A stretch of DNA of 64,000 nt from a virus (lineage: Duplodnaviria; Heunggongvirae; Uroviricota; Caudoviricetes). Made by a program: the position numbers and the translations under genes. Where the stretch lies: the IMG/VR virus record IMGVR_UViG_3300048670_001104; one strand, written 5' to 3'. The notes under the pieces were generated by a model. The model saw only the letters and a program-made list of their open reading frames with translations, searched no databases and was not told where the DNA came from. The first letter of the stretch is position 1; each line of letters starts with the position of its first letter. This document shows, piece by piece, positions 1 through 64,000 of the stretch.

Positions 1-24
1 TTGGTGGGCTCAAGATGTATCCCG

Positions 25-327
25 TTAACTTGTGGAAACATTTGATTCCTCGGGAGATTTCTCTCGATAATCAATCTCATAACCGTTTTCTTCAAACAGT
101 CGCCGGATGATATTTTCATAGTGCTGCATGTAGTATTCCACAATGCGGTTGAAATCCTTGGGCGCACTGGTACCATTTAATTGTGCCTTGACCACAGAGA
201 GTTTCTTGAAGTCCAGGATCACACTGGCGGTTTGATGATCACGCAGCTTTAGATTGCGAGCCACAGCCGTGCTTTCATCAATCTGCCCGTTGGCCTTTTT
301 GTAGTAAGTGATTATCAGGTATCTCAT
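25..327 (-). CDS. hypothetical protein; possible clamp-loader small subunit (gp62-like) by position downstream of the gp44-like gene
   Basis: 100-aa ORF. Its start overlaps the stop of the upstream clamp-loader gene (ATGA-type junction at 324-327). No motif I can assign. Confidence 0.4.
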   Translation of the reverse strand: MRYLIITYYKKANGQIDESTAVARNLKLRDHQTASVILDFKKLSVVKAQLNGTSAPKDFNRIVEYYMQHYENIIRRLFEENGYEIDYREKSPEESNVSTS

Positions 328-1247
328 TTAATGTTTGCTAGTTCGATCAAGGTAGCACTCAAGTTGATCTCCACATCAGCCACTGATGTGTGATTCACGA
401 TACCGTTGCGGATGATCACAACCGCTTGGTCCTTTTGTTCGTCTGTGTTGCCCCAGAGATCCAAGTTGTCATACATCCAACGGAACACATCTTCTGCTTC
501 CTCGGGTGTGCTGCTCTGGCACAGCAAGGTTCTGGCCTGGCGGATCTGCCCACGCTTGAACATGTCCACGCAGTCCAGTTTCCAGTCCTTTGCTGCTCGA
601 TCTGTAGCACTAGGCGGGCTCAATGTGCCTGACTGTGAATTCATCTGCACAAGATTCAAACACTTACGCAGGTCAGGATAAGTGGCCTTGACATAAGTGT
701 CCAACACATCTAGATCAAACGCCATGTTTTCTTCCACCAACACAGTGGCCACTCTGGCAGTGAATTCTGTGTGATCAGTTTTGGTGATATGGAATCCTTG
801 GCAGCGACTGTGGATGGGATCAATGATCTTGTGTGGATAGTTACAAGTCATGATGAACCGCACTGTGCTTGAATAGTCTTCCATCAAGTTGCGTAATGCA
901 GGCTGCACTGATTCCTTGTTCATGTAGTCTGCTTCGTCGATCAACACCACTTTGAATTTGCCAAATGGCATGGTCTGCACAAACGAGATCAGCCGGTCCA
1001 CCCATTCAATCTTGCGACCTTCTTTAGATCCATTCACATACATCACATCATATTCGTCTACACCCAGTTCGTTTATCAGCACTTTGGCCAAGGTAGTCTT
1101 GCCTGTGCCTGCTGCACCACTCAGTAGCAGGTGCGGAATTGATCCGTCCCGGATCCAGGATTCGACCTGTTCACGCTGTGCGTCGTCCACAAACACATAT
1201 CCATCCACCTTGCTTGGACGATACTTTTCTACCCATAACTGTTTCAT
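324..1247 (-). CDS. 44: clamp loader ATPase (T4 gp44 / RFC small-subunit-like AAA+)
   Basis: KYRP box, Walker A GAAGTGKTT, DEAD-like LIDEADYM, SRC sensor motif. Organisation matches the T4 gene 44 family. Confidence 0.88.
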   Translation of the reverse strand: MKQLWVEKYRPSKVDGYVFVDDAQREQVESWIRDGSIPHLLLSGAAGTGKTTLAKVLINELGVDEYDVMYVNGSKEGRKIEWVDRLISFVQTMPFGKFKVVLIDEADYMNKESVQPALRNLMEDYSSTVRFIMTCNYPHKIIDPIHSRCQGFHITKTDHTEFTARVATVLVEENMAFDLDVLDTYVKATYPDLRKCLNLVQMNSQSGTLSPPSATDRAAKDWKLDCVDMFKRGQIRQARTLLCQSSTPEEAEDVFRWMYDNLDLWGNTDEQKDQAVVIIRNGIVNHTSVADVEINLSATLIELANIK

Positions 1248-1435
1248 ACATAATCCTTATACATTTGTTTTCTACCTTCAATACTGAGTTGGGCGTCGAA
1301 GATCTCGGTAGTGCGTTGCATCATGGCACAGGCTATCATCAACAATTCTTCTCTGCTGTCACTCATCATGATCTGGCGATCGATAGGTGTCATGAGTTCA
1401 TCCATACGCTTTCGTACTGCTTGTCTATCATGCAT
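1244..1435 (-). CDS. hypothetical small protein
   Basis: 63-aa ORF with RBS AGGAG 9 nt upstream, directly downstream of a consensus promoter. Overlaps the gp44 start by 4 nt. Confidence 0.45.
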   Translation of the reverse strand: MHDRQAVRKRMDELMTPIDRQIMMSDSREELLMIACAMMQRTTEIFDAQLSIEGRKQMYKDYV

Positions 1436-1459
1436 TTTACACCGGCTCCTGTAGTGTGT

Positions 1460-1488
1460 ATTTTAGTGAAATGTGTGTTGATTGTCAA
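1460..1488 (-). promoter_or_regulatory. sigma70-type promoter TTGACA-N17-TAAAAT
   Basis: Minus-strand reading: -35 TTGACA (1483-1488), 17-nt spacer, -10 TAAAAT (1460-1465). About 25 nt upstream of the ATG at 1435. Confidence 0.6.
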
Positions 1489-1501
1489 CACAGGATTGTT
1501 C

Positions 1502-1993
1502 TTATTTTTGGGTTAGGCCGCGTTCTATTTCGGCTGCTGCTACACGTCGTCGCAGACTTGAACTGGAGAATGAGTGATCGCGACCATTGAATACTAGTTC
1601 GATGCCTCGCGCATTACCTTCATGCCGGCCGGTGAATTGTTTGTTTTCGTATTCCACACCCAAGATACGCACATCCACGGGCAGGATCAACAGCAGATCC
1701 ACAAGGTCTTGCTCGGTCTGATACACCACAACTTCATCCACATAGCGACATGCAGCCAGTTGTATCTGGCGTTCCACTATGCTCTGCACCGGTGGATTCT
1801 TTTCTGTAGGACGATCTATGGTGGGATCAGTTTGCAAGCCTGCAATCAAGTAGTCGCAATGGTTCTTGGCGTCTGATAGCATGGCGATATGGCCAGCATG
1901 CAGCATGTCAAAGGTGGAGAAGGTAATGCCAATGCGTTTGCCCTCGGCCTTGAGCAGTTTGACATGATTGAAGATCAATTGTGCTGCATCCAA
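1502..1993 (-). CDS. cytidylyl/adenylyl-transferase (TagD / HldE domain-II-like nucleotidyltransferase)
   Basis: TFDMLHAGH (HxGH nucleotidyltransferase motif) followed by DYLIAG...ERQIQLAACRYVDEVVV. This pattern matches glycerol-3-P cytidylyltransferase and ADP-heptose synthase domain II. Confidence 0.7.
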   Translation of the reverse strand: MDAAQLIFNHVKLLKAEGKRIGITFSTFDMLHAGHIAMLSDAKNHCDYLIAGLQTDPTIDRPTEKNPPVQSIVERQIQLAACRYVDEVVVYQTEQDLVDLLLILPVDVRILGVEYENKQFTGRHEGNARGIELVFNGRDHSFSSSSLRRRVAAAEIERGLTQK

Positions 1994-2376
1994 TCGGGTT
2001 TGGCTTCCACATGGATCGCAGTGGAGAATGTGTCATCGTTGGGCTTTTCGTCACTCATCATCATGATATCTTTAGGATCTACACGCCGCAGAGTAACCTT
2101 GCCCGATTCATCTTCCACATCGATACCACGAGTCCACCGACCGTGTTCAATACATATCCATTGTCCAGGTGTGACATCCAGTTGCTCGGGACCCACAGCA
2201 TACACTTGGCCCCAACGTGGACGGATGCCGGTGCTCTTGCCATTGTCATTGGGTATGATAATGCCACTGGTGGTGATGCGGGCATCGAATACCATGTCAC
2301 TTACAATCACTGAGTCTTTCAGTGGTTGCAGTTGATCACGGCGGATCTGATGTGGTTGATATGCTGGTTTGATCAT
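1975..2376 (-). CDS. co-chaperonin GroES-like (T4 gp31 functional analogue)
   Basis: IKPLxDxV...G(I/L)(I/V)xP...GxVxAVG..V..GD.V pattern over about 95 aa, with an N-terminal extension. Confidence 0.65.
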   Translation of the reverse strand: MIKPAYQPHQIRRDQLQPLKDSVIVSDMVFDARITTSGIIIPNDNGKSTGIRPRWGQVYAVGPEQLDVTPGQWICIEHGRWTRGIDVEDESGKVTLRRVDPKDIMMMSDEKPNDDTFSTAIHVEAKPDWMQHN

Positions 2377-2778
2377 TTATTCCTCGTCTGTGATTTTTGC
2401 TGCGCGAGCCATGGCAGCGGCTAATCCTGCTGCGGGCTGTTCCACGGGAGGTGCCGCACCTTGTTCTCTCAAGGCCTGGCGCTGTGCTCGTGCTTGTTCA
2501 ATTTTTGCTTGCTCGGCTGCCCGGGTAGCCGCAGCATCGGTTTCTTTCTGTGCTCGACTGCTGGCAGGAATGGGTCCTGCTGCGGTGTTGGTAGCACGAT
2601 TGAGATTGCGGTTCACCTGCTGTGATCTGGTAGAGATCACACGACCATTGGCATCCAATTTGTCTCCGCGGGCATTGACATTCATGTTGCCCACAGCTCT
2701 CACATGTTCGTTTTGCACTTCCAGCGCACCCAGATCCACGATCCTGCCTTGTGCTGTTCTATAAACTTTCTTTGTCAT
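2377..2778 (-). CDS. hypothetical protein
   Basis: 133-aa ORF. Its stop abuts the GroES-like start (TAA then ATG). GAGGAA RBS for the next gene lies within its last codons. Confidence 0.5.
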   Translation of the reverse strand: MTKKVYRTAQGRIVDLGALEVQNEHVRAVGNMNVNARGDKLDANGRVISTRSQQVNRNLNRATNTAAGPIPASSRAQKETDAAATRAAEQAKIEQARAQRQALREQGAAPPVEQPAAGLAAAMARAAKITDEE

Positions 2779-2798
2779 ATTTTTGCTCCTTGAGATAT

Positions 2799-3317
2799 TT
2801 AACGCAGGAATTCTGCGATGTCTAAATTGTAGTGTAGGCTGTCTATCCTGTGTACCTTCAACAGATACAGCACATAACTGGCCACTGAACTACCACGGCC
2901 CACGCCCCATATGAGATTGTTTTGTTGCATGACATCTGTCAAGAACTTGAGATATCTCAAGAGATCAAACAAGTCTCGTGCTTGATACAGCAAGAGTTCT
3001 TCTCCCACACGCTGTAATGCTGCTTCAGATTCGCACAGATTCAACACATGTTCTGCGATGTCCATGTGCTTGTATTCGTCGGGCATGAGCCATCGACCTT
3101 GATTCTCATGATCAAAGTCTTCCACTGTCACAGCCTGCATGGCCAGTTCATTGTACTGTATGAATTTGGGCGCATGCTCCAATATCAAAGCGGCTGTTTC
3201 TAGATCCACTGTGGCATCCACCAACATGCCGTTGATGGGTATGCTTTGACCACGCATGAGCATGGCTACGCAATCATCTTCTGAGAAGATCATCTGTCCC
3301 AAATGATCAGTTTTCAT
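2799..3317 (-). CDS. hypothetical protein with DnaE (Pol III alpha)-like GVGRGSSVASYVLYLL...IDSLHYNLDIAEFL motif at the C-terminus
   Basis: The ORF track gives 2799..3503. I trimmed the start to the Met at 3317 because the N-terminal 60 aa are low-complexity and overlap the upstream ORF. The C-terminal 45 aa resemble the conserved GPGRGSAAGSLVAY..DPL.YDLLFERFL segment of DnaE. Confidence 0.4.
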   Translation of the reverse strand: MKTDHLGQMIFSEDDCVAMLMRGQSIPINGMLVDATVDLETAALILEHAPKFIQYNELAMQAVTVEDFDHENQGRWLMPDEYKHMDIAEHVLNLCESEAALQRVGEELLLYQARDLFDLLRYLKFLTDVMQQNNLIWGVGRGSSVASYVLYLLKVHRIDSLHYNLDIAEFLR

Positions 3318-3912
3318 CTGTGGGAAACTTGGCGAATACCACGGTGTTTGTTTCGTTCTTGGGCGGTTCTGTGCCGCTCCAGCCAAGATCAATATCGCGC
3401 CATGTGGGTGTTCTATTGATCTTGACCACACGCTTGCCGCCAGTGGCCGGTTTGAAGTTGCTGTGTACCGGACCAGAATCGGTCCACCAGCCAGGATCTG
3501 CACAAGGACCCAGACTTTCTTGGGAGCTGTGCAAGTATCTCACATTGTCTCCCAACAGGCTCTGTATGGTCACATTGGTCACGATCATTCTTTCTTCCAG
3601 GATAGCATTGAGTTTGCAGTATAACGCAATACCAATGATCTGGTCAATGGGTTCCTCGGGCATTGTGGTCATCTTGATTCCAGCTGCTGCCAATGCTCGC
3701 AGTTGTTCCTGATTGGTCTGTTTGATGAACACAGTGTTGGTGAGTTCGTGATACACAAAGTGATTGAGTCGTGCCATGCAGGTCACATGATCTTCATGAT
3801 TATCAGTATTGGTGTGTATGCTCAGTTCAGCCGAGTAGTCGTTGATCTGTAGTCGATCTTCAAACCATATGGCTGCTCGCCAGTTCATGTCATATTCTAA
3901 TCTTACGTTCAT
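3307..3912 (-). CDS. hypothetical protein
   Basis: 201-aa ORF. 11-nt overlap with the downstream ORF after start trimming. No assignable motif. Confidence 0.45.
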   Translation of the reverse strand: MNVRLEYDMNWRAAIWFEDRLQINDYSAELSIHTNTDNHEDHVTCMARLNHFVYHELTNTVFIKQTNQEQLRALAAAGIKMTTMPEEPIDQIIGIALYCKLNAILEERMIVTNVTIQSLLGDNVRYLHSSQESLGPCADPGWWTDSGPVHSNFKPATGGKRVVKINRTPTWRDIDLGWSGTEPPKNETNTVVFAKFPTDEN

Positions 3913-4148
3913 GATATATCAATCTTGTCGTTGAATGAGTCGGTGTCACCAGCTTTGAGTGCAGACAGTGCCCGCATCTTCTGTTGGTATTTTCCGTTGT
4001 AGCTTTCTATAGCCATACGGATCTGATCGCAAAGATATCCATTTCCCATCCTGTGAGCAATGTTGAGTTTTTTGTGCAGTTCAGAGACCTTTGAACCCAG
4101 TTGTTCTAGGGTCATGTCCTCCAAGTTGTTGATAAACGGATGTTCCAT
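3909..4148 (-). CDS. hypothetical small protein
   Basis: 79-aa ORF. ATGA-type overlap with the 3307..3912 start. Confidence 0.45.
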   Translation of the reverse strand: MEHPFINNLEDMTLEQLGSKVSELHKKLNIAHRMGNGYLCDQIRMAIESYNGKYQQKMRALSALKAGDTDSFNDKIDIS

Positions 4149-4200
4149 TGAAACCTTTGCTGTTGTATTTTACAGCAGATGCCACTGGAAGTCAACTCAA

Positions 4201-5091
4201 TTAGGCGAATGCTGTGCCGTTGTTGCCGACGCAATACCATTTGGAGTTGATATATTGTAGAGTCACAGCTTGTCCAATTGCACTGAAAGTGATAGTGCCT
4301 GTTCCAGAGGTTTTCCATCCCGCATTGGTCACAGTGATGGTCATGTTTCCAACATACACAGCCATCATTATGGTCTTGATCTGACCGGCAAATCCTGCGG
4401 CCAGTGTGGCAGTAGATGCTCCACTGGTGGTAAGATATGTAGCGGTGGTGGTCAGGCTCACCACCCCGGCTGTGCCCACCAGGCTTTGGCTGCTGGGAAG
4501 ATAGATCGGATCCATGTTTCGGCTACTATCGAACACAGAGATTGTGGTGCCACCGTCGCTGGTGGTGAAATCGTATGTGTAAGTTCCGCTCTGAGAATAA
4601 CTTATTGTTCCTGCACTATAACCCTGTAGGTTACCGATTCCCACGCTGACCGCAGCGGGCAATACCACAGTTGATGCTGTGTTGAGGATGGTGATGGCCA
4701 CTCGAACTATACCAAAGTTGCCAGCAACCGGAAAGTTTGTAAATGCCAAAGAGATAGAACTTCCACTGCTTGCTGTGACAGTTTGATAATGTCCAGCAGT
4801 GTAATCGATGGTCACTGTGCCTGTCAAGGTTCCCAGGATGGCTGCCACAGCACTGAAGTCCGAGATGTTGGCATTGCTGAGTGGACTTCCACCCATGTTA
4901 TTGTTCAAAGCAGTACCGGTGAGTGCTGCTTTGAGTACCGCGTTGGTCTGCAGATCCGTGATCTCGTTGGCTGCATACTGAAAGTTGGTCTTGGTGTTGG
5001 TGAAGTTGTCACGGAAACCTTGACTGTTGTTGTCTTGTCCGGCTATTGGATATGTGCCGTCGATGTCGTTTGGGTTAATTGCACTGGTCAT
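4201..5091 (-). CDS. virion structural protein (tail fiber / baseplate-like, S/T/G-rich)
   Basis: 296 aa, S/T/G/N-rich beta-like composition. Located in the structural block. AGGAA RBS. ATAAATA motif about 45 nt upstream on the minus strand. Confidence 0.55.
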   Translation of the reverse strand: MTSAINPNDIDGTYPIAGQDNNSQGFRDNFTNTKTNFQYAANEITDLQTNAVLKAALTGTALNNNMGGSPLSNANISDFSAVAAILGTLTGTVTIDYTAGHYQTVTASSGSSISLAFTNFPVAGNFGIVRVAITILNTASTVVLPAAVSVGIGNLQGYSAGTISYSQSGTYTYDFTTSDGGTTISVFDSSRNMDPIYLPSSQSLVGTAGVVSLTTTATYLTTSGASTATLAAGFAGQIKTIMMAVYVGNMTITVTNAGWKTSGTGTITFSAIGQAVTLQYINSKWYCVGNNGTAFA

Positions 5092-5099
5092 AGTTGTTC

Positions 5100-7754
5100 C
5101 TACACTAAAATGTTCCTACGGGGAAATACTAGATATTTATCGAATGCGTCTGTGTTGGTATAGATATCAACAGGTGCTTCGAATCGCATGCTAGTGCTGT
5201 CAAATGTGGTTGCTTCTCCGGACCCTACCACAAAATCAAACTCTGCTCCGGTGCCAGATCCCACAATGTTGGTTCCTGTGATGTTGGTGTATGTGTCACC
5301 GTCACTGAACAACGGTGCAGTTCCCACAAGATTCAGTATGGTGATGGCACCGGTGGTTGTGTTGATATCTTGTACTGTGATGGTCACACTGTTTAGTACA
5401 TCGGTACCGCCAAGGTCGCTGCCTGCAATCAAGATACGATCACCAATTTTGTAACCAGTTCCGGCGTTTACAAACGCATCAACTTCGTAGTGCAACACCA
5501 GATCAAATGTGGTTTCTGCCGGCGCTGGCACCCAGGCACCTGATGTGGAGTCGGCAATGGGATCCCAATGTATGCTGAGTAATCTATCCAGTTCATATCT
5601 GTCAACTTCAAAGTCCACAAGATTGAGTTGTTGCCCAAATTGTGTGCGAATATTGTAGGCCACTTGGCCTGATGCGCCAGGGTGACAATATGCGATCACC
5701 CAGGCTGGTGTGAATCCCAGTACCTTGCCATCTGCTTGCTTGCTCAACATCCACAGTGGTAAGAGATTGCTTATCTGCCCCACCACGTCTATCACTTGAT
5801 CTCGCATGTTGGGCAAGCTGTTGGGATACACTGTGGTGATTTCTGTGCTGTCACCTGCATTGATGGGATACGGCAGAGTGACCTGTTTGCTCACACTGAT
5901 TCCGTCATTGTTCACAAGATCATCTTGTACGGCACTGTAGACCACTTCGTAGACCACATCACCAGTGACTGGATCCAGGGCCTGTGCTGTTTTGATTTCG
6001 CCCAGTATGAGATTTTTCCAATAATGATTTTTGATCAAACTGCTGATATACAATTCATAGGTTGAACTGGTGAGTCCAAAACAATGATTGTATATGACCG
6101 AAGTGGCTATGCCAAAGTTGGGATCTTGTGGTCTGAAGATGAGATCAGATCTAAAGATATCGGAATTCTGTATCAGTTGATTTATCAAGGCACGACTGGT
6201 GTACGGAGGCATGGCCTTGATGTAGAGATTCTCATAGGGCTCATTGTACTCTCGCAGCACTTTCACTGTGAAGGTCTTGAACACCGACACATACCCATCA
6301 ACTGAATAGGCATTCACAGTGAATGTGTATTGGGTGTCAAATGTGGTCTCTTGTGGCGACTGTATCAGTGTGGTACGCAATTCTTTGTCAAATGTGGTAG
6401 AGCCCAGGTCCACAGCAAATGTGTTAAAACTCACTCTACCGGCAATGTCGCCCGAGGGCAACAGTTGCAGACCTTGCGGTAATTTGTTGTACACCCCGGG
6501 CACATAATCGGGTGGAGGAATGGCCCCGGGTCTCAATTGATATTGCAGACTCCTGCCACCGGTGTTCACGGCCTCTACTTTTAGTAAACTGGTGGATCCA
6601 TTGATGATGCTGCCCAGATCAGCAGCAGTGAGCCAGATCACCTGTGTTTCTACCTGTCCTGTCAGCGTGATACTAAAGTAGTAAGGATCGGATTTTATCA
6701 CATCATCACTGGTGTTGATCAGATAGATGGCAAAATTGTATGTGATTTCCGAAGCACCTAAATCGGGCAAACGACCATACAACCAGCCTGTGAATGGATC
6801 AAGAGTGGTGCCCGGAGGAAGTTGCAATCCTGCACCGGGGTACTCAAGATATTCTATGATATAATCACCAAAGGTCAGTCCTTGGAATTGATATGCCCAG
6901 AAATTATCTGCTCGCACACGGCCCAGATCACTGGGTTGTGCATTGAGCAGGAATGGTAGATAATTTGGAGTCTGAGATGCATCCACAAAGGTGTCATCGG
7001 CAGTGATATCCGTGGTACTGGCTTGTAAGGTGGTTCTGCTGTACACAAAGATCTCATAGGTACGCAGGTCACTGGCCTTGCCGTCGGAGACTTCCAGTGT
7101 GAATTGATAATTGGTGTTGGGACTGTTGATCACAAAATCAAACGGATATTGATCAAACGCTATGATATTTGGTGATGTCCGGTCAAATCCACCATTGATG
7201 GTGACAGCATTTATTGGTATGATATATCCAGTGATCAGGCCCCGAGTACTGATACTCAGCCCCGGAGGAAGCTCACCGCTGATCAAGGTTATCACTGTGA
7301 CGTCAGCAGGATCTTGCTCAGAGATTTCGATCTGTATGGAATCAATGGGTGTGCCATCATAAAAAGTACCCACATTACCAGCAGGGGTCACAAACACCGG
7401 TGGGTTTTGTCCTGTAACTGTGAGATCGAATGTTCGATCTGCCAGCCGATCGATCACTACTCGTCCTTGTACTATTTTTTCTGTATAAGCACGTACCGCA
7501 AAGGTGCTGGTGACGGCTCTTGATACCGGTGCCGGGACACCTTGCACACTGGCAATGGCCTGCGGCACACCCGAAATCAATCCGGTTCGACTGCATTGTA
7601 TTCCTGGGGGCAATTGACCGGCCAACAAGGTATAATAAACTTCGTTGCCTTCAGGATCAGACGGGTCATAGGCCAACAAGGGCACCTGATAAAAAATACC
7701 TTCCGGTATGGTGCCCAGGCTACCTACAGGAGTGACCCAGACTGGTTGTGCCAT
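5100..7754 (-). CDS. large virion structural protein (baseplate / fiber-associated)
   Basis: 884 aa with repeated PPG(I/L)S/T-type segments (ELPPGLSISTRGLITG, GQLPPGIQCSRTGLISG). Its RBS is embedded in the VVGRM codons of the upstream fiber gene. Confidence 0.65.
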   Translation of the reverse strand: MAQPVWVTPVGSLGTIPEGIFYQVPLLAYDPSDPEGNEVYYTLLAGQLPPGIQCSRTGLISGVPQAIASVQGVPAPVSRAVTSTFAVRAYTEKIVQGRVVIDRLADRTFDLTVTGQNPPVFVTPAGNVGTFYDGTPIDSIQIEISEQDPADVTVITLISGELPPGLSISTRGLITGYIIPINAVTINGGFDRTSPNIIAFDQYPFDFVINSPNTNYQFTLEVSDGKASDLRTYEIFVYSRTTLQASTTDITADDTFVDASQTPNYLPFLLNAQPSDLGRVRADNFWAYQFQGLTFGDYIIEYLEYPGAGLQLPPGTTLDPFTGWLYGRLPDLGASEITYNFAIYLINTSDDVIKSDPYYFSITLTGQVETQVIWLTAADLGSIINGSTSLLKVEAVNTGGRSLQYQLRPGAIPPPDYVPGVYNKLPQGLQLLPSGDIAGRVSFNTFAVDLGSTTFDKELRTTLIQSPQETTFDTQYTFTVNAYSVDGYVSVFKTFTVKVLREYNEPYENLYIKAMPPYTSRALINQLIQNSDIFRSDLIFRPQDPNFGIATSVIYNHCFGLTSSTYELYISSLIKNHYWKNLILGEIKTAQALDPVTGDVVYEVVYSAVQDDLVNNDGISVSKQVTLPYPINAGDSTEITTVYPNSLPNMRDQVIDVVGQISNLLPLWMLSKQADGKVLGFTPAWVIAYCHPGASGQVAYNIRTQFGQQLNLVDFEVDRYELDRLLSIHWDPIADSTSGAWVPAPAETTFDLVLHYEVDAFVNAGTGYKIGDRILIAGSDLGGTDVLNSVTITVQDINTTTGAITILNLVGTAPLFSDGDTYTNITGTNIVGSGTGAEFDFVVGSGEATTFDSTSMRFEAPVDIYTNTDAFDKYLVFPRRNILV

Positions 7755-7758
7755 GGCT

Positions 7759-8868
7759 TTACATTCTTCCTACGACGATTTCTATTATGCCACTTTCACC
7801 ATCAAAGTTTTCCAGGGCCTTGCCGATCACTGTGCCCATGGCCGGGGCAGCCGAGGCTCGAGCATGACCATTGCCTGCGGATATCATCATGGCACCTTTG
7901 GTCACGGCACCGGTTACACTGGTGTGAACTCTTCCGGTCAATGCCACTATGGCTCTGTGATCTGCGGTAAGTCCGTTGTTCATGAGATAACTGGGATTGG
8001 CAGATATTACACCGGCCACTGTGGGATCTCCCTCTGTGGCGGACACAGTGACTTCTTTAGTGCCGCCAAAACTCACCACAGTACCTGGCTCGTAATCTGC
8101 ATCGGCTTCATACACTTCGGCCAAGTCGGCGTAGAGTGCTGTGGTTGCTTGTGCAAATATATTGTTAAAGTATGTGCTTGTGCTGCCAATATTGCCCACG
8201 GCGTTTGATGCGCCATTCACAATGGCAGTGGCTGCTGCACCCGAGTTCACCGTGAAGGTACCCGGAGTAACTGTACTTGCACCAACAAGACTCAATGTTC
8301 CTGTTCCGGCTGCTGTACCACCAGAAGCTTGTATTCTAAAATCAAAATCAGTGGAAACATTGCCGCTGCTGTGAAAATCGATGTATGGAGTATTGGGTAT
8401 CGAGGGGCTTCCTATTTCTAGACCTGCGCTGAGACCAGGGGCTACCAATGCAGTGGTACCAGTGGCCGACAATGTGCTGGCAATGGCTACTCCAGTTGCA
8501 GAAATACTGCCGGAAAAAACGGTACCAGCAGCAGAGATCAAGCCACTGGTTAATACATTACCACCAGTGACATTGCCTGCGCTACTAACTGTGTTGATGG
8601 CCAACAGCACGCCCGGAACTATCACGTTGCCACCAGTGATGTTGCCTGTGGCACTTATTGTGTTGGTTGATATTGTTACTCCGGATGCTAATAAATTGCC
8701 GCCGGTGATGTTGCCTGTGGCAGAAATCGTGGTGGCATTGTTGGTTATAAAACTTCCCAAAGTGGCCACTGTTGTCTTGTAAGTGGCACCGCTAAAATCA
8801 ACCGGCGCCACTGTGACACTGTTAATGGTTGTAGTTTCGGGTAATCCTGATATGCTTGTGGTTGCCAT
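7759..8868 (-). CDS. tail fiber-like protein with GN-rich repeats; C-terminal ~150 aa shared with the giant fiber gene
   Basis: Repeats of the form ISATGNITGGN. The C-terminus TSTYFNNIFAQATTALYADLAEVY...GIIEIVVGRM is ~80% identical to the C-terminus of 9029..13834. Confidence 0.7.
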   Translation of the reverse strand: MATTSISGLPETTTINSVTVAPVDFSGATYKTTVATLGSFITNNATTISATGNITGGNLLASGVTISTNTISATGNITGGNVIVPGVLLAINTVSSAGNVTGGNVLTSGLISAAGTVFSGSISATGVAIASTLSATGTTALVAPGLSAGLEIGSPSIPNTPYIDFHSSGNVSTDFDFRIQASGGTAAGTGTLSLVGASTVTPGTFTVNSGAAATAIVNGASNAVGNIGSTSTYFNNIFAQATTALYADLAEVYEADADYEPGTVVSFGGTKEVTVSATEGDPTVAGVISANPSYLMNNGLTADHRAIVALTGRVHTSVTGAVTKGAMMISAGNGHARASAAPAMGTVIGKALENFDGESGIIEIVVGRM

Positions 8869-8877
8869 TGTTTTTCC

Positions 8878-9018
8878 TTAGACGGTCACTAACAGGGTAC
8901 CCGAAATCGTAGTGATGTTCAACCCACTGATAGTGGTGATTTCGGTTCCGGGCGCCGGTCCTCCTTGGAAGTTCCATCCTTGCCCTATTTGCCATCCTGC
9001 TCCTACGATTAAACTCAT
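8878..9018 (-). CDS. small ORF (46 aa) between the two fiber genes
   Basis: Hand-translated: MSLIVGAGWQIGQGWNFQGGPAPGTEITTISGLNITTISGTLLVTV. AAGGAG RBS 7 nt upstream. The tail resembles the N-terminus of the 7759..8868 product. Confidence 0.3.
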   Translation of the reverse strand: MSLIVGAGWQIGQGWNFQGGPAPGTEITTISGLNITTISGTLLVTV

Positions 9019-9028
9019 TGCTTGCTCC

Positions 9029-12000
9029 TTATAATCTTCCTACTACGATTTCTATCATGCCTTCGGTGCCGTTGAAATCTTCTAATGCCTTGCCGATCAC
9101 AGAACCTAATATGGGATTGTGCTCTGCTCGTGCTTGACCGTCACCTGTTGCGACCATCATGTCACCTTTGGCTACTGTGCCAACCACTGATGTTGGCACA
9201 CGACCGGTCAGAGCCACTGCTATTGTGTGGTCGCCTTGCAGTCCAGAATTCATCACATGTGCTGGGTTGGTACTAACCACACCGGCTACTCTGCGACTGG
9301 AATCTGTTGTACTTATTGTTACTTCTTGCGTGCCACCAAATACTACCACAGTACCTGGCTCGTAAGCAGCATCCGTGGTATACATCTCTGCCAAGTCAGC
9401 ATACAGTGCTGTGGTGGCTTGTGCAAATATTTTGTTGAAGTAGGTACTGGATGACCCGATGTTGCCCACACCATTGCCTGCACCGTTGGTGATAGCAGTG
9501 GTCGCGCTGTTGATGGTTAAGCCAGTCAATGTGCCTACTGAGGTGATATTGCCCTGTGCTGCTGTGGTCACGGTTCCAGCAACCACAGCAGTAGTGGCAT
9601 TAGCCACTGTGCCTGACACATTGGCACCTGGGATACTAGTGAGACCTGCACCAGAACCGTTGAATTGGCTTCCGGTCACTGTGCCAGTCGCAGATATCAA
9701 GCCACCTGTATTAACATTACCGGCAGTCAAGTTACCGGTTAAACTGGCACTGGTTGTGAGGATCGTACCCACAATAGTACCAATGATATTGCCACCACTG
9801 ATGTTGCCTGTCCCGGAAATGATTCCAGATCCAAATAATATGTTACCACCAGTTACATTACCTGTGGTTGTGAAACTACCAGCAGTGACGCTGCCTGTGC
9901 CCGAAATTGCTCCACCGGAACCGGTTGTGGTGATGCCAGCAGCAGTGACATTACCCACCGCACTAACACTTGATCCGGTATTGACATTACCAGTAGCTGT
10001 TACTGATCCGGTAACTGATGCACCGGTGCTGAGAAACACTGCTATATTGGAAATTCCGCCCACGGTGACGATCGCAGAGCTATTGGCCACTGGGATACTG
10101 ATAGCACTGGTTCCGTTGGCAATACCGTTGGCTGTGCTGGTCACAGTAAGACCGGTAAGACTAGCACCGTTACCTAGGATATATGACCCGATCACGTTGC
10201 CAATGGCGCTGATGTTTGTTGCAGCAGTGACGTTGCCACTTACTGATACCTGTGTGCCGGTGAAACTGGCAGCATTCACAATGTTAGTGGCAATCACATT
10301 TTGGGCATTCAGGTTACCAGTCAAGCTGGCACTGGTAGTGGCAATGGTGCCCACGATTGTGCCTATGATATTGCCACCACTGATGTTGCCTGCGGCCGAT
10401 ATTGCACCACCGGTCAATATGTTAGCACCGGTAATATTACCACTCAATGACATCTGTGTGCCGATATAACTTGATGCACTTACAATATTACCGGCAATCA
10501 CACTGCTGGCATTCAAGTTACCGGTCAAGCTGGCACTGGTTGTGGCAATTGTTCCTACAATAGTTCCTATAATATTGCCGCCGGTGATGTTGCCTGTGGC
10601 ACTTATCTGACCACTGGTTCTTAAATTACCAGCATCAACATTACCACTCACTGATACCAATGTACCGGTATGACTTGCTGCATTTACAATATTACCGGCA
10701 ATCACACTGCTGGCGGTCAGGTTGCCAGTCAAGCTGGCACTGGTTGTGGCGATGGTGCCCACGATTGTGCCTATGATATTACCACCGGTGATGTTGCCGG
10801 TTGCCGATATCACGCCGCCGGTCAACAAGTTACTGCCTGTGATATTGCCGCTTACCGATAACAACCCACCGGTGAAGCTGGCTGCATTAGATATTGTGGT
10901 AGCAATCACATTGTTGGCGTTCAAGTTACCAGTCAAGCTGGCACTGGATGTGGCAATGGTCCCCACAATGGTGCCAATTATGTTACCGCCACTGATGTTG
11001 CCGGTGGCACTGATCACGCCACCGGTTAACAAGTTGCCACCCGTGACATTGCCACTCACACTCACTGATGTGCCGGTGAAACTGGCTGCATTCACAATGG
11101 TGGTGGCAATCACATTGTTGGCATTCAAGTTACCGGTCAAACTGGCACTGGTTGTGGCAATGGTACCTAGAATTGTACCAAAGATATTTCCACCGGTGAT
11201 GTTGCCTGCTGTGCTGATGATACCAGATCCAGCCAATAAGTTGCCGCCTGTGATATTGCCCGTGGCACTGACTTGCGCTCCTGTGGTCAAGTTGCCGCCG
11301 GTGACATTGCCTGTGGCAGTGACCAATCCGCCAGTTCTTACATTTCCGGCATCAATATTACCAGTCAAGCTGGCACTGGATGTGAGGATAGTGCCAGTGA
11401 TGGTACCGTTGATATTACCACCTGTGATGTTGCCCGTGGCACTGATCTCGCCACCGGTCAATATGTTGCCACCGGTCACATTGCCTGATACAGAAACTGC
11501 GGTTCCTGTATGTGCGCCTGCAACCACGTTTCCGCTGGTGCTGATTGTGTTGGTTGAGCTAATGGGAGATGTGGTGTTGAGACTGCTCAACACATTACCA
11601 CTCAAACTCAATACAGCAGCGTTCAAATTACTACCTGTGACATTGCCACTGGTATTGACATTGCCAGCAGTCAAATTACCTGAAAGACTGATGGCTGCCA
11701 CAAGAATAGTGCCGGTGATGTTGCCATTGATATTGCCGCCGGTGATGTTGCCTGTGGCACTGATCACGCCACTGGTTAACAAGTTGCCACCTGCGACATT
11801 GCCACTCACTGACACAATGGTACCGGTATGACTGGCTGCATTTATAATATTGCCAATGCTTGCATTGTTAGCAGTGATGTTGCCACTTAAACTGGCACTG
11901 GTTGTGGCAATAGTTCCCACGATTGTGCCAATGATATTGTTACCAGTGATGTTGCCAGTGGCACTTATAACACCGCCGGTCAATATGTTACCACCGGTCA

Positions 12001-13834
12001 CATTGCCCGATACTGATACCACCGCACCGGTATGGCTGGCCACGTTCACTATGGTGGTGAACATGCCATTATTGGCAGTGACATTGCCTACAACCGATAC
12101 GGCTGTGCCCAACAAACTGCTTCCGGTAATGTTACCTGTGGCTGTGATCTGACCAGCAGTTTGTAAGTTACCTGTGGCAGTGACCAGGCCGGCAGTGCGT
12201 AGGTTTCCTGCTTGAACATTACCTGCGGTTGACATCAATCCCGAAGTGTTGAGATTGCCGCCATCGATATTTCCAGTCACTGACACTATGGTTCCAGTTA
12301 AACTAGCAGCATTAAAAACAGTCGATATACTGAGATTGTTAGCATTGATGTTGCCCAACAGACTGATGCCAGTTGAGGTAAATGTGGCCACCGGAGTGAT
12401 ACCAGCCACAGCCACGGTTACATTTCCATTAGCGGCCACAGACACGCTTGAATTGCCGTTGATGATTTGACTACCGGTGCTGATAGAGAGATTGGTAATA
12501 TAGGCACCGTCACCCACAAAATACGCACCGGTACTGATGTTTCCGGTAACACTCACTGTCGACCCTGTATGGCTGGCTGCATTGACAATGGTGGTGGCTA
12601 TGACATTGTTGGCTGTGACATTGCCAGTCACGCTTACTACAGCACCTGTGTGACTGGCCACATTCACAATGTTAGTGAACTGGCCATTATTGGCAATCAC
12701 ATTTCCAGTGACCGATAATGTGGGAGCAGTGAAACTAGTCGTGACACTGATATTGTTGGCTTGGATATTGCCCGACACTGAAACAAGCCCGCCTGTGAAG
12801 CTGGCTGCATTGGCCCGTGTGGTGGCAACGATATTGTTGGCAGTGACATTGCCCGAAGTTGATATCTGTCCTGCTGTGTTTAAATTGCCGCCAGTGATGT
12901 TGCCTGACACTGACACCACGGCACCTGTGTGACTGGCCACGTTCACGATGTTAGTGAACATACCATTATTGGCAGTGACATTGCCGGTCACACTCACCAG
13001 GCCACCGGTATGGCTGGCAGCATTGGCAAGTGTGGTGGCAAAGATATTGTTGGAAGTGACGTTGCCACCAATACTAACACCGGACGCAGTGAACACAGCC
13101 ACATTGTTTCCAGTCACCACCACAGACACATTCGAATTCAGATCCACATTGACGTTGCTGGTGCCGTTGATAATGTAACTACCGGCACCAACTGATAGAT
13201 TAGACAGTTGGCTACCATCACCGATGAAAAAGCCACCGGTCACAACATTGCCTGCTGCTGACACTATATTAGAAGCATTGACATTGTTGGCCTTTACATT
13301 GCCAGTGGATGAGATGGTTCCTGTAACCGTGGCCACATTGGCAGCCGAGTCAAAAGTAAATCCTGCTGCGGCACCGGCATTGCCTGCGTTATTGAACAAC
13401 ACCTGTGTGTTAGAACCAGGAACTGTGAGATTACCAGCAATATTACCTGCAAATGTTCCAATGAAATACCCACTGGTGTTGATATTGCCTGTAGAAAAAA
13501 TCTGGCCGCCGGTGTTGAGGTTGGCCCCGGTGATGTTGCCTGTGGCTGAAATATTTCCAGCCAAGATGTTGCCGGCGCCACCGGTGATGTTTAATGAATT
13601 GGCATTTAGAATATTTGCAGTGACATTGCCAGATGCTGTGACCGACACCACGCTGACTGCGTTGGTCCACGATCTCACTCCATTGGTTCCCAGTGCAAGC
13701 AGGTCATTGGCATTGGTGCCGTTGCCGAGATTTGGTTCGGCTTGATTTAATCCCAAGAATTCATAACGATCGGCTGTGAGATTGCCCAGATCGGTTACTG
13801 GCACCCGTCCACTGATAAGTTTGATTGAGCTCAT
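9029..13834 (-). CDS. giant repetitive tail-fiber-like protein (1601 aa)
   Basis: Dozens of GN-rich units (VSVSGNVTGGNLLTGGVISATGNITGGNIIGTIVGTIATTSASLTGNLNANNVIA...). C-terminal module shared with 7759..8868. Confidence 0.8.
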   Translation of the reverse strand: MSSIKLISGRVPVTDLGNLTADRYEFLGLNQAEPNLGNGTNANDLLALGTNGVRSWTNAVSVVSVTASGNVTANILNANSLNITGGAGNILAGNISATGNITGANLNTGGQIFSTGNINTSGYFIGTFAGNIAGNLTVPGSNTQVLFNNAGNAGAAAGFTFDSAANVATVTGTISSTGNVKANNVNASNIVSAAGNVVTGGFFIGDGSQLSNLSVGAGSYIINGTSNVNVDLNSNVSVVVTGNNVAVFTASGVSIGGNVTSNNIFATTLANAASHTGGLVSVTGNVTANNGMFTNIVNVASHTGAVVSVSGNITGGNLNTAGQISTSGNVTANNIVATTRANAASFTGGLVSVSGNIQANNISVTTSFTAPTLSVTGNVIANNGQFTNIVNVASHTGAVVSVTGNVTANNVIATTIVNAASHTGSTVSVTGNISTGAYFVGDGAYITNLSISTGSQIINGNSSVSVAANGNVTVAVAGITPVATFTSTGISLLGNINANNLSISTVFNAASLTGTIVSVTGNIDGGNLNTSGLMSTAGNVQAGNLRTAGLVTATGNLQTAGQITATGNITGSSLLGTAVSVVGNVTANNGMFTTIVNVASHTGAVVSVSGNVTGGNILTGGVISATGNITGNNIIGTIVGTIATTSASLSGNITANNASIGNIINAASHTGTIVSVSGNVAGGNLLTSGVISATGNITGGNINGNITGTILVAAISLSGNLTAGNVNTSGNVTGSNLNAAVLSLSGNVLSSLNTTSPISSTNTISTSGNVVAGAHTGTAVSVSGNVTGGNILTGGEISATGNITGGNINGTITGTILTSSASLTGNIDAGNVRTGGLVTATGNVTGGNLTTGAQVSATGNITGGNLLAGSGIISTAGNITGGNIFGTILGTIATTSASLTGNLNANNVIATTIVNAASFTGTSVSVSGNVTGGNLLTGGVISATGNISGGNIIGTIVGTIATSSASLTGNLNANNVIATTISNAASFTGGLLSVSGNITGSNLLTGGVISATGNITGGNIIGTIVGTIATTSASLTGNLTASSVIAGNIVNAASHTGTLVSVSGNVDAGNLRTSGQISATGNITGGNIIGTIVGTIATTSASLTGNLNASSVIAGNIVSASSYIGTQMSLSGNITGANILTGGAISAAGNISGGNIIGTIVGTIATTSASLTGNLNAQNVIATNIVNAASFTGTQVSVSGNVTAATNISAIGNVIGSYILGNGASLTGLTVTSTANGIANGTSAISIPVANSSAIVTVGGISNIAVFLSTGASVTGSVTATGNVNTGSSVSAVGNVTAAGITTTGSGGAISGTGSVTAGSFTTTGNVTGGNILFGSGIISGTGNISGGNIIGTIVGTILTTSASLTGNLTAGNVNTGGLISATGTVTGSQFNGSGAGLTSIPGANVSGTVANATTAVVAGTVTTAAQGNITSVGTLTGLTINSATTAITNGAGNGVGNIGSSSTYFNKIFAQATTALYADLAEMYTTDAAYEPGTVVVFGGTQEVTISTTDSSRRVAGVVSTNPAHVMNSGLQGDHTIAVALTGRVPTSVVGTVAKGDMMVATGDGQARAEHNPILGSVIGKALEDFNGTEGMIEIVVGRL
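9990..12010. repeat. tandem ~204-nt (68-codon) repeats inside the giant fiber gene
   Basis: The motif caagctggcactgg recurs at 10322, 10526, 10730, 10934 (period 204) and then at ~11148, ~11376, ~11889 with drift. These repeats generate long shadow ORFs on the plus strand. Confidence 0.8.
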
Positions 13835-13841
13835 TCTGGCT

Positions 13842-14177
13842 TTATCCTGTTGATGTTTCTAACACGCTCAATGTCAATTGCGAAGCAGAATTTGCGCTGG
13901 CACCCACTGCAAAACTGTCTCCGGTCTGCAATATCAATCTACCGCCCACAAGATTTATAGCATCGTTTGACGGAAGTGACGCATCTCTCACCAGGGCCAC
14001 GTTGTTTCCGCCTATCTGAAATATATTTCCACTCACTGTGATGGTGTTACCGGTGAGATTACTCACCTGCGCCAACAGCACTACCGCGCTGTAACCACTA
14101 GGGCAAGTGTAAACATTGCCAATGGCAGTGGTCACGTTTACTGTTACTGTTTTAAATGCATTTAATACTGCTGGCAT
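13842..14177 (-). CDS. hypothetical virion-associated protein
   Basis: 111 aa, N/G/T-rich like the neighbouring fibers. AAGGAA RBS. Confidence 0.5.
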   Translation of the reverse strand: MPAVLNAFKTVTVNVTTAIGNVYTCPSGYSAVVLLAQVSNLTGNTITVSGNIFQIGGNNVALVRDASLPSNDAINLVGGRLILQTGDSFAVGASANSASQLTLSVLETSTG

Positions 14178-14197
14178 AATGATTCCTTAACTGTTAC

Positions 14198-16561
14198 TTA
14201 TGGCACTTCTTGCAAGGCCAAAATGTAGGGGGTCATGATCGCAAACAAGGATCTGTAAAAGTCATCACCACTCACTGTTCCTGTTGCTTGATTTACTGTA
14301 AACCCTGACCCTACTTTAAAATTACCTTTGTGGTCAGTGCTGGTAAAAGTGACTACACCACCATTTACTTCCACCACTTCTTGGTCTGACACTGGTATAC
14401 CACCATATTGTGGTAATGCTGTGGCAGGATTGGTGCCTGCACCAATATATTCAAATGTATGTGCGCTGGCAATAATAGCACTGCGGGTGTAGAATTCCAC
14501 ACCGGTGTTGGGCACTAGATTGGCTGAGAATGTTTCCTGGATGACCACAGTGGTATTACCTGCCGACGGGGTCTCGGGCAGTATGGTATCAATGGTGTAA
14601 TAGTTTATGGGAAAAAGATTCACATCCCAAGAACTGTATGTGCCTGATCCGTTTGTATCAGTTGCATCAACCACCAGAGCGCCTGTTCCGGAATTATATG
14701 ATTGCACTGTGCCGGTCAAGAAATTCACCGAATCATAGTCTATGATCACGTTTTGTCCTGCCGAATACGATAATCCTGTTCCTATGGTCAACGCAGCCAC
14801 CTGTACCGCAATGGTAAGTGTGGTGCTGCTGGTGGTGACATAATCGGCATCATTTATGACCATGACCGTATTCACGTTAGGTCTTACATTGCTCAAACTG
14901 CTGTTGCTGATCACAAAATTTCCACCAGTGCTGTAACCCACGGTATTGCCCGAAGTTTGTAGTGGCCCAATACCTTCAGATACCAATCCAAAATTACCAA
15001 TTGAACAATCTGATCCATTCAATGTACAGAAAGCACCGTATCTGACTCTAAGACCTATATCGCATGCAATAGGATATATGTTCACATGCTGCCCGTAGGC
15101 GCTGTTTAACATATCTACACCAATGCCTCCGCGGTTGATAATGGTGTAAAAGCCCAAGTGCATGGCCTTGGTACTGATATTACTCACAAGACTACCGTCA
15201 ATGCGACAACCAGTTCCTGTGGTTGTAGAGGATGTGATATTCTGTATGTAAGGACTTACAAACACATCCTGTGTGGGTGTGGCAGGATCATAAGCGAAGG
15301 CAGCTCCCAAGTAATCTTTTAAAGTAACACCCCATACATAAGTGCCATTGGTCATGTAGAACATGTCAGTGGCCACATTCAGTGGCAGTATATTTACAGT
15401 TCTAAGATTATCGCCCATCAATGCAGATTTTGGTGGGATAGTGATGGGATTATCTTCAACATATGTGCCCGATGCCACACGCACAGATATATTGCCACCC
15501 AATGCGGTGGCGGCTGTCATTGCAGCCTTGATGGTAAGGAATGGAGTGTTCAATCCACCATTGTTTGAGTCGCTGCCGTTCTTGGCCACATAGAATGTGT
15601 TGGACACGGATGGGATAGGACCCAGCACATTACCACTGGCACTGATTATGCTGGTGTTGATATACTGTGATAGAATGAAATCAGCATCCAGTTCATTATC
15701 AATTGTGACAGTGGCCGAGAATCTCACATCTGGGGTCACTGTGATCTGGCTGCTGTCTCCAGAGTCAATCAAGGTGGTAAAGATATTACCATACACGCCC
15801 TGATTACCTATGACATTGTTGCCAGTGATATTGCCCCCGGCTGTGACCACACCGGCTGTGGTGATATTACTGCCAGTGAGATTGCCAGTGGCGGACACAC
15901 GACCACCGGTATTGAGATTACCGCCTGTGATATTACCCGATGCACTTATCAAACCGGTCACATTTAATCCGCTTGTGGTGAACACAGCAACATTTGATGT
16001 GCCTGCGATTGTGACATTGGCATTGCCGTCCGATGCAAAAAATCCCAATTCACTGCTGCCATAAGCTATGGCATTTCTAGTAATATTACCTGCCAATGTG
16101 GCATTACCTGTGATATTGAGATCACCAAATACAGTCACAAGATTTGGTGATACCTGTAGAGTAAGATTGCCTTGAACTACAGAATTGATCACTCCATCGA
16201 TTGTGGGAATATTGACATTGCTGGTTCCATACACAATAGACCTGGCTTGTGAAATATCTGTGAGAAAATAGCCATTTCCTATAAAATAGTTTCCAGTGGA
16301 TATGTTACCCACAGCCGAAACAGTTTTTCCAATGATTCCGGTGTTGGTAATGGTCAATACATTGGATACGTTGCCCACACCTGCGTAGATGTTGCCATCC
16401 GGTACTGGAATGATTACATTACTGGAGCCATTGGTGATTTTGGTAGTGCCAACCTGGGAGAGGTTGATAAAATTGTTGTTTATCTTTATATAGGCAGTGC
16501 GTAACGGATCACCGTTGCCATCATCCGGTGCAGCACCAACATCGACTAATTCATAGGTCAT
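14198..16561 (-). CDS. structural fiber/spike-like protein (787 aa)
   Basis: GN-rich repeats (GNITGGNLNTGG) plus a central non-repetitive region. GAGGAT RBS. TAAATA motif ~30 nt upstream. Confidence 0.7.
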   Translation of the reverse strand: MTYELVDVGAAPDDGNGDPLRTAYIKINNNFINLSQVGTTKITNGSSNVIIPVPDGNIYAGVGNVSNVLTITNTGIIGKTVSAVGNISTGNYFIGNGYFLTDISQARSIVYGTSNVNIPTIDGVINSVVQGNLTLQVSPNLVTVFGDLNITGNATLAGNITRNAIAYGSSELGFFASDGNANVTIAGTSNVAVFTTSGLNVTGLISASGNITGGNLNTGGRVSATGNLTGSNITTAGVVTAGGNITGNNVIGNQGVYGNIFTTLIDSGDSSQITVTPDVRFSATVTIDNELDADFILSQYINTSIISASGNVLGPIPSVSNTFYVAKNGSDSNNGGLNTPFLTIKAAMTAATALGGNISVRVASGTYVEDNPITIPPKSALMGDNLRTVNILPLNVATDMFYMTNGTYVWGVTLKDYLGAAFAYDPATPTQDVFVSPYIQNITSSTTTGTGCRIDGSLVSNISTKAMHLGFYTIINRGGIGVDMLNSAYGQHVNIYPIACDIGLRVRYGAFCTLNGSDCSIGNFGLVSEGIGPLQTSGNTVGYSTGGNFVISNSSLSNVRPNVNTVMVINDADYVTTSSTTLTIAVQVAALTIGTGLSYSAGQNVIIDYDSVNFLTGTVQSYNSGTGALVVDATDTNGSGTYSSWDVNLFPINYYTIDTILPETPSAGNTTVVIQETFSANLVPNTGVEFYTRSAIIASAHTFEYIGAGTNPATALPQYGGIPVSDQEVVEVNGGVVTFTSTDHKGNFKVGSGFTVNQATGTVSGDDFYRSLFAIMTPYILALQEVP

Positions 16562-16613
16562 AGATACATATCCTCTGGTGTATTTACCAGAGCTGTGTAT
16601 CTAGTGTATTATG

Positions 16614-16934
16614 CTAAACGGAGAAACTTGATCCGCAGCCGCAGGTGGTTTTTGCAGCGGGATTATTGATCACAAAACTGGATCCCATGACATCTTCACG
16701 GTAATCTATTGTGCTGTCTTGTAGATATTGCATGCTCATGGCATCTACTACCACACGAACTTCTTCATAGTTAAAGTCAAAATCATCATCATTTTGATCT
16801 TCGTCAAAGGTGAATCCATAACTGAATCCCGAACATCCACCACCCTGCACAAATACTCTGAGCTTGAGATCAGGATTGGCTTCTTCGGCAATGAGTTCTC
16901 GCAGTTTGCTAACTGCTCCAGTTTCTAGTTTCAT
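16614..16934 (-). CDS. A-type Fe-S cluster carrier (IscA/HesB/ErpA family)
   Basis: [11 protein letters not shown] and the C-terminal CGCGSSF cysteine motif, typical of HesB/IscA. Confidence 0.85.
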
Positions 16935-16946
16935 AATTGATTCCGT

Positions 16947-17489
16947 TTATAGTCTTTCTGAGCACACATCCCAGTTGATGATGCGCCAGATATTGTTGAG
17001 ATATTTCTCTTTGTCCCACTGATAGTCTGTGGCCCACACATGCTCCCACCAGTCAATAAGTACGCATATATCTGTACGCACAGCATGATTTGCGATGGTC
17101 TTGATCTCTCCACCAGTGCTGAGATATACCCAGCCGGATCCTTGGATCTTCATGGCTTTTTCTTTCACAGCGTCCTGGAATGCTTCATAACTCTTGAACT
17201 TGCGTTCAATCAGTTCTAGCACAGCACCACGCGGGCGATTTGTGCCCTTGGGCGGTTGTAGTTGTGGGAAGAATTTGTTGTGTAAGAAACTGCCAGCACG
17301 GTTGAAATCAGGATCACCTTCGCCGGCATTGTAGCGTTTGGCATAGCCCGTGGCCAGATGCCCGTAGTGATAGTTGATACTGTCTGCACTCAGCACAGGT
17401 GCCAAATCATCTGGAGAATAGGGCAGTGGAGTGGTTTCCAACTTGGTTGGACGAGTGGTGGCTTCTATGAGATCAATATGTTCACGCAT
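16947..17489 (-). CDS. Fe/Mn superoxide dismutase
   Basis: LPYSPDDLAP..INYHYGH, FLHNKFF, GSGWVYL and DWWEHVW motifs. All four metal ligands of Fe/Mn SOD (His, His, Asp, His) are present. Confidence 0.82.
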   Translation of the reverse strand: MREHIDLIEATTRPTKLETTPLPYSPDDLAPVLSADSINYHYGHLATGYAKRYNAGEGDPDFNRAGSFLHNKFFPQLQPPKGTNRPRGAVLELIERKFKSYEAFQDAVKEKAMKIQGSGWVYLSTGGEIKTIANHAVRTDICVLIDWWEHVWATDYQWDKEKYLNNIWRIINWDVCSERL

Positions 17490-17497
17490 GTGAGTAT

Positions 17498-17716
17498 TTA
17501 GCGGCGGCGAGTTATACGACCTCTGGTGAGATCATAAGGTGAGAACTCAATCAACACACGGTCACCCAGTAGGATTTTAATATCATGTTTACGCATGCGG
17601 CCAGAGATGTATCCGATCACGGGTTTTGTTACACCATCTAACTGTATACGGAACATGGTATTGGGCAGCACTTCTAGTACCTTGCCTTCTAATTCTAGTG
17701 TTTCTTCTTTGGCCAT
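17498..17716 (-). CDS. infA: translation initiation factor IF-1
   Basis: [68 protein letters not shown] aligns almost residue-for-residue with bacterial IF-1. Start set at the internal Met (ORF track 17498..17869). Confidence 0.85.
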
Positions 17717-17723
17717 TCGTGCA

Positions 17724-18176
17724 TTACTTAGCGAAACTGATCTCCGCGGTAATCTTCTGTAGCCGATCATAGCGGAAACTGCGCCAGGCATTCTGATCCA
17801 GATCATACACACGCTGTGTGACAGGATCAGGTTCCTTGCGTAGCTTTCGGCTTTCTGCAAGCCCATCAATGTTCACAGTAGAACTAGCCTCAATCTCTGT
17901 GGGCACAGGTTTGGGAGGCGCAGGTGGAATTCGACTTCGGTCCAGAGTGCATCGCATGTCTCGTACAGTGCCATCTGATTTCACAAACTGCACAGTGACT
18001 ATGGTGTTGCCCAGCAGATTCTGCACCCAGCCACGGATCTGTTTTCGGTCAGCCTCGTCGGCTTCCTGATATTGTGTGCCCGGCTGACCTTTTAGCAGCC
18101 GGAACACTTCTGCTTTTTCCCAATCTAATGTATCCATAACATCTCCTCTAAAAGTTAACGACCGTTTTTTCTTCAT
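17724..18176 (-). CDS. hypothetical protein
   Basis: 150 aa. ATGA overlap with the upstream paralog gene at 18173-18176. Confidence 0.5.
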
Positions 18177-18391
18177 GACCATCTCAGCAGAAACATTGTG
18201 TAATCTCTATTGTTTTCCCAAATACACCAATCCATGTTATCATCCGCTGGTATATCGAATTTACCCAACAATTCTCTCGCTGCTGCTCTTCGATATTCCG
18301 TTGGCAATTCCATCAGATCAGCAACAAATGGTGCCAATCGACTTTGCAATCTTGGAAACTTGGTCAGTTTATAAAATTGCATTTTAATCAT
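18173..18391 (-). CDS. small protein of FLL(K/R)W(S/Q) paralog family (copy 5)
   Basis: C-terminus ...[18 protein letters not shown]. Start trimmed to the Met whose ATG overlaps the upstream stop (ATGA). Confidence 0.5.
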   Translation of the reverse strand: MIKMQFYKLTKFPRLQSRLAPFVADLMELPTEYRRAAARELLGKFDIPADDNMDWCIWENNRDYTMFLLRWS

Positions 18392-18582
18392 TGCCACCTC
18401 AACAAGAACCATGCAGCATGTTTTTCCTCGCGGAACTCGAACACACCTTCGCCCATATACCCCCACCCATCGTCGATATGCCTACCGAATTGTTTCGAGC
18501 ACCATTCAACACAAGGTGTCCACCCTTGATTGACCAAAGGGGACATCACGCTGACCACATACCATCCGTTGACCGGGTTCAT
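18388..18582 (-). CDS. small protein of FLL(K/R)W(S/Q) paralog family (copy 4)
   Basis: ...EWCSKQFG...EKHAAWFLLRWQ. ATGA junction at 18579-18582. Confidence 0.5.
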   Translation of the reverse strand: MNPVNGWYVVSVMSPLVNQGWTPCVEWCSKQFGRHIDDGWGYMGEGVFEFREEKHAAWFLLRWQ

Positions 18583-18800
18583 GACCACCTCATCAAGAAC
18601 ATGGTCAGGTCCTGTGGTCGTTTGAAATACCACCGGCCGTTGGAATAACTATAGGTTTCGTCTGGGAAAGTCTCTGAACACCAGGCGCTTTGATCCCACA
18701 ACTCACGGTCGGGTGTGAGCGCATGGGCCGCCGGGGTGCTATGAGTCAGTCGAACTCTGCGGCGACCGTAATCAACATTCAATACAGGATTCTCTGTCAT
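18579..18800 (-). CDS. small protein of FLL(K/R)W(S/Q) paralog family (copy 3)
   Basis: ...AWCSETF...RPQDLTMFLMRWS. ATGA junction at 18797-18800. Confidence 0.5.
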   Translation of the reverse strand: MTENPVLNVDYGRRRVRLTHSTPAAHALTPDRELWDQSAWCSETFPDETYSYSNGRWYFKRPQDLTMFLMRWS

Positions 18801-19051
18801 GACCATTTCAACAGGAACCACACGTAATCTGCTTCATCACGGAACCATAAATGTTGTCCGTTTGTGTACCAACGTTCGTCGGGCAGACTCATTCTCTTTT
18901 TGGGACCATCCAGATGCGTAATGCTGCTGGTAGTTTGGCCAAACTGTTCGTCACACCACCGCACTTGTGTGCTCCATTCTTTTCCACCATTGGGAACAAG
19001 TATAGTATAATAAGGTCGGCCGTATACTGTGCTTTGTTCGTTTGTGTTCAT
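18797..19051 (-). CDS. small protein of FLL(K/R)W(S/Q) paralog family (copy 2)
   Basis: ...RWCDEQFG...DEADYVWFLLKWS. ATGA junction at 19048-19051. Confidence 0.5.
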   Translation of the reverse strand: MNTNEQSTVYGRPYYTILVPNGGKEWSTQVRWCDEQFGQTTSSITHLDGPKKRMSLPDERWYTNGQHLWFRDEADYVWFLLKWS

Positions 19052-19341
19052 GACCACTTCAATAAAAACATGGTTCTGTCTGCTTCATTGCGGAACCAAT
19101 ACTTACGATCACTGCCCACCCAGAGTCCATGTTCGGTCATCCAATCACCGTTGCCGAATGTGATCACTACCCAATCTCCCATCTTATCCCACTCCTTACG
19201 AGAGTAGTTGCATGGCTGGACCCAATAGGGCCATCGAGTTTGATTGTCAGCATAACCAGTTTCAAGGCGTTTCATGGTGAGTTGGGCTATAGTATCCGTT
19301 ATTTCATCTACCCACTTGGCGGTGAATCCCTTGTTGGTCAT
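19048..19341 (-). CDS. small protein of FLL(K/R)W(S/Q) paralog family (copy 1)
   Basis: ...NEADRTMFLLKWS. ATGA junction at 19338-19341. Confidence 0.5.
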   Translation of the reverse strand: MTNKGFTAKWVDEITDTIAQLTMKRLETGYADNQTRWPYWVQPCNYSRKEWDKMGDWVVITFGNGDWMTEHGLWVGSDRKYWFRNEADRTMFLLKWS

Positions 19342-19727
19342 CGACGCATTGAGGCGGCGTCTATTGCTTGTTGCTGGTTGAACACCGGCTGCAAACAAGA
19401 TTTATGTAGGACAGTCACTCCAATGATCTCAGTGCCTGTATAAACTTTCACATTGGGCGTGGTGTCATGCCCTGCTGTGACCCTGCTGGGGATGTGATGA
19501 GTGTTGGTGCGACCCACTGGCGTTTCCAGTCGATACACCAAGGGCTCTGCTTTCATAGCACGGGCTTGTTTTTTCTTTTCTGCTTCCACACCTTGACGTT
19601 TCAGCAGTTCCTTCCACTCAGTATCAAGTTCGCGGGCCTTCTGGGCTTCAGCAGCATTACGGTATTTGAACTTGCCCTTTTTCTTGCCGTTGAGACTTAG
19701 GGCAGGGCCGCACATGTGCATGGTCAT
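19338..19727 (-). CDS. hypothetical protein (first gene of the promoter-driven operon)
   Basis: 129 aa. GGAG RBS. Directly downstream of the promoter at 19754..19782. Confidence 0.5.
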   Translation of the reverse strand: MTMHMCGPALSLNGKKKGKFKYRNAAEAQKARELDTEWKELLKRQGVEAEKKKQARAMKAEPLVYRLETPVGRTNTHHIPSRVTAGHDTTPNVKVYTGTEIIGVTVLHKSCLQPVFNQQQAIDAASMRR

Positions 19728-19753
19728 AGAGTTCTCCAGGTAATCATGTGCTT

Positions 19754-19782
19754 ATTATAGCACAGCTGGAATTACTGGTCAA
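19754..19782 (-). promoter_or_regulatory. sigma70-type promoter TTGACC-N17-TATAAT
   Basis: Plus strand reads tattatagcac...ggtcaac. On the minus strand this is TTGACC, 17-nt spacer, TATAAT. Confidence 0.7.
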
Positions 19783-19785
19783 CGA

Positions 19786-20100
19786 CTATTTGAACAGGAT
19801 CAGCGCCATTAGAACAGCCTGCACAATGAATCCAGTACCCACCGTGACTATGTTCAGCATGTCTTTGAGCACCACAGCCCGCATGAACAGCAACACCAAA
19901 CCGGCCCACATGAACAGCACAATATCTAAACTGGGTGTGCGATCACTCAGCCCAGTCATCAGGGCAAGCAAAGTTGGAACTGTGGCAGCATGTAGAACCA
20001 ACGCAGCCATCCATTGCAGGGTCTCTGCTGAAAGTCTGGGCAAGTGTTCCTGCAGCCAAGTGAGCACAGATTTTGGCCAGTTTTGCGGTTCAAAGGTCAT
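19786..20100 (-). CDS. membrane protein (holin/pinholin candidate), translationally coupled to the cell-wall hydrolase
   Basis: 104 aa from MTFEPQNW. Two to three hydrophobic helices. ATGA overlap with the hydrolase stop at 20097-20100. Confidence 0.5.
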   Translation of the reverse strand: MTFEPQNWPKSVLTWLQEHLPRLSAETLQWMAALVLHAATVPTLLALMTGLSDRTPSLDIVLFMWAGLVLLFMRAVVLKDMLNIVTVGTGFIVQAVLMALILFK

Positions 20101-20669
20101 GTTTTTTCTCCATAAAAGATATGATGTCCGATTTTCTCTAACCGGGGCTTTTTCCAACCCGGATTCACATAGTCAGCGTGATAGTAAAGTGCGTCTTTTA
20201 ATCCGGGCAAGCGGAATCCTTCCAACAGCACTTTCTTGGCCACTTCTTCACTTTCGTTCCAAAGAGGTCGGTGGATCACTTTGCCGGGATTTCCTCTTTC
20301 ACAGAACCATGAGAACTGGCACACCACTTTTTCGTAAAACACATTTTTCTGATATACCACCGCACACACAGAACTGGCAAACCGGCCAGACTCCACGCGG
20401 TTCATGGTGACTTGTGCCACACCCACTTTGCCTTCAAATGGTTCGTTTGCAGCTTCCCAGTAGATGTTGCGTGTGAGGCAATCTAGTTCTCGAGTGCGTT
20501 GAGCAGCACTGATGTAGCCTGTGGGTAGGTCGACCGATTGTTCACGCAGTGTTTCAAATCGGGCAGAAGTTACAGCACATACCACATAGATCACTGCCGC
20601 CAGGCCAAAGGCCTTCAGCAGATATGAACCGTAGCGTTGTGCCAGAGAGGATAGTTGATTTGCTTTCAT
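20097..20669 (-). CDS. SleB-type cell wall hydrolase (Hydrolase_2 family) with N-terminal signal-anchor; endolysin candidate
   Basis: CLTRNIYWEAANEPFEGKVGVAQVTMNRV...VCAVVYQKN...QFSWFCERG matches the SleB/cell-wall-hydrolase family. N-terminal hydrophobic G/A-rich helix LLKAFGLAAVIYVVCAV. The track start 20702 is GTG, so I use the ATG at 20669. Confidence 0.75.
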   Translation of the reverse strand: MKANQLSSLAQRYGSYLLKAFGLAAVIYVVCAVTSARFETLREQSVDLPTGYISAAQRTRELDCLTRNIYWEAANEPFEGKVGVAQVTMNRVESGRFASSVCAVVYQKNVFYEKVVCQFSWFCERGNPGKVIHRPLWNESEEVAKKVLLEGFRLPGLKDALYYHADYVNPGWKKPRLEKIGHHIFYGEKT

Positions 20670-20749
20670 GGTAGTGTTACTTACTGAAATGGGCAAAATC
20701 ACCCGGGATATCGAATCAAAACAGTATGGTTTTGGTCGATCACATGTGT

Positions 20750-20777
20750 ATTATACACTCACCAGTCGAATTTGCAA
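20750..20777 (-). promoter_or_regulatory. sigma70-type promoter TTGCAA-N16-TATAAT
   Basis: Plus strand gtgtattatacac ... tttgcaaacc. Upstream of the hydrolase gene. Confidence 0.55.
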
Positions 20778-21550
20778 ACCGGGATCGGCAACATCTTGTG
20801 TAGATTTGCGGCGCGGATCTCACGGTATCGGCGAAGATTTTTCTTTTCTTGTGCGGAGTCTACACCACAGTTGGTTTCGGCTTGAGTCATAGCCAGTTCC
20901 AATTCAGGATAGGTCATGCCCAGTTGATCTTGATCGGTGCGGCCATCTGTCCACAATCCATCTGTAGGGGGTGCATCAATGATCTCTTGTGGCAGGCCCA
21001 GTTCACGACCCATGTCCCACACCGCAGTTTTCATGCAGTCACCAATGGGGCTGATATCCACACCGCCGTCGCCATACTTGGTAAAAAAGCCCACACCAAA
21101 GTCTTCCACTCGGTTGCCTGTGCCCACAACAATACCGCGGTTGCATTGTGCGATCTGATACAGAGTCATCATACGCAATCTAGCACGACTGTTGGCACTG
21201 GCCAACTGGTATGTTCCGTGTGTGTCATCTTCGATATCACAGTAGGGATCTACCTTCTTTTCAAATGCAGCAAACACAGGAGTGAGATCCATACTCATGT
21301 GTGTGACTGTGTCTGCATGGCGTTCCAGCAACCAACTGGCCTGCATGGAACTGCAATTGTCCAAGGTTCGGTTTTGCCGGATGGGCATCTGCACCACGAT
21401 GGTTTTGAGTCCAGTTCTAGCACACAATGCACTCACCACACTACTATCAATACCACCAGAGATACCCACCACCAGTGTGTTGATTTTGGCACTGCGGGCA
21501 TAGCTCTTGATCCACTTCACGATGGTGGTGATGCGTTGTTTGGGTGTCAT
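20759..21550 (-). CDS. nadE: NH3-dependent NAD+ synthetase
   Basis: PP-loop GISGGIDSS. GTGNRVEDFGVGFFTKYGDGGVDISPIGD...LGLPQEIIDAPPTDGLW matches NadE. Start set at the Met forming an ATGA junction with the upstream stop. Confidence 0.85.
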   Translation of the reverse strand: MTPKQRITTIVKWIKSYARSAKINTLVVGISGGIDSSVVSALCARTGLKTIVVQMPIRQNRTLDNCSSMQASWLLERHADTVTHMSMDLTPVFAAFEKKVDPYCDIEDDTHGTYQLASANSRARLRMMTLYQIAQCNRGIVVGTGNRVEDFGVGFFTKYGDGGVDISPIGDCMKTAVWDMGRELGLPQEIIDAPPTDGLWTDGRTDQDQLGMTYPELELAMTQAETNCGVDSAQEKKNLRRYREIRAANLHKMLPIPVCKFDW

Positions 21551-22128
21551 AGTTTTGGCTTGGGCAACTTCTTCAAGGCTTCCCACATCTTGGTTTTCTC
21601 TTGGCATTTCTTCTCCAGTTTTCTATAGCGTTCGCCCAGGCGGCGTAGGTCGTCCCATTCCTTTTCCAGTTCAGGATTGGGTGTGAGGATGTTCAGTCGT
21701 TGTTCCACCTGTTCCATCCACTTGTTCATGCTCTTGCCGTTGATCCGGATGTCGGCCTTTTCGCCTTTTATATCGATCTGCCCGGATTGTTCAACCTTCA
21801 TGTTATAGTCGGTGGCGGATGAGCCGATATTCAAGCCGGTGCCGGTAGTGGTCAGCGTTTGATAAGGAGAGTTGTTGGTATACACATTCGGACTCAGGCC
21901 GATATGACCCACCTGATGTATTCCACCTGTGGCACTCTGGGCAGCAGTGATTTGACCCCAGGGCATACTGGACTCTCTGCTGGATATGTTCCACTCATCA
22001 TACTCCTGCAGGTTCTTCACTGCCGACGCAAGACCTCGCATGCGGCTCCTCATGTTGGCCTCGGCCTCCTGAACCTTGCTATTGAACTCTTTCGAGGTCA
22101 ACGGACCAATAGTCGCCGGGTCGATCAT
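21547..22128 (-). CDS. hypothetical protein
   Basis: 193 aa with a coiled-coil-like C-terminus. ATGA junctions on both sides. Confidence 0.5.
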   Translation of the reverse strand: MIDPATIGPLTSKEFNSKVQEAEANMRSRMRGLASAVKNLQEYDEWNISSRESSMPWGQITAAQSATGGIHQVGHIGLSPNVYTNNSPYQTLTTTGTGLNIGSSATDYNMKVEQSGQIDIKGEKADIRINGKSMNKWMEQVEQRLNILTPNPELEKEWDDLRRLGERYRKLEKKCQEKTKMWEALKKLPKPKL

Positions 22129-22310
22129 TTGGCCGCTAGTGCTTCTTTTTCTGCGGTGATCTCTTTGCGGCGTTCTTTGATGCCTTTGCTCATCTCCTGC
22201 AGAGCTTTTCTAGCTCGGGCTGCTGCGGCTTTCACATCCTTGGTTGTGAATTTCTCATTTTCGGCGATGTATGTTTCGTAAGCAGCTACGATTTGTTCGT
22301 GATTGGTCAT
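22125..22310 (-). CDS. hypothetical small K/A-rich protein
   Basis: 61 aa from MTNHEQ. AAGGAAA RBS 8 nt upstream. The ORF-track Met at 22346 lies upstream of the predicted TSS. Confidence 0.5.
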   Translation of the reverse strand: MTNHEQIVAAYETYIAENEKFTTKDVKAAAARARKALQEMSKGIKERRKEITAEKEALAAK

Positions 22311-22351
22311 TTTGTTTTTCCTTGTGTTGATGAGCACTGTGCTCATGTGCT

Positions 22352-22380
22352 AGTATATACACCTTGGAACAAGATGTCAA
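22352..22380 (-). promoter_or_regulatory. sigma70-type promoter TTGACA-N17-TATACT
   Basis: Minus-strand reading of tagtatatac...tgtcaa. Confidence 0.65.
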
Positions 22381-22381
22381 A

Positions 22382-22597
22382 TTATTCTATAAAGATATGG
22401 CGCCGCTCCCATGAGTCCCATATGGTGGTGAGGTTCCAGTCGCCTGCCCATGAAAGTTGAAACAGGCCCAGTGCCCGATAGTCAGGCAGATGTAAACGGT
22501 TTTCTATGATGCGAGCTGCTGCTGTGGGATTGGATCTGATCCATGTCTTGAACTTGGCATCCGGTAGTTCCCCGCGGTATAATATTATGTATTGCAC
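22382..22597 (-). CDS. hypothetical protein
   Basis: 71-aa ORF. No own promoter or RBS seen. Lies just downstream of a terminator, so expression is uncertain. Confidence 0.3.
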   Translation of the reverse strand: MQYIILYRGELPDAKFKTWIRSNPTAAARIIENRLHLPDYRALGLFQLSWAGDWNLTTIWDSWERRHIFIE

Positions 22598-22630
22598 AGA
22601 GTTGGCATGAGCCTTTGCCCACGAGATATT

Positions 22631-22660
22631 TAGCCAAAAGAAAAGGCCCTTGCGGGCCTT
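22631..22660 (-). terminator. Rho-independent terminator (AAGGCCC-TTGC-GGGCCTT followed by U-tract on minus strand)
   Basis: 7-bp GC stem, 4-nt loop, then TTCTTTTGG on the transcribed (minus) strand. Downstream of gene 22687..23025. Confidence 0.7.
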
Positions 22661-22686
22661 TGGCGTGCGGAATCAGTGCCCGATTA

Positions 22687-23025
22687 TTAGGCTGTTGCTT
22701 CCTGTGTTGCAGGAGTCTTGGATGCAGAAACCACCTTGGTGGCTTTGATCTTGACTTCGCCTTTCTTGGCCACCTTGGCTTTTTCAGCCAGCTTGTTGGC
22801 TACTGCAAAGCCAGCATCACCAGCGGTAATGCCCAGGGTCTGCAGATGTTGCAGAGCCTCCATCTTGGTCATTGCCCGAGGCAGTTCAATCAAGTTGATA
22901 TTGGTGCAGTTGTTTTTGTTGAGAATCTTGATGCGAGCCACCAAGTCGTTTGCAAAGCGCACCTTGACGGTGCCATCGCTGTTAGTTGCAGTACCGGATA
23001 CGGTAAAAGTTTTTTCTGTTGCCAT
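22687..23025 (-). CDS. hypothetical protein with lysine-rich C-terminal tail (possible DNA-binding)
   Basis: 112 aa. Flanked by its own consensus promoter and terminator, so it forms a single-gene transcription unit. Confidence 0.55.
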   Translation of the reverse strand: MATEKTFTVSGTATNSDGTVKVRFANDLVARIKILNKNNCTNINLIELPRAMTKMEALQHLQTLGITAGDAGFAVANKLAEKAKVAKKGEVKIKATKVVSASKTPATQEATA

Positions 23026-23079
23026 GATAAGTTGCCTTTTTTTGAGTTGATTAAAATGCTGTTCCGCACAGCTGACCTA

Positions 23080-23108
23080 ATTATAACATAAAGGTTGATC
23101 AGTGTCAA
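23080..23108 (-). promoter_or_regulatory. sigma70-type promoter TTGACA-N17-TATAAT
   Basis: Minus-strand reading of aattataac...gtgtcaacc. Confidence 0.7.
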
Positions 23109-23121
23109 CCTTTTTGTCACG

Positions 23122-23379
23122 TTAGATTTCTGGAGTTTGCCGAATATGTTCCGCAAACTGACCTTCAGAAACCATGGTCGAGAAGGTCTCGAACAGGATG
23201 TCGAATTTACGGTCGTATACTTTGGACAGGGCTCGCAGCTCATCGGTGTCGGCACCGGAGTTGGCAAACTGTCGGAGATCGTCCACCATGCTCCAGCAGG
23301 TCAGAATCTGCTGTTCCAGATCAAATCGATCCACGGTTCGTGGCACTTGGGACGTTTTGGGGTTTTTGTCTTTTTTCAT
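23122..23379 (-). CDS. hypothetical protein
   Basis: 85-aa acidic ORF. ATGA junction with the upstream gene. Confidence 0.45.
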   Translation of the reverse strand: MKKDKNPKTSQVPRTVDRFDLEQQILTCWSMVDDLRQFANSGADTDELRALSKVYDRKFDILFETFSTMVSEGQFAEHIRQTPEI

Positions 23380-23504
23380 TTTGCTACCTCTTGTGAAGTT
23401 TGTTTGATTGATTCAACACCACGATCTGCCACACGGGCCAGGCCCGTGAAGCCAATGGTGCTGACTACTACGCCTAACACAAAACCAATAATAAGTTTGA
23501 TCAT
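23376..23504 (-). CDS. small membrane protein (42 aa)
   Basis: MIKLIIGFVLGVVVSTIGFTGLA forms one TM helix. Start chosen at the ATGA junction 23501-23504. Confidence 0.4.
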   Translation of the reverse strand: MIKLIIGFVLGVVVSTIGFTGLARVADRGVESIKQTSQEVAK

Positions 23505-23782
23505 ACTTTCTCCGCTGTTTTTGGAAAACGTCCAAAGGCTTCTGCGGCACCATTGCAGTCCCACAACTTCTGTCCGTATTTGCCTAGCAACCAAACCTGA
23601 ATGTCATCATGTGCGGCCCACTGTATGCATTCTTTTCGTGCAGTTTCATAGTTATTGGTTTTCAACAAGATCTGACGACCTTCTGTGTCGATCTCAGCAT
23701 CCTCCTTGGAAGATACATCTGTTACCACCTGGTATTTAGATAGGTATCGCATCGTTGCTCCTTTTGTTTTGCATGATCTCAC
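23501..23782 (-). CDS. hypothetical protein
   Basis: 93-aa ORF. Confidence 0.45.
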   Translation of the reverse strand: MRSCKTKGATMRYLSKYQVVTDVSSKEDAEIDTEGRQILLKTNNYETARKECIQWAAHDDIQVWLLGKYGQKLWDCNGAAEAFGRFPKTAEKV

Positions 23783-24057
23783 ATGCTCCAGTAAGTTTCA
23801 GAGGAAGGAGAGCAGAAGTAAGGCGTGTTCACATCTTCTTGGAACTCCGCACCACTCATCAGGTTCTTGCGAGTCACCATGCGCGGTTTGTAGTGCTGGG
23901 TGTTCACAATGCTCAGCTCATCAACCGACCAACCTGCTTTGCGGCACAGACGAGTGCGAGTGGCACGGGCCGATGCAAAGGTCTTGTAGGAACGAGTCTT
24001 GTTAGGACCATCAGTAGCGATAAGTCCAGTAGCGCGAACGATAATGTAGTAGCTCAT
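23779..24057 (-). CDS. hypothetical basic protein
   Basis: 92 aa from MSYYIIV. GGAG RBS. The ORF-track start 24168 lies upstream of the promoter. Confidence 0.45.
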   Translation of the reverse strand: MSYYIIVRATGLIATDGPNKTRSYKTFASARATRTRLCRKAGWSVDELSIVNTQHYKPRMVTRKNLMSGAEFQEDVNTPYFCSPSSETYWSM

Positions 24058-24090
24058 TTTTTGCTCCAGTGTGTTGCTGTGTATGCATGT

Positions 24091-24119
24091 ATTATAGCAT
24101 TTCGAGCAATACCGGTCTA
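24091..24119 (-). promoter_or_regulatory. sigma70-type promoter (TAGACC-N17-TATAAT, weak -35)
   Basis: Plus strand has gtattatagcat with ggtcta 17 nt away. Confidence 0.45.
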
Positions 24120-24168
24120 CCGATTTCAACACAAAAAGTTGCGATTTTGTGTGGTTTTTTTGCAACAT

Positions 24169-24594
24169 TTAGTTTGCAATCAAAGGTGGAATCCTGCTCA
24201 TCGCAGACCATATCTGACCGTTGGGAATATCGTGCTCTTGATACCCTTCGAATATCATATCTAAATATCCCCTACTGGGGCCACAATCCAGATTATCAGG
24301 TTGCATCCTATAACATTCTGCCATGATGATATTGCCTTGATATTCAACTGGCAATACTGCACGATCGTAATATGAGGGATACCCTTCTAGCATATCCAAA
24401 TCCTCTAGATGTTCTTCATCAATTAGCCATAGCACCCCGTCCACAGCTTCTCCTGCCCGTGCCACAACATCAGCATGATGGCTGAATCTAAACTCATGAT
24501 CCAACAATCGAGCGTGACCAAAAGAGATGGCACCAGGGCACCTCCAGGTCATGCTGGATCGATTGGTATTCATTCCGTAGGCAAAATAGAACAT
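24169..24594 (-). CDS. gamma-glutamyl cyclotransferase-like (AIG2/GGCT fold)
   Basis: N-terminal MFYFAYGMNTNRSSM...ARL motif matches the YFAYGSNL signature of GGCT. Confidence 0.6.
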   Translation of the reverse strand: MFYFAYGMNTNRSSMTWRCPGAISFGHARLLDHEFRFSHHADVVARAGEAVDGVLWLIDEEHLEDLDMLEGYPSYYDRAVLPVEYQGNIIMAECYRMQPDNLDCGPSRGYLDMIFEGYQEHDIPNGQIWSAMSRIPPLIAN

Positions 24595-25562
24595 TCTTCT
24601 GTAATAAGATCAGGGTTAGCGTATTTTACGATTTTGGGTGCTTTTGGAATTTTTACTTTTTTAGGTTTTTTGTGGTTTGGGATTTCGCCACGTTCTTTAA
24701 CACTTTTATCTTTACCTTCCAGAGCTAGTTTAGCGTTGAGCGCCGCTGAAAAATCTTTTATTACTTCATTGTCAATACGGTCTTGTGCAGTTGCACAATA
24801 CTCTTTGCTCATGTCAATGCCTAAATATCGCCTTCCAGTTCTTTCAGCAACAAAGGTGGTGGTGCCTGCTCCGTTGAATGGATCAAGTATTACATCGTTT
24901 TGGAAGGAGAACATCTTCAATGCTCTGTATGCTAGTTCTGTCGGAAACATAGCAGGGTGGCCATAGTCTTTCATATTGCGTTCAGGAGCAATGCTCCATT
25001 TGGCATCGGCCCAGGTCTTAAACTCATTGCCGGTGATATCGGCCAACACACTATCTCCATTGTGCTTGAGTTCACCTTTGCAAAATACTTCCAGGAACTC
25101 CCAGGTGTATTTAAAATATGGGCCACTGGGACTCTTCCAAGAGCCCCATGCACAATAAGCACAGTTCCTGTGATTTTTTTCCCAAAGTATTTCGGCCTTC
25201 CAGATAAGTCCACGATCAATGAATCCTTTTGAGATTAGATGATGACTGGGAATATACTCACTAAACAACGGCTGGGTGTTGACAATGATTCGGCCTCCGT
25301 GTTTTACTACTCGGATGCACTCGTCAAAAATTTCCCAAAGCATATTAAAATACGATGGCCAATCGGTCTCATCGTCGTGAGTGTCATATCCCATCCCAAA
25401 GTTATAAGGTGGTGATGTGAATACTAGGTCTACGCAATTGTCAGGCAGTTGTTTCAACACACTCAAGCTGTCGGCGTTAACAATTTGATTAGTATATTGA
25501 AGAGGAAAATCGTTATTTTGTTTTGAGAATTCTTTGGTATAGCTTTTGTAGCCGGCGGCCAT
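24570..25562 (-). CDS. DNA methyltransferase (N6-adenine or N4-cytosine, beta class)
   Basis: Motif IV DLVFTSPPY precedes motif I LDPFNGAGTT (FxGxG). AAGGA RBS. Confidence 0.85.
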   Translation of the reverse strand: MAAGYKSYTKEFSKQNNDFPLQYTNQIVNADSLSVLKQLPDNCVDLVFTSPPYNFGMGYDTHDDETDWPSYFNMLWEIFDECIRVVKHGGRIIVNTQPLFSEYIPSHHLISKGFIDRGLIWKAEILWEKNHRNCAYCAWGSWKSPSGPYFKYTWEFLEVFCKGELKHNGDSVLADITGNEFKTWADAKWSIAPERNMKDYGHPAMFPTELAYRALKMFSFQNDVILDPFNGAGTTTFVAERTGRRYLGIDMSKEYCATAQDRIDNEVIKDFSAALNAKLALEGKDKSVKERGEIPNHKKPKKVKIPKAPKIVKYANPDLITEECSILPTE

Positions 25563-25596
25563 GCTGTGTCCTTAAAAATGTTATTGTACAGCAATA

Positions 25597-25623
25597 CTTA
25601 TGCAGGGTCAAGCCCTGCATAAG
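25597..25623. other. perfect 11-bp inverted repeat (cttatgcaggg-tcaag-ccctgcataag) in the MTase / upstream-gene intergenic region
   Basis: Seen directly in the sequence. Candidate attenuator or operator between the candidate nuclease and the MTase. Confidence 0.6.
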
Positions 25624-25630
25624 TTGTGTA

Positions 25631-26476
25631 TTACCAATTCCAGATAATACCATTATCGTCAATTGACTCACGCAAAGTTTTACTTGAGTTCGATGCGATT
25701 ACATTATATGTTGTGAATTGCGTCGGGTGTGCAGTAGACAATTTGGCAATGAGTGTATTCTTAACTTCCTGAAATCGGGTGTATTTTAATGCTGGATACT
25801 TTTCTTTTACACGGTTAACACCACGTTCACATACCACTAAATTGATATGATCTGCGATTTCAGATCCTTTTGTTGCACCTACTGACACATTGTTATCAGT
25901 GATGAATACATGTTTTGCGTTTGGAAAACTTTGATGTAAACGAAGTCCTTGAGCGTTTACTCCATTGAAACAGGTTGAGCAAGCATGGCCACCTTTATCT
26001 TCAACTGCAATGATAGGAACTAAAACAGATTTTCTGTTAATCGTAGTTTCGATGGCTAGCCCTCCATCAACGTCTTTAAGAGGAGTGTACCCATTGGAGT
26101 ACACAGTTTCCACAATAGGCCTGTTTTGAATAACTACAACCTTACTATTTTTCCATGACGGGTTTTTTAAAAGCTCGCAGCGAACTAACTCAAAAATTGG
26201 AGCCCACTTTTGTTCTCGCCACGTAGAATACTTCTTATTCTGCCCAATGTTGATTGGATTAGACTTCTGCGGTAGTTCGTGCCATTTCTCCCACATGAAT
26301 TTATCGTACGGGGTAATACGATTGATGTATTCTTCTACATCAATGTTTCCATTAAGTAGATCTGCCATCGCTTTTTCTACGGCATCTAACATAGATACCG
26401 CCTGTTTAATGTAAGGATGATCTGTACTGGATGCCGTAAGTGTTTTACGATGATACTGAAGATTAAAATTACTCAT
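25631..26476 (-). CDS. hypothetical protein; candidate PD-(D/E)xK restriction endonuclease partner of the adjacent MTase
   Basis: 281 aa. ...LKDVDGG...PIIAVEDKGG fits a D...(D/E)xK arrangement. Immediately upstream of the MTase on the same strand. AAGGAA RBS. Confidence 0.55.
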   Translation of the reverse strand: MSNFNLQYHRKTLTASSTDHPYIKQAVSMLDAVEKAMADLLNGNIDVEEYINRITPYDKFMWEKWHELPQKSNPINIGQNKKYSTWREQKWAPIFELVRCELLKNPSWKNSKVVVIQNRPIVETVYSNGYTPLKDVDGGLAIETTINRKSVLVPIIAVEDKGGHACSTCFNGVNAQGLRLHQSFPNAKHVFITDNNVSVGATKGSEIADHINLVVCERGVNRVKEKYPALKYTRFQEVKNTLIAKLSTAHPTQFTTYNVIASNSSKTLRESIDDNGIIWNW

Positions 26477-26589
26477 TTAAATTTCCTTTTCTGTCTAATA
26501 GACGTTTGGTTAGGTTGGATGGTCCAACCATCGTGCCGCACAAGGCGGGCGTTTAAGTTATAGCAAGAACTATTTCTTACTATGCTGTT

Positions 26590-26618
26590 AGCATAGCAGA
26601 GTAGAAGTTAATTGTCAA
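26590..26618 (-). promoter_or_regulatory. sigma70-type promoter TTGACA-N17-TATGCT overlapping a palindrome TATGCTgttAGCATA
   Basis: Minus-strand reading of agcata...tgtcaa. Confidence 0.5.
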
Positions 26619-26619
26619 C

Positions 26620-26647
26620 CACTAAAATCAGCAGAATCAATCTGCTG
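26620..26647 (-). terminator. Rho-independent terminator (CAGCAGA-ttgat-TCTGCTG + AUUUUAG)
   Basis: 7-bp stem downstream of gene 26767..27117, followed by a U-rich tract on the minus strand. Confidence 0.55.
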
Positions 26648-26766
26648 TTGCCGAAATCGTTGAGCTTCAGTTTCGTTATCAAACGTGCCTAATACTTCCA
26701 TACCACCCAGCGGATGAGAGAACCACACCAGCCATTGGTCTTCATCTTGTGTGCAATGCAGTTCAG

Positions 26767-27117
26767 TCATACAATTGCATCCTTTTGAGTTCTACGGTAA
26801 CCGTAGATCCGTTCACCTCGAGCACGGATCAGATCTGCGGCGTATTGTGGATCTGTCCGGAACATCGCCACAATATCTTCTTGGGTGATGTTGCCATCCA
26901 CACCAATGGCATAGATCTCATAATGCCGTTGTGTGTTGAATCGGGCTCGCAGTTGCCAGTGTTGGATATTGAAATCTTCTCGGGGCACCGGCTTGTTGGC
27001 TAGTATGGCCCAGGTTTTCAAAGCAGGATCAGCAACCTCCCCGATGGCTTCAAGGCCGTTGCAATCCCACATCACGCAAAATGTGCGTGGGCGTGATTCT
27101 TCGTCGTCATCCATCAT
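26767..27117 (-). CDS. hypothetical protein
   Basis: 116-aa ORF. Confidence 0.5.
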   Translation of the reverse strand: MMDDDEESRPRTFCVMWDCNGLEAIGEVADPALKTWAILANKPVPREDFNIQHWQLRARFNTQRHYEIYAIGVDGNITQEDIVAMFRTDPQYAADLIRARGERIYGYRRTQKDAIV

Positions 27118-27338
27118 AGTCGAAACTGTGCCAACAGTTCCTGGGCTTGATCACGGAACTCGTTCACACGCCGTTCCAGGACCTCATAGGCCATGAGCCG
27201 CATCAATACCAAGGCTTGTTGGCGATCGTATTCGTCCAGTTCAGCATACCAATCCAGATACTCGTCCTGGCTGGTGAAACTCCAGATCTGGTCCAACATC
27301 TGATGTTGCTCTTGAGAGAGATTTTCAATTCGAATCAT
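27114..27338 (-). CDS. hypothetical small acidic protein
   Basis: 74 aa. AGGAG RBS. ATGA junction with the downstream gene. Confidence 0.5.
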   Translation of the reverse strand: MIRIENLSQEQHQMLDQIWSFTSQDEYLDWYAELDEYDRQQALVLMRLMAYEVLERRVNEFRDQAQELLAQFRL

Positions 27339-27363
27339 AGAGTCTCCTGTCTAACATGCGATT

Positions 27364-27393
27364 AGTTTAGCACAGATCAACCTTTTGCGTCAA
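27364..27393 (-). promoter_or_regulatory. sigma70-type promoter TTGACG-N17/18-TAAACT
   Basis: Minus-strand reading of agtttagcacagatcaaccttttgcgtcaacc. Confidence 0.45.
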
Positions 27394-27652
27394 CCGGTTT
27401 TGTGGATTTGGGCGCAGGCCAGGGAGTGTGCGGGTCAACAGGTGTTGCGACCAGATCCGGATCTCGTGGATGTTGGAAATCTGGATTCAGTGCGGTGTGG
27501 TGACTGATCCAGGTATACACTGACCACTGCACCGGTTGCCACCATCGTGCGAACATGTTGTTGATCACGATGATAGTGGCTGCTGCTGTGATGGCTGCAA
27601 AGCCCAGCAGGATAAAACAAAGAAACATGTTGGTTGCTGATTCAATACTCAT
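27377..27652 (-). CDS. hypothetical membrane protein
   Basis: 91 aa with an N-terminal TM helix FLCFILLGFAAITAAATIIVI. Confidence 0.4.
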   Translation of the reverse strand: MSIESATNMFLCFILLGFAAITAAATIIVINNMFARWWQPVQWSVYTWISHHTALNPDFQHPRDPDLVATPVDPHTPWPAPKSTKPVDAKG

Positions 27653-27957
27653 GATAGATCCTCTTGATTGGTTAGTCCGTTGCTGCGTCGATCTCTGGGC
27701 TCTTCTATGTTCTGATCAAACCTCTTTTGTTTTATAGTTGGCTCCCCTAAAACTTTTGCACTTGAACAAAGCAAACATTGTGGATTGCCGCAATCCATGG
27801 CATGTTGCTTGGCTAGTCGATGTGGATTTTTAACATTCTTATCATCTGATGAGCCGTGTGCTCGGGCGATCTTCAGTTGCTTGTTGATAGCGTTGTCGTC
27901 TTTGAGCAATCGCTTGCTGTGTTTGAATCGGTCTTGTTCTGTGCTCATTATTGCCAC
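27649..27957 (-). CDS. hypothetical protein
   Basis: 102-aa basic ORF. ATGA junction at 27649-27652. Confidence 0.45.
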   Translation of the reverse strand: MAIMSTEQDRFKHSKRLLKDDNAINKQLKIARAHGSSDDKNVKNPHRLAKQHAMDCGNPQCLLCSSAKVLGEPTIKQKRFDQNIEEPRDRRSNGLTNQEDLS

Positions 27958-28181
27958 TTCAATAAAAATGCGAAATAATCTCGGTCACTGTCAAAATAAA
28001 AAATATATCTACCTGGTTGTTGATGGCTGCTCATCTCTACCAGTTGCCATCGCCAATCACCTACCAGTTCGTCTTTGCACCACTCAATCACATGATCCAG
28101 GATGCCTGTTTTCTTTTTGAGTTCATGTGAGTATTCGAAACTTTCCTGGTTGCGTATAACATAATTTTCTAAAACTTGCAT
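27948..28181 (-). CDS. small protein of FLL(K/R)W(S/Q) paralog family (distal copy)
   Basis: ...EWCKDELVG...DRDYFAFLLKWQ. Confidence 0.5.
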   Translation of the reverse strand: MQVLENYVIRNQESFEYSHELKKKTGILDHVIEWCKDELVGDWRWQLVEMSSHQQPGRYIFYFDSDRDYFAFLLKWQ

Positions 28182-28206
28182 GTATCGTTATATATGCACT
28201 CGTCTG

Positions 28207-28446
28207 CTACCTCTGCCACTTTAGGCTGTAAAAGGTTGCCTGGGCAGGATCCCGGAATCCAATGATCACTTTTCTTATATTTTTTCCAAGCAGTGACCAT
28301 TCGTTTATGGTAACTGGATCCGCAACCTTGGGTATGTAGCACCAAGTGAAATCCTGGTCCAGGACTAATCCAGCATCTCGCAATGCCCAAGCCATCTCCA
28401 TACCTCGAGAGGCTGTGGCCCCTTCAATCACCACTTCAGACCACAT
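28207..28446 (-). CDS. small protein related to the FLL(K/R)W(S/Q) family (divergent)
   Basis: ...TWCYIPKV...PAQATFYSLKWQR. Confidence 0.45.
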   Translation of the reverse strand: MWSEVVIEGATASRGMEMAWALRDAGLVLDQDFTWCYIPKVADPVTINEWSLLGKNIRKVIIGFRDPAQATFYSLKWQR

Positions 28447-28675
28447 ACTCTTCCTGGATATACAGTTCTAGATCCGCTGTGGCCCAATGCTTCATGACCA
28501 TCAAAAACACATCATAGATTTCAAAAAACTTGCAGAAACTCTCTCCATATGCTATGCCTTTTATAGCATCCCAGGTGTAGAGTTTTTGCCAATGTTCGAA
28601 CTGTGTTCGGGTGATCCGTAACTCTCTGGCTCGGGTTTTGGTTGCCTCTAACTGATCTACTAGATTTTTAAACAT
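28436..28675 (-). CDS. hypothetical protein
   Basis: 79-aa ORF. Confidence 0.45.
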   Translation of the reverse strand: MFKNLVDQLEATKTRARELRITRTQFEHWQKLYTWDAIKGIAYGESFCKFFEIYDVFLMVMKHWATADLELYIQEEYVV

Positions 28676-29129
28676 TGACTTCTATCCATGTGTGATCGCC
28701 TAGCCATTGCACCTGGGCGATGTATTGATAATCCTCTGGTGAGCCTGAACTCCAACCCTCGGGGCCTCGCATGCACAATCGATTGATGTTTTTCCTTGAG
28801 TCATACACCAACCAATAGTTCTTTCCATGTGCTATCTGGAACTGATACTCCGCGGCATGCACAGCATCCGTGATCTCCAGACGCCGTTTGATCTGTTGGG
28901 CCTGACGCTCCAGCACACTCACCAGTTCCATGATCCGATCATATTCCTGCTGGGCATGCATTCTTGCCACATTGAGCATGATGTCTTTTTGCTTTTCCAC
29001 AGGCACAAGATCAAACTTGGGCCCGGAACTCTCCGTGGCATAAGGAACCGCACTGCGATTGATGAATGGCACCAGCACATTGCCAGCGGTCACATCAAAA
29101 CTATCACGCCCTTTGAGGATGTTGCTCAT
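28668..29129 (-). CDS. hypothetical protein
   Basis: 153 aa from MSNILKG. TGATG junction with the upstream stop. Confidence 0.5.
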   Translation of the reverse strand: MSNILKGRDSFDVTAGNVLVPFINRSAVPYATESSGPKFDLVPVEKQKDIMLNVARMHAQQEYDRIMELVSVLERQAQQIKRRLEITDAVHAAEYQFQIAHGKNYWLVYDSRKNINRLCMRGPEGWSSGSPEDYQYIAQVQWLGDHTWIEVNV

Positions 29130-29809
29130 CAGTCCCAAAGTGATTGGAAATAAACACCAAACAGTCGGAATCCGTTCTGTATGCGTTTCTCTACCACTCG
29201 CATGCCGTCGTAATCGCACTGGTAGGTGTGGTTGGGGCCGTCTTCTGTTTCATACAGCAAGGCCTTGCCGGTGTCGGGATCACTCTTGGCCACCTTCCAC
29301 TTCCAGTCGATCTCACCGGAACGATAGGCATCTTCCCAGGAGTCATCCAGTTTGCATTCAAACGCAAAGATCATCTCATCCAGCACCCAATCCCAACGAC
29401 GAAAGTGATTGTCGTCAGTGTCCCATTCGTTTTCTTTGGGACCGGCTTCTGTGCTACGCAGATTCATTCCCTCGGGCACATCTTCGTCATCTACCAAGGG
29501 AGCACCATGTTTGTCCTTCTTCAACTGTTTGAGCATGGGCAAGATTATATAGGCCAAGGTGTGATCCATGCTCCAGGTATCGTAGCGGTCAATCTTCACA
29601 TACTCGATCCGGGGATGCACAAAGTCCAAGAACTTCATCCAGGCACCACATACGGGGCTCAAGCGATCCACCCACTTTTGATACTTGTGGTTGGGTTCGT
29701 TGAGATGATTGTAAAAAACATCGTCATCTTTTTCCCAGAAGCAAACTGCTTTGAGGATGGTGTAAGGGCTGACCCAGTGATTGCGGTAGCCACTCATGTA
29801 TACTTTCAT
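29129..29809 (-). CDS. hypothetical protein (W/D/E-rich)
   Basis: 226-aa ORF. ATGA junction at 29806-29809. Confidence 0.55.
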   Translation of the reverse strand: MKVYMSGYRNHWVSPYTILKAVCFWEKDDDVFYNHLNEPNHKYQKWVDRLSPVCGAWMKFLDFVHPRIEYVKIDRYDTWSMDHTLAYIILPMLKQLKKDKHGAPLVDDEDVPEGMNLRSTEAGPKENEWDTDDNHFRRWDWVLDEMIFAFECKLDDSWEDAYRSGEIDWKWKVAKSDPDTGKALLYETEDGPNHTYQCDYDGMRVVEKRIQNGFRLFGVYFQSLWD

Positions 29810-30081
29810 TCTTTTACTCCAAAGTGATCTCTAACATTCATAGTGGCAATGACCAAGGCATTGTTCCACTGGGTGTATTTGTTGTCGGCTGATTCGCTTA
29901 ATTCAGCGAACTTGTCTCCTGATAACTGGCCCACGATCCGTGTTCCTGCCACCTGGTCGATACATTCGTTCACGATCAGTTCAGCAAACTTGGCGGATGT
30001 AAAATCGGAATAGTCAGTGCCCTCGGCACCAAAGCGAGCACCAGCCTTGTGTAAAAGTAGATCTATTAGTTTTTGTTTCAT
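29806..30081 (-). CDS. hypothetical protein, paralog of 30078..30281
   Basis: Shares FAELIVNECIDQVAG and the C-terminal (R)DHFGVKE with the next gene. Confidence 0.5.
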   Translation of the reverse strand: MKQKLIDLLLHKAGARFGAEGTDYSDFTSAKFAELIVNECIDQVAGTRIVGQLSGDKFAELSESADNKYTQWNNALVIATMNVRDHFGVKE

Positions 30082-30281
30082 AGTTCAACTCCAAAATGTT
30101 CTCTAATGTCATCACCCATGGTTCCACCGCCCGCCTGCCGCTCACGCAGGATATGATCCACCCGGCCAGCACATTCTTTCACAATCAACTCGGCGAACTT
30201 TTGCCTATCAAAGATTCTTTCTTGCCCATTACTATAATAGTCAGTGGCCTGTCTCTCAAGTTGTCTAATTCTTTCGTTCAT
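30078..30281 (-). CDS. hypothetical protein, paralog of 29806..30081
   Basis: FAELIVKECAGRVDHI...REHFGVEL. Confidence 0.5.
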   Translation of the reverse strand: MNERIRQLERQATDYYSNGQERIFDRQKFAELIVKECAGRVDHILRERQAGGGTMGDDIREHFGVEL

Positions 30282-30469
30282 TCTTCAACCTTACGGATTT
30301 CCCAAGTGCCATCCTCACGGTCAACCCACTTCAAGTTGTCGCCGGGATTCCACCCCACTTCATCCAGCATGTCCTGCGGGAATGGTAGCACAAGGTCACC
30401 ACTTCCGTCGTCGGCTTCTTCAAGGGTCACTGTCCATGATTTCGTTGCTTCAGTCATACTACACCTCAA
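30278..30469 (-). CDS. small AbrB/MazE/SpoVT-like swapped-hairpin protein (tentative)
   Basis: 63 aa. ...VTLEEADDGSGDLVLPFPQDMLDEVGWNPGDNLKWV pattern. Confidence 0.4.
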   Translation of the reverse strand: MRCSMTEATKSWTVTLEEADDGSGDLVLPFPQDMLDEVGWNPGDNLKWVDREDGTWEIRKVEE

Positions 30470-31343
30470 AAGTTTTCAACTGCCAATCAGCGGCTTGCTG
30501 CTCATAGCCATCATAGCCGCGTGGGTTGCATACCACTCGGCATGTGCCGATCATGTAGTCAAACTCGTGATGAGTGTGACCATGTGTCCACATACAGATC
30601 TGCGGATGATCCAACATCAACTCGCTCAAGTCCGAACTGTAAGCACCATTCACGATGACATCGCCTTCATACTCTGGCTTGGTGCTGAGTTTGCTGGGCG
30701 AGTGATGTCCAACCACCACAAACTTTCCAGCAGGGTTTGCAGCCACAGCCTCACGAATCACAGCAAGCATGGCATTGTGATCTGTCACAGAATCCTCTGG
30801 GCAGAACTTGGCATCACGCTCCTGGAATGTAAAGAAGTCTTTGTCAGGATTTTCAGGATCAGGCATGTAACTTTTGAATGTTACTTTTTTGCTGCTGTTA
30901 CGGATCACCCGGTAGTCATTCATCATACCACGGATACTGCTCAGTGTGCGCGGATCTTCTTTGTTCATGTCAGTCCACAATGTGCCGCACACAAAGGTCA
31001 CATCACCCAAGGTCATGGTTTCTTTGTCTAACACATGCAGGTTCTTCAAGTATGATAACTTGCTCTTCAAGTGCGGAATCGAAGTGGCATAATCACCGTT
31101 GTAGTGCTCATGATTGCCTGCGATGTAGATCACATGATCAAACTGTGAGGCACAGTGTTCAAAGAAAGTGTGGTATCTGTGGCTCTTGGTATGCTCACCC
31201 AGGAGGTTATGCACATCGCGATCACCAAGATCACAAGCCACGCAGATGTCACCGCTGAGGATGAGAACATCCGCCCCGTCAGTGTTGTTGATTTCCAGTG
31301 CGCCAAACTCCAGGTGGACATCACTGGCTAATGCGATTTTCAT
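30459..31343 (-). CDS. calcineurin-like metallophosphoesterase
   Basis: ALASDVHLE, LILSGDI, GNHEHY, GHTHHE motifs. Confidence 0.8.
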   Translation of the reverse strand: MKIALASDVHLEFGALEINNTDGADVLILSGDICVACDLGDRDVHNLLGEHTKSHRYHTFFEHCASQFDHVIYIAGNHEHYNGDYATSIPHLKSKLSYLKNLHVLDKETMTLGDVTFVCGTLWTDMNKEDPRTLSSIRGMMNDYRVIRNSSKKVTFKSYMPDPENPDKDFFTFQERDAKFCPEDSVTDHNAMLAVIREAVAANPAGKFVVVGHHSPSKLSTKPEYEGDVIVNGAYSSDLSELMLDHPQICMWTHGHTHHEFDYMIGTCRVVCNPRGYDGYEQQAADWQLKTFEV

Positions 31344-31675
31344 ATTGCTTCTTTCAGTTGTTGTGCCGCAGGGTCCTCTTTAATCAAGGCTGCTTCCTTG
31401 TGAGGATAGCGTTGGCGGAATCGTTCTTGCACTTCCGTCATGTTTTGCCCCATGCATACAAATTCTTTCGTTAGACTATTATAGCACATAAACTGCCCGT
31501 CTACGGCCTCTATATCCAAAATAATCAACTTTTGTTTTACCATTTTATCCACAAACTCTTCCACTTCGTGATCTGTCTCATTGAACTCACGCCAGGCTCG
31601 GTAGATGTTGATCACTTGCAAAATCATCACACCCAGCACCATACCAACGAAAACAGGTATAATAAAGTCTATCAT
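31340..31675 (-). CDS. hypothetical membrane-anchored protein
   Basis: 111 aa with an N-terminal TM helix. Confidence 0.5.
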   Translation of the reverse strand: MIDFIIPVFVGMVLGVMILQVINIYRAWREFNETDHEVEEFVDKMVKQKLIILDIEAVDGQFMCYNSLTKEFVCMGQNMTEVQERFRQRYPHKEAALIKEDPAAQQLKEAI

Positions 31676-31682
31676 GATGTAG

Positions 31683-32006
31683 TTATGCTTGACGGATTGA
31701 TTCCATTGTGATCATCTTGCCCAGTTCGCGTTCGAAATCCAGTTCGTCCGAGATCACATAGTGTCGATAGTTGGTGTCGTCTTTGCGGCGATCGTAGTGC
31801 CGGAATGTGATGATCTTGCCACCGATTGCACTCATCACAGTGATGTTCAAGCCTGCGTGGCCATCAATGCTATCACTATAGCTGTGAACCGATAAGCCTC
31901 GGCGAGGTTTGATTAGAGAATTGGCTTCCGTGCTGGTCAATCCTGTGCTGGCATTTTCCCAATCTTCTCTCACCCACTTGACTATCATGCGTTTAAACCA
32001 GTTCAT
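31683..32006 (-). CDS. hypothetical protein
   Basis: 107 aa from MNWFKRM. ATGA junction at 32003-32006. Confidence 0.45.
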   Translation of the reverse strand: MNWFKRMIVKWVREDWENASTGLTSTEANSLIKPRRGLSVHSYSDSIDGHAGLNITVMSAIGGKIITFRHYDRRKDDTNYRHYVISDELDFERELGKMITMESIRQA

Positions 32007-32455
32007 GCTGCTTTCCTTTGTTTCAAATATTGTTCCCACTGGATCCATTGATTCTGCACCAAGAAGCCCCAATCGCGTTGTTTGGGCCCGGGCATGAACA
32101 GCGTCCAGCATGTGATGTTGGGATCCAGTTCGATCCTGTGATAGGTATTGGCTCGAGCAGTGCGGAAACTGCCTGCACCATACCAACGACTCACTTCACC
32201 TGTTTTGCGACCTTCGGTGTCAAAAACGGGTGTCCATTCCCAGTAGCCACCACGCAAAATCAGTGTGGCAAATGGCCAAGGATGATCATGCACATCGTCC
32301 GGATCTGACTTCAAGAACTTATGCACAAACGCATTGAACGGAAAACGCTCACGGTCCTTGAGGAACACATAGTAGCGTTCCAGGTAGGGTTCGTTGTCTA
32401 GCCGATCACGGATCACACGATAGCGGCCCAGTCTGGTAAAAAGTTGTTTGATCAT
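32003..32455 (-). CDS. hypothetical protein
   Basis: 150 aa. AAGGAA RBS. Driven by the promoter at 32477..32505. Confidence 0.55.
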   Translation of the reverse strand: MIKQLFTRLGRYRVIRDRLDNEPYLERYYVFLKDRERFPFNAFVHKFLKSDPDDVHDHPWPFATLILRGGYWEWTPVFDTEGRKTGEVSRWYGAGSFRTARANTYHRIELDPNITCWTLFMPGPKQRDWGFLVQNQWIQWEQYLKQRKAA

Positions 32456-32476
32456 CCATTGATTCCTTTACCCGTG

Positions 32477-32505
32477 TAGTATACACGAAACGGAGTTTGT
32501 GGTCA
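32477..32505 (-). promoter_or_regulatory. sigma70-type promoter TTGACC-N17-TATACT
   Basis: Minus-strand reading of agtatacacg...ggtcaa. Confidence 0.65.
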
Positions 32506-32531
32506 AGAAAAAACCCTGCATCTGGCAGGGT
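32505..32531 (-). terminator. Rho-independent terminator (CCCTGC-cagat-GCAGGG + UUUUUUC); A-tract on the other side makes it potentially bidirectional
   Basis: Plus strand reads aaaaaaccctgcatctggcagggtttgtt. Downstream of gene 32555..32818. Confidence 0.7.
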
Positions 32532-32554
32532 TTGTTCCAGGTCAATCCCGAGTA

Positions 32555-32818
32555 TTACAGACCAAGTGCCATTGCACGGTAGCCAGCAGCCACCAGTTTG
32601 CGACTGGGCTTGCCGATGCGATATTCGGTCACTTCCACATGGTTCTTGGCCATGCGACGGTTTGCATACACTGCAAAACCTGCTTGACGCACACGGCTGA
32701 CTTCAGCACTGATGTTCTTGATACCAAAACGCTTTTCAGCTTGGCTGGGGCTCACGCTCTCGCCGGCTTGCAGGGCTGTGAACAGTTTGAAGGTCTTGGT
32801 GTTTTCGCTAATACGCAT
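32555..32818 (-). CDS. putative small DNA-binding protein
   Basis: 87 aa. AGGAGA RBS. Own promoter with a palindrome in the leader. Confidence 0.5.
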   Translation of the reverse strand: MRISENTKTFKLFTALQAGESVSPSQAEKRFGIKNISAEVSRVRQAGFAVYANRRMAKNHVEVTEYRIGKPSRKLVAAGYRAMALGL

Positions 32819-32863
32819 ATTTTTAATCTCCTATGAAAGATGCTGTTGCCACAGCATGATCAC

Positions 32864-32892
32864 AGTATAAGCGATCTGCAACAGATGTGCAA
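32864..32892 (-). promoter_or_regulatory. sigma70-type promoter TTGCAC-N17-TATACT, followed by 7-bp inverted repeat ATGCTGT-tgcc-ACAGCAT (32840-32857) in the leader
   Basis: Read from the minus strand. The palindrome lies between the -10 and the RBS of the putative DNA-binding gene. Confidence 0.55.
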
Positions 32893-32971
32893 TACTTTTT
32901 GGTGGTCAATGTTGCCAAAATATCTAAAAAATAAACGGCGCACATAAATACACTTGTAACCGGAGGCACCC

Positions 32972-33403
32972 ATGTTACACACCATCACCCAACCCAACGA
33001 CTACCTATTGAATCTCATCAAAGACGACCCGGTGCGGCCCGAGATACCGCTGAGCGATCGAGTGAACAACAACAGCCGAATCTATGTATGGAAGAATGGC
33101 GAGGCGACTGCCGCGGTCACCTGCGTGAAGTTCCTTGAGTCAGTGCCTGCTGCTGTGGAGGACATGGCCGAACTGGTCGAGAGTGCCACCACAGCGGTGT
33201 TCTACACCATCTGGAGTTATGCCGCTGGTGCTGGGCGTACCTTGATCCAAGAAGCCCAGAAGTCGATTGAATCGGAGTTTCCGGGCATTCAGACCTATGT
33301 GACCTTGAGCCCCAAGACAGAAATGGCCCGGCGTTTCCATATCAAGAATGGTGCTAGGGAACTGCGAGAAAACCTCAACACCATCAACTACATCTACAAG
33401 TGA
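32972..33403 (+). CDS. GNAT-like acetyltransferase (tentative)
   Basis: 143 aa. GGAGG RBS. VFYTIWSYAAGAGRTLIQEA resembles GNAT motif A. ATAAATA motif 22 nt upstream of the ATG. Confidence 0.5.
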   Translation: MLHTITQPNDYLLNLIKDDPVRPEIPLSDRVNNNSRIYVWKNGEATAAVTCVKFLESVPAAVEDMAELVESATTAVFYTIWSYAAGAGRTLIQEAQKSIESEFPGIQTYVTLSPKTEMARRFHIKNGARELRENLNTINYIYK

Positions 33404-33522
33404 CGTGTAGTGTGATGATCTGATCCAAAGGTTCCATATCGCTGGATCAGCCAACTCACAACCAGACCACCAAAAAAGCCCACACCATACAGTGTGATCG
33501 CAAAATAAAATACATAGATCAT
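33394..33522 (-). CDS. small membrane protein (42 aa)
   Basis: MIYVFYFAITLYGVGFFGGLVVSWLIQ. ATGA junction with the stop of the SWIM-finger gene. Confidence 0.35.
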   Translation of the reverse strand: MIYVFYFAITLYGVGFFGGLVVSWLIQRYGTFGSDHHTTRHL

Positions 33523-33866
33523 GGCACACTCTTGATGTGTTTGCAGTCGCCTCGAAACCGGAATCCTGAGCAGGTGCAAGACCATTCGCCACGCACTTCA
33601 GTGACCTTGTACACATCACCTTTACTGCCCTTTACTTCCCACACACGGCCTTCGAACTCGGGTGAGCGGATGTCAGTCTTGAACTGCACAGGGTTCAGCT
33701 TGAACTTGCGTCCGCGAATGTCAATGCGGATAGGAGCCTTGAACATGACGGGACGGTTGGCACCTCGAGGCACATAAGCAAACATCTTGCTCTTGGCATC
33801 ATCCATGAGATACACATGGTTAGGAGCAGTATCCTTCCATTCAGTTGTCTCGGCAAACCATTTCAT
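33519..33866 (-). CDS. SWIM-type zinc-finger protein
   Basis: C-terminal CTCSGFRFRGDCKHI (CxC...CxH). Confidence 0.55.
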   Translation of the reverse strand: MKWFAETTEWKDTAPNHVYLMDDAKSKMFAYVPRGANRPVMFKAPIRIDIRGRKFKLNPVQFKTDIRSPEFEGRVWEVKGSKGDVYKVTEVRGEWSCTCSGFRFRGDCKHIKSVP

Positions 33867-34044
33867 CTTGTGTCCTTAATTTGGTCGGCGTGTGTGGCGT
33901 TGATATCGATATTCTCGGCGGAGCCACCACTTGTACCGGGCAAAGTATTCCTCCAAGGTCCAGCGTGGTTCACCCCAGCCATCATGCTCGTCGCAGTTCT
34001 GCCGCCACAGTTCAGCCAGCCATTGCCGAAATGACTGGTTCATA

Positions 34045-34269
34045 TCAGTCCTTTTTTGTCTTTATAGAGACTTGGTACTTAAACAGGATACCGACCAGGA
34101 ACTGGAGTCCCCAGGCCTGTAGCCACTCAATCTGTTTGACACCATCCACTGCGGGCACAAGGCATCCATTCCACAGCAGCATCACTGGCCACGCCAGTAG
34201 GAAGGATACAAACAAAGCACCTGCGACCAGGATAACAAATGCACCTAGATATGCGAAGAATTTGTCCAT
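34045..34269 (-). CDS. hypothetical membrane protein
   Basis: 74 aa with two hydrophobic helices. Confidence 0.5.
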   Translation of the reverse strand: MDKFFAYLGAFVILVAGALFVSFLLAWPVMLLWNGCLVPAVDGVKQIEWLQAWGLQFLVGILFKYQVSIKTKKD

Positions 34270-34270
34270 G

Positions 34271-34537
34271 TTATTCTCCAGTGTAAAGTTCGTAGATTCG
34301 AACGCTAGGATCCATCCGGAACAACTCAGTTGCAGCCGCTGTCAGGGCACTATGCTTGGCCCGAATCTGGCCACGGCTCAGTTCGCCATCGCAGGTGAGA
34401 TTCTCGGGGCTCAAGTCTGCATCCAGACTGTCAGCCACACGCTGGCGACCTCGGGCAGTTTCAAGTTCAAACTGCTCACCCTTAAAGATGGCGTTCCACT
34501 TGTTCTTCTGGTTGATGTATGCTTGCAATGCTGTCAT
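34271..34537 (-). CDS. hypothetical protein
   Basis: 89 aa from MTALQAY. GGAGA RBS. The ORF-track start 34717 lies upstream of the promoter. Confidence 0.5.
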   Translation of the reverse strand: MTALQAYINQKNKWNAIFKGEQFELETARGRQRVADSLDADLSPENLTCDGELSRGQIRAKHSALTAAATELFRMDPSVRIYELYTGE

Positions 34538-34651
34538 GCTGTTCTCCAGGTTAAAAAGATTGGCTGGGCTCTGCCCATTTAATGCTCCTTGCTTGACTTT
34601 TTGCTTTCGCGTGTCTCGCTTTTTGGAGCAACCTTGTTTGTCTATGTGTGT

Positions 34652-34680
34652 ATTATAGCACTTGGACCATTTCTGGTCAA
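34652..34680 (-). promoter_or_regulatory. sigma70-type promoter TTGACC-N17-TATAAT
   Basis: Plus strand tgtattatagcac...ggtcaacc. Confidence 0.7.
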
Positions 34681-34685
34681 CCGTT

Positions 34686-34958
34686 TTATGCGGCTTCCAG
34701 CATGTTAGCAGGCACATTCCAACGAGCAGTGGGCGTCTTGATCAGCACAAACTTCAGTTTGACCTTCTCCACTTCGCCCACATAAGTCATGCCGTTTTTG
34801 TTGCTGGTGAATTTTACGCGGTCGCCCACAGAGAAACTGCGGAGTTTGGTCTTGGTCAGTTGGCTGCGAGCGTATTTCACAGCGTCAATGATAGAACTCA
34901 GTTGATCATTAGTAAACGAACCAGTGATGATCGCAGTGTTGATTGCCTTGATATCCAT
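34686..34958 (-). CDS. hypothetical protein
   Basis: 90 aa from MDIKAIN. AAGGAG RBS 7 nt upstream. Confidence 0.5.
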   Translation of the reverse strand: MDIKAINTAIITGSFTNDQLSSIIDAVKYARSQLTKTKLRSFSVGDRVKFTSNKNGMTYVGEVEKVKLKFVLIKTPTARWNVPANMLEAA

Positions 34959-34988
34959 TTGAGACTCCTTTTTGCTGAACATGCGTGT

Positions 34989-35017
34989 ATTATAGCATTT
35001 TGGGCATTAGCAGTCAA
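34989..35017 (-). promoter_or_regulatory. sigma70-type promoter TTGACT-N17-TATAAT
   Basis: Plus strand gtattatagcat...cagtcaacc. Confidence 0.7.
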
Positions 35018-35086
35018 CCGAAAAATCCAACCCAAGTTGCGATTTAATTTAGCAATTCTAGTTGGCATTTCATAAGTACCTGTAAC

Positions 35087-35389
35087 ATGAAATACATATT
35101 TGCTGCACTTGTTTTGACATCCTCGGTTGCTCACGCTCAGTTGTCTGAATACGAGCGCCGATTCACCTGTGGCAAAACCCAGTTTGTGATCTCGGCCCTG
35201 ACTCGAAATGCCCAAGAAAAACCCATATGGTCCGGAACAGATCCGCAGTCCGGAACTGAAACCATGATATTACAAAACACCCGGACTCTGACCTGGACTG
35301 TGGTACAGTACGATCAGGACATGGCCTGTGTGCTGCACAGTGGCACAGGGTTTCGAATCCTAAAGGATTCTTTTAAAGAATCCCATTAA
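35087..35389 (+). CDS. hypothetical secreted protein
   Basis: 100 aa with signal peptide [17 protein letters not shown]. Confidence 0.45.
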
Positions 35390-35970
35390 CGAGTGGTTAT
35401 CACTTTGTCAGCCAGGCCATAGGCCACTGCTTCTTCCGCAGTCATAAAATTATCACGCTCCATGTCAGCTCGTAAAGTATCATATGATCGACCGGTGTGT
35501 GTGACATAGATATCAGTTAGAACTTTCTTCCAACGCAACAATTCGCGAGCTTGGATTTCCACATCTGTGGCCTGTCCTGATGCACCGCCCAAGGGTTGAT
35601 GGATCATGTGGCGTGCGTTGGGCAGGATATAGCGTTGGCCTTTGGCACCGGCGCTGGCCAACAACGAGCCCATCGATGCTGCTTGCCCCATAACAATGGT
35701 CATCACATCGGGCTTGATAAACTGCATGGTATCATAGATGGCCATGCCGGCTGTGACACTTCCACCCGGTGAATTGATATACAAGCTGATGGCTTTGTCA
35801 GGATTGTCTGCTTCCAAAAACAGCAACTGAGCGCACACCAGGCTGGCCGAGTGCCCATGCACTTCACCATCTAACATGATCACACGGTCGCGTAATAGCC
35901 GGCTGTAGATATCATAACTGCGTTCACCTTTGGAGGTTTGCTCGAGAACCATGGGCACTAGACTTGACAT
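35386..35970 (-). CDS. clpP: ATP-dependent Clp protease proteolytic subunit
   Basis: [26 protein letters not shown] aligns closely with mature E. coli ClpP. Ser-His-Asp triad context [14 protein letters not shown] present. AAGGAA RBS supports the start at 35970. Confidence 0.9.
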
Positions 35971-36947
35971 AATATTCCTTGTTTGATTTTGATCCACTGA
36001 TGTTGTACATGATCAGTGAAGTGATGTTTATTATATAGGATTTTCTCCTGTAGAGCAAGATATTTGGCTTGCCAATATTGAGGAGTCTGTTCGCACAGCA
36101 CTATCAAAAAGTCAGCAAGGTTGTCCGGCGTTGACAGATCCAAATCCGTGATGTCTCGGAAGTCGGTCACATAGGATTCGAATCCATGATCTCGCAACCA
36201 CTGTGTGCCGCCGTCGGGGTCATACACCAAGAATGGCCTGCATCCCACCACAGGCTTATAAATTTTTTCACTCACAAATCCTGTTCGATTGATATCATAA
36301 AATGTTTCTGTCACAATGTTTACAAAATGTCGTTGCCAATTCTCGATGTGTCCCAAACTCACTATGTCATTTGGTATACCATAGTGGTCTCGTGATGCAT
36401 TGGGTGCCAGATTGTCGTGATCTGTATCAACCACCAGAGATCTTGTGGCAGTTCCAGAACCACCCATGCTGACCATGCCGTGTTGCAACAGATCAAGAGA
36501 CTGCAATTCGTTGTAGAGTTTTTGCCGGTGCCAGTGTGGTTTACGATTCAAACACATGTAGGCTGTGTCGATCTTGGATGCATCGGTCAGTTGATCCAGG
36601 GCCGGTGCATTTAGAAATTTGTCCACAAACACAGCACAAAAATCCAAAGAGTGATCTCCAGGATAATATCCCACCGAGACAACTTCACAGTCAAACTCAT
36701 CGTACCAGTCTGGTCTAGGAATGGCAGCATCGATCATGGCCACCAGCACAATCCTATCCAGTTGATTGTTTCTCAACCAAGCCAACACCTGCTGATGATA
36801 TTCAGTGGAATACCAAACTGAATTTATTACCACAGTGCGACTGGTGTCTCGAGCCATGTGCTGCAACAGATCATCAACTATGCTTTGTTCAAACTGTTTA
36901 AGGGGCCAAACTGATCCCCATCCATTGTCAAATTTTTTGATAATCAT
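35958..36947 (-). CDS. glycosyltransferase, GT10 (fucosyltransferase)-like C-terminal motif
   Basis: NIVTETFYD...[21 protein letters not shown], compared with the FucT motif E(N/T)...TEK...A...G.VPVV.G. Paralog of 36928..37974 and 54705..56042. Confidence 0.55.
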
Positions 36948-37974
36948 GAGTTGTCAAATCAATCTGATGGGCACAAATCTTTTCAAGATGGCGGCGGTTG
37001 TACCGGGCAATTTCATGTGCCTGATCCAAAATCACATGTTGATCGCTGCGGCCGCGTTCCAACAGTGTGTTCATGCTTTTCCGCATGAGATGCCACCGTT
37101 CAGGGCCCTGATACAGGTCATAACTCTCATCCCAAATTTCATTATAGGTACGAAATCCCATACCACGCAATCTTGCAAGATAGTATCGCGGGCCGTAAAC
37201 CAGGATAGGTTTGGCAGCCATGAGTGGGCGAATGGTTTTTTCTGTAGGAAAAAAAGTATTGCCCTGTGTGTAGGTCTCACATACAATTTCCACAGCAAAC
37301 TGATCATAATATTGCAACAGACTGGCGTTGGTGTCGGCATATGACACAGGAGTGGCAAATTGATCTCTCACTGATTTAGAATCCACACTGGGTATGAGAC
37401 CTTTGTCAAACCAATCAAACATGTCCACTTGTTTATGCAGCGGTAACCAGTCAGATATGATGTCAAGATTACGCCGATGCTGATCAGACACCTTCCACGG
37501 AAATGGTTGTACATGTTGCATGAGACTGGCAAAAACTTGTGTGTGGATGGAACCGGTACCCGCAGGCATCAAGTTATACAGTATCGCTGCTCGGCTCATG
37601 GTCAATCGTCCGATGAATATGCCAAATGTTTGTTGATATTGTAATTGTTGTTCTAGGGTGGGTTCTGTGTGTTGCCAGTAATCTCGCACCATGGTAAAAA
37701 AATGGCTGAGGTCATTGCATGCAATTCGTCGATATGGCACGAATTCCACAGGATTGCTCCATCTCAACACATGCACAGTGTGCGGTGATTGTTGCCTATT
37801 TTTAAGCCAATCGTTTATCACTGCGGTGATGCCTAACAGTTCCAAGCTGGGCCCTTCGCTGCGTAGATCTAACACCAGTGGTTGTCCCTGGGGATGTTGA
37901 TTCAATTGCTGTTGGAATTGTGCTGGGTTGTTCCAGCAATCGCCATCAAATTCTACTGCTATGGGTTCTGTCAT
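36928..37974 (-). CDS. glycosyltransferase, GT10 (fucosyltransferase)-like C-terminal motif
   Basis: VEIVCETYTQGNTFFPTEKTIRPLMAAKPILVYGP...LRGMGFRTYNEIWDESYD. Confidence 0.55.
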   Translation of the reverse strand: MTEPIAVEFDGDCWNNPAQFQQQLNQHPQGQPLVLDLRSEGPSLELLGITAVINDWLKNRQQSPHTVHVLRWSNPVEFVPYRRIACNDLSHFFTMVRDYWQHTEPTLEQQLQYQQTFGIFIGRLTMSRAAILYNLMPAGTGSIHTQVFASLMQHVQPFPWKVSDQHRRNLDIISDWLPLHKQVDMFDWFDKGLIPSVDSKSVRDQFATPVSYADTNASLLQYYDQFAVEIVCETYTQGNTFFPTEKTIRPLMAAKPILVYGPRYYLARLRGMGFRTYNEIWDESYDLYQGPERWHLMRKSMNTLLERGRSDQHVILDQAHEIARYNRRHLEKICAHQIDLTTHDYQKI

Positions 37975-38002
37975 TTCAATACTTATGTGACACTAAATAC
38001 CA

Positions 38003-39578
38003 CATGAGAGATTTAATCAACGCACTTGATACCATAATAACTGAAGTGACCATCAGCAAACCCAAATATGGGCCCGGCACTCAATTTTCTGTGTCCACAG
38101 GATCAGAATCTGGGAAAAAGTTACTAGGATTGTTACAGCAACAAGGATTTGATGCTACCCCACCCATGACCAGACAAGATGCCGACGAAATGAGCGAAGA
38201 AGATATCCTAAATCTTCCCACAGTCTCATATGGAAAGGGCAGTGACGGTTATATTTTTTCTAACAATGCCGGACAAACTGTTTTGATTACTGGCAGTGCC
38301 AGCACTATTGGGCCGGCGTTCAATGCGTATACCGGGGCCACCGCCGATTCCGATGTTGGAAAAATTGCCAATCGCGGCGAGACAGCTGAAGGTATCCTGG
38401 GTGCTGCAATGTTTGCTAAATTTACCAAACGCGAACCTGATGAAGACATTGGCACAGTGACCCCTCAAGACATCAGCAATGTACTTGACAGTTTGCAACA
38501 AACTGGTGAAGATCAGTATCAAGTGGAAGTAGAAGATTTTGATAACAAACACGCAGATGTGATTTCATTTGTGCTGAGACTTAAATCTGGGCCGTATCAG
38601 GATCTCATGGATCCGGACAAACGCCCATTGTTGGCCAGTGAATTTAGTAGTGCTGCCGCTTACGTAAACAGTTCTGATGCTGAACGATACAGCAAGTATT
38701 TTTATATCAATGGCCGGTCAGACCAGATCGTGATCATGGCCGACGGCGTCACAGGTGAAAAAGAACAAAAGACCGATGTGTGGGTATATGTCACAGATGA
38801 GGATGGCCAGCCACGCAAACTCAGACTCAATACCAGCTTGAAGGTAGGTGGTATTAAACAGTTTGGACAGGTGGGTGGCGATAGTGAAGAAACTCAAGAA
38901 ACCTTGTGGAACTACTTTGGAATCAATGTAGGTCCTGCGTTGGCTAAATTTGCCAAAGCAAGAAAATCCAATTCACCAACAGCAACAAGAGATGCATTCA
39001 AACAAATGTATCAATACGCTGCCAACCAACTAGACCAAAAACTGCAAAACGCCAGCCCCAAAGATGAGGCCAACATACTGGACGGCATCGCCAATGGCAT
39101 CACACATTTTGCTACCCTGGGTGATCCTAATGTTGAACTTGTGGACTTTAGTGATGGTGGATTTAAAATTTTGAGATTCAACAAGTTGGTTGAAAAATTG
39201 AAAAATGTAGATCTCGAAGCCACCTATTCCGATAGCAAACCACAAAAAAATGGACCGGATCGAGAAACTTGGCCTGAGGTTCAGATACATGAACGCGACA
39301 ATCCTAAGAACAAACTACTGACCATCAGGATGAAAATAGAGAATAAACCCAACGGTGGTATCTATGTTCGCAACTACATTGAAAAAGGGCCGCTGTTGGA
39401 AAAACTCACTGAGTATCGAAAAGCCAGTTGGGATAGATCCCCGGCTGCTACCGGTGCTGATGAACTAGATGCAGTGACCAGCACACCAAGACTCACCGGC
39501 CCAGGTGCTAAAGCAGCAAGAACCAGCCACGAACCCAGGATGGATCGTGCCACACTGGGTAGAAACTACAAAGGATGA
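38003..39578 (+). CDS. hypothetical large protein (523 aa)
   Basis: Plus-strand ORF. Start set at the first Met that avoids overlap with the minus-strand GT gene. CTAAATA sits immediately upstream. Lies upstream of the LysM-M23 gene. Confidence 0.5.
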
Positions 39579-39582
39579 AAAT

Positions 39583-40791
39583 ATGAAAGCACATGAATTT
39601 TTAGCAGAAGCAGATTCTACCAAATCTTACGAAATTAAACGAGGTGATACTTTGAGTCGGATAGCAAGAGATAACTCAACCACAGTGAATGCCATCATGG
39701 ATCTCAACCGAGATAACCGAGCCATAAGAGATCGTGACACCATCTATGCCGGCGGCACTATAAAGATACCCACCACATCAACTGGCACTGATTCAGATGC
39801 CCGAATCAAACGTCAAGGAGCAACATCAGCTGACAAATCAGATACGGTTGCCAAGATAGGCAATCAAGAATTTCCACTCACAAAAGGTCCCGACGCGCCC
39901 GGTGCCAATGATGACATGGGCGGAGATAATTTTGGAATCGACGATACCGAATGGGAGTTTCCCACTGTTGAACTGGGATTTGGTGATCCTGGATATGCTC
40001 CGTTGACCGGAAAAACCCACGTAGAAAGACGCCCTGACGGTAATTGGTATTACACTAGCAATGGAGTGATGGCCAAGCCCGATGTGGCACGATTTGCTGA
40101 AAAAAGGTTTAACGGTCTCTACGTGGTCAAATCGAAAGACATAGGCAGTCAGAAGTTCCCAATGACCAAGGGCCCGGGTGTTGATAAATCAAAAGCATCT
40201 AGTCCAGATCAAAGCGACGCTGAAACCGAACGTCTTGCTAGGATGAATGCTCTAAAGACAAAATCTGCTGTCAAACCGCCTGCCAAGCCCGAGAAGGATC
40301 AAGGCGATAAAACCAAAAAACGATCTACATACATGCCGCCGGATCAAGAAGACATATCTCCCATAGCCACAGACGGCTGGCTCACTGATAAATTTGGATC
40401 TAGTAGAGTTGGCAGAAAAAGCGGACACGAAGGCATTGACTTACATGCACCGATAGGCACTCCGGTCCTGGCCCCAAACAATGCCAAGGTGCTCAGTGTT
40501 GGTAATGATTACAGTCGAGGTAAGTTTATCATCCTAGGAGATGACCGAGATAATCCCACACATCAGTTTATGCACCTCGACAAAACAGACCAGGTAAAAC
40601 AAGGCGACTATGTATACAAAGGCGATGTTATAGCTACATCGGGCAATACAGGATACAGAGAGAGAATCGATCCATCGGTACAAGGAGGAAAACTCCGTGT
40701 ACGAGTAGATCCTCATCTGCATTGGACAAAATATGTCAACGGAGAGAAAGTGGATGCATCTAAATTTGTAAAATTACCAACCAAACCCTAA
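39583..40791 (+). CDS. LysM domain + M23 metallopeptidase (peptidoglycan hydrolase)
   Basis: LysM: YEIKRGDTLSRIARDNSTTVNAIMDLN...GGTIKIP. M23: HEGIDLHAPIGTPVLAP...HLDK...GNTGY...PHLHW. AAGGA RBS. Confidence 0.8.
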   Translation: MKAHEFLAEADSTKSYEIKRGDTLSRIARDNSTTVNAIMDLNRDNRAIRDRDTIYAGGTIKIPTTSTGTDSDARIKRQGATSADKSDTVAKIGNQEFPLTKGPDAPGANDDMGGDNFGIDDTEWEFPTVELGFGDPGYAPLTGKTHVERRPDGNWYYTSNGVMAKPDVARFAEKRFNGLYVVKSKDIGSQKFPMTKGPGVDKSKASSPDQSDAETERLARMNALKTKSAVKPPAKPEKDQGDKTKKRSTYMPPDQEDISPIATDGWLTDKFGSSRVGRKSGHEGIDLHAPIGTPVLAPNNAKVLSVGNDYSRGKFIILGDDRDNPTHQFMHLDKTDQVKQGDYVYKGDVIATSGNTGYRERIDPSVQGGKLRVRVDPHLHWTKYVNGEKVDASKFVKLPTKP

Positions 40792-41367
40792 TCAGATAGA
40801 GGATATCTGATCGCAGATGTTGTAGGCCAATGCTTCTTCTGCTGTGAGCCAAACATCGTGCGGTGGTAACAAGGTCTTCCTGATTTCATCTTCACGCAAT
40901 CCTGTGCATTCTCGATAGTGTGCTACCATGCGTTTTTGTGTGAGTTCAAACTCCTTGATGGTGGCAAACAATTCATGCACCTTGCCATCTGTGCCCCAGC
41001 TGAACTGATGACTCATGATTGAGGTATTGGGAGTCAAGGTTCGTCGGCCAGGAGATCCTGCCAAGAAGATCATGAGCCCTGCTGATTGTATCTGGCCCAG
41101 CCCCACAGTCTTGATGTAGATCTTGCTGCTACGCATCACGTCAATCAGCGCAAAAGCGGCACTCATGTCACCGCCATCGCTACAGATCATCAACAGCAGT
41201 TCTCGTTTCTTTTTCTTGGCCACGAGATTCTCATGCAAGATCCATTCAATAACCGGGGCGATGGTTTCATTGCTCACATCGCCCATGAACACATACACAC
41301 CATGATCGTGTAAGGCATCATGGTGTGTGCGTTCTATGACTTCATTGCTGTCGGAATGAAGAGCCAT
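40792..41367 (-). CDS. ClpP-like protease subunit (second paralog)
   Basis: ICSDGGDMSAAFALIDVM...GQIQSAGLMIF (active-site Ser context) ...SHQFSWG (His) ...PHDVWLTAEEALAYNICDQI. Confidence 0.78.
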   Translation of the reverse strand: MALHSDSNEVIERTHHDALHDHGVYVFMGDVSNETIAPVIEWILHENLVAKKKKRELLLMICSDGGDMSAAFALIDVMRSSKIYIKTVGLGQIQSAGLMIFLAGSPGRRTLTPNTSIMSHQFSWGTDGKVHELFATIKEFELTQKRMVAHYRECTGLREDEIRKTLLPPHDVWLTAEEALAYNICDQISSI

Positions 41368-41371
41368 GGCA

Positions 41372-41938
41372 TCACTTCAGGGCGTTGTCAAGATCTCGGA
41401 ACGCTTCGGCACTGCGGCCCTTGGCCAGGCGGGCGGCCTCTAATCGGTCCTTGCGTTTCTGCAACAGGTTGGCGTCACCTGTGGGCAATGCTACCAACAC
41501 ATAGGTGCGATAGCGACTGCCTTCGGTGATGTGCTTGATCTCACGCACTTCGGTACCAGTGATGTCCACCGAGGGGCATATGGCCTTGATGGCCAGTTCA
41601 GAAGTTTCAGTGCTGTACTCACCGCTGTCTTGCATGAACACCTTGCCTTGCTGTTCAATCTTGCCACCTGCGGCAATACAGATCTTGCCATATGCAAACA
41701 TCTTGGCCTTCCACTCACTCATGCTGAAATCATTGCTCACCGCGGCTCCGGTAGCAAACACAGCATTGTCGCTGTTGGGCATGGATTTCATCCACTTGGG
41801 AATATTGTCCACAGTGACTGCCACGATCTTTTCTTGGCGTTGATTTTCATCGTAGGCCTTTTTCTCGTAGTTTTCCTTGGGAACCGAGTTACAAGCAGCC
41901 AAACTGGCCACCACGGCTAATGCAATAATATTTTTCAT
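41372..41938 (-). CDS. lipoprotein (LPP20-like)
   Basis: Lipobox VASLAACN. 188 aa. Confidence 0.5.
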   Translation of the reverse strand: MKNIIALAVVASLAACNSVPKENYEKKAYDENQRQEKIVAVTVDNIPKWMKSMPNSDNAVFATGAAVSNDFSMSEWKAKMFAYGKICIAAGGKIEQQGKVFMQDSGEYSTETSELAIKAICPSVDITGTEVREIKHITEGSRYRTYVLVALPTGDANLLQKRKDRLEAARLAKGRSAEAFRDLDNALK

Positions 41939-41947
41939 TTCAAGTCC

Positions 41948-42076
41948 TTACTTTGATTTAATCCAGTCACCGGCTTTGGAAAGATCCTGACCAGCACCAC
42001 TAATTGCTCCACCAAGGGTACCACAGGCGGAGAGCAAGGCCGCTACCATGATCACTAACACAAAACTACCTTTCAT
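41948..42076 (-). CDS. entericidin-like small lipoprotein (42 aa)
   Basis: Hand-translated: MKGSFVLVIMVAALLSACGTLGGAISGAGQDLSKAGDWIKSK. Lipobox LSAC. AAGGA RBS. Own promoter. Confidence 0.5.
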   Translation of the reverse strand: MKGSFVLVIMVAALLSACGTLGGAISGAGQDLSKAGDWIKSK

Positions 42077-42110
42077 ATCTGTCCTTTCAGATCAAGAGTT
42101 GGAAAAACAT

Positions 42111-42140
42111 ACTATAGCACATGAATCAGAACTTGTCAAC
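42111..42140 (-). promoter_or_regulatory. sigma70-type promoter TTGACA-N18-TATAGT
   Basis: Plus strand actatagcac...ttgtcaacc. Confidence 0.55.
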
Positions 42141-42689
42141 CACCACCCACTTGGAATTGTGGATCTCACAGATGATGCCCTGCCAGGTTCTCACATCCCG
42201 CCCGGTGAAGCCAGTGTCCAAGAACCAACGGCACCGAGTACCATTGTACCAAAATTCACGTGGATAATCTGGGTGCGGTCGGAACTGGGCCAAGTCCGCC
42301 ACTGTGCCTGGATTGGCCTGTCGTATGGTGTCCAGGGTGTGATCGTCTCGGCAGATCAGAATCTTTTCCGAAATCACTTTGCTGGCAGCCACTTGCTCTC
42401 GTACCGAATCTTCAGCACGTTTCACAGCCACAGCACAGGCAGAATCTCTTGGTGTGTTTCCGGGCCACGCATATTCACCGTTGGCAGTGTACCAGGCAGC
42501 ACCAACTCGGGCACGAAAGGTCACTAGACATCGTTTTCCGCCTGTGGGTTCAGGCACCACTGTGGCTGTGAGTTGTGTGCGTTCAGAGATCACTGCTGAA
42601 CTCTGACTCACAGTCTTGTCCTGCAACACACACTGATCAGCATGGGCAGTGGCTGCTGCCATGACCACTGCGGATAGAAGATTCTTCAT
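42126..42689 (-). CDS. hypothetical secreted protein
   Basis: Signal peptide MKNLLSAVVMAAATAHA. 187 aa. Confidence 0.5.
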   Translation of the reverse strand: MKNLLSAVVMAAATAHADQCVLQDKTVSQSSAVISERTQLTATVVPEPTGGKRCLVTFRARVGAAWYTANGEYAWPGNTPRDSACAVAVKRAEDSVREQVAASKVISEKILICRDDHTLDTIRQANPGTVADLAQFRPHPDYPREFWYNGTRCRWFLDTGFTGRDVRTWQGIICEIHNSKWVVVDKF

Positions 42690-42694
42690 CTCAT

Positions 42695-43045
42695 TCACTT
42701 CTTTTTTGTAGGGCAATAATTGATCAGATTCTGTATCTTATAATCAATAAAGGCATCGGTCATCCCGTTCCCCTGATAGTGGTTGTCGGCATACTGATCA
42801 GGATCTGTAACTTTCAACCAGGGTTGAAAGATATTTTTCAACTTGGCCAATGAACGATCATCTCTGGTGCTCCGCATGCTGTCCAGCATCACTATCTGTT
42901 CATTTCTCTTGGAGCAATCAACTTGAAAGGTATTGATATCGCCGAACCCCATCTGACGAGATGCAGGAGCAGCACAACCACTACACAGGATTGCAAGCGT
43001 AGCGCACATTCCAAATGCGAGCACGGATCTGTAAGGCATATTCAT
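42695..43045 (-). CDS. putative lipoprotein
   Basis: MNMPYRSVLAFGMCATLAILCSGC lipobox. Start uncertain because of overlap with the 42981 gene. Confidence 0.4.
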   Translation of the reverse strand: MNMPYRSVLAFGMCATLAILCSGCAAPASRQMGFGDINTFQVDCSKRNEQIVMLDSMRSTRDDRSLAKLKNIFQPWLKVTDPDQYADNHYQGNGMTDAFIDYKIQNLINYCPTKKK

Positions 43046-43199
43046 TTGATTCCTTGGGTAATTGATTTTCGAGCCAGCGTATGATTCCATATTGATTTGC
43101 ACAGTCATTGGGTATTGTACTCACATCCACAGGTGGTGATAACCTGGGTCCAAAGTTGCTGCACCCTGCCAACAGCAGCACTATCAAGACGTATCTCAT
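42981..43199 (-). CDS. putative lipoprotein
   Basis: MRYVLIVLLLAGCS lipobox. ATGA junction with the upstream RHH gene. Confidence 0.45.
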   Translation of the reverse strand: MRYVLIVLLLAGCSNFGPRLSPPVDVSTIPNDCANQYGIIRWLENQLPKESNEYALQIRARIWNVRYACNPV

Positions 43200-43351
43200 G
43201 GCACACTGGTTTCCTGATCCAGGTATTCTCGCAGGATCCGTTCGATCATCTGGTTCAGTGTGATATCATGCTCATGCGCCTTTAGCATCAGTTGATACAA
43301 GAGATCTTCATCAAGATCAATTTCAATGGTCACACGGTTATCTTGAGTCAT
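43196..43351 (-). CDS. ribbon-helix-helix (CopG/Arc-like) small protein (51 aa)
   Basis: Hand-translated: MTQDNRVTIEIDLDEDLLYQLMLKAHEHDITLNQMIERILREYLDQETSVP. Beta strand followed by two helices, typical of RHH. Confidence 0.45.
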   Translation of the reverse strand: MTQDNRVTIEIDLDEDLLYQLMLKAHEHDITLNQMIERILREYLDQETSVP

Positions 43352-43572
43352 GCTTTGCCTTTCAAATCTTCCACACGAGCATTTATGCAGGTGCCTTCCA
43401 GTGTTGAGATCTTGCCTTGATTGGCCCGTTCGGCTACTTCAATCATGTGAACTTTTTGAGTGTCAATGCTGGCTCGGCATTGTGCCTCTGACTTGTAATG
43501 AATCTGTGCCTGCATGAAATTGCAGTTGCTGTTGAAGCACACGAACAGCACAGGTATGAAAATTTCAATCAT
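43348..43572 (-). CDS. small secreted protein
   Basis: Signal-like MIEIFIPVLFVCFNSNC. 74 aa. Confidence 0.4.
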   Translation of the reverse strand: MIEIFIPVLFVCFNSNCNFMQAQIHYKSEAQCRASIDTQKVHMIEVAERANQGKISTLEGTCINARVEDLKGKA

Positions 43573-43583
43573 TTTTAGGATCC

Positions 43584-43697
43584 ATCAAAAAGCAAGACAA
43601 GATATACAATAAAACACAGGCCGAAATTAACAGTTACAGCAACCAGGGCTGTCATGAAGTATTGTGGCAGTGTGAATGCAGAGAAGAGTTTTTTCAT
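43584..43697 (-). CDS. small hydrophobic peptide (37 aa, tentative)
   Basis: MKKLFSAFTLPQYFMTALVAVTVNFGPVFYCISCLAF. ATGA junction with the upstream stop. Confidence 0.25.
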
Positions 43698-43861
43698 TGT
43701 TCATACCTTTGGTTAACATGTTTGGGGCGGCGTTGATAACGCACTTTGCTCTGCTCCACCCGCCCACGGAATGGAGTATCGCGCGAATACAACTCCACAG
43801 CACGACGGCGCTGTCGAGGCAGTTGAATCACAAAACTAGTTGGTGTCATCTTTGCATCCAT
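43694..43861 (-). CDS. small basic protein
   Basis: 55 aa from MDAKM. Downstream of the promoter at 43884..43912. Confidence 0.4.
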   Translation of the reverse strand: MDAKMTPTSFVIQLPRQRRRAVELYSRDTPFRGRVEQSKVRYQRRPKHVNQRYEQ

Positions 43862-43883
43862 AAAAAATCCGGTCCATGCTGTT

Positions 43884-43912
43884 ATTATAGCAGGAACCGG
43901 ATTAGTGGTCAA
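43884..43912 (-). promoter_or_regulatory. sigma70-type promoter TTGACC-N17-TATAAT
   Basis: Plus strand gttattatagcag...ggtcaacc. Confidence 0.7.
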
Positions 43913-43930
43913 CCAGTTTTTGTACGGTTT

Positions 43931-44044
43931 TTAGTCCATGAGTCGTCGGGCGCCTTCGTGATCTCCGCGCTGGGCCAATATTGCAGCAGCACGAGCACGG
44001 CCCATTTCTATCAGAAAATAGTAAATGGATTGAAGAAACTTCAT
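43931..44044 (-). CDS. small protein (37 aa, tentative)
   Basis: MKFLQSIYYFLIEMGRARAAAILAQRGDHEGARRLMD. ATGA junction with the upstream stop. Confidence 0.3.
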   Translation of the reverse strand: MKFLQSIYYFLIEMGRARAAAILAQRGDHEGARRLMD

Positions 44045-44226
44045 ATCATCCAACTCTTGTTGCGAGCTGAATACATCAGTTCGAATCTGCGCTCCAGTGC
44101 TTCCACTTGCTGAATTGTGGTAGGACGGTGTGACAAGATGTACTGTTCCATTCTGGTTCCATAGTGCTGTGGCTCACTGAACCAATCCACAGCTCGTTTG
44201 ACATAGTCTCTCAGTGTCGTGAACAT
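44041..44226 (-). CDS. hypothetical protein
   Basis: 61-aa ORF. Confidence 0.45.
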   Translation of the reverse strand: MFTTLRDYVKRAVDWFSEPQHYGTRMEQYILSHRPTTIQQVEALERRFELMYSARNKSWMI

Positions 44227-44227
44227 G

Positions 44228-44509
44228 TTATGCTCCTTTGGTATGTGCGTTGGCCTGATATGCTTTCATAATGCCTTCGCCAAATTTGGCGTAATCAAAC
44301 TTGGCAGCTTCACGCAGAACCTTCTGGGTTTCTTGCATGATTTCAGTGGCTGCGTCTGTAGTGGCTCGGACGGCCTTTTTGGTGTAATCAGCCTGGGTGT
44401 CAATGAAATGATTCATGGACTCGGCGATGTGCTCGTTGGTGACGAAAGTCTTGACGAATTGTTTTTTACTGTTTTGAACAGTGTCGATCAGGGTGTCTGC
44501 TGTGAACAT
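44228..44509 (-). CDS. hypothetical protein
   Basis: 93 aa. AAGGAG RBS. Its 5' leader is homologous to the hsp20 leader. Confidence 0.55.
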   Translation of the reverse strand: MFTADTLIDTVQNSKKQFVKTFVTNEHIAESMNHFIDTQADYTKKAVRATTDAATEIMQETQKVLREAAKFDYAKFGEGIMKAYQANAHTKGA

Positions 44510-44571
44510 GGGTTTCTCCTTAGATAAGCAAGTAGACTATAGGACCCGCACCATGCAGCATCCTATGTGCT

Positions 44572-44600
44572 ATTATATATGACAAATTGCGGCAATGCAA
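44572..44600 (-). promoter_or_regulatory. sigma70-type promoter TTGCAT-N17-TATAAT
   Basis: Minus-strand reading of gctattatatat...atgcaa. Confidence 0.6.
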
Positions 44601-44639
44601 CATTTAAGGCGGTATTATGTCATATTTAATAAATAAAAT

Positions 44640-45134
44640 ATGAGTGATTTGCCCGAAATTCAATATTGTGCATTGCCCGAGTGCAATAAACCATTTTCCA
44701 ACTGGCGGAGCAAATGCTGCTGTAAAAGTCATCAGGGCAGATATTCTGCAAAAATGAGATGGGGGACGCTCAATGAACCTGACCGTCCAAAACAGCGATC
44801 AAAAAGTTATGAGTTGGCGATTCAGACCAATACTCCATTTATACCAAAACAGAAATTATCACAAGATCAAAAAAAAGCAAAGTGGGCTGCATATGTGGTC
44901 GCACGCCGACGATTGCGTGATAAATCTATGCCAACCTGGGCTAACAAAGAAAAAATAAACGAAATATATCTACAAGCGAGAGAACTGACCGCACTTACTG
45001 GTATCAGGCACGAGGTAGATCATATTGTCCCAACTAAACACGAATTAGTGTGCGGATTACATTGTGAGTTTAATTTGCAAATTTTGCCAAAGAATCAAAA
45101 TCGACAAAAATCAAATAAATTTGCTATAGAATAA
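44640..45134 (+). CDS. HNH homing endonuclease
   Basis: C-terminal HEVDHIVP...CGLHCEFNLQILPKNQNRQKSN (H-N-H). Zinc-finger-like N-terminus CALPECNKPF...CCCKSH. Opposite strand to the preceding block. Confidence 0.8.
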   Translation: MSDLPEIQYCALPECNKPFSNWRSKCCCKSHQGRYSAKMRWGTLNEPDRPKQRSKSYELAIQTNTPFIPKQKLSQDQKKAKWAAYVVARRRLRDKSMPTWANKEKINEIYLQARELTALTGIRHEVDHIVPTKHELVCGLHCEFNLQILPKNQNRQKSNKFAIE

Positions 45135-45165
45135 TACACCAATAAATATCTCATAGGAGACACCC

Positions 45166-45555
45166 ATGTTCAAGAAAATCGTAGAATTCTTTACCGGAAA
45201 GAAACCAGAAAGCAGTTTTGCTCATCCTCTGGATGCAGTGACCACGCCCAATGTGCCGCAAGCACCGTACAAAGTGGAACCACCTGCCGCCACAACACCG
45301 ATTCCATATGTTCCGGCCAACGAACCACCCAAGTGCGGTTGCGGTCGTAGTGCCACAGGATACTGTGTTGGCCTACACAAACTCACACCCGAACAATGGG
45401 CAACCAGCACCAGCAACCCCGACTATGTGACCAAAGTAGTTGTGCCTGAACCTCAAAAGAAGCCACGCAAACCTGCTGTGAAAAAGCCTGCTGTGATCAA
45501 GGCACCCGCTACCAAAGCACCAGCAAAGCCTCGAGCAAAGAAGACTCCACAATAA
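45166..45555 (+). CDS. hypothetical protein with P/K-rich basic C-terminal tail
   Basis: 129 aa. AGGAGA RBS. ATAAATA motif 18 nt upstream. Confidence 0.5.
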   Translation: MFKKIVEFFTGKKPESSFAHPLDAVTTPNVPQAPYKVEPPAATTPIPYVPANEPPKCGCGRSATGYCVGLHKLTPEQWATSTSNPDYVTKVVVPEPQKKPRKPAVKKPAVIKAPATKAPAKPRAKKTPQ

Positions 45556-45576
45556 CCTGATAGATTTAAAATAACA

Positions 45577-45607
45577 CCCTCACTAAATACCAGTGGGGTT
45601 TTATTTT
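45577..45607 (+). terminator. Rho-independent terminator (CCCtCAC-taaatacca-GTGGGG + TTTTATTTT)
   Basis: Hairpin plus T-tract after gene 45166..45555. Near-duplicate of the terminator at 46568. Confidence 0.6.
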
Positions 45608-45632
45608 GACTAAAAATATCATGGAGTCGAAT

Positions 45633-45815
45633 ATGGTGACAATCAAAAAAGCAGTTCATAGGCACAAGGCAGCGCCGCCACCTCCCCCACCGGCACCCTC
45701 GGCGACCACAAAAAGTTTTCCAACCGCAGCATTGGGTCTGGGCATGGTAGTGTTGACCAACTATCAGGCCGAAGTAAAACAGGCCTTGGCATTATTGTTA
45801 AAGACATTCACATGA
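45633..45815 (+). CDS. hypothetical small protein
   Basis: 60 aa from MVTIKK (GGAG 8 nt upstream). Polyproline segment. Confidence 0.4.
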   Translation: MVTIKKAVHRHKAAPPPPPPAPSATTKSFPTAALGLGMVVLTNYQAEVKQALALLLKTFT

Positions 45816-46543
45816 AAATACTAGATAAAATTTTAGAATACCGTCGCGCACCATATATCACTGCTGGTGTAATATTCGTCTGCAGCCTGGCTGTGTTGAG
45901 TTGCTTTAAAAGTGCAGAGACCCAACTGACCACACTCAATCACGCTGCGTCACTTACTCGCACTATGGCCAAATCTTCAGATGATTTAACCAACTATGCT
46001 AGATTTTTTGTAACAACCAAGAACGAACAATGGCGAACAGAGTTCACCCATGTACTTAAAATCCGCAACGGTGAAGTGGCGGATGAAAAGGGTGTCACGA
46101 AATCGTTCAAAGATAGAGTAAAAGAAGTACCGTTTTCGCAGACTGAATTGGATCAGTTGTTGAAAGCAGAACAACTGAGCAACAATCTTGCTCGACTAGA
46201 AGTCGAAGCGTTTGCCTGGATCGACAAAGGTCGGCCTGAAATAAATTTTGAAATACAGATGCATCACTATATGGCAGCACAGATGTTGATGTTCGGTGAT
46301 GATTACAAAAAATACAAAAAAGAAATTGTGGACACTACAAATGGCTTTTATGTCATGGTCGTGGACAGATTGCAATCTGAATACTTGTTTTACATGTCAG
46401 CAGCCTGGACCCTGATCACGGTTATCAATTTGAGTTTGCTGCTGTTGGTCATGATCATCAAACACAAAGACGATGCTAAACCTCAGCGTGTGACAGTTAA
46501 AAAAGCCATACCCAAGCCTAGACCAAAGAAAACTGTTCAGTAA
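45812..46543 (+). CDS. hypothetical membrane protein
   Basis: 243 aa. TM helices at both ends. C-terminal K/P-rich tail similar to that of 45166..45555. Confidence 0.5.
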   Translation: MKILDKILEYRRAPYITAGVIFVCSLAVLSCFKSAETQLTTLNHAASLTRTMAKSSDDLTNYARFFVTTKNEQWRTEFTHVLKIRNGEVADEKGVTKSFKDRVKEVPFSQTELDQLLKAEQLSNNLARLEVEAFAWIDKGRPEINFEIQMHHYMAAQMLMFGDDYKKYKKEIVDTTNGFYVMVVDRLQSEYLFYMSAAWTLITVINLSLLLLVMIIKHKDDAKPQRVTVKKAIPKPRPKKTVQ

Positions 46544-46567
46544 ACCACCAGTTTTTCTTCTTCCTGA

Positions 46568-46597
46568 CCCCACTTAAATATTAGTGGGGTTTATTTT
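46568..46597 (+). terminator. Rho-independent terminator (CCCCAC-ttaaatatta-GTGGGG + TTTATTTT)
   Basis: Perfect 6-bp GC stem followed by a T-tract. Confidence 0.7.
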
Positions 46598-46633
46598 GAC
46601 TAAAAAAAATAATAACAGGGAGAAAAACCTAGT

Positions 46634-46885
46634 ATGGCCAACATGGTATGGTCTATTGTCATCATCAGTGTAGGGGCTGTGTCCCCAGTTATACAACAGA
46701 TCGGAATCTTTCAGGATGAGGCAACTTGCCAAAGGAGCCTGACTGACCTTAAATCACAGACACCTGTTCAGCACAAAATGGTATGTGTGCAATATCCCGA
46801 GCCACCTCCCCCGCCTGCGCCGGCAAAACCTCCCCCACCTCCGCCACCTTCACAATCCACCAGTAGCAGGGATGCACGAAAATGA
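46634..46885 (+). CDS. small membrane/secreted protein with polyproline tract
   Basis: 83 aa. GGGAGA RBS. Confidence 0.45.
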   Translation: MANMVWSIVIISVGAVSPVIQQIGIFQDEATCQRSLTDLKSQTPVQHKMVCVQYPEPPPPPAPAKPPPPPPPSQSTSSRDARK

Positions 46886-47373
46886 TAGATCCGTTCACAG
46901 CCTTTGCCATAGCTCAGGCCGCGGTGGCCGGTATCAAAAAAGCCGTGCAACTGGGCAAAGATGTCAACGGCCTCATAAACGACTTCAGCAAATTCTATCA
47001 AGCAGCAGATGTGCTGCATCACTCTGCTACCAAGGCCAGGATAGAAAGCATACGCATGAGCACGGCGGAGATCAATGCCAAGGCTTTAGAAATGGCCATG
47101 GCGTCAAGAGCATTGAGAATACATGAAAAAGAACTCAAAGACATCTTGTTTTGGAGCGGCAACGCAGATGTTTACTATGAGATGCAGGCCGAACGCAAAC
47201 GCATGATGGAAGAGCGACAAGCTGAAGATCGGCGTGTGGCTGAGCAGAAGCAACGAGACCGAGAGATGAAATACAATGCCATGATGGCCACATTGTGGTT
47301 CATGGGTTCATTGTGTATCATAATACCCATCTGCACTATCCTATTTCAACTGATTACAGTGAAGCATCTGTAA
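46882..47373 (+). CDS. hypothetical membrane-anchored coiled-coil protein
   Basis: 163 aa. ATGA junction with the upstream gene. Confidence 0.5.
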   Translation: MIDPFTAFAIAQAAVAGIKKAVQLGKDVNGLINDFSKFYQAADVLHHSATKARIESIRMSTAEINAKALEMAMASRALRIHEKELKDILFWSGNADVYYEMQAERKRMMEERQAEDRRVAEQKQRDREMKYNAMMATLWFMGSLCIIIPICTILFQLITVKHL

Positions 47374-47401
47374 ATCAATAAATAAACTACAAGGAAATCA
47401 C

Positions 47402-48010
47402 ATGACCATATTAGAAACACTGCGTGAGCAACGCTGGGACGATCATCGCTATTACCATCACAGCCGTATCAATCAATTCTTACATTTACTCAGTGCGTTA
47501 TCATTCATCGTGGCCTATGTGTATCTGATCATCGATCCTGTGATCAGTGCTTACATCGCCTGGTTGTTCTCAATGACCACACGCCAAGCCGGACATTTCT
47601 TCTTTGAACCCACGGACTACGACACCTACAATCAGGCCACACAAGATCACAAAGAGGCTATCAAGATTGGATACAATCTCAAACGCAAACGAGTACTGAT
47701 CGCTTGCTGGTTGGCTGTGCCGTTGCTGGCATATTTTGATGCGGCATTGTTTAACTTTGTGATGCCTGATGCTGCTCCAGACACCTTGATAGATAGAATT
47801 GGCTGGGGTTGGTTGTGGTTGGGTCTGGCTGCTGTGGTGTTCCGTATGATACAACTCACTGCCATACAAAGCCGTAGAGTCGCACTAGTGTGGTGTATCA
47901 AGATATTAACAGATCCATTCCATGACGCTGTGATCTATCGCAAGAGCCCGATCTATTTGTTGCGTGGGCAACTGATTGATCCTGACCTACGCCAAGACTA
48001 CGAAGATTAA
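47402..48010 (+). CDS. membrane protein (possibly DUF962/Mpo1-like)
   Basis: 202 aa. HxxxxNxxxH-like N-terminal region and multiple TM helices. AAGGAAA RBS. ATAAATA 17 nt upstream. Confidence 0.45.
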   Translation: MTILETLREQRWDDHRYYHHSRINQFLHLLSALSFIVAYVYLIIDPVISAYIAWLFSMTTRQAGHFFFEPTDYDTYNQATQDHKEAIKIGYNLKRKRVLIACWLAVPLLAYFDAALFNFVMPDAAPDTLIDRIGWGWLWLGLAAVVFRMIQLTAIQSRRVALVWCIKILTDPFHDAVIYRKSPIYLLRGQLIDPDLRQDYED

Positions 48011-49005
48011 AGTGGAGTAAGGTTGTCGCGGAATATCTGCCAGGCAGTCTGCCACGACCAGCGTTGGCTACCCGCTAACACTTGATCTCTATCCAACTGC
48101 AAACAACCAGTTATGGCATCGGCCAGGTCTTCATTCACAAATCCTGTCACACCCTGATCCACCACATCCAGTGGTCCTTGCACCGGATAAGCAGCCACTG
48201 GTGTGCCACAGGCCATGGCTTCGATCATCACTATGCCAAATGTCTCCCACTTGCTAGGAAACACAAACACATCAGCATCAGCATAGCATTGTGCCAGTGC
48301 ATGGCCAGTCTTGAATCCTTTGAACTCCACATCGGGATATAGTTTTTCCAGTCTAGCACGATCCGGGCCGTCACCTACCAACACTTTGCGAGCACCCGGA
48401 TAATTCAAACTGCAAAACGCATCCAGATTCTTTTCTATACTGAGTCTGCACACACATAACAGCACAGGGCCCGATCCTCTGCTGCCACGATAACCAGGAT
48501 TGAATACGGTTCTATCAACGCCACGGGTCCATGAGTTGATCTCACCCCAGAAGCCATGAGCTCGGAGTTCTTTCACCATGCTGTCCGTGGTTGTGAGCAC
48601 ACGACCCGAGTGCTTGTGGAACCACCGCACATACTTCCAGGTGATGCTTTCAGGTATCCTCAAAAATTTATGTAAGGCTTCAGGGTACTTTGTATGGTAA
48701 GCAGTATTATACCTACGATAGTGCCGGTCAAGATAAAATCTAGCGTAGAGACCCAAAGGACCTTCTGTGGCGATGTGTATATAATCCGGAGCCATCGTTC
48801 TAATCTTCTGCCCGATCGCCCAGGGAATCGAAACTTTAACTTCAGGGTAGCCTGGGCAATCAAAAAATACGAACTCCATGGGAGTAAGATATAACACACG
48901 ATAGCCATCCAGAACCGCACATGCCTCAATATTCTTGTATGTGGTAACAACGCCATTGATCTGCTCCGGCAAGTTATCTGTTATTATCAGTATCGTCTTG
49001 ATCAT
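48007..49005 (-). CDS. glycosyltransferase family 1 (GT4-type)
   Basis: VFPSKWETFGIVMIEAMACGTPVAAYPVQG (E-x7-E-like GT1 signature region). Confidence 0.8.
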   Translation of the reverse strand: MIKTILIITDNLPEQINGVVTTYKNIEACAVLDGYRVLYLTPMEFVFFDCPGYPEVKVSIPWAIGQKIRTMAPDYIHIATEGPLGLYARFYLDRHYRRYNTAYHTKYPEALHKFLRIPESITWKYVRWFHKHSGRVLTTTDSMVKELRAHGFWGEINSWTRGVDRTVFNPGYRGSRGSGPVLLCVCRLSIEKNLDAFCSLNYPGARKVLVGDGPDRARLEKLYPDVEFKGFKTGHALAQCYADADVFVFPSKWETFGIVMIEAMACGTPVAAYPVQGPLDVVDQGVTGFVNEDLADAITGCLQLDRDQVLAGSQRWSWQTAWQIFRDNLTPL

Positions 49006-49795
49006 TTTCTCGGGTCCATGTAACTATTTCCCACCGACCATCATGATGCTCTACAAGTGCTGTACAACTTTCCACCCAGTCACCATCATTCATGTAGGTC
49101 ACGCCGTTGATGTCGCGGATCTCTGCATGGTGGATGTGACCGCATATGACACCATCATATCCACGCTTCTTGCAGTAGTTAGCGAGATTCTGTTCAAACT
49201 GGAAAATAAAATCCACTGCTTTTTTCACACGATGTTTTAGATATTTACTCAAACTCCAATACCCAAAACCTAGTTTGTGCCGCAGCCAGTTGAATCTGGT
49301 GTTCCATATCAGGATCATGTCATAGGCCGCATCGCCAAGAAAACTCAACCACGGTGCCAGTCTGGTGATGCCATCAAACATGTCGCCATGCACCACGAGA
49401 TAATGTCGACCATCAGCACCCGTGTGTTCAGTCTGATTGCATATCTCTATCAAGCCAAAATTAAATCCATATGGTATCATTGGGCGCAGGAATTCGTCGT
49501 GATTGCCTGCCACATAGATCACTCGTGTGCCGCGTTTGGCATGGCCCAGCACACGCCGCACCACATTGGTATGGCTCTGTTTCCAACGCCATTTGTTCTG
49601 TTGGATACGCCAAGCATCAATGATATCCCCCACTAGGTACAGGGTATCACAGGTGTTGTGTTTGAGAAAGTTGTTGAGTCGGTCGGCCTGGCAGTCTCTT
49701 GTGCCCAGATGCACATCACTGATTGCTATTGTTCTATATTTTTTTTGTTGTTTTATCATAAATAAAAGTGTAGTTCGCGGGCGTCCACTCCCCAA
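48974..49795 (-). CDS. metallophosphoesterase, LpxH-like (UDP-2,3-diacylglucosamine hydrolase family)
   Basis: IAISDVHLG, LYLVGDIID, AGNHDEF, GHIHH motifs. Confidence 0.7.
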   Translation of the reverse strand: MGSGRPRTTLLFMIKQQKKYRTIAISDVHLGTRDCQADRLNNFLKHNTCDTLYLVGDIIDAWRIQQNKWRWKQSHTNVVRRVLGHAKRGTRVIYVAGNHDEFLRPMIPYGFNFGLIEICNQTEHTGADGRHYLVVHGDMFDGITRLAPWLSFLGDAAYDMILIWNTRFNWLRHKLGFGYWSLSKYLKHRVKKAVDFIFQFEQNLANYCKKRGYDGVICGHIHHAEIRDINGVTYMNDGDWVESCTALVEHHDGRWEIVTWTRENDQDDTDNNR

Positions 49796-49825
49796 CTACT
49801 CTAACGCTATAAGGAGCAATCAGTA

Positions 49826-50479
49826 ATGAGTATTTATAAAGAGATTCGTTACAAAAATATTAGGCTCAATGGGTATTACATCTATGCATATTTAAGAAAA
49901 GATGGCACACCTTACTATGTAGGTAAGGGGCAACAATACAGAGCATGGATGAATCACAGAGTCAATAATAAAGGAGTCCATACTCCTAAAGATATAGACC
50001 GTGTAATCATTATGGAGCAAGATTTATCCGAAGTAGGAGCGTTTGCATTAGAACGCAGATATATTCGCTGGTACGGCAGAAAGGATGTAGGCACAGGTAT
50101 ACTACATAATAGGACAGACGGTGGCGAAGGTGGATCAGGTGCAAGTGCCGGCAAGGCTCGTCCCGGGGAACTTAACGGAATGTATGGAAAGAGGCGGCTA
50201 CCAGAACTCATTGCCAAAGCAGTTGCCGCTTCGGTATTAAATTTAAAAGGTAAAACTTACGAGGAAATATACGGATTAGAAAAAGCCGCTAAACTAAGAA
50301 AACAGAGATCTGATTCCTTAAAGGGGAAAAAGAAATCTCCTGAACATGCCGCTAAATCTAAAGCCAACGGTATGAAGGGTGCTCTAAAGATTGGTGCCGC
50401 TCGTAAAGGCAAGACTTGGGATGAAATCTACGGCAAAGAAAAAGCCGACGAAATAAGAGCACTCCGACGGCTTAAATGA
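49826..50479 (+). CDS. GIY-YIG homing endonuclease (seg-like) with NUMOD-type DNA-binding repeats
   Basis: [20 protein letters not shown] (GIY...YIG), R, E, N catalytic residues. C-terminal repeats G(K/M)..S.EH..K.S.A..G. AAGGAG RBS. Confidence 0.85.
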
Positions 50480-51505
50480 TTACAACTCCAACCACCGACG
50501 ATGCAGTTGATCAGTGGCCAAGTTCTTGCCCTTGGCTTCGACCTGGATATCCCAATCTTCACTAAAGGTCAATGCCCAGTCAGTCACAGCTGAGTTCCAA
50601 AGAAAGTCCGAATGTGCTCGAAGTTTCTGTTTACGGTATCCCCGGTCAAGTAGTTGTGCGAGATCAGGTCGAGTTCCGGGATCGTGATCAACCAGAATAT
50701 CTTCACGGCTAACACTATAGTGAAGTGCAGGACGAGTACCGCGCCAAGACTCCACAACACGACGCGCCCTAGAGTCCGAGGGGGTGATGTATTCACCGGT
50801 GTTGATCCAGTGGTGGTGGATGTCCAGCGTAAGAGCACAATGCTCAGCCACAGCCAAAGTAACGTCGATACCATTTGTCATCTCATCATTCTCGATAGCG
50901 ATTAGATTCCTGGCTTCGGGTGTGAGTCGACCCAAAGTCTGCAGGAATTTAGCGGGGCCACCTTTACCGCTCAAATGCACATTTATCTTGAAACCGTGAT
51001 CATGCCAGCCAGCGCCATAGCCCATCCAACGAGCCATGTCTGCATGATATTCAAACTCTAGTATGCTGCGTTCAACGATCTCATCAGATTCCGACGCCAA
51101 CACACAGAACTGTCCAGGGTGGAAACTCAGCCGTACACCAAGACGACGAGCAGCCTCGCCCACAGGAGCAAATATCCGTTCGCAGTGGTCTTGGATTTCT
51201 GTTCGTTGCCACCAGTCGATCCAGGATGGTTCAGTGTAGCCTTGCAGCATTTCTGAACCTAGCCGGACCATACGGCGTTCTGGTGCCATTGCACCCACAC
51301 GCTCTACCATCATCAACGCAGCACGAGCATTGTGGTTCATGATGTCCCACTGACGCTGGTCGGCTTCTTCCTTGTGTTCGCGTAGCCAACGCATTGTGGT
51401 GCTTCTGCCGTTGATATCACGGTCCACAGCATTCACCTTCATACCGCCGCATTCATTAGGGTCGTTAAGCCACTTGCAGCAAAATCCGAATCGAGCCATG
51501 ATCAT
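50480..51505 (-). CDS. UV damage endonuclease UvdE/UvsE-like
   Basis: MIMARFGFCC, SFHPGQF, LDIHHHW, DIQVEAKGKNLA align with B. subtilis UvsE landmarks. Confidence 0.72.
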   Translation of the reverse strand: MIMARFGFCCKWLNDPNECGGMKVNAVDRDINGRSTTMRWLREHKEEADQRQWDIMNHNARAALMMVERVGAMAPERRMVRLGSEMLQGYTEPSWIDWWQRTEIQDHCERIFAPVGEAARRLGVRLSFHPGQFCVLASESDEIVERSILEFEYHADMARWMGYGAGWHDHGFKINVHLSGKGGPAKFLQTLGRLTPEARNLIAIENDEMTNGIDVTLAVAEHCALTLDIHHHWINTGEYITPSDSRARRVVESWRGTRPALHYSVSREDILVDHDPGTRPDLAQLLDRGYRKQKLRAHSDFLWNSAVTDWALTFSEDWDIQVEAKGKNLATDQLHRRWLEL

Positions 51506-52056
51506 GTACCGTTGTTGTTGTTACCTAGTAATTGTAACACATTTGGCAATAGATCTCTAGTGATATTGGAGAGTTTTTGGATGGGTTCGGCAAGATCGGT
51601 GTGATGATCTACGATCACCCATTGCTTACCGCTGAGTTCTATAGCGTTGGCCAGGATACCGATGTAGTTGTTTCTGCTTGGTGAGGGCGTGGTTTTTGCT
51701 TCCAGATCAAATCCTACCATGAGTATCACATCTGCTACACTAGCAACTAAATGTGTGGCTATGATGTCGTCAACCGAATCCACTGCAAAATCAAAAACTC
51801 CACCAAATGCTCGCACACCCACCGGCCGGTCTAACTGTTGATAAACAATTTCGGGTATGTAGAGATTACAGGTCTTGGCGTAGCCTTGACGGCACAATTT
51901 CTCTGCCTGTTCCGGATTCCAACATACCACATTGTCGGATTGGTAACTTCTTTGTGTGCGCCAACTACCCCAGATGGGTGCAAGATCCCGTATGGCCTGC
52001 ACTGGTGTAGTAGGCGGTAATACTGTATTTTCTGCAAACAACCATGCTATGTTCAT
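51502..52056 (-). CDS. hypothetical protein
   Basis: 184 aa. ATGA junctions on both sides. Confidence 0.5.
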   Translation of the reverse strand: MNIAWLFAENTVLPPTTPVQAIRDLAPIWGSWRTQRSYQSDNVVCWNPEQAEKLCRQGYAKTCNLYIPEIVYQQLDRPVGVRAFGGVFDFAVDSVDDIIATHLVASVADVILMVGFDLEAKTTPSPSRNNYIGILANAIELSGKQWVIVDHHTDLAEPIQKLSNITRDLLPNVLQLLGNNNNGT

Positions 52057-52970
52057 GCTTCTCTATGTAGATCCAAAGTAACGCAATGGAATCCACCACC
52101 CAAGGTCCTGCTGTGACGCAGTTGCATGGGTATCACTGTGAACTGGTTCTTTTCTAATAAGCTGATCAACATGGGTTGATCTTTATCCACGATCACTGTG
52201 TGAGGATTCACTACCAACATATTTAATGCTATCCATTTTGATGCATATGGGTACTGAAAGAATCCTTGTTCTTCCACGTGGTTGCAGTAGATCACTTCCC
52301 AGTCTTTGAGCGATTGAGGTAAGTTGTCGGGTGTCACACGACTGCCGTTGACCAGCACAAGACCTTCACGCAGTGGCACTATGGTTGAATCAATATGCAC
52401 ACCCGAATAGAAGTTAACTAATTCAATATCAACCGTAGGGAAATGCTTGCACATCCATTCATAAGCAGCCCGATTGCCCGAGGACGATTCTAAATAAATC
52501 CACTTATCATTTAGCCTAGCGATGTTGGCAGCATCCAAGGTCATTCCTTCGTGGCGAGGCATGAATAGATAGTTGGTGGCTGCATCCACGACATCGTGAT
52601 AGCATTGCAGTTCCATGTCTCTGCAGGGATACATCATGGCAGGATTCACTATGGTGTCGCCGTAAACCAACAGTCGATCTCTTGGACAATAGTTATACAT
52701 GCCATCATGTGCTTGGAAATTGAAATCATCTGGGCGGAACACTTCCACATTCAACGATTTCAGCAAGCCAACCAATTGATCAAGATCCTCGTTGGCCTCT
52801 GCAATAATCCAGTCTGGAACCGGTCCCGACGGCACAGGTGTATCTTTCCATAGTGTGCGTTCTTTTTCTAGTGCAAATACCGGATCATTTACCGGCCAGT
52901 TGGCGTGATCGGCACGCCCCACTACCGCGGATCGCAACGGATCCCATTCGTTATAACTGTGGATTTTCAT
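52053..52970 (-). CDS. amidinotransferase family protein
   Basis: C-terminal LGGGFHCVTLDLHR (catalytic Cys motif of the amidinotransferase / arginine deiminase superfamily). Confidence 0.68.
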   Translation of the reverse strand: MKIHSYNEWDPLRSAVVGRADHANWPVNDPVFALEKERTLWKDTPVPSGPVPDWIIAEANEDLDQLVGLLKSLNVEVFRPDDFNFQAHDGMYNYCPRDRLLVYGDTIVNPAMMYPCRDMELQCYHDVVDAATNYLFMPRHEGMTLDAANIARLNDKWIYLESSSGNRAAYEWMCKHFPTVDIELVNFYSGVHIDSTIVPLREGLVLVNGSRVTPDNLPQSLKDWEVIYCNHVEEQGFFQYPYASKWIALNMLVVNPHTVIVDKDQPMLISLLEKNQFTVIPMQLRHSRTLGGGFHCVTLDLHREA

Positions 52971-53488
52971 ACAGTTCCGGTTAGTTGTAATGTGTATCTA
53001 TTGGTTTGACCCATGTTGGCCGCCAGGTGCAAAAAGTCATCGTGCCATGATACCCAATCTCCGGCACGCCATCCTGTGACCGGAGTTCCGTTCATTTCTA
53101 GGTAGTGGCCGCTGGACCAGTCTTCCAGGAATACTATGGTCCTCACCACCGAATGTGTAGTTTCCAATCCATGTATCAGCTTGAATCTATCATAGGTATC
53201 TCTATGTGCAGGTAACACACAGCCCGGTATCATGCGATAGAAACTCCATGAGAATCTTTCAAACGGGAATACATCGCGAAATGAGTCTACCCAGGTAGGT
53301 TCACTGTTACGCATGTCATACATGTCTCCGGTGAATCTACTTTGAGAGAAGCCTAACCTACGCCATTCTGTGAGACTGGAAGAGTCGTTGAATGGTTCGT
53401 TGATGTAGGCTAGATCTCTGTGCCCGAGACCCCACCAAGGATCCACGTGCCCCTGTGCCCAGGTGTTATTTTGCGCGGGTGTTACCAT
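52967..53488 (-). CDS. hypothetical protein (cupin/hydroxylase-like, tentative)
   Basis: LPAHRDTYD...H spacing reminiscent of HxD...H metal sites. Confidence 0.4.
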   Translation of the reverse strand: MVTPAQNNTWAQGHVDPWWGLGHRDLAYINEPFNDSSSLTEWRRLGFSQSRFTGDMYDMRNSEPTWVDSFRDVFPFERFSWSFYRMIPGCVLPAHRDTYDRFKLIHGLETTHSVVRTIVFLEDWSSGHYLEMNGTPVTGWRAGDWVSWHDDFLHLAANMGQTNRYTLQLTGTV

Positions 53489-54704
53489 AGTGGATCACGG
53501 TTAACCCGGCCATGTCACCGAGTTTGCGCCATGGATCAACAATTATAGAACCCTGGGGAATTGTGCAATAGGGTTGTGTTTCGGGTTGATCACCGGTGTA
53601 CTCATATGTGATCTTGCGATCATGTGCCCACAGTATCACCGCTGGTCCAGTCAAATCTGTGACCACATCTGTAGGATCATCTGCCAATGGATCAAGATAC
53701 CGCACCTCAAATCCGGCTTGTTTCACATAATGTCCGACTAGGGTAGAGTATGATCCAATGCAGTAAGGAACATCGGGCTTGTAGGCCTTACCATGTATCA
53801 CTATGCCTAATGCATGTTGTCGAGCATGACCAATCAGGAATTCGGCTAGATTCCGTGCCTGGATCTCTCTGGCATGCATCACAGTATCAAACAAGTCGTA
53901 TCCGATATTGTATTCTTTTGCCAACCAACGCAGAGCAATGTTATCACGAGGGTGACAAGCGCCTGCATCACCCATGCCTGCTGTCATGTATTTGGGTCCC
54001 ATGATTCTCATGGTGCTACGTGACAGTGCATTTGTGACCACATCCACATTGATATTACCGATCCGCATGGCAAAATCTTGAATCATGTTTACCAAGCCCA
54101 CTTTGGCCGAGATGAACGTGTTATAGAAGATCTTCACAGCTTCGCATTCGTCCCAGGTGCCGATTTCATAGCGTGGGTCGTTCTGCATCACAGTATCGTA
54201 CAAATCCTTGAGTTCGCCTGCTATACCATTCCAGTCACCGTCCTCTGTACCAATCATGATCATTTCCGGATTGACCATGTCCCACTTGACCGATCCCATG
54301 GCAATGAGATAGGGGTTATATAAGAACTGATGTTTTGAGTCCAACAATGGCACAAAATGTTTACGTGTGGTACCCGGCAATACAGTGCTGATCAGTACCA
54401 CTTTCTTAGAATCACGTGCATGAGTGTTGACCTTGTTGATGGCATCAATCACTGCTGCATGACCAAAGTCTCGAGGTTCCATATGGCTGGACGGAACCGA
54501 TCCGTCATAGCCATCGGCATGTGGAGTTGGTACAGCAATAAAAATCCATTCGCTTTCGTTAACCAATTCATCGATATCGCAAACTTTTACCAAGTCACTC
54601 ACACGCGGGTAAATATCATAGCCTCTGACTTCGTGCTTCTCTGCCATGACTTCGGCGCAATCAAGTCCTAGCTTACCGATACCAATAAAACCAATTTTCT
54701 TCAT
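53466..54704 (-). CDS. nucleotide-sugar (UDP-glucose/GDP-mannose type) dehydrogenase
   Basis: N-terminal Rossmann KIGFIGIGKLG. Catalytic Cys context GDAGACHPRDNIAL. AAAGGAA RBS. Confidence 0.75.
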   Translation of the reverse strand: MKKIGFIGIGKLGLDCAEVMAEKHEVRGYDIYPRVSDLVKVCDIDELVNESEWIFIAVPTPHADGYDGSVPSSHMEPRDFGHAAVIDAINKVNTHARDSKKVVLISTVLPGTTRKHFVPLLDSKHQFLYNPYLIAMGSVKWDMVNPEMIMIGTEDGDWNGIAGELKDLYDTVMQNDPRYEIGTWDECEAVKIFYNTFISAKVGLVNMIQDFAMRIGNINVDVVTNALSRSTMRIMGPKYMTAGMGDAGACHPRDNIALRWLAKEYNIGYDLFDTVMHAREIQARNLAEFLIGHARQHALGIVIHGKAYKPDVPYCIGSYSTLVGHYVKQAGFEVRYLDPLADDPTDVVTDLTGPAVILWAHDRKITYEYTGDQPETQPYCTIPQGSIIVDPWRKLGDMAGLTVIHYGNTRAK

Positions 54705-56042
54705 ATGAACATTCCTTTAGATAATCTGTATCACTGGATACAAGGACTGGCTCAGCATCCTGTGATACTTTATGTATTCCACCCGCATGGCAGCAAAGAT
54801 ATTTCTGATCTAAAACCATTATATGAAATTAGTAATGAGATGTATTTAAAGCACTGCATGATCCCACAAATTGTGTGCCATGATCAAGAACCATTGGATT
54901 ATGCCAGTCATGAGTGGGATCATGATCTAGAAAGAATTTCTGCATGGTACTCGACCTTAAAATACGGTCGGGGCCATGGTAGACCGGACACTGGCACTAA
55001 ATTAAAAATGTTTCTTTTCTTTATTAAAGATCCTGCACTGAGTTGCGGACTTACATATCTCGGAGTCAATCAGTGGGACTGTGATTGGGTCGTGCTGCTG
55101 CATAGTGAAATCAACAGTGATGACGTAGAGAAATTTTCTCATAAAAAATTCCTTCCTGTTTATTACTGGTGCCATGCTGTGTTGGCTAGAGATTGGTATA
55201 GATTTGCCCAGCATGATGTTCGATTGCATCAAAAAAATATAAAAAAAACGTTCTTGGTCTATTGCAGAGATTGGACTCCCATAAGAGAATACCGATTGAA
55301 ATTTCTTGATCTATTGTTGGCTGCCAATCTATTGGATGATTGCAAGATCAGTACACAACACACAAACAGTCAAGGGGTGCATCTCAAAGACTATCAAATA
55401 CAGGACCCACGATTTGTGGTGGACACAGCACAATTACTATCCATACCCGATAACAATGCTCCGGCCACTGCCAGTGCCGACTATGACGCAGACGATTTTG
55501 TATCAACTGCTGTCAGTGTGGTGTTAGAAACTGTGGTGGATTCAAAGATACACCTGACAGAAAAAATACTCAGAGCCATTGCGTGTGGGCATGGCTTTGT
55601 GCTTGTGGCAGGACCGGAATCGCTGGCCTACTTGAGGAGATATGGATTTCGTACTTTTGGCACAGTGTTTGATGAAAGCTACGATACAGAAAAAGACACT
55701 GTGAAAAGATTAGAAAAAGTCATAGCGACCATGCAACAGATCAAGAATCTGTCAGAGTCAGACTGGCAAGAAATCAACGAGATAGCAGCACACAATCGGT
55801 CACGATTCTTCAGTGAGGATTTTGCTAACCAAGTACTCGACGAGTTAAAATCCAATCTTGATCCCGCAGTTGAATTCTGCATGAACAATCGCGGCAAACT
55901 AAATTGGGAATCAAGGAAGACCGCAAGAAAACACGGCCTGGGCAAACTTCTATCTCATGATATAAAAGCAAAAAATACCATGATAGAATTTAGAAAACAA
56001 AGATTATCTCGGAATCGCACCGGTCCAGGAATCATCAAGTGA
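54705..56042 (+). CDS. glycosyltransferase, GT10 (fucosyltransferase)-like (third paralog)
   Basis: VETVVDSKIHLTEKILRAIACGHGFVLVAGPESLAYLRRYGFRTFGTVFDESYD. Start codon abuts the divergent dehydrogenase start (cat|atg). Start uncertain. Confidence 0.5.
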   Translation: MNIPLDNLYHWIQGLAQHPVILYVFHPHGSKDISDLKPLYEISNEMYLKHCMIPQIVCHDQEPLDYASHEWDHDLERISAWYSTLKYGRGHGRPDTGTKLKMFLFFIKDPALSCGLTYLGVNQWDCDWVVLLHSEINSDDVEKFSHKKFLPVYYWCHAVLARDWYRFAQHDVRLHQKNIKKTFLVYCRDWTPIREYRLKFLDLLLAANLLDDCKISTQHTNSQGVHLKDYQIQDPRFVVDTAQLLSIPDNNAPATASADYDADDFVSTAVSVVLETVVDSKIHLTEKILRAIACGHGFVLVAGPESLAYLRRYGFRTFGTVFDESYDTEKDTVKRLEKVIATMQQIKNLSESDWQEINEIAAHNRSRFFSEDFANQVLDELKSNLDPAVEFCMNNRGKLNWESRKTARKHGLGKLLSHDIKAKNTMIEFRKQRLSRNRTGPGIIK

Positions 56043-56357
56043 CTGTGTTTTTAGATTTTGTATTCTCTGCTGCAACTCACTGTAGAATGAGTCCAGTTCG
56101 GTACCCCACCGACCTTGAAGGTGGCCAATGGCATCTTCACAATATTTCCAATTGCGTTTTCGGTATTCTCGCATGAGATTCTCATGCAGATCTTGATAGT
56201 GAGGCAAATTGGTCATTTCTAACAATGGAATCTTCTCCACTATGGCATACGCAGTGGCTGTTTGATCTCGGTCTTCAATCAAAAAAGTATCCAGTTCTAG
56301 CACAGTGTATTTTTCTCTGGCCAGTTCGGCCACATTGTCTCCAAATATTATGTTCAT
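56004..56357 (-). CDS. hypothetical protein
   Basis: 117-aa ORF. Overlaps the 3' end of the plus-strand GT gene by 39 nt. Confidence 0.4.
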   Translation of the reverse strand: MNIIFGDNVAELAREKYTVLELDTFLIEDRDQTATAYAIVEKIPLLEMTNLPHYQDLHENLMREYRKRNWKYCEDAIGHLQGRWGTELDSFYSELQQRIQNLKTQSLDDSWTGAIPR

Positions 56358-56381
56358 TGCGTTTCCTTTTAAATATGTATC

Positions 56382-57185
56382 ATGATTATTGCATTTGACT
56401 TAATTTCTGATTTACATCTGGACACCTGGCCTGAAGAATTTAACTGGAGCGGACAACCTACCAGCCCAGTTTGCATAGTGGCCGGAGACATCAGTTCTGA
56501 TCCCAGAGTGGTGAGAAACTGCCTTAAGCATCTTGCCAACTGTTATGCGGCTGTGTTCTATATCGACGGCAACGACGAACATAAATTTAGATTTCATCAA
56601 CTGGGAGAGAGCTACCGAGACCTAGCCAGAGGAATAGGTCGATTGCCCCGCGTGACATATCTCCAGGACAATGTGATTGTGATAGATGGTGTGGCCATAA
56701 TCGGTACCAATGGATGGTGGGGATACGACCTAGATGAAACCATTGATAGAGATCATTCCAAACAACACATGGTTGATTGGTACGCCAAGATACAGCCCGA
56801 TCATGAAATTGATCCTGAAGTGATAAGTGATCTTTCTCGTAAAGATGCAGCATATCTCATTAGCACTGTACAACGGTTACAAACACACAATGATGTGAAA
56901 AAGATAGTGGTTGTTACTCATACAGTGCCCGGTGCAAATTTAATCCAACACGATATAGAATTATCAGGCACCACACAATTCAATCACATGGGCAATAGAC
57001 TCATGCATCTGGTGCATACCAATGATACTGAACGCAAAATCCATACCTGGTGCTTTGGTCATTATCACGGCAGTGTGAATCAGTACATCAATGGAATACA
57101 TTTTGTCAACAACTGTAGAGGGCGCGGAGACACCCCTTACAACCAAAATCCTTATTTTCCCAAACGCATCACTATAGAGACCTGA
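56382..57185 (+). CDS. calcineurin-like metallophosphoesterase
   Basis: DLHLD, AGDI, GNDEH, GHYHG motifs. Confidence 0.7.
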   Translation: MIIAFDLISDLHLDTWPEEFNWSGQPTSPVCIVAGDISSDPRVVRNCLKHLANCYAAVFYIDGNDEHKFRFHQLGESYRDLARGIGRLPRVTYLQDNVIVIDGVAIIGTNGWWGYDLDETIDRDHSKQHMVDWYAKIQPDHEIDPEVISDLSRKDAAYLISTVQRLQTHNDVKKIVVVTHTVPGANLIQHDIELSGTTQFNHMGNRLMHLVHTNDTERKIHTWCFGHYHGSVNQYINGIHFVNNCRGRGDTPYNQNPYFPKRITIET

Positions 57186-57494
57186 TCACTTGGAATCAGG
57201 TTCTAGTTTGATCTGCAATGGGTATTCTTGCTCTCGAGCACTGGCAGTGACTTCTGTGCCTTTTTGCTCGGCAATCTCAAAAGGCAGCACAGCCACTGTG
57301 GCTTGACCGTGCTCATGGATACCCACTGTGAGTTGCGTGGCAGTTTCTACTGTGTAATCAAAAAACTCCACCAAACTGCCTACCACAAATTCCATTGTGG
57401 TGGTGTTGTCGTTGATATAGATCACACGATAAAGAGGCGGCTCTTTGACGGCTTTTTTTGTTCGAGTAATAGTTGCTGCTTCTGCGTTTGACAT
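57186..57494 (-). CDS. clpS: Clp protease adaptor ClpS
   Basis: KEPPLYRVIYINDNTTTMEFVVGSLVEFFDYTVETATQLTVGIHEHGQATVAV matches the ClpS core. Start at the Met preceded by GAGGA. Confidence 0.85.
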   Translation of the reverse strand: MSNAEAATITRTKKAVKEPPLYRVIYINDNTTTMEFVVGSLVEFFDYTVETATQLTVGIHEHGQATVAVLPFEIAEQKGTEVTASAREQEYPLQIKLEPDSK

Positions 57495-57509
57495 AGTGGT
57501 CCTCATGGA

Positions 57510-57531
57510 GTGGCAGGGTGATTCCTGCCAC
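57510..57531. other. 8-bp GC-rich hairpin (GTGGCAGG-gtgatt-CCTGCCAC) between hsp20 stop and clpS start
   Basis: Seen in the sequence. T-rich on the plus side only. Candidate processing/attenuation site or terminator for the convergent plus-strand transcript. Confidence 0.4.
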
Positions 57532-57549
57532 TGTATTTACACAATTATA

Positions 57550-57996
57550 TTACGAATTGTAAGCAATCGCAATACTCTTTGGCTTGGCTGACTCAGGAAC
57601 TTCACGTTCCAGCAGCACAGTCAAGATACCATCACGAATGGCAGCACCTTTCACTTCCACATGCTCAGCAAGCGGAAATGTCTGTTTGAAATCTCTAGCA
57701 GAGATTCCACGGTGCAGATATTCGTGTTCTTGGTCTTTTTCAGTTTTCTTGGCACCTGTAATGGTGAGCAAGCGTTGATCAAGACTGATATCAATTTCGC
57801 CTTCAGCAAATCCAGCCACAGCCACTTCAATGGTCACGGTGTGATCACCGGTCTTGATCACATTGTGAGGTGGGTAGTTGGTTGAACTTTGAGTCTGTGT
57901 GACACGCTGTAGGTCGGTGAACAGATCGTCAAAACCAATACCAAATTTGTTGAATGCGGGGATATCGAAGGCACGAAGGTGCAGAGTTTTTGTCAT
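57550..57996 (-). CDS. small heat-shock protein Hsp20 (IbpA-like)
   Basis: YPPHNVIKTGDHTVTIEVAVAGFAEGEIDISLDQRLLTITGAK...YLHRGISARDF matches the alpha-crystallin domain. AAGGAG RBS. Confidence 0.85.
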   Translation of the reverse strand: MTKTLHLRAFDIPAFNKFGIGFDDLFTDLQRVTQTQSSTNYPPHNVIKTGDHTVTIEVAVAGFAEGEIDISLDQRLLTITGAKKTEKDQEHEYLHRGISARDFKQTFPLAEHVEVKGAAIRDGILTVLLEREVPESAKPKSIAIAYNS

Positions 57997-58064
57997 GTTG
58001 TTTCTCCTTTAATAAGCAAGTATGACTATGAATGTAGACCCCACCATGGGCATCTACAAGTGTA

Positions 58065-58093
58065 TTTATACATAAAATCTCAATGATTGTCAA
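58065..58093 (-). promoter_or_regulatory. promoter TTGACA-N17-TATAAA containing an exact TATAAATA (T4 late-type) element
   Basis: Minus-strand reading of tgtatttatacataaaatctcaatgattgtcaa. Lies upstream of hsp20. Confidence 0.55.
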
Positions 58094-58352
58094 GTTTCAT
58101 CGGCTCGATCATTCTGTAGTTTCGGAGTTCCGGATGTTTAGGATTCCAAGTCAGGGCAAAAAAACTATACATCTCATCGGGCTCTAGCACTACCCTAGTG
58201 ACATATTTTACCGTTTTGATTTGGTAAGCAATCGTATGCTTCTGATACCAGATCAGTAATTCTTCATGTAATATATGATTGACCCAAGCTGCTTGGCTAG
58301 GCTTGTCGTTGACTCCAAGATCAGCAGCAAGGAGATCAAACGCGATATACAT
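58080..58352 (-). CDS. hypothetical protein coupled to clpX
   Basis: 90 aa. TGATG 1-nt overlap with the clpX stop. Confidence 0.5.
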   Translation of the reverse strand: MYIAFDLLAADLGVNDKPSQAAWVNHILHEELLIWYQKHTIAYQIKTVKYVTRVVLEPDEMYSFFALTWNPKHPELRNYRMIEPMKLDNH

Positions 58353-59557
58353 CAGTCTGTGCCGTCTAACGCAGCAGGTGCTAGTACCATGCTGGGCTCG
58401 ATCTTAACGACCTTGATGCCCATTCCTGAATAACGACGTAGATTAAACATGTGTGGTATCAAGGTGCGTTCAATCTCTGAATGCAAGCCTCTAGCACCTG
58501 TTTTGTTTGTGAGTGTGCGTTCTGCTATGAGATCCAGGGCAGATTCAGTGAACTCCAACTCCACGCCATCTTCTTTGAACAGCCAGTGATACTGTTCAAT
58601 ATAGTTGTTCTTGACTTCGGTAAGGATGCGGATCAAGTCTGCTTTTGACAGTTCACGCAGGCTTACCCAGTTGGGAAAGCGTCCCACAAACTCTGGAATC
58701 ATACCAAACTTCACAAGGTCGTCCGGTGTGGTCATGTCCAGGTCTGTGTCTATACTGGCTTGTACTCGGGCATTAAATCCGATTGATGTGCCTTGCACAC
58801 GATTCTTTACTATGCTGTCTAGCCCTACAAAAGCACCACCGGCAATAAACAAGATATTCTTGGTATCGATCTCGATCATGTCACCGCCGGGGTGTTTGCG
58901 CCCGCCCGCAGCACTCACGCGGCACACTGTGCCTTCTACCATTTTCAGCAGAGCCTGTTGCACACCTTCTCCGGATACATCGCGTGTGATTGAGGTCGAT
59001 TCCCCTTTACGAGCGATCTTGTCAATCTCATCCACAAACACAATGCCTCTCTGTGTTTTGGCAATATCGTTGCCCGATGCAGCATACAGTCTGCTGATTA
59101 GACTTTCCACATCATCGCCCACATAACCTGCTTCGGTGATTGATGTTGCATCTGCGATGGCAAAAGGCACGTCAAGATATCGTGCCACACTTTTGGCCAG
59201 CAGGGTTTTGCCCGAGCCAGTTGGTCCCAACATCAGGATGTTGGCTTTGTCCAGTTCGGGTTCCGCTGTGGTCTTGCTGATGCGTTTGTAATGATTCACA
59301 ATGGCCACGGCCAACATGATCTTGGCAGAGTGTTGGCCTATCACATATTGATCTAGGTATTTCTTCAACACCATGGGATCCATCTTGTCTGATGGTTGTG
59401 GAGCGATCTCCACCACAGGTGTTTCATCCTTGAGCAAGTCCTGGCAGAAGTCCACGCATTCGTTGCAGATACCTGCGTATTCACCCACGATGAGGTTCTT
59501 TACCGAGTCTTTGTTTTTGCCGCAGAAGCTGCAATTGGTGTGTGTTTCTTTGGTCAT
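58352..59557 (-). CDS. clpX: ATP-dependent Clp protease ATP-binding subunit ClpX
   Basis: N-terminal C4 zinc finger CSFCGK...CNEC. Walker A GPTGSGKT. Extended similarity to ClpX throughout. Confidence 0.9.
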
Positions 59558-61086
59558 TTGGTATGTATGCGTTGTTCTATCTGATCGCGTTCGCTGTCAC
59601 TAAGCATATCCGGGTCATAGCGACCTTGTTCAATTTCATCAATCAAGTGATCGATGTATGCTGTGTCGTAGGTGTAGTTTTCTCGATTGATAATGTTGAT
59701 CCATTGATCGCCATTGTGTTTATATAGTTGGTTGGGAATGGCCGAGGTTAAAACATAGGTATCACCCTTGGTTCCTCCAGCAGGTAACTCTGTTCCAAAA
59801 TTGGCTTCGGGTTCGCGATGTAGGTAGTCTATCCAAGGCAGTCGATCTATCACGCCCACATCCAGCAACCGTCGTTGGCGTTTGAGACTGTCTCGTGGAT
59901 GGTCGGCTTTCCATCGTGCCTTGGCTGACTTGACTTCAGGGCTGTCTTCATCATCATCTTCTTCTGCTACGACTACTGGTTCTTCATCATCGGAGAATGG
60001 GCCATCCATGACATCACACTGGTTGTTAGGGCAGAACAATCCTATGCCGGGTGCATTGATCAGTTCTGTTGAGCACTTGTGGCAGTGGATGGCTTGGTAG
60101 TCAGTTGCTACGGTCTCTCGGATCTGTTCAAGCTGATCATTGGTGAGGGGGCCGTCATCTGGTTCGTAGTCCGGGACAGGCATGGACACAGTCGGCCAAG
60201 TCACATCAGCAACTGGTTCCGGCCAGGGTCGATTGTGTACATTTTCAGAAACATGTTCCTCAACTGGCTCTTCAATCTTGACCTTGGGCTTTTCTCTAGC
60301 CCACTTGAGACTTTCTGTAGCAGCCAACAACATCATGATGGCCAAGGGATCAAACACAAACACCAACAAGATTATGACCCAACGCACTGCTCGCTCTAAC
60401 ACATTGGTATCAGGGCTGTCGCCGTAGATCAGTGCTGCTATGTATTTGATTGGACCAACTTCGGCTTCCACCTTGCGAACTTCGGCCGCAATTGGAGCAC
60501 GGTCTTGATTGAGTGCTGTGATACGCTTTTGGCTTTCTGCAATTTCCGCAAGCAGGCGCTGACGCTCTTTCTGTTGGCTGCGCCTAACAGCCACAGCCTT
60601 GTCCGCACCTTGTGTGTCTGAACTGCGACCCATAACCTGGTCCACAGCCTGGTCCATTTGCGTAAGGGATTTACGGCTAACATCTATATTCTCCTTTTCA
60701 GTCCGGATTTTCTCATCATACACGGCAATTTTGGCAAGGACATCACCACTTACCAAACTCTGATCGCTATGGGCCTTTGATAGGAAACCAAAGATACCCA
60801 TGCTTGTGATCAACATCAACAACATCACAGCAGGAACCAAGTATAGTTTCATCAACCATCTGGCTCGATGCCAATACTCGTGCAGCCATATGGTCACAAC
60901 AACCTTGGCCACTTCTAGTATTGATCCCATGATCATGATGGGTATCACTGCCGCGGCAAAGATAGCTGCCAGGCCTGCTATGCTATAGTAGGCAGCAATA
61001 ACGCTGAGGCTCAAGGCCACAGCCAAGGTTATAAGACTGAGGAACATAAGATTATTTACCGGGTGGTGCGATGATAGTAACACCAC
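59554..61086 (-). CDS. membrane protein with long coiled-coil and acidic C-terminal region
   Basis: 510 aa (alternative start at the Met at 61047). N-terminal TM helices. ATGA junction with clpX. Confidence 0.5.
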
Positions 61087-61369
61087 ACTTTATGGCCACC
61101 CATGTGCCAAACTTTTCGTCGGGCACATCAAACCAAATACGCTCTTGTTTTTTTTCGTCAAGCCAGATGTTATGGCTCAATCGGCGCTTGGCACCGGATT
61201 GTCCACGCCAGTTACGGCCATACAAGGCATTGGCTTCGCGGATGATCTTGTACCACATCTCCGTAGTGCCAATCTCCATGTAAACGCGGTGCATGGGCGA
61301 GGGCGTTTTTTCAAGCGAGTTAAGTGACTCAGACATACTCAACGCAGAGGTCTCAATGTTAACAGACAT
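61052..61369 (-). CDS. hypothetical protein
   Basis: 105 aa. AAAGGA RBS. Preceded by a ~180-nt leader. Confidence 0.5.
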   Translation of the reverse strand: MSVNIETSALSMSESLNSLEKTPSPMHRVYMEIGTTEMWYKIIREANALYGRNWRGQSGAKRRLSHNIWLDEKKQERIWFDVPDEKFGTWVAIKCGVTIIAPPGK

Positions 61370-61558
61370 TTCTATATCCTTTCCAGACTATTTCTCATAG
61401 CATACTCCCAGGAACATCCTGGTTTTGATCTTTCGATCGAGGTCTCGGTCGCAACCTACGAGATTTATGTTCGAAGTGCTACGGAACAAGCAGGCATCTC
61501 GAGATTATGTTACCCTGCCCGCCCATCGAACAACTCACCTCCCCGCCCATGCCTAGCA

Positions 61559-61587
61559 ATTGTAGCACAGACCAGGAAAGGTGTCAA
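61559..61587 (-). promoter_or_regulatory. sigma70-type promoter TTGACA-N17-TACAAT
   Basis: Minus-strand reading of attgtagcacagaccaggaaaggtgtcaa. Confidence 0.6.
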
Positions 61588-61605
61588 GCCCAATCTGGTC
61601 TCGGA

Positions 61606-62304
61606 TTATTCTTTTCTGCCGCCGAACAACTGCAATAGATTGATAAACAGATTGATGAAATCCATGTACAAAGTCAATGCACCGCGCACTTCTGCGGCAT
61701 CACTGGTCTCTGCACTGAGTTCTTGACGGATTTGTTGTGTGTCGTAAGCAGTTAGTCCCAAGAAGATGATGATTGCCAAAGCCGAGATCACCATCTGCAT
61801 CACAGTGGATCCGATAAAGATATTCACAATACTGGCAATCACAATGGCAATCAAGCCCACAAACATCATCTGGCCCATTGAGCTTAGATCTTTTTTGGTA
61901 AAATAACCATAGCCACTCATTACCCCAAACAGGATGGCCGCACCCATGAATGCACTCACAATCGATCCCATGGTGAACACAGCAAAGATCGTGGCAAAAC
62001 TCAAGCCCATCAAGGCTGCAAAGCCATGCAAGCATAACTGTGCCACACCTTTAGTTGGATTGTTTCCTAGCACCATGCTAATACCAAATATTGCTGCCAG
62101 TGGTGCAAAGATCACAATCCACTTTAGGATGCCTGTAAAAAAGAATGCCAGCAACTCTGGGCTGGTTCCCACAAAGTAACTGACCAACATTGACACAATC
62201 ACCGCCAGGCTCATGTGTCCATACACACGGCCCATAGCACTGTTGATTTCTTCTGCTGAACGATAATTTATAAAACCGTTTTCTGTATAATTTGTACCAA
62301 ACAT
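61606..62304 (-). CDS. Bax inhibitor-1 / YccA family membrane protein
   Basis: Seven TM helices. C-terminal ALTLYMDFINLFINLLQLFGG matches the BI-1/YccA signature. AAGGAG RBS. Confidence 0.82.
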   Translation of the reverse strand: MFGTNYTENGFINYRSAEEINSAMGRVYGHMSLAVIVSMLVSYFVGTSPELLAFFFTGILKWIVIFAPLAAIFGISMVLGNNPTKGVAQLCLHGFAALMGLSFATIFAVFTMGSIVSAFMGAAILFGVMSGYGYFTKKDLSSMGQMMFVGLIAIVIASIVNIFIGSTVMQMVISALAIIIFLGLTAYDTQQIRQELSAETSDAAEVRGALTLYMDFINLFINLLQLFGGRKE

Positions 62305-62314
62305 ATCGTTCTCC

Positions 62315-63115
62315 TTATTTTCCGTTGGTGGCCACTGTGGGTGTAACTACTCCATTGATAACCAGTGTTTGACCTTTGAAGTTGGCAATGGCATCTGGCA
62401 ACTTACGCATGGCTTCTGCTTCGGCTTCGGCCATCAGCAAGGGAATTGCCATTGGGTTGGCCTGCATGCTTTCGTTACGCTTGCGAGCTGTGGCCACTTT
62501 GACTTCTTCAGTCTTGAACTCGTTCTTGGCCTTGACCAATTCGTTAGCTGAAGCCACAACTGAGTCGGCTGGCACAATATTACGAATCAACACTTGACCA
62601 ATCATGATAGTGCCATCCAACTTTTCTTCCGCCAGGATTCGAGTAATCTGTTCCTTGATTTCAGTTTCCATGGCCTGTCGGCTATCGGCCATGTCCAGAG
62701 CTTCGTACTTGCGAGCACTCTTGTAGATAGCGTTACGTGCAGCATTGAAGAGGTAGTTGTACATCAAGTAAACGTCACCATCGTCCACGGCGTGAAAGCT
62801 GCGATTCTTGCTGTTGTAGATTTCAGCTACCTGTGCTTGATTGATGTTGTAGGTGATCAAGGCATCAAAGTCTTTCATTGTGCTGTTGTCTTTGGCCAGT
62901 GGAGTCATGTTCTCAACTTTAACACTGATCTCTTTCACAGGGAAAGTGATCACAGTTCCAATGATAGTCTGATTAAACGAACCAGGCAGCAACTCACCGG
63001 TGTTGACCTGTTTGTCAAAGCCCACACGAAGGCCAACCTCACCAGTTTCAATACGAGTACAACCTGTGGCCAGCAAGGCTGCGGTAAGAACGGAGAGAGT
63101 CAAAATACGTTTCAT
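62315..63115 (-). CDS. SPFH/band-7 (prohibitin/HflC-like) lipoprotein
   Basis: Lipobox LLATGC. SPFH core with a coiled-coil C-terminal region. AAGGAAA RBS. Confidence 0.78.
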   Translation of the reverse strand: MKRILTLSVLTAALLATGCTRIETGEVGLRVGFDKQVNTGELLPGSFNQTIIGTVITFPVKEISVKVENMTPLAKDNSTMKDFDALITYNINQAQVAEIYNSKNRSFHAVDDGDVYLMYNYLFNAARNAIYKSARKYEALDMADSRQAMETEIKEQITRILAEEKLDGTIMIGQVLIRNIVPADSVVASANELVKAKNEFKTEEVKVATARKRNESMQANPMAIPLLMAEAEAEAMRKLPDAIANFKGQTLVINGVVTPTVATNGK

Positions 63116-63124
63116 TATGTTTCC

Positions 63125-63301
63125 TTAAAATAAAATTACGATCACAGTCATTACCAGAACAGTCAGCAATGACACAATTATACTGTATGCAATGGACTTT
63201 GTCAAGGTCCACTGCTCCAGGCCTGTCATGTTTCTCCAGGCAGTGATACCAAAGTGAATCACCACAGCAAGCACAGCAAACGCCAACCAGAGTCTAATCA
63301 T
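63125..63301 (-). CDS. small membrane protein
   Basis: MIRLWLAFAVLAVVIHFGITAW...two TM helices. Confidence 0.4.
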   Translation of the reverse strand: MIRLWLAFAVLAVVIHFGITAWRNMTGLEQWTLTKSIAYSIIVSLLTVLVMTVIVILF

Positions 63302-63305
63302 GATA

Positions 63306-63518
63306 CTAAACGTCTCGTTCCATCTCACAGGCTTCGCGCACAAGGCTCAAGACCTCATCCACATTACTGCACATGATCTTTGCATTCACATAGTCGCCTT
63401 TTTTGTTGCGTCCACCCACTTCTACCATGAAGCCATTGTCATACATGTTGATTGAAAAGTTCTCATTCACTTTGACCAACTTGTCGCTGATCTTACTTAC
63501 CGTTTTTGCTGTTGCCAC
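63306..63518 (-). CDS. hypothetical protein
   Basis: 70-aa ORF. Confidence 0.45.
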   Translation of the reverse strand: MATAKTVSKISDKLVKVNENFSINMYDNGFMVEVGGRNKKGDYVNAKIMCSNVDEVLSLVREACEMERDV

Positions 63519-63542
63519 GCTTTTCTCCTTTTAAAATCTGTA

Positions 63543-63821
63543 TCATTGATAACATTCCCAAGTGTTGGCATCATAATTCCAATGCCGTGTGTCATAGAAT
63601 TGCAGTTCCGTTTCGTATCCAAACACACCCCACATGATTCTAGCACCTGCGTGGTCACCTTGTAGTGTCCATTCAAACTCTAGATTGATCAAGTTGCCAG
63701 TGCGGTATCCGTTGAACTCCCAGGCCTTGTTTCGAGAGATGGATCCTGACTTGTTCCACAGTATGTCCCACACCTTATTGGTCCGCCATGGCATGGCTAT
63801 ACCGAAGTTTAGATTGATCAC
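63543..63821 (-). CDS. hypothetical protein (GTG start per ORF track)
   Basis: 92-aa ORF. Start overlaps the stop of the partial upstream ORF (GTGA). Confidence 0.4.
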   Translation of the reverse strand: MINLNFGIAMPWRTNKVWDILWNKSGSISRNKAWEFNGYRTGNLINLEFEWTLQGDHAGARIMWGVFGYETELQFYDTRHWNYDANTWECYQ

Positions 63822-64000
63822 ACCACTTTGCCTAATACGCCGTAGATCAACTTATCCAGTTCTGCTTGATAATCGTGGTTGCCCAGTCGACGCTTGTGCC
63901 AGATTGTCTCCAGCAACAGTCGCATCTCATCAGCATCCACACCCCGGGCGTTGTAATCTTGACCACGACTCTCTAACTCTTGGATCAGTTCGTCAGTGTC
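63818..64000 (-). CDS. partial CDS (C-terminal 60 codons; gene continues beyond the window)
   Basis: Open frame through the window edge ending ...LGNHDYQAELDKLIYGVLGKVV*. Not in the ORF track because it lacks a start inside the window. Confidence 0.4.
   Translation of the reverse strand, partial: DTDELIQELESRGQDYNARGVDADEMRLLLETIWHKRRLGNHDYQAELDKLIYGVLGKVV

What the first reader, a model, noticed from the sequence alone, without database searches (positions are those of the whole stretch)
24570..26476. Candidate type II restriction-modification pair: beta-class DNA methyltransferase plus adjacent uncharacterised protein with a PD-(D/E)xK-like core
The MTase (DPPY-type motif IV SPPY before motif I FNGAGTT) is immediately preceded on the same strand by a 281-aa ORF with a D...(E)DK arrangement (KDVDGG...IIAVEDKGG) and no other recognisable fold. 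The two are separated by a perfect 11-bp hairpin (25597..25623). The upstream ORF has its own promoter and is preceded by a terminator (26590..26647). Phages commonly carry orphan MTases; an MTase with a cognate nuclease would be an offensive/defensive R-M system (anti-competitor phage or host-DNA degradation).
Basis: inference. Interest (0 to 1): 0.6.

Follow-up and report, generated by a model that had tools for sequence, protein, structure and literature searches.

The report
Phage restriction-modification pair, new nuclease family
A T4-like cyanophage carries a real restriction-modification gene pair whose nuclease is a previously unnamed, phage-only family, and related phages that carry the nuclease without the protecting methylase have erased its probable target (CTNAG) from their genomes.

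The parts
25631..26476 (-). 281-aa restriction endonuclease with a BbvCI-like PD-(D/E)xK fold. It belongs to a new, unnamed sequence family found only in phage-like contigs.
26066..26068 (-). Codon for D137, the proposed proximal catalytic aspartate.
   Evidence: D137 is invariant in 33 sequences and in all loci. It sits at the junction of strands 133-136 and 138-146. BbvCI has D140 and D146 at similar chain positions.
25994..26002 (-). Codons for E159-D160-K161, the proposed distal E-x-K catalytic motif.
   Evidence: E159 and K161 are invariant. They lie at the end of strand 149-160. BbvCI has E167-V-K169 and E177-C-K179.
25961..25987 (-). Residues 164-172 (HACSTCFNG), the candidate reader of the inner bases of the target site.
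   Evidence: This segment differs (HCC[SA]YQTNS) in exactly the clade that purges CTWAG but keeps CTSAG. It follows the catalytic Lys, as do the inner-base readers NgoMIV R-S-D-R and BbvCI D-K-N-K / E-R-N-M. This is an inference resting on one clade, that is, one evolutionary event.
24570..25562 (-). 330-aa beta-class DNA methyltransferase, probably N4-cytosine, with a Lys-rich C-terminal tail of about 65 aa.
   Evidence: It matches Pfam N6_N4_Mtase at 9e-38 and PADLOC MTase_II at 6.6e-60. The best full-length solved relatives are DNA cytosine-N4 MTases, 8s9n and 8s9m. It stays 71-92% identical across the family.
25404..25415 (-). MTase motif IV, SPPY.
   Evidence: That S-P-P-Y/F is typical of m4C enzymes is established knowledge of the family and was not tested here.
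24858..24878 (-). MTase motif I, FNGAGTT (AdoMet binding).
25597..25623 (.). Intergenic hairpin with an 11-13 bp stem. Its loop carries TTGAC.
   Evidence: L012 keeps it with one compensatory A-T to G-C change, and L001 keeps it with a completely different stem sequence.
25583..25611 (-). Sigma-70-type promoter-like element for the MTase (TTGACC-17-TACAAT). The -35 box lies in the hairpin loop.
   Evidence: TTGAC followed by TACAAT or TATAAT is also present in L012, L001 and L031. It is a consensus match only; function is inferred.
26590..26618 (-). Sigma-70-type promoter-like element upstream of the nuclease gene (TTGACA-17-TATGCT, with a TG extension).
   Evidence: L012 has an equivalent TTGACT-17-TATACT and L001 has TTGATT-17-TATAAT at the same relative place (read from the sequences printed).
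26629..26647 (-). Terminator-like hairpin at the end of the upstream 51-aa ORF.
   Evidence: 7-bp stem followed by ATTTTAGTGG. It is a weak match and its function is unproven.

Best explanation
The two genes form a cognate Type II restriction-modification cassette carried by a T4-like (Kyanoviridae-like) cyanophage. The 281-aa protein is a Mg-dependent PD-(D/E)xK endonuclease of the BbvCI/Bsu36I/BlpI structural type. Only one nuclease gene is present, so it most likely acts as a homodimer on a symmetric site, and the comparative data point to CTNAG. The downstream beta-class MTase, probably m4C, modifies the same site and protects the 75 CTNAG sites in this 64-kb window. Each gene has its own sigma-70-like promoter. 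The -35 box of the MTase promoter lies in the loop of a conserved hairpin placed just after the nuclease stop codon, which could separate or balance expression of the two genes. The probable role is to destroy unmodified DNA, from the host or from co-infecting phages, while the phage's own methylated DNA is spared. Shown here: the fold, the invariant catalytic triad, the conserved gene linkage, and the link between missing MTase and purged sites. Inferred: cleavage activity, CTNAG as the exact site, m4C chemistry, dimer state, biological role, and the function of the hairpin.
Against: No sequence link to any known restriction enzyme exists: no Pfam hit at E up to 10 for any of 33 members, and no PDB sequence hit. 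I had no residue-level superposition on BbvCI, so the catalytic mapping rests on the secondary-structure context and chain position. About half of the lineages lack the adjacent MTase, and two of those (L003, L024) keep normal numbers of CTNAG sites. L024 has a weak, sub-threshold N6_N4-like ORF 4.5 kb away. L003 is unexplained. The window's own moderate CTNAG depletion (observed/expected 0.30) lies within the background of the lineage (0.18-1.03), so it says nothing. Site purging could instead be driven by host restriction, with the MTase serving as anti-restriction. The contrast between loci with and without the MTase is predicted by both models. MTase specificity was not measured, and its marine homolog is partnered with an enzyme family that cuts a different site (CTAG, from memory).
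Confidence: 0.7

Rival explanations
1. The MTase is an anti-restriction enzyme that protects the phage against a host CTNAG restriction system. The neighbouring nuclease has a different job and specificity, for example a homing or mobility endonuclease or a general host-DNA degrader. The two genes travel together without being a cognate pair.
For: Host-driven avoidance predicts the same contrast between loci with and without the MTase. Orphan MTases are common in phages (general knowledge). The nuclease gene moves on its own: in L003 it is a precise 831-bp insertion relative to L054, L060 and L064. It also sits in many different gene neighbourhoods.
Against: Complete purging is tied to carrying the nuclease: 5 of 7 carriers against 0 of 40 close relatives without it. 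Host pressure alone does not predict this. The purged motif is the core of the sites cut by the closest structural relatives. The nuclease-then-MTase order is kept from 99% down to 35% nuclease identity. No cellular homolog was found from which a host system could have been captured.
Confidence: 0.12
2. The nuclease is first of all a selfish, free-standing mobile gene, analogous to the seg and mob homing endonucleases of T4. It spreads by cutting co-infecting relatives. The MTase, or purging of the sites, is simply the carrier's immunity.
For: The clean gene-sized indel in L003. Variable insertion sites next to HNH, PDDEXK_1 and Endonuclease_NS genes. A phage-only distribution. The same MjaI-like cassette sits at different positions in S-CAM3 and S-RIM32.
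Against: This overlaps with the best explanation rather than excluding it, since R-M systems are known to behave selfishly. A 5-bp target is unlike the long sites of classical homing enzymes. No target was identified near the insertion point.
Confidence: 0.12
3. The 281-aa protein keeps a nuclease fold but is catalytically dead, for example a DNA-binding regulator.
For: No direct activity data exist. L003 and L024 tolerate the gene in genomes with normal numbers of CTNAG sites.
Against: D137, E159 and K161 are invariant in all full-length homologs, including every nuclease-only one, together with about 24 other invariant positions. A harmless protein does not explain why carriers have purged their sites.
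Confidence: 0.03

Closest known systems
BbvCI / Bpu10I / Bsu36I / BlpI group of Type II restriction endonucleases (PDB 6eg7, 6maf)
   Different: Sequence identity is only 10-14%, and no HMM or profile link exists. There is one subunit gene rather than BbvCI's two. If purging reflects specificity, the site is 5 bp (CTNAG or CTWAG), not 7 bp. The partner is an N6_N4 beta-class MTase; from memory, BbvCI and Bpu10I use m5C MTases. It is found only in phage-like contigs.
MjaI-family restriction gene plus N6_N4 MTase cassette of marine T4-like cyanophages (S-CAM3, S-RIM32, S-H9-2)
   Same: The MTase is homologous (56% identity over residues 25-263). Gene order and strand are the same, nuclease then MTase. 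The host phage group is the same (Kyanoviridae). The carriers are depleted in the presumed site (CTAG at 79/441, 3/19 and 4/52 observed/expected). A nuclease-only form also exists, in S-SM2, which has 0 CTAG against 16 expected.
   Different: The nuclease is a different, unrelated family: Pfam RE_MjaI at 2.5e-45, 172 aa, hhalign probability 0.1% against the 281-aa family. The genes overlap by 4 bp and have no hairpin or promoter between them. The presumed site is CTAG, not CTNAG.
NgoMIV / SgrAI / Cfr10I / Bse634I family of Type IIP/IIF enzymes
   Different: A much weaker structural match. They recognise CCGG-core sites. There is no sequence similarity.
202-aa protein of cyanophages S-CAM1 (SXBG_00019) and S-CAM3 (gp182)
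   Same: It is the best viral structural match of the model: BFVD A0A1D8KI56, 202 aa, E 2.5e-6, probability 1.0. SXBG_00019 is the only annotated 202-aa CDS in S-CAM1. It carries D-x13-E-C-K and has no adjacent MTase. All three sequenced carriers are almost free of CTNAG: 3 observed against 744 expected, 4 against 728, and 1 against 160.
   Different: There is no significant sequence similarity (hhalign probability 2.8%). It is shorter. That the BFVD entry is this ORF is inferred from length and organism; the exact sequence maps to UniProt M4QH66.

Membership tests
PD-(D/E)xK Type II restriction endonuclease, BbvCI-like structural group | Alpha-beta-beta-beta-alpha-beta nuclease core, with a full-length structural match to a solved member | tested here: met
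PD-(D/E)xK Type II restriction endonuclease, BbvCI-like structural group | Conserved D...(D/E)-x-K catalytic residues at the ends of adjacent core strands | tested here: met
   D137, E159 and K161 are invariant. They lie at the 133-136/138-146 junction and at the end of strand 149-160. No residue-level superposition on BbvCI was available.
PD-(D/E)xK Type II restriction endonuclease, BbvCI-like structural group | Sequence membership in a curated restriction-enzyme family (a Pfam RE_* model such as the Bpu10I family) | tested here: not met
   No Pfam family at E up to 10 for any of 33 members. No PHROG, NCBIfam or PADLOC hit. No PDB sequence or profile hit.
PD-(D/E)xK Type II restriction endonuclease, BbvCI-like structural group | Two different subunits (Type IIT heterodimer, as in BbvCI and Bpu10I) | tested here: not met
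   Each cassette has only one nuclease gene. It therefore resembles the homo-multimeric relatives Bsu36I and BlpI.
PD-(D/E)xK Type II restriction endonuclease, BbvCI-like structural group | Mg-dependent cleavage at a defined sequence | not testable with these tools
   Only indirect evidence exists: CTNAG or CTWAG is purged in nuclease-only carriers.
Type II restriction-modification system | Separate nuclease and MTase genes that are adjacent, with the linkage conserved in evolution | tested here: met
   The same order and strand occur in 14 distinct loci, spanning 35-99% nuclease identity. The linkage is absent in other lineages.
Type II restriction-modification system | Nuclease and MTase share one recognition sequence, and methylation blocks cleavage | tested here: inconclusive
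   CTNAG sites are tolerated only where the MTase is present: 0 of 5 MTase-bearing lineages are purged against 5 of 7 without it. This is indirect, and host-driven avoidance predicts the same pattern.
Beta-class N4/N6 DNA methyltransferase | Pfam N6_N4_Mtase domain, with motif IV before motif I | tested here: met
   PF01555 at 9.1e-38. SPPY at residue 50 and FNGAGTT at residue 229.
Beta-class N4/N6 DNA methyltransferase | Target base: N4-cytosine versus N6-adenine | tested here: inconclusive
   SPPY and the best full-length solved relatives, annotated DNA cytosine-N4 MTase (8s9n, 8s9m; 4e-20), favour m4C. CcrM and MboIIA, which are m6A enzymes, also match.
Free-standing homing endonuclease of T4-like phages | Gene-sized presence/absence polymorphism between conserved genes | tested here: met
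   L003 positions 5986-6816 (ORF at 6001-6813) are replaced by about 5 bp in L054, L060 and L064.
Free-standing homing endonuclease of T4-like phages | Membership of a known homing-enzyme family (GIY-YIG, HNH, LAGLIDADG and others), with a long target near the insertion site | tested here: not met
   The fold is that of a Type II restriction enzyme, and no such domains were found. A target near the insertion site was not examined.

The most novel reading that the evidence does not exclude
T4-like cyanophages carry at least three unrelated or barely related Type II-like nucleases: this 281-aa family, the 202-aa S-CAM1/S-CAM3 family, and MjaI-like genes. These move as free-standing genes and are used as weapons against host or rival-phage DNA. 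The carrier is protected either by a linked MTase or, without any MTase, by having removed every copy of the target from a genome of roughly 150-200 kb. Restriction without modification, made safe by purging the genome's own sites, would be a distinct life-style for a restriction enzyme. It would also explain the extreme absence of short palindromes in some cyanophages.
Probability: 0.45. Interest if true: 0.8.

Novelty: new member of a known kind. Interest (0 to 1): 0.62.

Why it matters
It adds a structurally assignable but sequence-orphan restriction-enzyme family, absent from Pfam, PHROGs, NCBIfam and PADLOC, with a specific and testable predicted site (CTNAG). It shows that phage-borne R-M cassettes in cyanophages can swap non-homologous nucleases onto one MTase lineage. 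The wider comparison gives a clean natural experiment. Relatives that lack the MTase have removed every target site, while 40 close relatives without the nuclease have not. This suggests that phage-encoded restriction enzymes shape phage genome composition and phage-phage or phage-host conflict. Two cultured phages, S-CAM1 and S-CAM3, show the same near-total loss of CTNAG with a probable fold relative, so the idea can be tested at the bench.

Tried and rejected
- Sequence searches with the 281-aa protein found nothing: Pfam, PHROGs, NCBIfam, PADLOC, PDB phmmer and PDB profile, Pfam on all 33 members at E up to 10, and megablast and tblastn against 50,697 phage records.
- An exhaustive profile search of 1.84 billion representatives gave only 23 clusters and no bridge to a known family.
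- A scan of the GTDB species genomes found no cellular relative.
- The afdb50 fold library was unavailable.
- The BbvCI supplement holds its sequence alignment only as images, so no residue-level alignment was possible.
- After the first seven gene contexts I suspected the MTase adjacency was accidental, because only 2 of 7 had it. I dropped that view once 39 loci and a tree showed the pair on every deep branch.
- CTAG as the target is rejected. Nuclease-only loci have normal CTAG counts, for example L005 with 81 observed against 58 expected and L023 with 110 against 96.
- A 7-bp CCTNAGG or GCTNAGC target is rejected for the purging lineages, because every CTNAG is missing, not only those subsets.
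- The window's own moderate CTNAG depletion is rejected as evidence, because 80 nuclease-free relatives show the same range.
- S-CAM3 at first looked like a counter-example, purged without the nuclease. It turned out to share a probable fold relative with S-CAM1.
- A classical C-protein control element is not supported. No HTH gene lies in the cassette, and the stem sequence of the hairpin is not conserved; only its structure is.
Full report
**1. The observation**

Both ORFs are real and lie on the minus strand. The 281-aa ORF is at 25631..26476 and the 330-aa ORF at 24570..25562. The 330-aa protein is a DNA methyltransferase: it matches Pfam N6_N4_Mtase at 9.1e-38, PHROG 67 at 5.6e-54 and PADLOC MTase_II at 6.6e-60. 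SPPY lies at residues 50-53 and FNGAGTT at 229-235, which is the beta-class motif order. Its best full-length solved relatives are annotated DNA cytosine-N4 methyltransferases (8s9n and 8s9m, about 4e-20), ahead of CcrM and M.PvuII. Together with SPPY this favours m4C. That S-P-P-Y/F marks m4C enzymes is family knowledge and was not tested here.

It has no hit in Pfam, PHROGs, NCBIfam, PADLOC or the PDB sequences.

The hairpin at 25597..25623 is a perfect stem of 11 bp, or 12-13 bp with flanking pairs. It is unique in the window. The 86-nt region that holds it folds better than shuffled sequence (z = -3.25).

The range 26590..26647 contains two features. One is a promoter-like TTGACA-17-TATGCT at 26618..26590. 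The other is a weak terminator-like hairpin at 26647..26629, inside the end of the upstream 51-aa ORF.

**2. What the 281-aa protein is**

It has 71 homologs in the large protein collection, and none carries a name. An alignment of 33 of them has 27 invariant columns, including D137, E159, D160, K161, T193, D194, N195 and R218.

The AlphaFold2 model built from that alignment is very confident (pLDDT 94.4, pTM 0.91). It has the element order helix 82-102, strands 113-160, helix 167-183, strand 188-193.

In BbvCI, mutagenesis defined the catalytic sites as D140...E167-V-K169 in R1 and D146...E177-C-K179 in R2 (PMC6326814). Here D137...E159-D-K161 sits at nearly the same chain positions, at the ends of adjacent strands. 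I had no residue-level superposition, so this mapping is an inference from secondary structure and position.

Sequence methods see none of this. No Pfam model is touched by any of the 33 members at E up to 10. A profile search of PDB sequences finds nothing meaningful. An exhaustive profile search of 1.84 billion representatives returns only 23 clusters, all from the family itself. A scan of one genome from each of 185,579 bacterial and archaeal species finds no relative. No sequenced phage has one either. The family is therefore small, sharply bounded and, so far, seen only on phage-like metagenomic contigs.

**3. Is it paired with the MTase?**

The first seven gene contexts argued against a pairing. 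Only the window and P0024 had the MTase next door. The others sat beside gp59/gp32, an HNH gene and DNA ligase, PDDEXK_1 or Endonuclease_NS genes.

With 39 loci the picture reversed. The same orthologous MTase lies directly downstream on the same strand in 14 distinct loci. Their nucleases range from 99% down to 35% identity to the window's, and they occupy every deep branch of the nuclease tree. The loci without the MTase fall mostly in one derived clade at 50-70% identity. Across the paired loci the MTase stays 71-92% identical while the nuclease falls to 35-63%. A conserved MTase beside a fast-diverging nuclease is the usual pattern in R-M systems.

The window comes from a tailed phage with tail-fibre and baseplate genes, a clamp loader and sugar-metabolism genes. 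The gp32 of relative L003 is 50-60% identical to those of Synechococcus T4-like cyanophages.

The closest MTase in cultured phages (56% identity; S-CAM3, S-RIM32, S-H9-2) also follows a gene annotated as a type II restriction enzyme. That gene belongs to the MjaI family (Pfam RE_MjaI, 2.5e-45) and is unrelated to the 281-aa family (hhalign probability 0.1%). One MTase lineage is therefore partnered with two non-homologous nucleases in the same gene order.

**4. The probable target**

I scanned palindromes for depletion, comparing loci with and without the MTase. CTNAG is the most depleted motif in the nuclease-only loci (91 observed, 235 expected, z = -9.4). The per-locus results, ranked against 1120 motifs, are as follows.

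- L005, L023, L032 and L038: CTNAG ranks first, with zero copies (expected 20.8, 36.5, 19.6 and 7.9).
- L013 and L019: CTWAG has zero copies (expected 18.6 and 15.0) while CTSAG is normal.
- L007: zero CTWAG.
- L022/L026: zero CTWAG, with low statistical power.
- L003 and L024: sites are kept.
- Every long locus with the MTase keeps its sites. The window has 11 CTWAG and 64 CTSAG.

CTNAG is the shared core of the sites of BbvCI (CC|TCAGC), Bpu10I (CC|TNAGC), Bsu36I (CC|TNAGG) and BlpI (GC|TNAGC). The last two are homo-multimers.

**5. Controls**

- Eight of nine nuclease-free marine T4-like cyanophages have CTNAG at observed/expected about 1.
- Eighty IMG/VR contigs from close relatives of L003 (gp32 72-99% identical) carry neither gene, and none is purged. 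The lowest CTWAG count is 2, and CTNAG observed/expected ranges from 0.18 to 1.03.
- This also shows that the window's moderate depletion (0.30) is only lineage background.
- I removed duplicates, because L023 = L032 and L022 = L026. Purging then occurs in 5 of 7 nuclease-only lineages of at least 10 kb. That compares with 0 of 40 environmental controls (Fisher p = 1.4e-5) and 0 of 5 lineages with the MTase (p = 0.028).

The one purged control, S-CAM3, has 4 CTNAG in 198 kb, two of them in tRNA genes. It looked like a counter-example. However, the best viral structural match of the model is a 202-aa S-CAM1 protein (BFVD A0A1D8KI56, E 2.5e-6, probability 1.0). S-CAM1 has a single annotated 202-aa CDS, SXBG_00019. 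That protein carries D-x13-E-C-K and is 90.5% identical to S-CAM3 gp182.

All three sequenced carriers of this protein are nearly free of CTNAG. S-CAM1 has 3 observed against 744 expected, S-CAM3 has 4 against 728, and marine virus AG-345-P14 has 1 against 160. Where I counted it against a base-composition expectation, CTAG is normal: S-CAM1 646/744, AG-345-P14 150/160. S-CAM3 is CTAG-depleted (79/441), as expected from its MjaI-like gene.

Two caveats apply. The exact S-CAM1 sequence maps to UniProt M4QH66 rather than A0A1D8KI56, so the identity of the BFVD entry is inferred. There is also no significant sequence similarity to the 281-aa family.

A parallel exists for CTAG. All four cyanophages with an MjaI-like gene are CTAG-depleted, including S-SM2, where no MTase is adjacent. 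Five phages without the gene are not depleted.

**6. Specificity segment**

The loci that purge only CTWAG all read EDKGGH-CC[SA]YQTNS after the catalytic lysine. The loci that purge all CTNAG, and the window, read EDKGGH-ACSTCF[ND]G. In NgoMIV and BbvCI the segment just after the catalytic Lys reads the inner base pairs, and BbvCI K176/M186 decide the central base. This fits, but it rests on one clade, that is, one evolutionary event.

**7. The intergenic region**

The hairpin is kept in relatives by compensation. L012 has one A-T to G-C exchange. L001 has an entirely different stem (TTTACCGGGGT / ACCCCGGTAAA). In all three the loop carries TTGAC, and TACAAT follows at promoter spacing. In the window this is TTGACC-17-TACAAT at 25611..25583. 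L031 has TTGACT-17-TATAAT without a hairpin. In the deepest clade the two genes are 2 nt apart. The MTase therefore appears to have its own sigma-70-type promoter, with its -35 box in the hairpin loop. Whether the hairpin ends or stabilises the nuclease transcript, or modulates the promoter, is unknown.

A promoter-like element also precedes the nuclease gene in the window, L012 and L001.

**8. Mobility**

In L003 the nuclease ORF (6001-6813) is a precise insertion. Homology to L054, L060 and L064 stops at 5985 and resumes at 6817, with about 5 bp in between in those relatives. The MjaI-like cassette lies at different positions in S-CAM3 and S-RIM32. These genes behave as free-standing mobile genes.

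**9. Conclusion and limits**

This is a phage-borne Type II R-M cassette whose nuclease is a new sequence family with a BbvCI-like fold. It is probably a homodimer cutting CTNAG, and is partnered with a probable m4C MTase.

The following remain unproven: cleavage, the exact site, the methylated base, the oligomeric state and the biological role. Two nuclease-only loci keep their sites. L024 has a weak, sub-threshold N6_N4-like ORF 4.5 kb away (24.6 bits against a cut-off of 26.7). For L003 only 12.8 kb of a 154-kb contig was seen. Host-driven avoidance of CTNAG cannot be excluded as a contributor, but it does not explain why purging tracks carriage of the nuclease.

A literature search for cyanophage restriction enzymes and site avoidance found no description of this family. 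That search covers only the open-access library.

Noticed in passing
S-CAM1 NC_020837 (L134, L136-L138), S-CAM3 NC_031906 (L042-L045) and AG-345-P14 MH319765 (L135): Three sequenced marine cyanophages are almost free of CTNAG: 3 observed against 744 expected, 4 against 728, and 1 against 160. Several of the surviving sites lie inside tRNA genes. All three share a 202-aa D-x13-E-C-K protein (SXBG_00019 / gp182) with no adjacent MTase. In AG-345-P14 the only remaining site (41279) is about 90 bp from that gene.
   Followed up: partly
L040/L041/L046 (S-CAM3, S-RIM32, S-H9-2) and L053 (S-SM2, 3501-4028): Cyanophages that carry an MjaI-family restriction gene are strongly depleted in CTAG even when the MTase is present. 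S-SM2 carries the nuclease without the N6_N4 MTase, has 0 CTAG in 11.9 kb, and its downstream neighbour is a 379-aa protein with no Pfam domain.
   Followed up: partly
L001:5160-5846: In the 199-kb contig that holds P0024, a second, distantly related N6_N4 MTase (228 aa) lies directly upstream of the nuclease, so the nuclease is flanked by two MTases. GCGC is completely absent from this 12.8-kb locus (0 observed, 35.5 expected).
   Followed up: no
L024 (TGCA, GCWGC); L007 and L003 (GATC); window (AGCT, TGCA, ACGT): Other short palindromes are strongly depleted in individual phages: L024 has TGCA at 9 observed against 75 expected and GCWGC at 1 against 22.5, L007 has GATC at 6 against 44, and the window has AGCT at 79 against 175. 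This suggests further restriction pressures unrelated to this cassette.
   Followed up: no
window 24570..24770 (MTase residues about 265-330) and 24169..24594: The MTase has a Lys-rich C-terminal extension of about 65 aa that the 251-aa marine homolog lacks. Its last 25 nt overlap the start of a gamma-glutamyl cyclotransferase gene (Pfam GGACT, 1.7e-12).
   Followed up: no
L003:5986-6816 compared with L054, L060 and L064: The nuclease ORF alone is a clean gene-sized insertion between conserved genes upstream of gp59 and gp32. Yet L003 keeps 18 CTNAG sites in 12.8 kb, with no MTase in view.
   Followed up: partly
L039 compared with L036: L039 carries a nuclease nearly identical to that of L036, which has the MTase. 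However, the nuclease match ends at residue 221 and no MTase lies in the 655 bp downstream. This may be a decaying or rearranged cassette.
   Followed up: no
window 26476..26590 (5' leader of the nuclease gene): The leader of about 110 nt contains small hairpins (CTATGCT-AAC-AGCATAG; GGTTGGA-CCA-TCCAACC). The second is conserved in L012 with a loop change (GGTTGGACCGTCCAACC).
   Followed up: no

What the first reader, a model, noticed from the sequence alone, without database searches (positions are those of the whole stretch)
48007..57185. Surface-glycan / LPS-modification gene cluster in a phage genome
About 9 kb encodes a GT1 glycosyltransferase, an LpxH-like metallophosphoesterase, an amidinotransferase (GGGFHCVTLD), a cupin-like protein, a nucleotide-sugar dehydrogenase, a GT10-like glycosyltransferase and a second metallophosphoesterase. 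Two more GT10-like paralogs sit at 35958..37974 and a TagD/HldE-like sugar nucleotidyltransferase at 1502..1993. This looks like a pathway that synthesises and transfers a modified sugar, possibly amidino- or uronic-acid-containing. Its purpose could be host LPS/capsule remodelling (superinfection exclusion) or glycosylation of the phage's own fibers. The fibers are extremely rich in N-x-T/S sequons, though that may only reflect their Asn/Thr-rich composition.
Basis: inference. Interest (0 to 1): 0.68.

Follow-up and report, generated by a model that had tools for sequence, protein, structure and literature searches.

The report
Phage lipid-renovation and sugar-modifying gene mosaic
The supposed single "LPS-modification pathway" in this freshwater jumbo phage is a mosaic of separate modules, one of which looks like a bacterial phosphate-starvation system that swaps membrane phospholipids for sugar lipids and is routinely mislabelled as a lipid A enzyme in phage genomes.

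Summary

- **PlcP-Agt pair (48007-49795, minus strand).** The "LpxH-like" esterase and the "GT1" enzyme match the bacterial lipid-renovation operon (55% and 42% identity to the P. aeruginosa PA3219/PA3218 locus). In 79 of 80 viral contigs the esterase has a glycosyltransferase downstream. PstS sometimes sits alongside.
These are a GIY-YIG homing endonuclease, a UvdE UV-damage endonuclease and a 184-aa Maf/MptE-fold protein.
- **Core sugar module.** It comprises a nucleotide-sugar 6-dehydrogenase, a divergent fast-evolving GT-B glycosyltransferase, a small Fe/2-oxoglutarate oxygenase and a StrB1-like amidinotransferase. These are gained and lost together across relatives. Their acceptor is unknown.

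An LPS target is not shown. DNA and virion-protein targets remain open. The fibre sequon excess is largely compositional. I found no paper in the held library describing viral plcP. Interest is moderate to high.

The parts
48007..49005 (-). Agt-like GT4 glycosyltransferase (332 aa), probably a diacylglycerol glycosyltransferase
   Evidence: Pfam Glycos_transf_1 and Glyco_transf_4. 42.4% identity over 96% to the glycosyltransferase immediately downstream of the PlcP homologue in P. aeruginosa, the PA3218/Agt1 locus. H104, T160-R161, W318/W322 and the CRLSIEKN motif fit the Agt/GTcp clade. FPSKWETFG carries Glu where that clade has Asp.
48974..49795 (-). PlcP-like metallophosphoesterase, a phospholipase C of lipid renovation. 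The likely true start is the ATG at 49759 (about 261 aa).
   Evidence: 55.5% identity over 94% to P. aeruginosa WP_003091510.1, the PA3219 locus. All metallophosphoesterase motifs are present. It fails the LpxH equivalog cut-offs and scores only 22-24 bits against LpxH structures. A glycosyltransferase lies downstream on the same strand in 79 of 80 viral contigs.
49826..50479 (+). GIY-YIG homing endonuclease, a mobile insert in the slot where several relatives carry pstS
   Evidence: phrog_314 3e-8 and phrog_15526 8e-18. Absent from L006 and L009, and from 76 of 80 related loci. PstS lies between UvdE and PlcP in L014, L015 and L016.
50480..51505 (-). UvdE-type UV-damage endonuclease
   Evidence: PF03851 6.6e-27, phrog_8420 2e-67. 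PDB UVDE 3tc3 and 2j6v at 1e-15 to 1e-13, with HPGQ[F/Y] and IEND motifs. Follows the 184-aa gene in 75 of 80 loci.
51502..52056 (-). 184-aa protein with a Maf/MptE (DUF115)-like fold, either a CMP-sugar-type glycosyltransferase or a pyrophosphokinase
52053..52970 (-). StrB1-like L-arginine amidinotransferase (305 aa)
   Evidence: PDB 1bwd E 6.8e-61. SxtG, HsvA and AGAT at about 1e-27. D146/H192/C296 triad. More than 7000 metagenomic homologues.
52967..53488 (-). Small Fe(II)/2-oxoglutarate oxygenase (173 aa, cupin fold)
   Evidence: PF05118 23.5 bits against a cut-off of 22.6. H95-x-D97...H154...R164-x-T166 conserved in at least 95% of 54 homologues. Paired with the amidinotransferase in cyanophage S-SCSM2R as well.
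53466..54704 (-). Nucleotide-sugar 6-dehydrogenase (412 aa)
   Evidence: PF03721 and PF00984, phrog_9148 3e-85, TIGR03026 137 bits against a cut-off of 190. GxGxxG and Cys250 present. 55% and 49% identity to Bellamy gp227 and HTVC008M gp162.
54705..56042 (+). Fast-evolving GT-B glycosyltransferase of an undescribed phage family (445 aa), divergent from the dehydrogenase with no intergenic base
56004..56357 (-). 117-aa acidic ORF of unknown function, conserved beside the GT-B gene
   Evidence: Present in 45 of 80 related loci. No family hit.
56382..57185 (+). Second metallophosphoesterase (267 aa), substrate unknown
   Evidence: phrog_1649 7e-25, TIGR03729 44.7 bits against a cut-off of 148. 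DxH, GDxxD, GN(D)EH and GHxH motifs read in the sequence. Present in 36 of 80 loci.
35958..37974 (-). Two paralogues of the GT-B family (329 and 348 aa)
   Evidence: BLASTP 4e-4 and 6e-9 against 54705-56042, with a shared ET...[TS]EK..RP motif.

Best explanation
The 9-kb stretch is an accessory-gene mosaic of a freshwater jumbo phage distantly related to PA5oct. It is not a single glycan pathway, and it has four parts.

(1) A PlcP-Agt lipid-renovation cassette (48007-49795, minus strand). The metallophosphoesterase cleaves host phospholipids to diacylglycerol plus a phosphorylated head group. The GT4 enzyme then glycosylates the diacylglycerol with a UDP-sugar to make a phosphorus-free glycolipid. 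This would free phosphorus for phage DNA synthesis in phosphate-poor water. The family assignment is shown by homology and synteny. The activity and the benefit to the phage are inferred.

(2) A homing endonuclease inserted where several relatives carry pstS.

(3) A UvdE repair endonuclease with a Maf/MptE-fold partner of unknown role.

(4) A co-inherited set of four genes: a nucleotide-sugar 6-dehydrogenase, a divergent fast-evolving GT-B transferase, a 2OG oxygenase and a StrB1-like amidinotransferase. I infer that the dehydrogenase supplies an NDP-uronic acid that the GT-B enzyme transfers. I infer that the oxygenase and amidinotransferase tailor either the acceptor or the sugar, by hydroxylation and by amidino transfer from arginine. 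The acceptor is not identified. The dehydrogenase might also supply UDP-glucuronate to Agt for glucuronosyl-diacylglycerol.
For: PlcP-Agt cassette.
- 55.5% and 42.4% identity to an adjacent gene pair in P. aeruginosa, in the same order.
- I identify that pair as PA3219/PA3218. It has the esterase-then-glycosyltransferase operon described by Jones 2021, it is followed by an adenylate cyclase, which I take to be cyaB/PA3217 (that gene number is from memory), and it fails the LpxH models itself.
- PA3219 is only 46-47% identical to other validated PlcPs, and Agt1 is 41% identical to the Phaeobacter Agt (PMC8528852). The phage proteins therefore sit within the family range.
- plcP-agt and plcP-pgt operons are the bacterial norm (PMC4796936). 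Of 80 IMG/VR contigs with the esterase, 34 have a GT4 and 45 a GT2/GT21-like gene downstream on the same strand.
- PstS is adjacent in L014-L016 and in 8 of 80 contigs, replaces the pair in L006, and is the divergent neighbour in pelagiphage Mosig.

Separateness of the modules.
- Only 5 of 80 esterase loci lie near the amidinotransferase.
- Six loci lack the amidinotransferase, oxygenase, dehydrogenase and GT-B genes together but keep the 184-aa gene and UvdE.

Sugar module.
- The dehydrogenase and GT-B start codons abut.
- A BFVD protein appears to fuse the two domains.
- Amidinotransferases are flanked by glycosyltransferases in three phage lineages.
Against: - No enzyme activity is shown.
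- The phage Agt-like proteins have Glu where the Agt/GTcp clade has Asp256. D256E cut GTcp activity by more than 90% (PMC8231724).
- No Pho box occurs in the window, though none is expected for phage promoters.
- The dehydrogenase is missing from 28 of 80 related loci, so it is dispensable to the module.
- Bacterial homologues of the amidinotransferase (36-40% identity) sat in NRPS or ATP-grasp contexts in the two loci inspected, and none co-occurs with homologues of the window's sugar genes.
- Conserved synteny within one phage lineage may reflect descent rather than function.
- The dehydrogenase-GT fusion rests on one Foldseek row whose sequence I could not read.
Confidence: 0.6

Rival explanations
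1. All genes from 48007 to 57185 act in one pathway that builds a modified sugar and attaches it to host LPS or capsule. This would remodel the cell surface, for example for superinfection exclusion.
Against: The esterase-GT4 pair is an independent cassette homologous to PlcP-Agt. UvdE and a homing endonuclease interrupt the set. No aminotransferase, flippase, polymerase, ligase or lipid-carrier transferase is present in the finding. The esterase fails the LpxH models. All the enzymes lack membrane segments.
Confidence: 0.15
2. The right-hand module hypermodifies phage DNA. The GT-B enzyme and its paralogues glycosylate a hydroxymethylated or otherwise modified base, using a uronic acid from the dehydrogenase. 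The amidinotransferase converts an amino-bearing base side chain to a guanidino group. UvdE and the 184-aa protein would be DNA-facing partners.
Confidence: 0.12
3. The right-hand module modifies virion proteins such as fibres. The oxygenase hydroxylates residues, the GT-B and Maf-like enzymes glycosylate them, and the amidinotransferase converts lysines to homoarginine.
Against: The fibre sequon excess is weak (z about 2.3). No collagen-like repeats occur in the window. The 425-aa ORF has no PDB or Pfam match and only one weak PHROG hit of unknown function, and it is absent from this window.
Confidence: 0.15
4. The amidinotransferase, oxygenase and glycosyltransferases make a small guanidino glycoside or aminocyclitol-like metabolite during infection. 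This could be an antibiotic-like or signalling compound.
For: The closest characterised enzyme is StrB1 of streptomycin biosynthesis. In the two bacterial loci inspected, homologues at 36-40% identity sit beside an NRPS-like gene or ATP-grasp ligases with an exporter. A RimK-type ATP-grasp gene lies between PlcP and Agt in some relatives. The authors of S-SCSM2R proposed 'antibiotic synthesis genes'.
Against: No cyclitol synthase, aminotransferase or exporter is present in the finding. Two unrelated phage lineages place the amidinotransferase beside glycosyltransferases.
Confidence: 0.08

Closest known systems
PlcP-Agt lipid-renovation pathway of phosphate-starved bacteria (S. meliloti SMc00171; Phaeobacter MED193_17359; SAR11 PB7211_983/960; P. 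aeruginosa PA3219/PA3218/PA0842)
   Same: A metallophosphoesterase sits directly upstream of a GT4 glycosyltransferase. Identity to the P. aeruginosa pair is 55% and 42%. All esterase metal motifs are present. His104, Thr-Arg and Trp of the Agt clade are present. PstS is a neighbour in several relatives. GT2/GT21-like partners in other phages mirror the bacterial plcP-pgt arrangement.
   Different: The genes are encoded by a virus. No Pho box was found. The catalytic acid is Glu254 rather than the clade's Asp256. Some relatives have a RimK-type ATP-grasp gene between the two. No activity has been tested.
LpxH (UDP-2,3-diacylglucosamine diphosphatase of lipid A synthesis)
   Same: Same metallophosphoesterase superfamily. 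It is the nearest named model in NCBIfam and PDB, and the label given by JGI and GenBank annotation.
   Different: Scores are 41.5 bits against a cut-off of 134 and 30 bits against 190. Scores against LpxH structures are 22-24 bits. The P. aeruginosa homologue also fails the LpxH models, and from my own knowledge it is a different gene from the true LpxH (PA1792).
StrB1 (L-arginine:inosamine-phosphate amidinotransferase) and the AGAT/SxtG/HsvA amidinotransferases
   Same: Pentein fold, the Asp-His-Cys triad, and E 6.8e-61 to StrB1.
   Different: It is about 40 residues shorter than StrB1. The acceptor is unknown. It is paired with a small 2OG oxygenase and flanked by glycosyltransferases rather than cyclitol genes.
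Sugar ('LPS') gene clusters of T4-like cyanophages and pelagiphages (Bellamy gp212-228, HTVC008M gp156-164, S-SCSM2R ORF301-310)
   Same: The dehydrogenase is 49-55% identical. The 2OG oxygenase plus amidinotransferase pair is shared with S-SCSM2R. The genes are embedded among glycosyltransferases, and no function has been tested in any of them.
   Different: There is no carbamoyltransferase, methyltransferase or epimerase here. A NadE gene exists in the window but lies 33 kb away. The GT-B family is different, and the phage lineage is PA5oct-like rather than Kyanoviridae.
GT10 alpha1,3-fucosyltransferases and T4 DNA beta-glucosyltransferase (fold neighbours of the 445-aa protein)
   Different: No sequence-profile match to GT10 or to BGT. 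The spacing of the motif differs (10-12 residues rather than 9). It belongs to a large phage-specific family without a Pfam model.

Membership tests
PlcP (lipid-renovation phospholipase C) | Metallophosphoesterase metal-binding motifs intact | tested here: met
   DxH (26-29), GDxxD (56-60), GNHD (97-100), HGD (135-138) and GHxH (219-222) are invariant across the phage and P. aeruginosa sequences.
PlcP (lipid-renovation phospholipase C) | Closer to a validated PlcP than to LpxH | tested here: met
   55.5% identity over 94% to the P. aeruginosa PA3219-locus protein. Only 22-24 bits against LpxH structures. Validated PlcPs are themselves 46-47% identical to one another. Identifying the plasmid-record gene as PA3219 rests on operon structure and neighbours, not on an accession match.
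PlcP (lipid-renovation phospholipase C) | Operon with a glycolipid glycosyltransferase directly downstream | tested here: met
   In the window there is a 32-nt overlap with the GT4 gene. 79 of 80 viral contigs have a GT4 or GT2 gene downstream on the same strand.
PlcP (lipid-renovation phospholipase C) | Link to phosphate stress | tested here: inconclusive
   PstS is adjacent in L014-L016, in 8 of 80 contigs and in pelagiphage Mosig, and it replaces the pair in L006. No Pho box occurs in the window. Expression was not tested.
PlcP (lipid-renovation phospholipase C) | Mn-dependent hydrolysis of phospholipid to diacylglycerol | not testable with these tools
   This needs an enzyme assay or lipidomics.
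LpxH | Reaches the curated equivalog score | tested here: not met
   NF003743 gives 41.5 bits against 134. TIGR01854 gives 30 bits against 190.
Agt/GTcp clade of GT4 (diacylglycerol glucosyl/glucuronosyl transferase) | About 334 aa with His104, Thr162-Arg163, Trp320 and the GRVAxEKN motif | tested here: met
   The protein is 332 aa with H104, T160-R161, W318/W322 and CRLSIEKN. It is 42.4% identical to the P. aeruginosa Agt1-locus protein.
Agt/GTcp clade of GT4 (diacylglycerol glucosyl/glucuronosyl transferase) | FPSxTDTFG motif with catalytic Asp256 | tested here: not met
   The phage proteins read FPS[KR]WETFG, with Glu254. P. aeruginosa Agt1 reads FPSLTDTYG.
GT10 fucosyltransferase (54705-56042 and paralogues) | Match to the GT10 sequence profile | tested here: not met
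   Glyco_transf_10 was not listed in a Pfam scan run at E up to 5, although HMMER's filters drop most matches above about 0.1. The NCBIfam scan at E up to 0.01 and the PDB sequence search gave no relevant hit.
GT10 fucosyltransferase (54705-56042 and paralogues) | GT-B fold with a FENS....Y.TEK-type donor motif | tested here: inconclusive
Amidinotransferase (StrB1/AGAT) | Sequence similarity plus the Asp-His-Cys catalytic residues | tested here: met
   1bwd at E 6.8e-61, with D146, H192 and C296 aligned to the corresponding motifs (DAAN, H-x-DSTIVPL, GGGFHC) of StrB1.
Nucleotide-sugar 6-dehydrogenase (UGDH/GMD family) | NAD-binding and central domains with the catalytic Cys | tested here: met
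   PF03721, PF00984, GxGxxG and Cys250 in GACHPRD. TIGR03026 is below its cut-off (137 against 190) and the Pfam C-terminal domain was not detected, so the substrate is open.
Fe(II)/2-oxoglutarate oxygenase | HxD...H facial triad plus RxS/T 2OG-binding motif | tested here: met
   H95, D97, H154, R164 and T166 are conserved in at least 95% of 54 homologues. PF05118 is just above its cut-off.
UvdE UV-damage endonuclease | Family profile and active-site motifs | tested here: met
   PF03851 gives 94.9 bits against a cut-off of 24. HPGQF and IEND align to solved UVDEs. TIGR00629 is below its cut-off (76.5 against 124).
Maf/MptE (DUF115) fold, 184-aa protein | Fold similarity; no sequence-family match | tested here: inconclusive
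T4-type DNA glycosyltransferase system | A base hydroxymethylase or other source of a glycosylatable base in the same genome | not tested
   Only 64 kb is available and not every ORF was scanned. None was seen among those scanned. Full contigs of relatives could not be read.

The most novel reading that the evidence does not exclude
Abundant freshwater and some marine phages carry a complete, mobile phosphate-stress lipid-renovation cassette: PlcP with an Agt- or Pgt-type glycosyltransferase, sometimes with PstS, a fatty-acid desaturase and a UDP-sugar dehydrogenase. With it they would convert host phospholipids into glycolipids during infection and divert the released phosphorus to virion DNA. 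This would be a class of auxiliary metabolic gene not yet described, hidden under the label 'LpxH'. Beside it, the same phages carry an uncharacterised amidinotransferase, oxygenase and GT-B module that would make a guanidino-decorated glycoconjugate of a kind I do not know from any virus.
Probability: 0.4. Interest if true: 0.72.

Novelty: new variant of a known kind. Interest (0 to 1): 0.6.

Why it matters
Phosphate-stress genes such as pstS and phoH are, as I recall from the cyanophage literature, textbook examples of how phages reprogram their hosts.

A virus-encoded pathway that dismantles host phospholipids and replaces them with sugar lipids would add membrane lipids to that list. It would also change how lipid-based phosphorus budgets in lakes and oceans are read.

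The gene is very common. At least 568 viral contigs carry it in IMG/VR. All 8000 candidates scored in the metagenome protein search were significant, and the 120 listed were 78-93% identical. It is routinely annotated as a lipid A enzyme, so annotation pipelines currently mislead.

The neighbouring amidinotransferase module is equally widespread. It has no characterised counterpart, so it is a defined target for enzymology.

Tried and rejected
- DNA similarity to isolated phages gave nothing at megablast level.
- tRNA, promoter, terminator and Pho-box scans were uninformative.
- A protein search with the amidinotransferase returned only near-identical phage copies and no distant context.
- The scan of bacterial genomes for amidinotransferase relatives showed no co-occurrence with the oxygenase, dehydrogenase or GT-B genes, apart from mis-binned phage contigs. 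Bacterial context therefore did not reveal the acceptor.
- I tested whether CP220 gp085 or HTVC008M gp163 are homologues of the 173-aa oxygenase. They are not, by BLASTP.
- I considered the weak Mpo1-like hit of ORF 47402-48010 as a link to the P. aeruginosa locus, which also has an Mpo1-like gene. I rejected it: there is no similarity and no conservation in relatives.
- The 425-aa ORF found in relatives has no PDB or Pfam match and only one weak PHROG hit of unknown function.
- Collagen-like repeats, as a possible substrate for hydroxylation and glycosylation, are absent from the window.
- The first alignment used for the viral scan was too divergent and had to be trimmed.
- The paper on PlcP mutagenesis (PMC6052262) is not held in the library.

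Full report
**Setting.** The window comes from a large T4-like phage. Its clamp loader (324-1247) is 51% identical to that of the jumbo Pseudomonas phage PA5oct. No isolated phage matches at DNA level. Proteins identical or nearly identical to those in the finding occur on freshwater metagenome contigs of up to about 350 kb. The window also encodes tail fibres, ClpP, ClpX, ClpS, Hsp20, a NadE NAD synthase and a DNA methyltransferase.

**Checking the observation.** I scanned every ORF of the finding against Pfam, PHROGs, NCBIfam and PDB sequences.

- a GT4 glycosyltransferase;
- a metallophosphoesterase whose nearest named model is LpxH;
- a strong StrB1-like amidinotransferase (E 6.8e-61, with the Asp-His-Cys triad);
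- a cupin that is really a small Fe(II)/2-oxoglutarate oxygenase (H95-x-D97...H154...R164-x-T166, conserved in at least 95% of 54 homologues);
- a nucleotide-sugar 6-dehydrogenase with its catalytic cysteine;
- a second metallophosphoesterase.

The two upstream ORFs at 35958-37974 are true paralogues of the 445-aa protein. The ORF at 1502-1993 is HldE/TagD-like.

The N-x-S/T sequon excess in the fibres is weak. It reaches z of about 2.3-2.4 in two ORFs and is absent in three.

**The left end is a PlcP-Agt cassette.** The esterase fails both LpxH equivalog models (41.5 against 134 bits, and 30 against 190).

A search of the plasmid collection showed it is 55.5% identical to a P. aeruginosa protein. 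The gene immediately downstream of that protein is 42.4% identical to the window's GT4 enzyme. That bacterial pair also fails the LpxH models. It is followed by an adenylate cyclase gene and matches the PA3219-PA3218 operon described by Jones et al. [quoted passage not shown] Validated PlcPs are only 46-47% identical to each other, so the phage protein falls inside the family range.

The order plcP then agt, or plcP then pgt, is typical of marine bacteria (PMC4796936). The window's GT4 protein has nearly the length of SAR11 GTcp (332 against 334 aa). It has His104, Thr-Arg at 160-161, Trp318/322 and an xRxxxEKN motif. However, it carries Glu where that clade has the catalytic Asp256 (PMC8231724).

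In IMG/VR at least 568 contigs carry a relative of the esterase. Among the best 80, 79 have a glycosyltransferase downstream on the same strand (34 GT4 and 45 GT2/GT21-like). Of the 73 contigs with at least 1.2 kb of downstream sequence, 67 have it directly adjacent, and three more have it after a RimK-like gene.

PstS lies next to the pair in L014-L016 and in 8 of 80 contigs. It takes the place of the pair in L006. It is the divergent neighbour of the homologue in pelagiphage Mosig. In the window, the homing endonuclease occupies the slot where several relatives have pstS.

I conclude that this pair is a self-contained lipid-renovation cassette. My best guess is that it releases phosphorus from host phospholipids. 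Four full-text searches found no paper that links plcP to phage genes. That is a limited search and does not prove novelty.

**The right-hand module.** Eighty diverse viral loci carrying a relative of the 184-aa gene gave the following co-occurrence counts:

| Gene | Loci out of 80 |
|---|---|
| UvdE | 75 |
| Amidinotransferase | 71 |
| 2OG oxygenase | 68 |
| GT-B (445-aa family) | 62 |
| Dehydrogenase | 52 |
| 117-aa ORF | 45 |
| Second esterase | 36 |
| PlcP-like esterase | 11 |
| GT4 | 3 |

Six loci have lost the amidinotransferase, oxygenase, dehydrogenase and GT-B genes together but keep the 184-aa gene and UvdE. The four enzymes therefore behave as one unit, and the other two genes as another.

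The dehydrogenase and GT-B genes are divergent, with abutting start codons. One viral protein in BFVD appears to fuse the two domains. This suggests that the transferase uses the dehydrogenase product.

The GT-B protein is only 58% identical between the window and L006, where the neighbouring enzymes are 90-95% identical. That fits a protein that contacts a variable partner.

The oxygenase-amidinotransferase pair recurs in cyanophage S-SCSM2R. The amidinotransferase alone recurs in Campylobacter phage CP220. In both it sits beside glycosyltransferases. Bacterial homologues at 36-40% identity do not co-occur with the window's sugar genes, and the two loci I inspected were NRPS-like and ATP-grasp contexts.

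The 184-aa protein folds with high confidence (pLDDT 96). It resembles the Maf flagellin glycosyltransferase domain and MptE-type pyrophosphokinases.

**What the target might be.** Nothing in the sequence identifies the acceptor.
- The LPS or capsule reading lacks a lipid-carrier transferase, flippase, polymerase or ligase.
- DNA modification is a serious rival. The evidence is the T4 BGT fold match, the modified guanine of PA5oct (PMC12191111) and the SP-15 precedent for a dehydrogenase proposed to act in DNA hypermodification (PMC5977210). However, the fold scores do not discriminate, and I saw no source of a glycosylatable base among the ORFs I scanned.
- Virion-protein modification is suggested by the Maf and POGLUT matches, by a 425-aa ORF inside the operon of most relatives, and by amidinotransferase found in the S-SCSM2R virion proteome.
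- A small guanidino metabolite cannot be excluded.

**Verdict.** The interpretation as one LPS-modifying pathway is only partly supported. The most useful outcome is the re-identification of the 'LpxH plus GT1' pair as a widespread viral PlcP-glycosyltransferase cassette. The second outcome is the delineation of a conserved amidinotransferase, oxygenase, dehydrogenase and GT-B unit whose chemistry is open.

Noticed in passing
window 49826-50479 (+): The GIY-YIG homing endonuclease sits exactly where related phages (L014, L015, L016) carry pstS, between UvdE and PlcP. Its stop codon abuts the UvdE stop codon. It has two NUMOD-like KGKT(Y/W)(E/D)EIYG repeats at the C-terminus.
   Followed up: partly
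window 54704/54705: The dehydrogenase (minus strand) and the GT-B gene (plus strand) start on adjacent bases. There is no intergenic space, so both promoters must lie inside the partner's coding sequence. Both N-termini are conserved, so the starts look real.
   Followed up: partly
window 20759-21607 (-): A NadE NAD+ synthase passes its curated cut-off (TIGR00552, 167 against 64 bits). Cyanophage Bellamy and pelagiphage HTVC008M have NadE-like genes right next to their dehydrogenase homologues, but here it lies 33 kb away.
   Followed up: partly
window 24570-25562 (-); 30459-31343 (-): An N6/N4 DNA methyltransferase (PF01555, 9e-38) and a third metallophosphoesterase.
   Followed up: no
window 35386-35997, 57186-57506, 57550-57996, 58352-59557 (all -): The phage encodes ClpP, ClpS, an Hsp20 small heat-shock protein and ClpX, which is a near-complete protein-quality-control set. 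ClpS, Hsp20 and ClpX are syntenic in all the relatives I inspected.
   Followed up: no
window 45812-48010 (+): Four consecutive small predicted membrane proteins lie just upstream of Agt. One has a long proline run (PPPPPAPAKPPPPPPPS). ORF 47402-48010 has a weak Mpo1-like hit that did not hold up.
   Followed up: partly
window 61606-62304 and 62315-63115 (-): A Bax-inhibitor-1 family membrane protein (PF01027, 1.5e-54) lies next to an SPFH/Band 7 protein. This is an unusual pair for a phage.
   Followed up: no
L027 6727-8004, L023 6709-8004: Most relatives have an extra 425-431-aa ORF between the amidinotransferase and the 184-aa gene. It looks fibre-like by eye but has no informative family match. 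It is absent from the window.
   Followed up: partly
L027 9790-12063 and 12363-14789: One relative carries two further amidinotransferase paralogues (379 and 352 aa, with the catalytic GGIHC kept). These are followed by a fatty-acid desaturase, PlcP and a GT2 gene.
   Followed up: partly
L093-L097, L163 (GTDB MAG contigs): Contigs carrying this phage module are binned into MAGs of Terrimicrobiaceae, Haliscomenobacter, Bacteroidetes, Legionella and Pseudobdellovibrionaceae. The inconsistency suggests binning contamination rather than host information.
   Followed up: no
L173 (513-kb contig NODE_15, ERZ2680843): A different, very large phage-like contig carries the same PlcP-Agt pair near a fatty-acid desaturase, rubrerythrin and rubredoxin genes, a tryptophan halogenase-like gene and a GP38 adhesin.
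   Followed up: no
PlcP-like proteins in the metagenome protein database: The esterase is unusually conserved. The 120 listed homologues, out of 8000 significant ones, are all 78-93% identical, and they come from what appear to be different phage lineages. This suggests strong constraint or recent spread.
   Followed up: partly

Follow-up and report, generated by a model that had tools for sequence, protein, structure and literature searches.

Do the genes for ClpX, ClpS, Hsp20 and two ClpP-like proteins in this phage DNA encode a single proteolytic machine, and is such equipment unusual for a phage? A preliminary description, made from the sequence alone, had answered both questions with yes. 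We re-examined the window, that is the whole stretch of 64,000 nucleotides analysed here, and recovered every gene named in that description at its given position on the minus strand (Table 1). The family assignments all hold by Pfam, NCBIfam, PHROG and alignments to solved structures. The interpretation changes: our main result is a correction, since a set of ClpX, ClpS, Hsp20 and ClpP is a known jumbo-phage trait and ClpS belongs with ClpA. What is new lies in the details: ClpP has a second, paired copy, and conserved RNA structures precede the genes at two places.

Table 1. Positions of the genes and elements discussed in the text
Feature	Position	Strand	Basis or remark
gp31/GroES-like co-chaperonin	1975..2376	-	Pfam Cpn10, PHROG 931
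clpP1, canonical ClpP, short propeptide	35386..35997	-	273 bits to solved ClpP
clpP2, divergent ClpP paralog (by sequence)	40792..41367	-	Pfam CLP_protease
clpS, predicted N-degron adaptor of ClpA	57186..57494	-	Pfam ClpS; ORF extends to 57506
GTAAATA box, then 9-bp hairpin	57509..57540	-	before clpS
hsp20, IbpA-like small heat-shock protein	57550..57996	-	Pfam HSP20, PHROG 432
ROSE-like two-hairpin 5′ UTR of hsp20, candidate RNA thermometer	57991..58059	-	Rfam ROSE_3
TATAAATA box, identical to T4 late-promoter consensus	58063..58070	-	just 5′ of hsp20 leader
orf90	58080..58352	-	start overlaps clpX stop; no family
clpX, canonical AAA+ unfoldase	58352..59557	-	NCBIfam ClpX equivalog
TM510, membrane protein	59554..61047	-	ORF; alternative GTG start at 61086
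orf105	61052..61369	-	first operon gene; ORF, without Pfam match
Structured 5′ leader RNA, ~190 nt	61370..61558	-	RNAalifold, covariation, without Rfam family
σ70-type promoter, TTGACA-17-TACAAT, TG-extended	61559..61587	-	5′ of clpX operon

ClpX is canonical and its operon is preceded by a conserved promoter and leader RNA

The ClpX protein scores well above the cutoffs of the NCBIfam equivalog model NF003745 (515 bits, cutoff 359) and of TIGR00382 (492 bits, cutoff 371). An alignment to a solved ClpX chain of 424 residues revealed that the four zinc-finger cysteines, the arginine finger and sensor-2 are kept, together with Walker A and B, the GYVG pore loop and the RKH loop within a single AAA+ module, confirming the earlier reading of an intact zinc finger and Walker A. 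Across 66 distinct relatives these motifs vary little or not at all. The IGF loop, whose presence the preliminary description had left to be checked, is found as SIGFN at residues 258–262; among the relatives the motif reads I/M-G-F, 57 proteins having I and 9 having M.

In essentially every one of the 80 related loci, clpX is directly preceded by TM510, the stop codon of which overlaps the clpX start (ATGA). The encoded protein combines N-terminal transmembrane segments, a coiled coil and a C-terminal Cys-rich segment, and its Pfam matches to DUF4407 and Tetraspanin are sub-threshold only. Further upstream, orf105 is kept before TM510 and clpX in nearly all relatives. The downstream gene orf90 matched no Pfam, NCBIfam or PHROG family and found no relative among solved structures. 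Its 74 homologs are without exception unnamed or doubtfully named, and an AlphaFold model based on 25 homologs has a mean pLDDT of 56. We found no support for “ribosomal protein L5”, the JGI name of some of these homologs.

In the window, the σ70-type promoter in front of the operon agrees with the consensus at 11 of 12 positions. In the relatives it is located 182–202 nt before orf105, with a perfect match of all 12 positions in 43 of 73 and a match of at least 11 in 53 of 73 sequences. For the leader that follows, RNAalifold predicts 29 base pairs, 20 of which show compensatory changes, and 92% of the cells are paired. The covariation score of 0.473 compares with at most 0.123 after sliding of the partners and was reached by none of 500 shuffles. 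A search with nhmmer returned one match in the window and one each in 56 of the 80 ClpX loci, with no further match elsewhere in 5.4 Mb. Comparison with Rfam yielded nothing meaningful even at E-values up to 10, and seven relatives gave no match at the gathering thresholds. ARAGORN detected neither tRNA nor tmRNA genes in the window, so by this program the leader is not a tmRNA. The conserved σ70 consensus promoter and the covarying leader of about 190 nt before orf105-TM510-clpX-orf90 are new details of this locus.

A ROSE-like element is predicted upstream of hsp20

The Hsp20 protein contains the α-crystallin domain (Pfam HSP20, 61 bits) and matches PHROG 432 “Hsp20” at 1.9e-39. Its best NCBIfam model is IbpA, with 115 bits under an equivalog cutoff of 212, and its C-terminus (...KSIAIAYNS) carries an I-A-I motif of the I-x-I type. 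The 5′ untranslated region of hsp20 aligned to the full model of Rfam ROSE_3 (RF02523) with 24.1 bits, where the gathering score is 43, and seven relatives gave no ROSE match at that score. Of 52 distinct relatives, 50 retain the motif U(U/C)GCU...AGGAG and 51 are predicted to take the same shape. In hairpin 1, 94% of the positions are paired and 4 of 10 pairs show compensatory changes; hairpin 2 is invariant, so that covariation cannot test it. Folding energies of single leaders did not differ from those of shuffled sequences, and the case for the predicted structure rests on conservation and covariation.

The element resembles the ROSE family of ibpA/hspA thermometers in its position directly 5′ of an IbpA-like gene, the full-model match, the two hairpins with a bulged G in the first, and a UUGCU stretch opposite the AGGAG ribosome-binding site. 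It differs in being phage-encoded, in its lower score, in the TATAAATA box before it and in an outer stem predicted to sequester the start codon as well (GUCA with UGAC). As judged from these features, the putative ROSE-like two-hairpin element before hsp20 is likewise a new detail.

The TATAAATA box is located 4–6 nt before hairpin 1 in most of the 52 relatives. It may act as a promoter. As a general promoter motif of the window the full box was rejected, since its two copies do not exceed chance; the enriched form is the shorter TAAATAC, of which 8 of 11 copies lie within 150 nt 5′ of a gene on the same strand, including a tail-fibre gene.

A second chaperone gene encodes a GroES-like protein, which matches Pfam Cpn10 (27.5 bits, cutoff 21.1) and PHROG 931 “head morphogenesis” (9e-13). 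It is 37% identical to the “chaperonin” of Pseudomonas phage PA5oct, and both genes adjoin the clamp loader.

ClpS is predicted to serve a phage-encoded ClpA

ClpS clearly belongs to Pfam PF02617 (86 bits, cutoff 23), while no NCBIfam equivalog cutoff was reached (best 85.8 bits versus 149). The gene most likely starts with the ATG at 57494 (MSNAEA...), because a GAGGA ribosome-binding site is found there and the relatives start at the same place. Compared with a solved ClpS, the protein retains N34, D35, T38, M40, H66, E79 and K84 and has N in place of D36. The 64 sequences of the family all share N34, D35, T38, H66, E79, E82 and K84; 53 of them have M40, and 52, the window's among them, have N at the D36 position. 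In published structures, N34, D35, D36, T38, M40 and H66 of E. coli ClpS form the N-degron pocket, and E79, E82 and K84 presumably contact ClpA; with N at the position of D36, N-degron binding may be altered. A GTAAATA box followed by a covarying hairpin precedes clpS in most of 48 distinct relatives, and the predicted fold has an energy of –18.2 kcal/mol (z = –2.1).

The docking site of ClpS is the N-domain of ClpA (or ClpC), a domain that ClpX does not have. Thus, the genes of the proposed “ClpXP+ClpS set” are indeed present, but they do not make up one machine, ClpS being an adaptor of ClpA and not of ClpX. We did not find ClpA within the window, and a phage-encoded partner of ClpS is therefore extrapolated from relatives. 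In a relative whose clamp loader is 94% identical to that of the window, a ClpA of 761 residues with a Clp_N domain and two AAA modules is encoded beside DnaJ, at 5.4 kb downstream from the clamp loader; its tripeptide loop reads IGF, compared with IGL in E. coli ClpA. Close relatives carry ClpA and DnaJ 5–7 kb past the clamp loader, a position that would fall just outside the window, and ClpA shares large contigs with the ClpX and ClpP genes. Because ClpA adjoins DnaJ in these relatives, clpA of this phage is probably located just beyond the left end of the window. Exact protein matches to this genome led to contigs of 3–4 kb only; one of 3.9 kb holds just radical-SAM and PhoH genes immediately past the clamp loader.

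Alternatively, the proteins could be takeover tools, with ClpS hijacking the host ClpAP, either by redirecting it to N-degrons or by blocking its normal substrates, and ClpX using the host ClpP. We regard this as unlikely, since relatives encode their own ClpA with an IGF loop and their own ClpP1, and the complete set co-occurs on single large contigs. It draws on the missing ClpA in the window and on the closeness of ClpP1 to cellular ClpP (about 70% identity to the solved ClpP of Table 1, estimated by eye in the alignment), which makes mixed phage-host complexes conceivable; moreover, a survey of jumbo phages proposes such a role in host ClpAP hijacking for phage ClpS (PMC7824862). The takeover of host machines and a self-contained phage system are not mutually exclusive.

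The two ClpP paralogs differ in their docking features

ClpP1 exceeds the cutoff of the NCBIfam subfamily model PRK00277 (NF001368; 318 bits, cutoff 249) and falls just below that of the equivalog TIGR00493 (303 bits, cutoff 308.6). Its triad Ser97-His122-Asp171 is invariant in 103 sequences. It also keeps P4, V6, E8, E14, R15, D18, Y62, F82, I90, M92 and L114, which in E. coli ClpP belong to the axial loop and the docking pocket; the position of Y60 is mostly S. The ORF starts at 35997, and the preliminary description had begun clpP1 at an internal ATG at 35970.

ClpP2 is readily recognized by Pfam CLP_protease (102 bits, cutoff 20.2), but its best NCBIfam ClpP model reaches only 94 bits, below the cutoff of 228, and all solved ClpPs score about 50–63 bits. 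Its Ser-His-Asp triad is invariant in 74 sequences, so that the triads previously noted in both copies stand up to alignment. The same is not true for the docking pocket, which is kept in ClpP1 and altered in ClpP2 (F82S, L114T, L189S/A and H in place of F49). ClpP2 is also without the N-terminal axial loop, the positions of P4, V6, I7 and D18 being deleted. Judging by these comparisons, we class it as a divergent paralog of ClpP and not as an orthodox ClpP. So far, clpP2 is confined to phage records.

Wherever both genes are present (97 loci), clpP2 is located upstream of clpP1 on the same strand, directly adjacent in five cases and usually separated from it by a variable gene on the opposite strand. 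ClpP1 is found within 4 kb in 68 of 80 ClpP2 loci, and often occurs alone. This conserved linkage, together with the asymmetric loss of docking features in ClpP2, leads us to favour a heteromeric ClpP1-ClpP2 ring, which is plausible. In bacterial ClpP1P2 systems (Mycobacterium, Listeria, Chlamydia and Pseudomonas aeruginosa), the unfoldase binds one ring only. The phage pair resembles them in having two triad-bearing paralogs in tandem, only one of which keeps the ATPase-docking features. It differs in that its hetero-oligomer is a candidate, that the two phage genes are usually split by the variable opposite-strand gene, and that the phage ClpP2 is no closer to bacterial ClpP2 or ClpP1 than to ordinary ClpP.

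Another explanation is that ClpP2 does not associate with ClpP1 but acts as an ATPase-independent peptidase or as a ClpP-like protease of virion or prohead maturation, as is common in phages. The missing axial loop and docking pocket would fit this, as would matches of ClpP2 to PHROG “head maturation protease” families and the ESI-MS/MS flag in the annotation of the PA5oct ClpP. Furthermore, the ClpP2-like gene of cyanophage BUCT-ZZ01 has no ClpP1 beside it, and that of Sinorhizobium phage Phosso lies at a great distance from ClpP1, so ClpP2 may not need a phage ClpP1. On the other hand, both ClpPs remain below the cutoff of 120 of the NCBIfam head maturation protease model NF045542, with ClpP2 (59 bits) scoring less than ClpP1 (112 bits), and the genes around ClpP2 encode a LysM-M23 peptidase and proteins that look secreted or lipoprotein-like, and no portal or capsid proteins. 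Neither protein is assigned to the head maturation family. The fixed gene order and the occasional adjacency suggest co-expression, and ClpP2 is rarely found without ClpP1, whereas the reverse is frequent. Taken together, we consider a ClpP2 that works apart from ClpP1 improbable, with perhaps one chance in a few.

The block is conserved in an uncultivated lineage related to PA5oct

The phage provenance of the window, assumed from the beginning, is borne out by genes for a clamp loader of the T4 type, for tail-fibre proteins and for a fragment of a DNA polymerase, and by at least 254 related viral contigs of up to about 350 kb. The Clp genes are embedded among the clamp loader, tail fibres and phage hypothetical proteins. 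Essentially every one of 80 related viral contigs, which reach 345 kb and whose ClpX identity goes down to 64%, has the order TM510-ClpX-(orf90)-Hsp20-ClpS. In a neighbour-joining tree, the phage ClpX proteins form a monophyletic clade apart from 79 bacterial ClpX sequences. A cellular source of the cluster, be it a host fragment, contamination or a chimeric assembly, is very hard to believe: ClpX, ClpP1, ClpS and Hsp20 are typical bacterial genes, a related contig was deposited within a Haliscomenobacter MAG and several GenBank “phage” records matching ClpP and ClpX look bacterial, but the window shows no clpP-clpX-lon arrangement, the cluster lies among phage genes in a window that is 90% coding and recurs on viral contigs as long as 345 kb, a gap in ClpX identity from 81% to at most 56% separates the clade from all sampled bacteria, and the MAG contig itself bears the phage ClpX-Hsp20-ClpS block.

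The window is best explained as part of the genome of an uncultivated jumbo myovirus that is a relative of PA5oct (vB_PaeM_PA5oct; Arenbergviridae, Wroclawvirus), as suggested by its clamp loader, for which PA5oct is the nearest cultured relative (51% identity). Megablast of the cluster against GenBank phages returned zero matches, and the lineage has no close cultured relative. PA5oct is annotated with the same set in unchanged relative order, namely ClpX, a heat-shock protein (Hsp20), ClpS, ClpP, a GroES-like chaperonin by the clamp loader, and DnaJ-ClpA (EST35_0255-0260, 0272, 0290 and 0297-0298). Its proteins are 34–48% identical to those of the window; its ClpX (43%) is placed outside the phage clade in the tree, so that synteny alone speaks for common descent of the cluster. 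PA5oct also differs in several aspects of organization: an S21-like gene and two hypothetical genes take the place of orf90, the distance from ClpS to the clamp loader is 16 kb versus 56 kb in the window, and the 35 kb examined contain a single ClpP and no ClpP2. The region 5′ of the PA5oct hsp20 gave no match to ROSE_3. In PA5oct, FtsH adjoins a YccA-like gene, an arrangement that we did not find within 10 kb in 80 relatives.

The claim that such a set is unusual in a phage thus holds against small phages only, because the jumbo phages PA5oct, Atu_ph07 and G already carry such genes. Seven Clp-family genes have been described for Agrobacterium phage Atu_ph07 (PMC6102473), with ClpX, ClpA, ClpB, ClpP and ClpS represented. 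Bacillus phage G has adjacent genes for ClpP and ClpX, and both proteins were detected in its virions (PMC12484599). ClpP, ClpS, ClpA, ClpX and Hsp20 are also listed in a survey that covered 224 jumbo phages (PMC7824862). Phosso encodes ClpX, ClpS, ClpA, a ClpP1-like (64% identity) and a ClpP2-like protein (48% identity), its two ClpP genes being about 85 kb apart. Unlike the window, Atu_ph07, Phosso and phage G have scattered Clp genes without a clpX-hsp20-clpS block, and their ClpX proteins are 48–51% identical to that of the window.

A model for the function of the Clp suite

We propose, as the reading that we consider reasonably probable, that a PA5oct-related jumbo myovirus has inherited a suite of two machines, ClpX-ClpP and ClpA-ClpS, along with helper chaperones. 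According to this model, clpX would be transcribed with orf105, TM510 and orf90 from the host-type σ70 promoter through the structured leader, and ClpX would dock via its IGF loops on the canonical phage ClpP1. ClpS would bind the N-domain of ClpA and pass N-degron substrates to ClpA-ClpP without serving ClpX. ClpP2, predicted to be competent in its active site but to have lost ATPase-docking features, would most likely provide the second ring of a ClpP1-ClpP2 tetradecamer. Hsp20 would hold unfolded proteins, its translation being gated by a temperature-sensing ROSE-like hairpin that sequesters the ribosome-binding site and start codon, and the gp31-like protein would work with the host GroEL. 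The purpose that we favour is proteostasis for a very large virion and proteome, possibly in addition to the turnover of host proteins.

More tentatively, and with rather less confidence than in the two machines, we suggest that three features hold together: a novel leader RNA of the clpX operon, a ROSE-like hsp20 thermometer, and a ClpP1-ClpP2 hetero-tetradecamer with ClpX or ClpA on the ClpP1 face only. If so, this freshwater-type jumbo-phage clade would run its Clp system in ways undescribed for any phage, and the leader would be a riboswitch-like or protein-binding cis-regulatory RNA.

Implications for phage proteostasis

In a very abundant uncultivated clade, whose ClpX proteins number in the thousands in metagenomes, the Clp block forms a core that has been conserved vertically. 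The tandem ClpP pair with asymmetric docking, the candidate leader RNA and the candidate thermometer provide testable handles on the control of phage proteostasis. If the proposed functions are true, large phages would import host-like RNA control elements besides host-like quality-control enzymes.

The Clp and small heat shock genes form a conserved jumbo-phage block

The genes clpS, hsp20 and clpX lie in a tight string that begins with orf105, in DNA of 46.9% G+C with a coding share of about 90% (see the table of features). Pfam and NCBIfam agree with the identities given to them in the preliminary description. ClpX scores 515 bits on the NCBIfam ClpX equivalog model (cutoff 359), and in an alignment to a solved 424-residue ClpX, which we take to be the E. 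coli protein, all motifs checked are kept: the four zinc-finger cysteines, which had been called intact, Walker A and B, the GYVG pore loop, the RKH and IGF loops, the arginine finger and sensor-2. ClpS matches the Pfam ClpS domain with 86 bits and Hsp20 the Pfam HSP20 domain with 61 bits; the best NCBIfam model for the latter is IbpA, with a score under the equivalog cutoff. A GroES-like gene near the left end, also described before, was recovered by profile search as a gp31/GroES-like co-chaperonin. The sole correction to genes and identities concerns the start of clpS, which is most likely the ATG at 57494 because a GAGGA ribosome-binding site is found there and the relatives begin at this position (MSN/MSQ). 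The stop of TM510 and the start of clpX overlap in an ATGA, and the start of orf90 overlaps the stop of clpX; these overlaps look like translational coupling of the genes.

Features of the window discussed in the text
Feature	Position	Strand	Remarks
Clamp loader	324-1247	-	left edge of the window
gp31/GroES-like co-chaperonin	1975-2376		Pfam/PHROG profile matches
TAAATAC box	16580-16587		
clpP1	35386-35997	-	canonical ClpP; 273 bits to solved ClpP, triad intact
clpP2	40792-41367	-	divergent ClpP-family protein; Ser, His, Asp align
Sugar and repair gene cluster	48007-54704		GT4 glycosyltransferase, metallophosphoesterase, UvdE UV endonuclease, Asp/Arg hydroxylase-like and UDP-glucose dehydrogenase-like proteins
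Gene string orf105 to clpS	57186-61587	-	ORF calls
clpS	57186-57506	-	likely start ATG 57494
Box before clpS (GTAAATA)	57534-57540		just upstream of 5' hairpin
hsp20	57550-57996	-	
ROSE-like two-hairpin element	57991-58059	-	directly ahead of hsp20
Box before hsp20 (TATAAATA)	58063-58070		just upstream of 5' hairpin
orf90	58080-58352	-	
clpX	58352-59557	-	
TM510	59554-61047, or up to 61086	-	497-510 residues; longer form from alternative GTG start
orf105	61052-61369	-	
Leader RNA	61370-61558	-	~190 nt, between promoter and orf105
σ70-type promoter	61559-61587	-	TTGACA-17-TACAAT; 11/12 consensus matches

The window is phage DNA, with a T4-type clamp loader, tail-fibre proteins, a DNA polymerase fragment and a DNA methyltransferase. 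The sole match of a short ORF at 2799-3912 (-) is a 171-position DNA-polymerase PHROG (11127); possibly a polymerase gene by the clamp-loader region is split here, or only a fragment of it is present. No near-identical relative was found among GenBank phages. The closest clamp loader (51% identity) is that of PA5oct, a 287-kb Pseudomonas jumbo phage of the Arenbergviridae, followed by those of other giant phages (SCTP-2, Atu_ph07, Phosso and the Rak2-like group).

Close relatives of the ClpX are encoded on 254 IMG/VR contigs, and the protein database holds thousands more. The best 80 of the 254 have 64-96% identity, and their contigs reach 345 kb. Essentially all of these 80 loci share the order TM510, ClpX, (orf90), Hsp20, ClpS, then a convergent metallophosphoesterase gene, indicating that the string has been kept as a block by vertical descent in a large clade of uncultivated jumbo phages.

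The preliminary description had left open whether the genes are host-derived or specific to a phage lineage. The environmental phage ClpX proteins group in one clade versus 79 bacterial ClpX in a neighbour-joining tree, with that of PA5oct (43% identical) outside it. When one genome per bacterial species was scanned, a single ClpX exceeded 56% identity, at 81%. It sits on a 70-kb contig filed as a Haliscomenobacter sp. MAG (L403; NZ_JBBAKG010000031.1), which also has the phage genes for ClpX, Hsp20 and ClpS as a block (77-82% identity). The contig is therefore probably of phage origin and was binned with a bacterium, or else it points to the host; its ClpX does not count as a bacterial homolog. 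The TTGACA/TATAAT promoters of the window seem more like those of a proteobacterial host. The separate ClpX clade and the lack of a true bacterial homolog above 56% argue that the Clp genes have long been part of this phage clade and were not captured recently from a host.

TM510 and orf90 match no family. TM510 is a membrane protein some 500 residues long, in which a coiled coil is combined with a Cys-rich C-terminal segment. It is kept in essentially all relatives (best 80 of 254 loci) and might be a partner of ClpX anchored in the membrane, or one of its substrates. For orf90, all 74 homologs belong to this clade and the structure model is of low confidence; the JGI name of some homologs, "ribosomal protein L5", is without support in this analysis. 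PA5oct has an S21-like gene in its place.

Genes for a Bax1-I/YccA-like membrane protein (61606-62304, -) and an SPFH/Band-7 protein (62315-63115, -) adjoin the cluster, preceded by a σ70 consensus promoter (12/12) at 63177-63205. Both proteins resemble modulators of FtsH. Next to the cluster, the YccA-like gene occurs in 13 and the SPFH/Band-7 gene in 5 of 80 relatives; the equivalent place in PA5oct holds a YccA-like gene and FtsH.

Two ClpP types with different docking features

Both ClpP copies had been described as retaining Ser-His-Asp contexts, and no exception to this triad occurs among 103 distinct sequences of ClpP1 and 74 of ClpP2, indicating that both are under selection as active peptidases. 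The comparison with E. coli ClpP, based on residues that we take to serve pore gating and IGF-loop reception, separates the two. ClpP1, which has a propeptide-like N-terminus, keeps P4, V6, E8, E14, R15 and D18 as well as the hydrophobic pocket (Y62, F82, I90, M92, L114), whereas in ClpP2 the axial-loop positions are deleted and the pocket is altered (F82 to S, L114 to T, L189 to S or A, F49 to H).

The linkage of the two genes is strongly conserved. In all 97 related loci with both, clpP2 precedes clpP1 on one and the same strand, usually with a gap of about 1.6 kb that holds one variable gene, on the opposite strand where identifiable; in five loci they are directly adjacent (gap -2 to 96 nt). 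ClpP1 is found within 4 kb in 68 of 80 ClpP2 loci, whereas 33 of 62 untruncated loci with a ClpP1-type gene have it alone. PA5oct showed only the ClpP1 type and no ClpP2 type in the syntenic 35 kb.

In several bacterial ClpP1P2 systems, only one ClpP binds the unfoldase. The asymmetry in docking features, together with the linkage, would fit the heteromeric ring suggested before, in the form of a ClpP1-ClpP2 double ring whose unfoldases bind ClpP1 only. Counting against this reading are the ClpP2-like genes of cyanophage BUCT-ZZ01, which have no ClpP1 adjacent to them, and of Phosso, which lie far from ClpP1. That ClpP2 is instead a prohead protease is less likely, since it scores 59 bits on the head-maturation model versus 112 for ClpP1 (cutoff 120) and its neighbours encode lipoprotein-like or secreted proteins and a LysM-M23 peptidase.

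Directly upstream of clpP2, most relatives carry a lipoprotein-like gene (41372-41938 in the window) and a secreted-protein-like gene (42126-42689, -), neither with a family. The clpP2-clpP1 interval (35958-40791) is a variable insertion spot: the window has the LysM-M23 peptidase, a PHROG 3560 protein and two family-less proteins of 330-350 residues, and most relatives a single gene of about 1.6 kb or none.

ClpS probably belongs with ClpA

ClpS had been grouped with ClpX as one machine, which is mechanistically wrong: its partner is the N-domain of ClpA (or ClpC), and the ClpX N-domain is, unlike that of ClpA, a zinc finger. The phage ClpS thus probably belongs with a ClpA. All 64 distinct sequences of the phage family share E79, E82 and K84 (E. 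coli numbering), which presumably contact ClpA, and four residues of the N-degron pocket (N34, D35, T38, H66). Of the 64, 53 have the gatekeeper M40, and 52, the ClpS of the window among them, carry asparagine in place of D36 (position 34 of the phage protein).

No ClpA was found within the window. A related contig (L243), whose clamp loader is 94% identical, encodes DnaJ and a 761-residue ClpA 5.4 kb downstream of the clamp loader. With its Clp_N domain and two AAA modules, this ClpA aligns end to end with solved ClpA and shows IGF in place of the E. coli IGL. ClpA relatives share large contigs with ClpX, ClpP1 and ClpP2. Because the clamp loader lies at the left edge of the window, synteny with the relatives indicates that the ClpA of this genome should be located just outside. 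In the exact genome, the first 2.4 kb beyond the window contain radical-SAM and PhoH genes, and in PA5oct PhoH likewise precedes DnaJ-ClpA. Genes identical to those of this phage are present in the sequencing runs SRR35181279 and SRR35181280.

Candidate regulatory elements of the clpX string

The σ70-type promoter ahead of orf105 has counterparts 182-202 nt before orf105 in the relatives, a perfect 12/12 in 43 of 73 and at least 11/12 in 53 of 73. The leader RNA that follows is conserved and clearly structured: RNAalifold gave 29 pairs, 20 with compensatory changes, and 92% of the alignment cells are paired. Its covariation score of 0.473 compares with 0.04-0.12 for slid partners and was reached by none of 500 shuffles. 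A long-range helix ends one nucleotide short of the ribosome-binding site. With nhmmer, the element was detected once per ClpX locus in 56 of 80, always ahead of orf105, and nowhere outside ClpX loci in 5.4 Mb of sequence. It matches no family of Rfam 15 and may be a new cis-regulatory RNA.

The element ahead of hsp20 gives a full-length but sub-threshold match to ROSE_3 of Rfam (24.1 bits, gathering score 43). Its U(U/C)GCU...AGGAG motif is kept in 50 and its two-hairpin fold in 51 of 52 distinct relatives. Hairpin 1 has a bulged G and compensatory changes; in hairpin 2, GUCA pairs with UGAC of the start region. The same element also precedes hsp20 in other phage contigs (L193, L213, L236, L237 and L240). 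We regard this element as a candidate phage RNA thermometer. A second, weaker ROSE-like copy (44511-44562, -; nhmmer E 3e-4) precedes a 93-residue ORF (44228-44509, -) with only sub-threshold phasin and perilipin-like matches; a longer ORF runs the other way (44219-44527, +) but is probably not the genuine one.

The 5' hairpins that follow the boxes before hsp20 and clpS covary. TAAATAC occurs 11 times in the window, with eight copies at most 150 nt upstream of a same-strand gene; genes preceded by such boxes include, besides hsp20 and clpS, a tail-fibre gene (14198-16561) and the gene at 16947-17489. The TAAATA boxes resemble the T4 late-promoter consensus and may act as promoters, in which case hsp20 and clpS would be expressed late and clpX, from its σ70 promoter, early.

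Comparison with other large phages

The preliminary description had called the gene set unusual. This holds in comparison to small phages; among phages of this size (PA5oct, Atu_ph07, phage G, Phosso) it does not. The existing annotation of PA5oct lists, in the order seen here, ClpX (EST35_0255), a heat-shock protein (0259) and ClpS (0260), and further a YccA-like protein, FtsH and ClpP (0272); its chaperonin adjoins the clamp loader (0290/0291), and DnaJ-ClpA are 0297/0298. Phosso has ClpX, ClpS, ClpA and both ClpP types. Atu_ph07 is reported to have seven Clp-family genes, among them ClpX, ClpA, ClpB, ClpP and ClpS (PMC6102473), and phage G has ClpP and ClpX, both detected in virions (PMC12484599). 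ClpP, ClpS, ClpA, ClpX and Hsp20 also occur in a survey of 224 jumbo phages, in which phage ClpS was proposed to feed host ClpAP (PMC7824862).

Taken together, the gene set is real, its annotation is right, and the category is already known. It is of interest mostly because ClpP2 and ClpP1 form a conserved pair, because a candidate phage RNA thermometer precedes hsp20, and because the clpX operon has a structured leader that is not catalogued.
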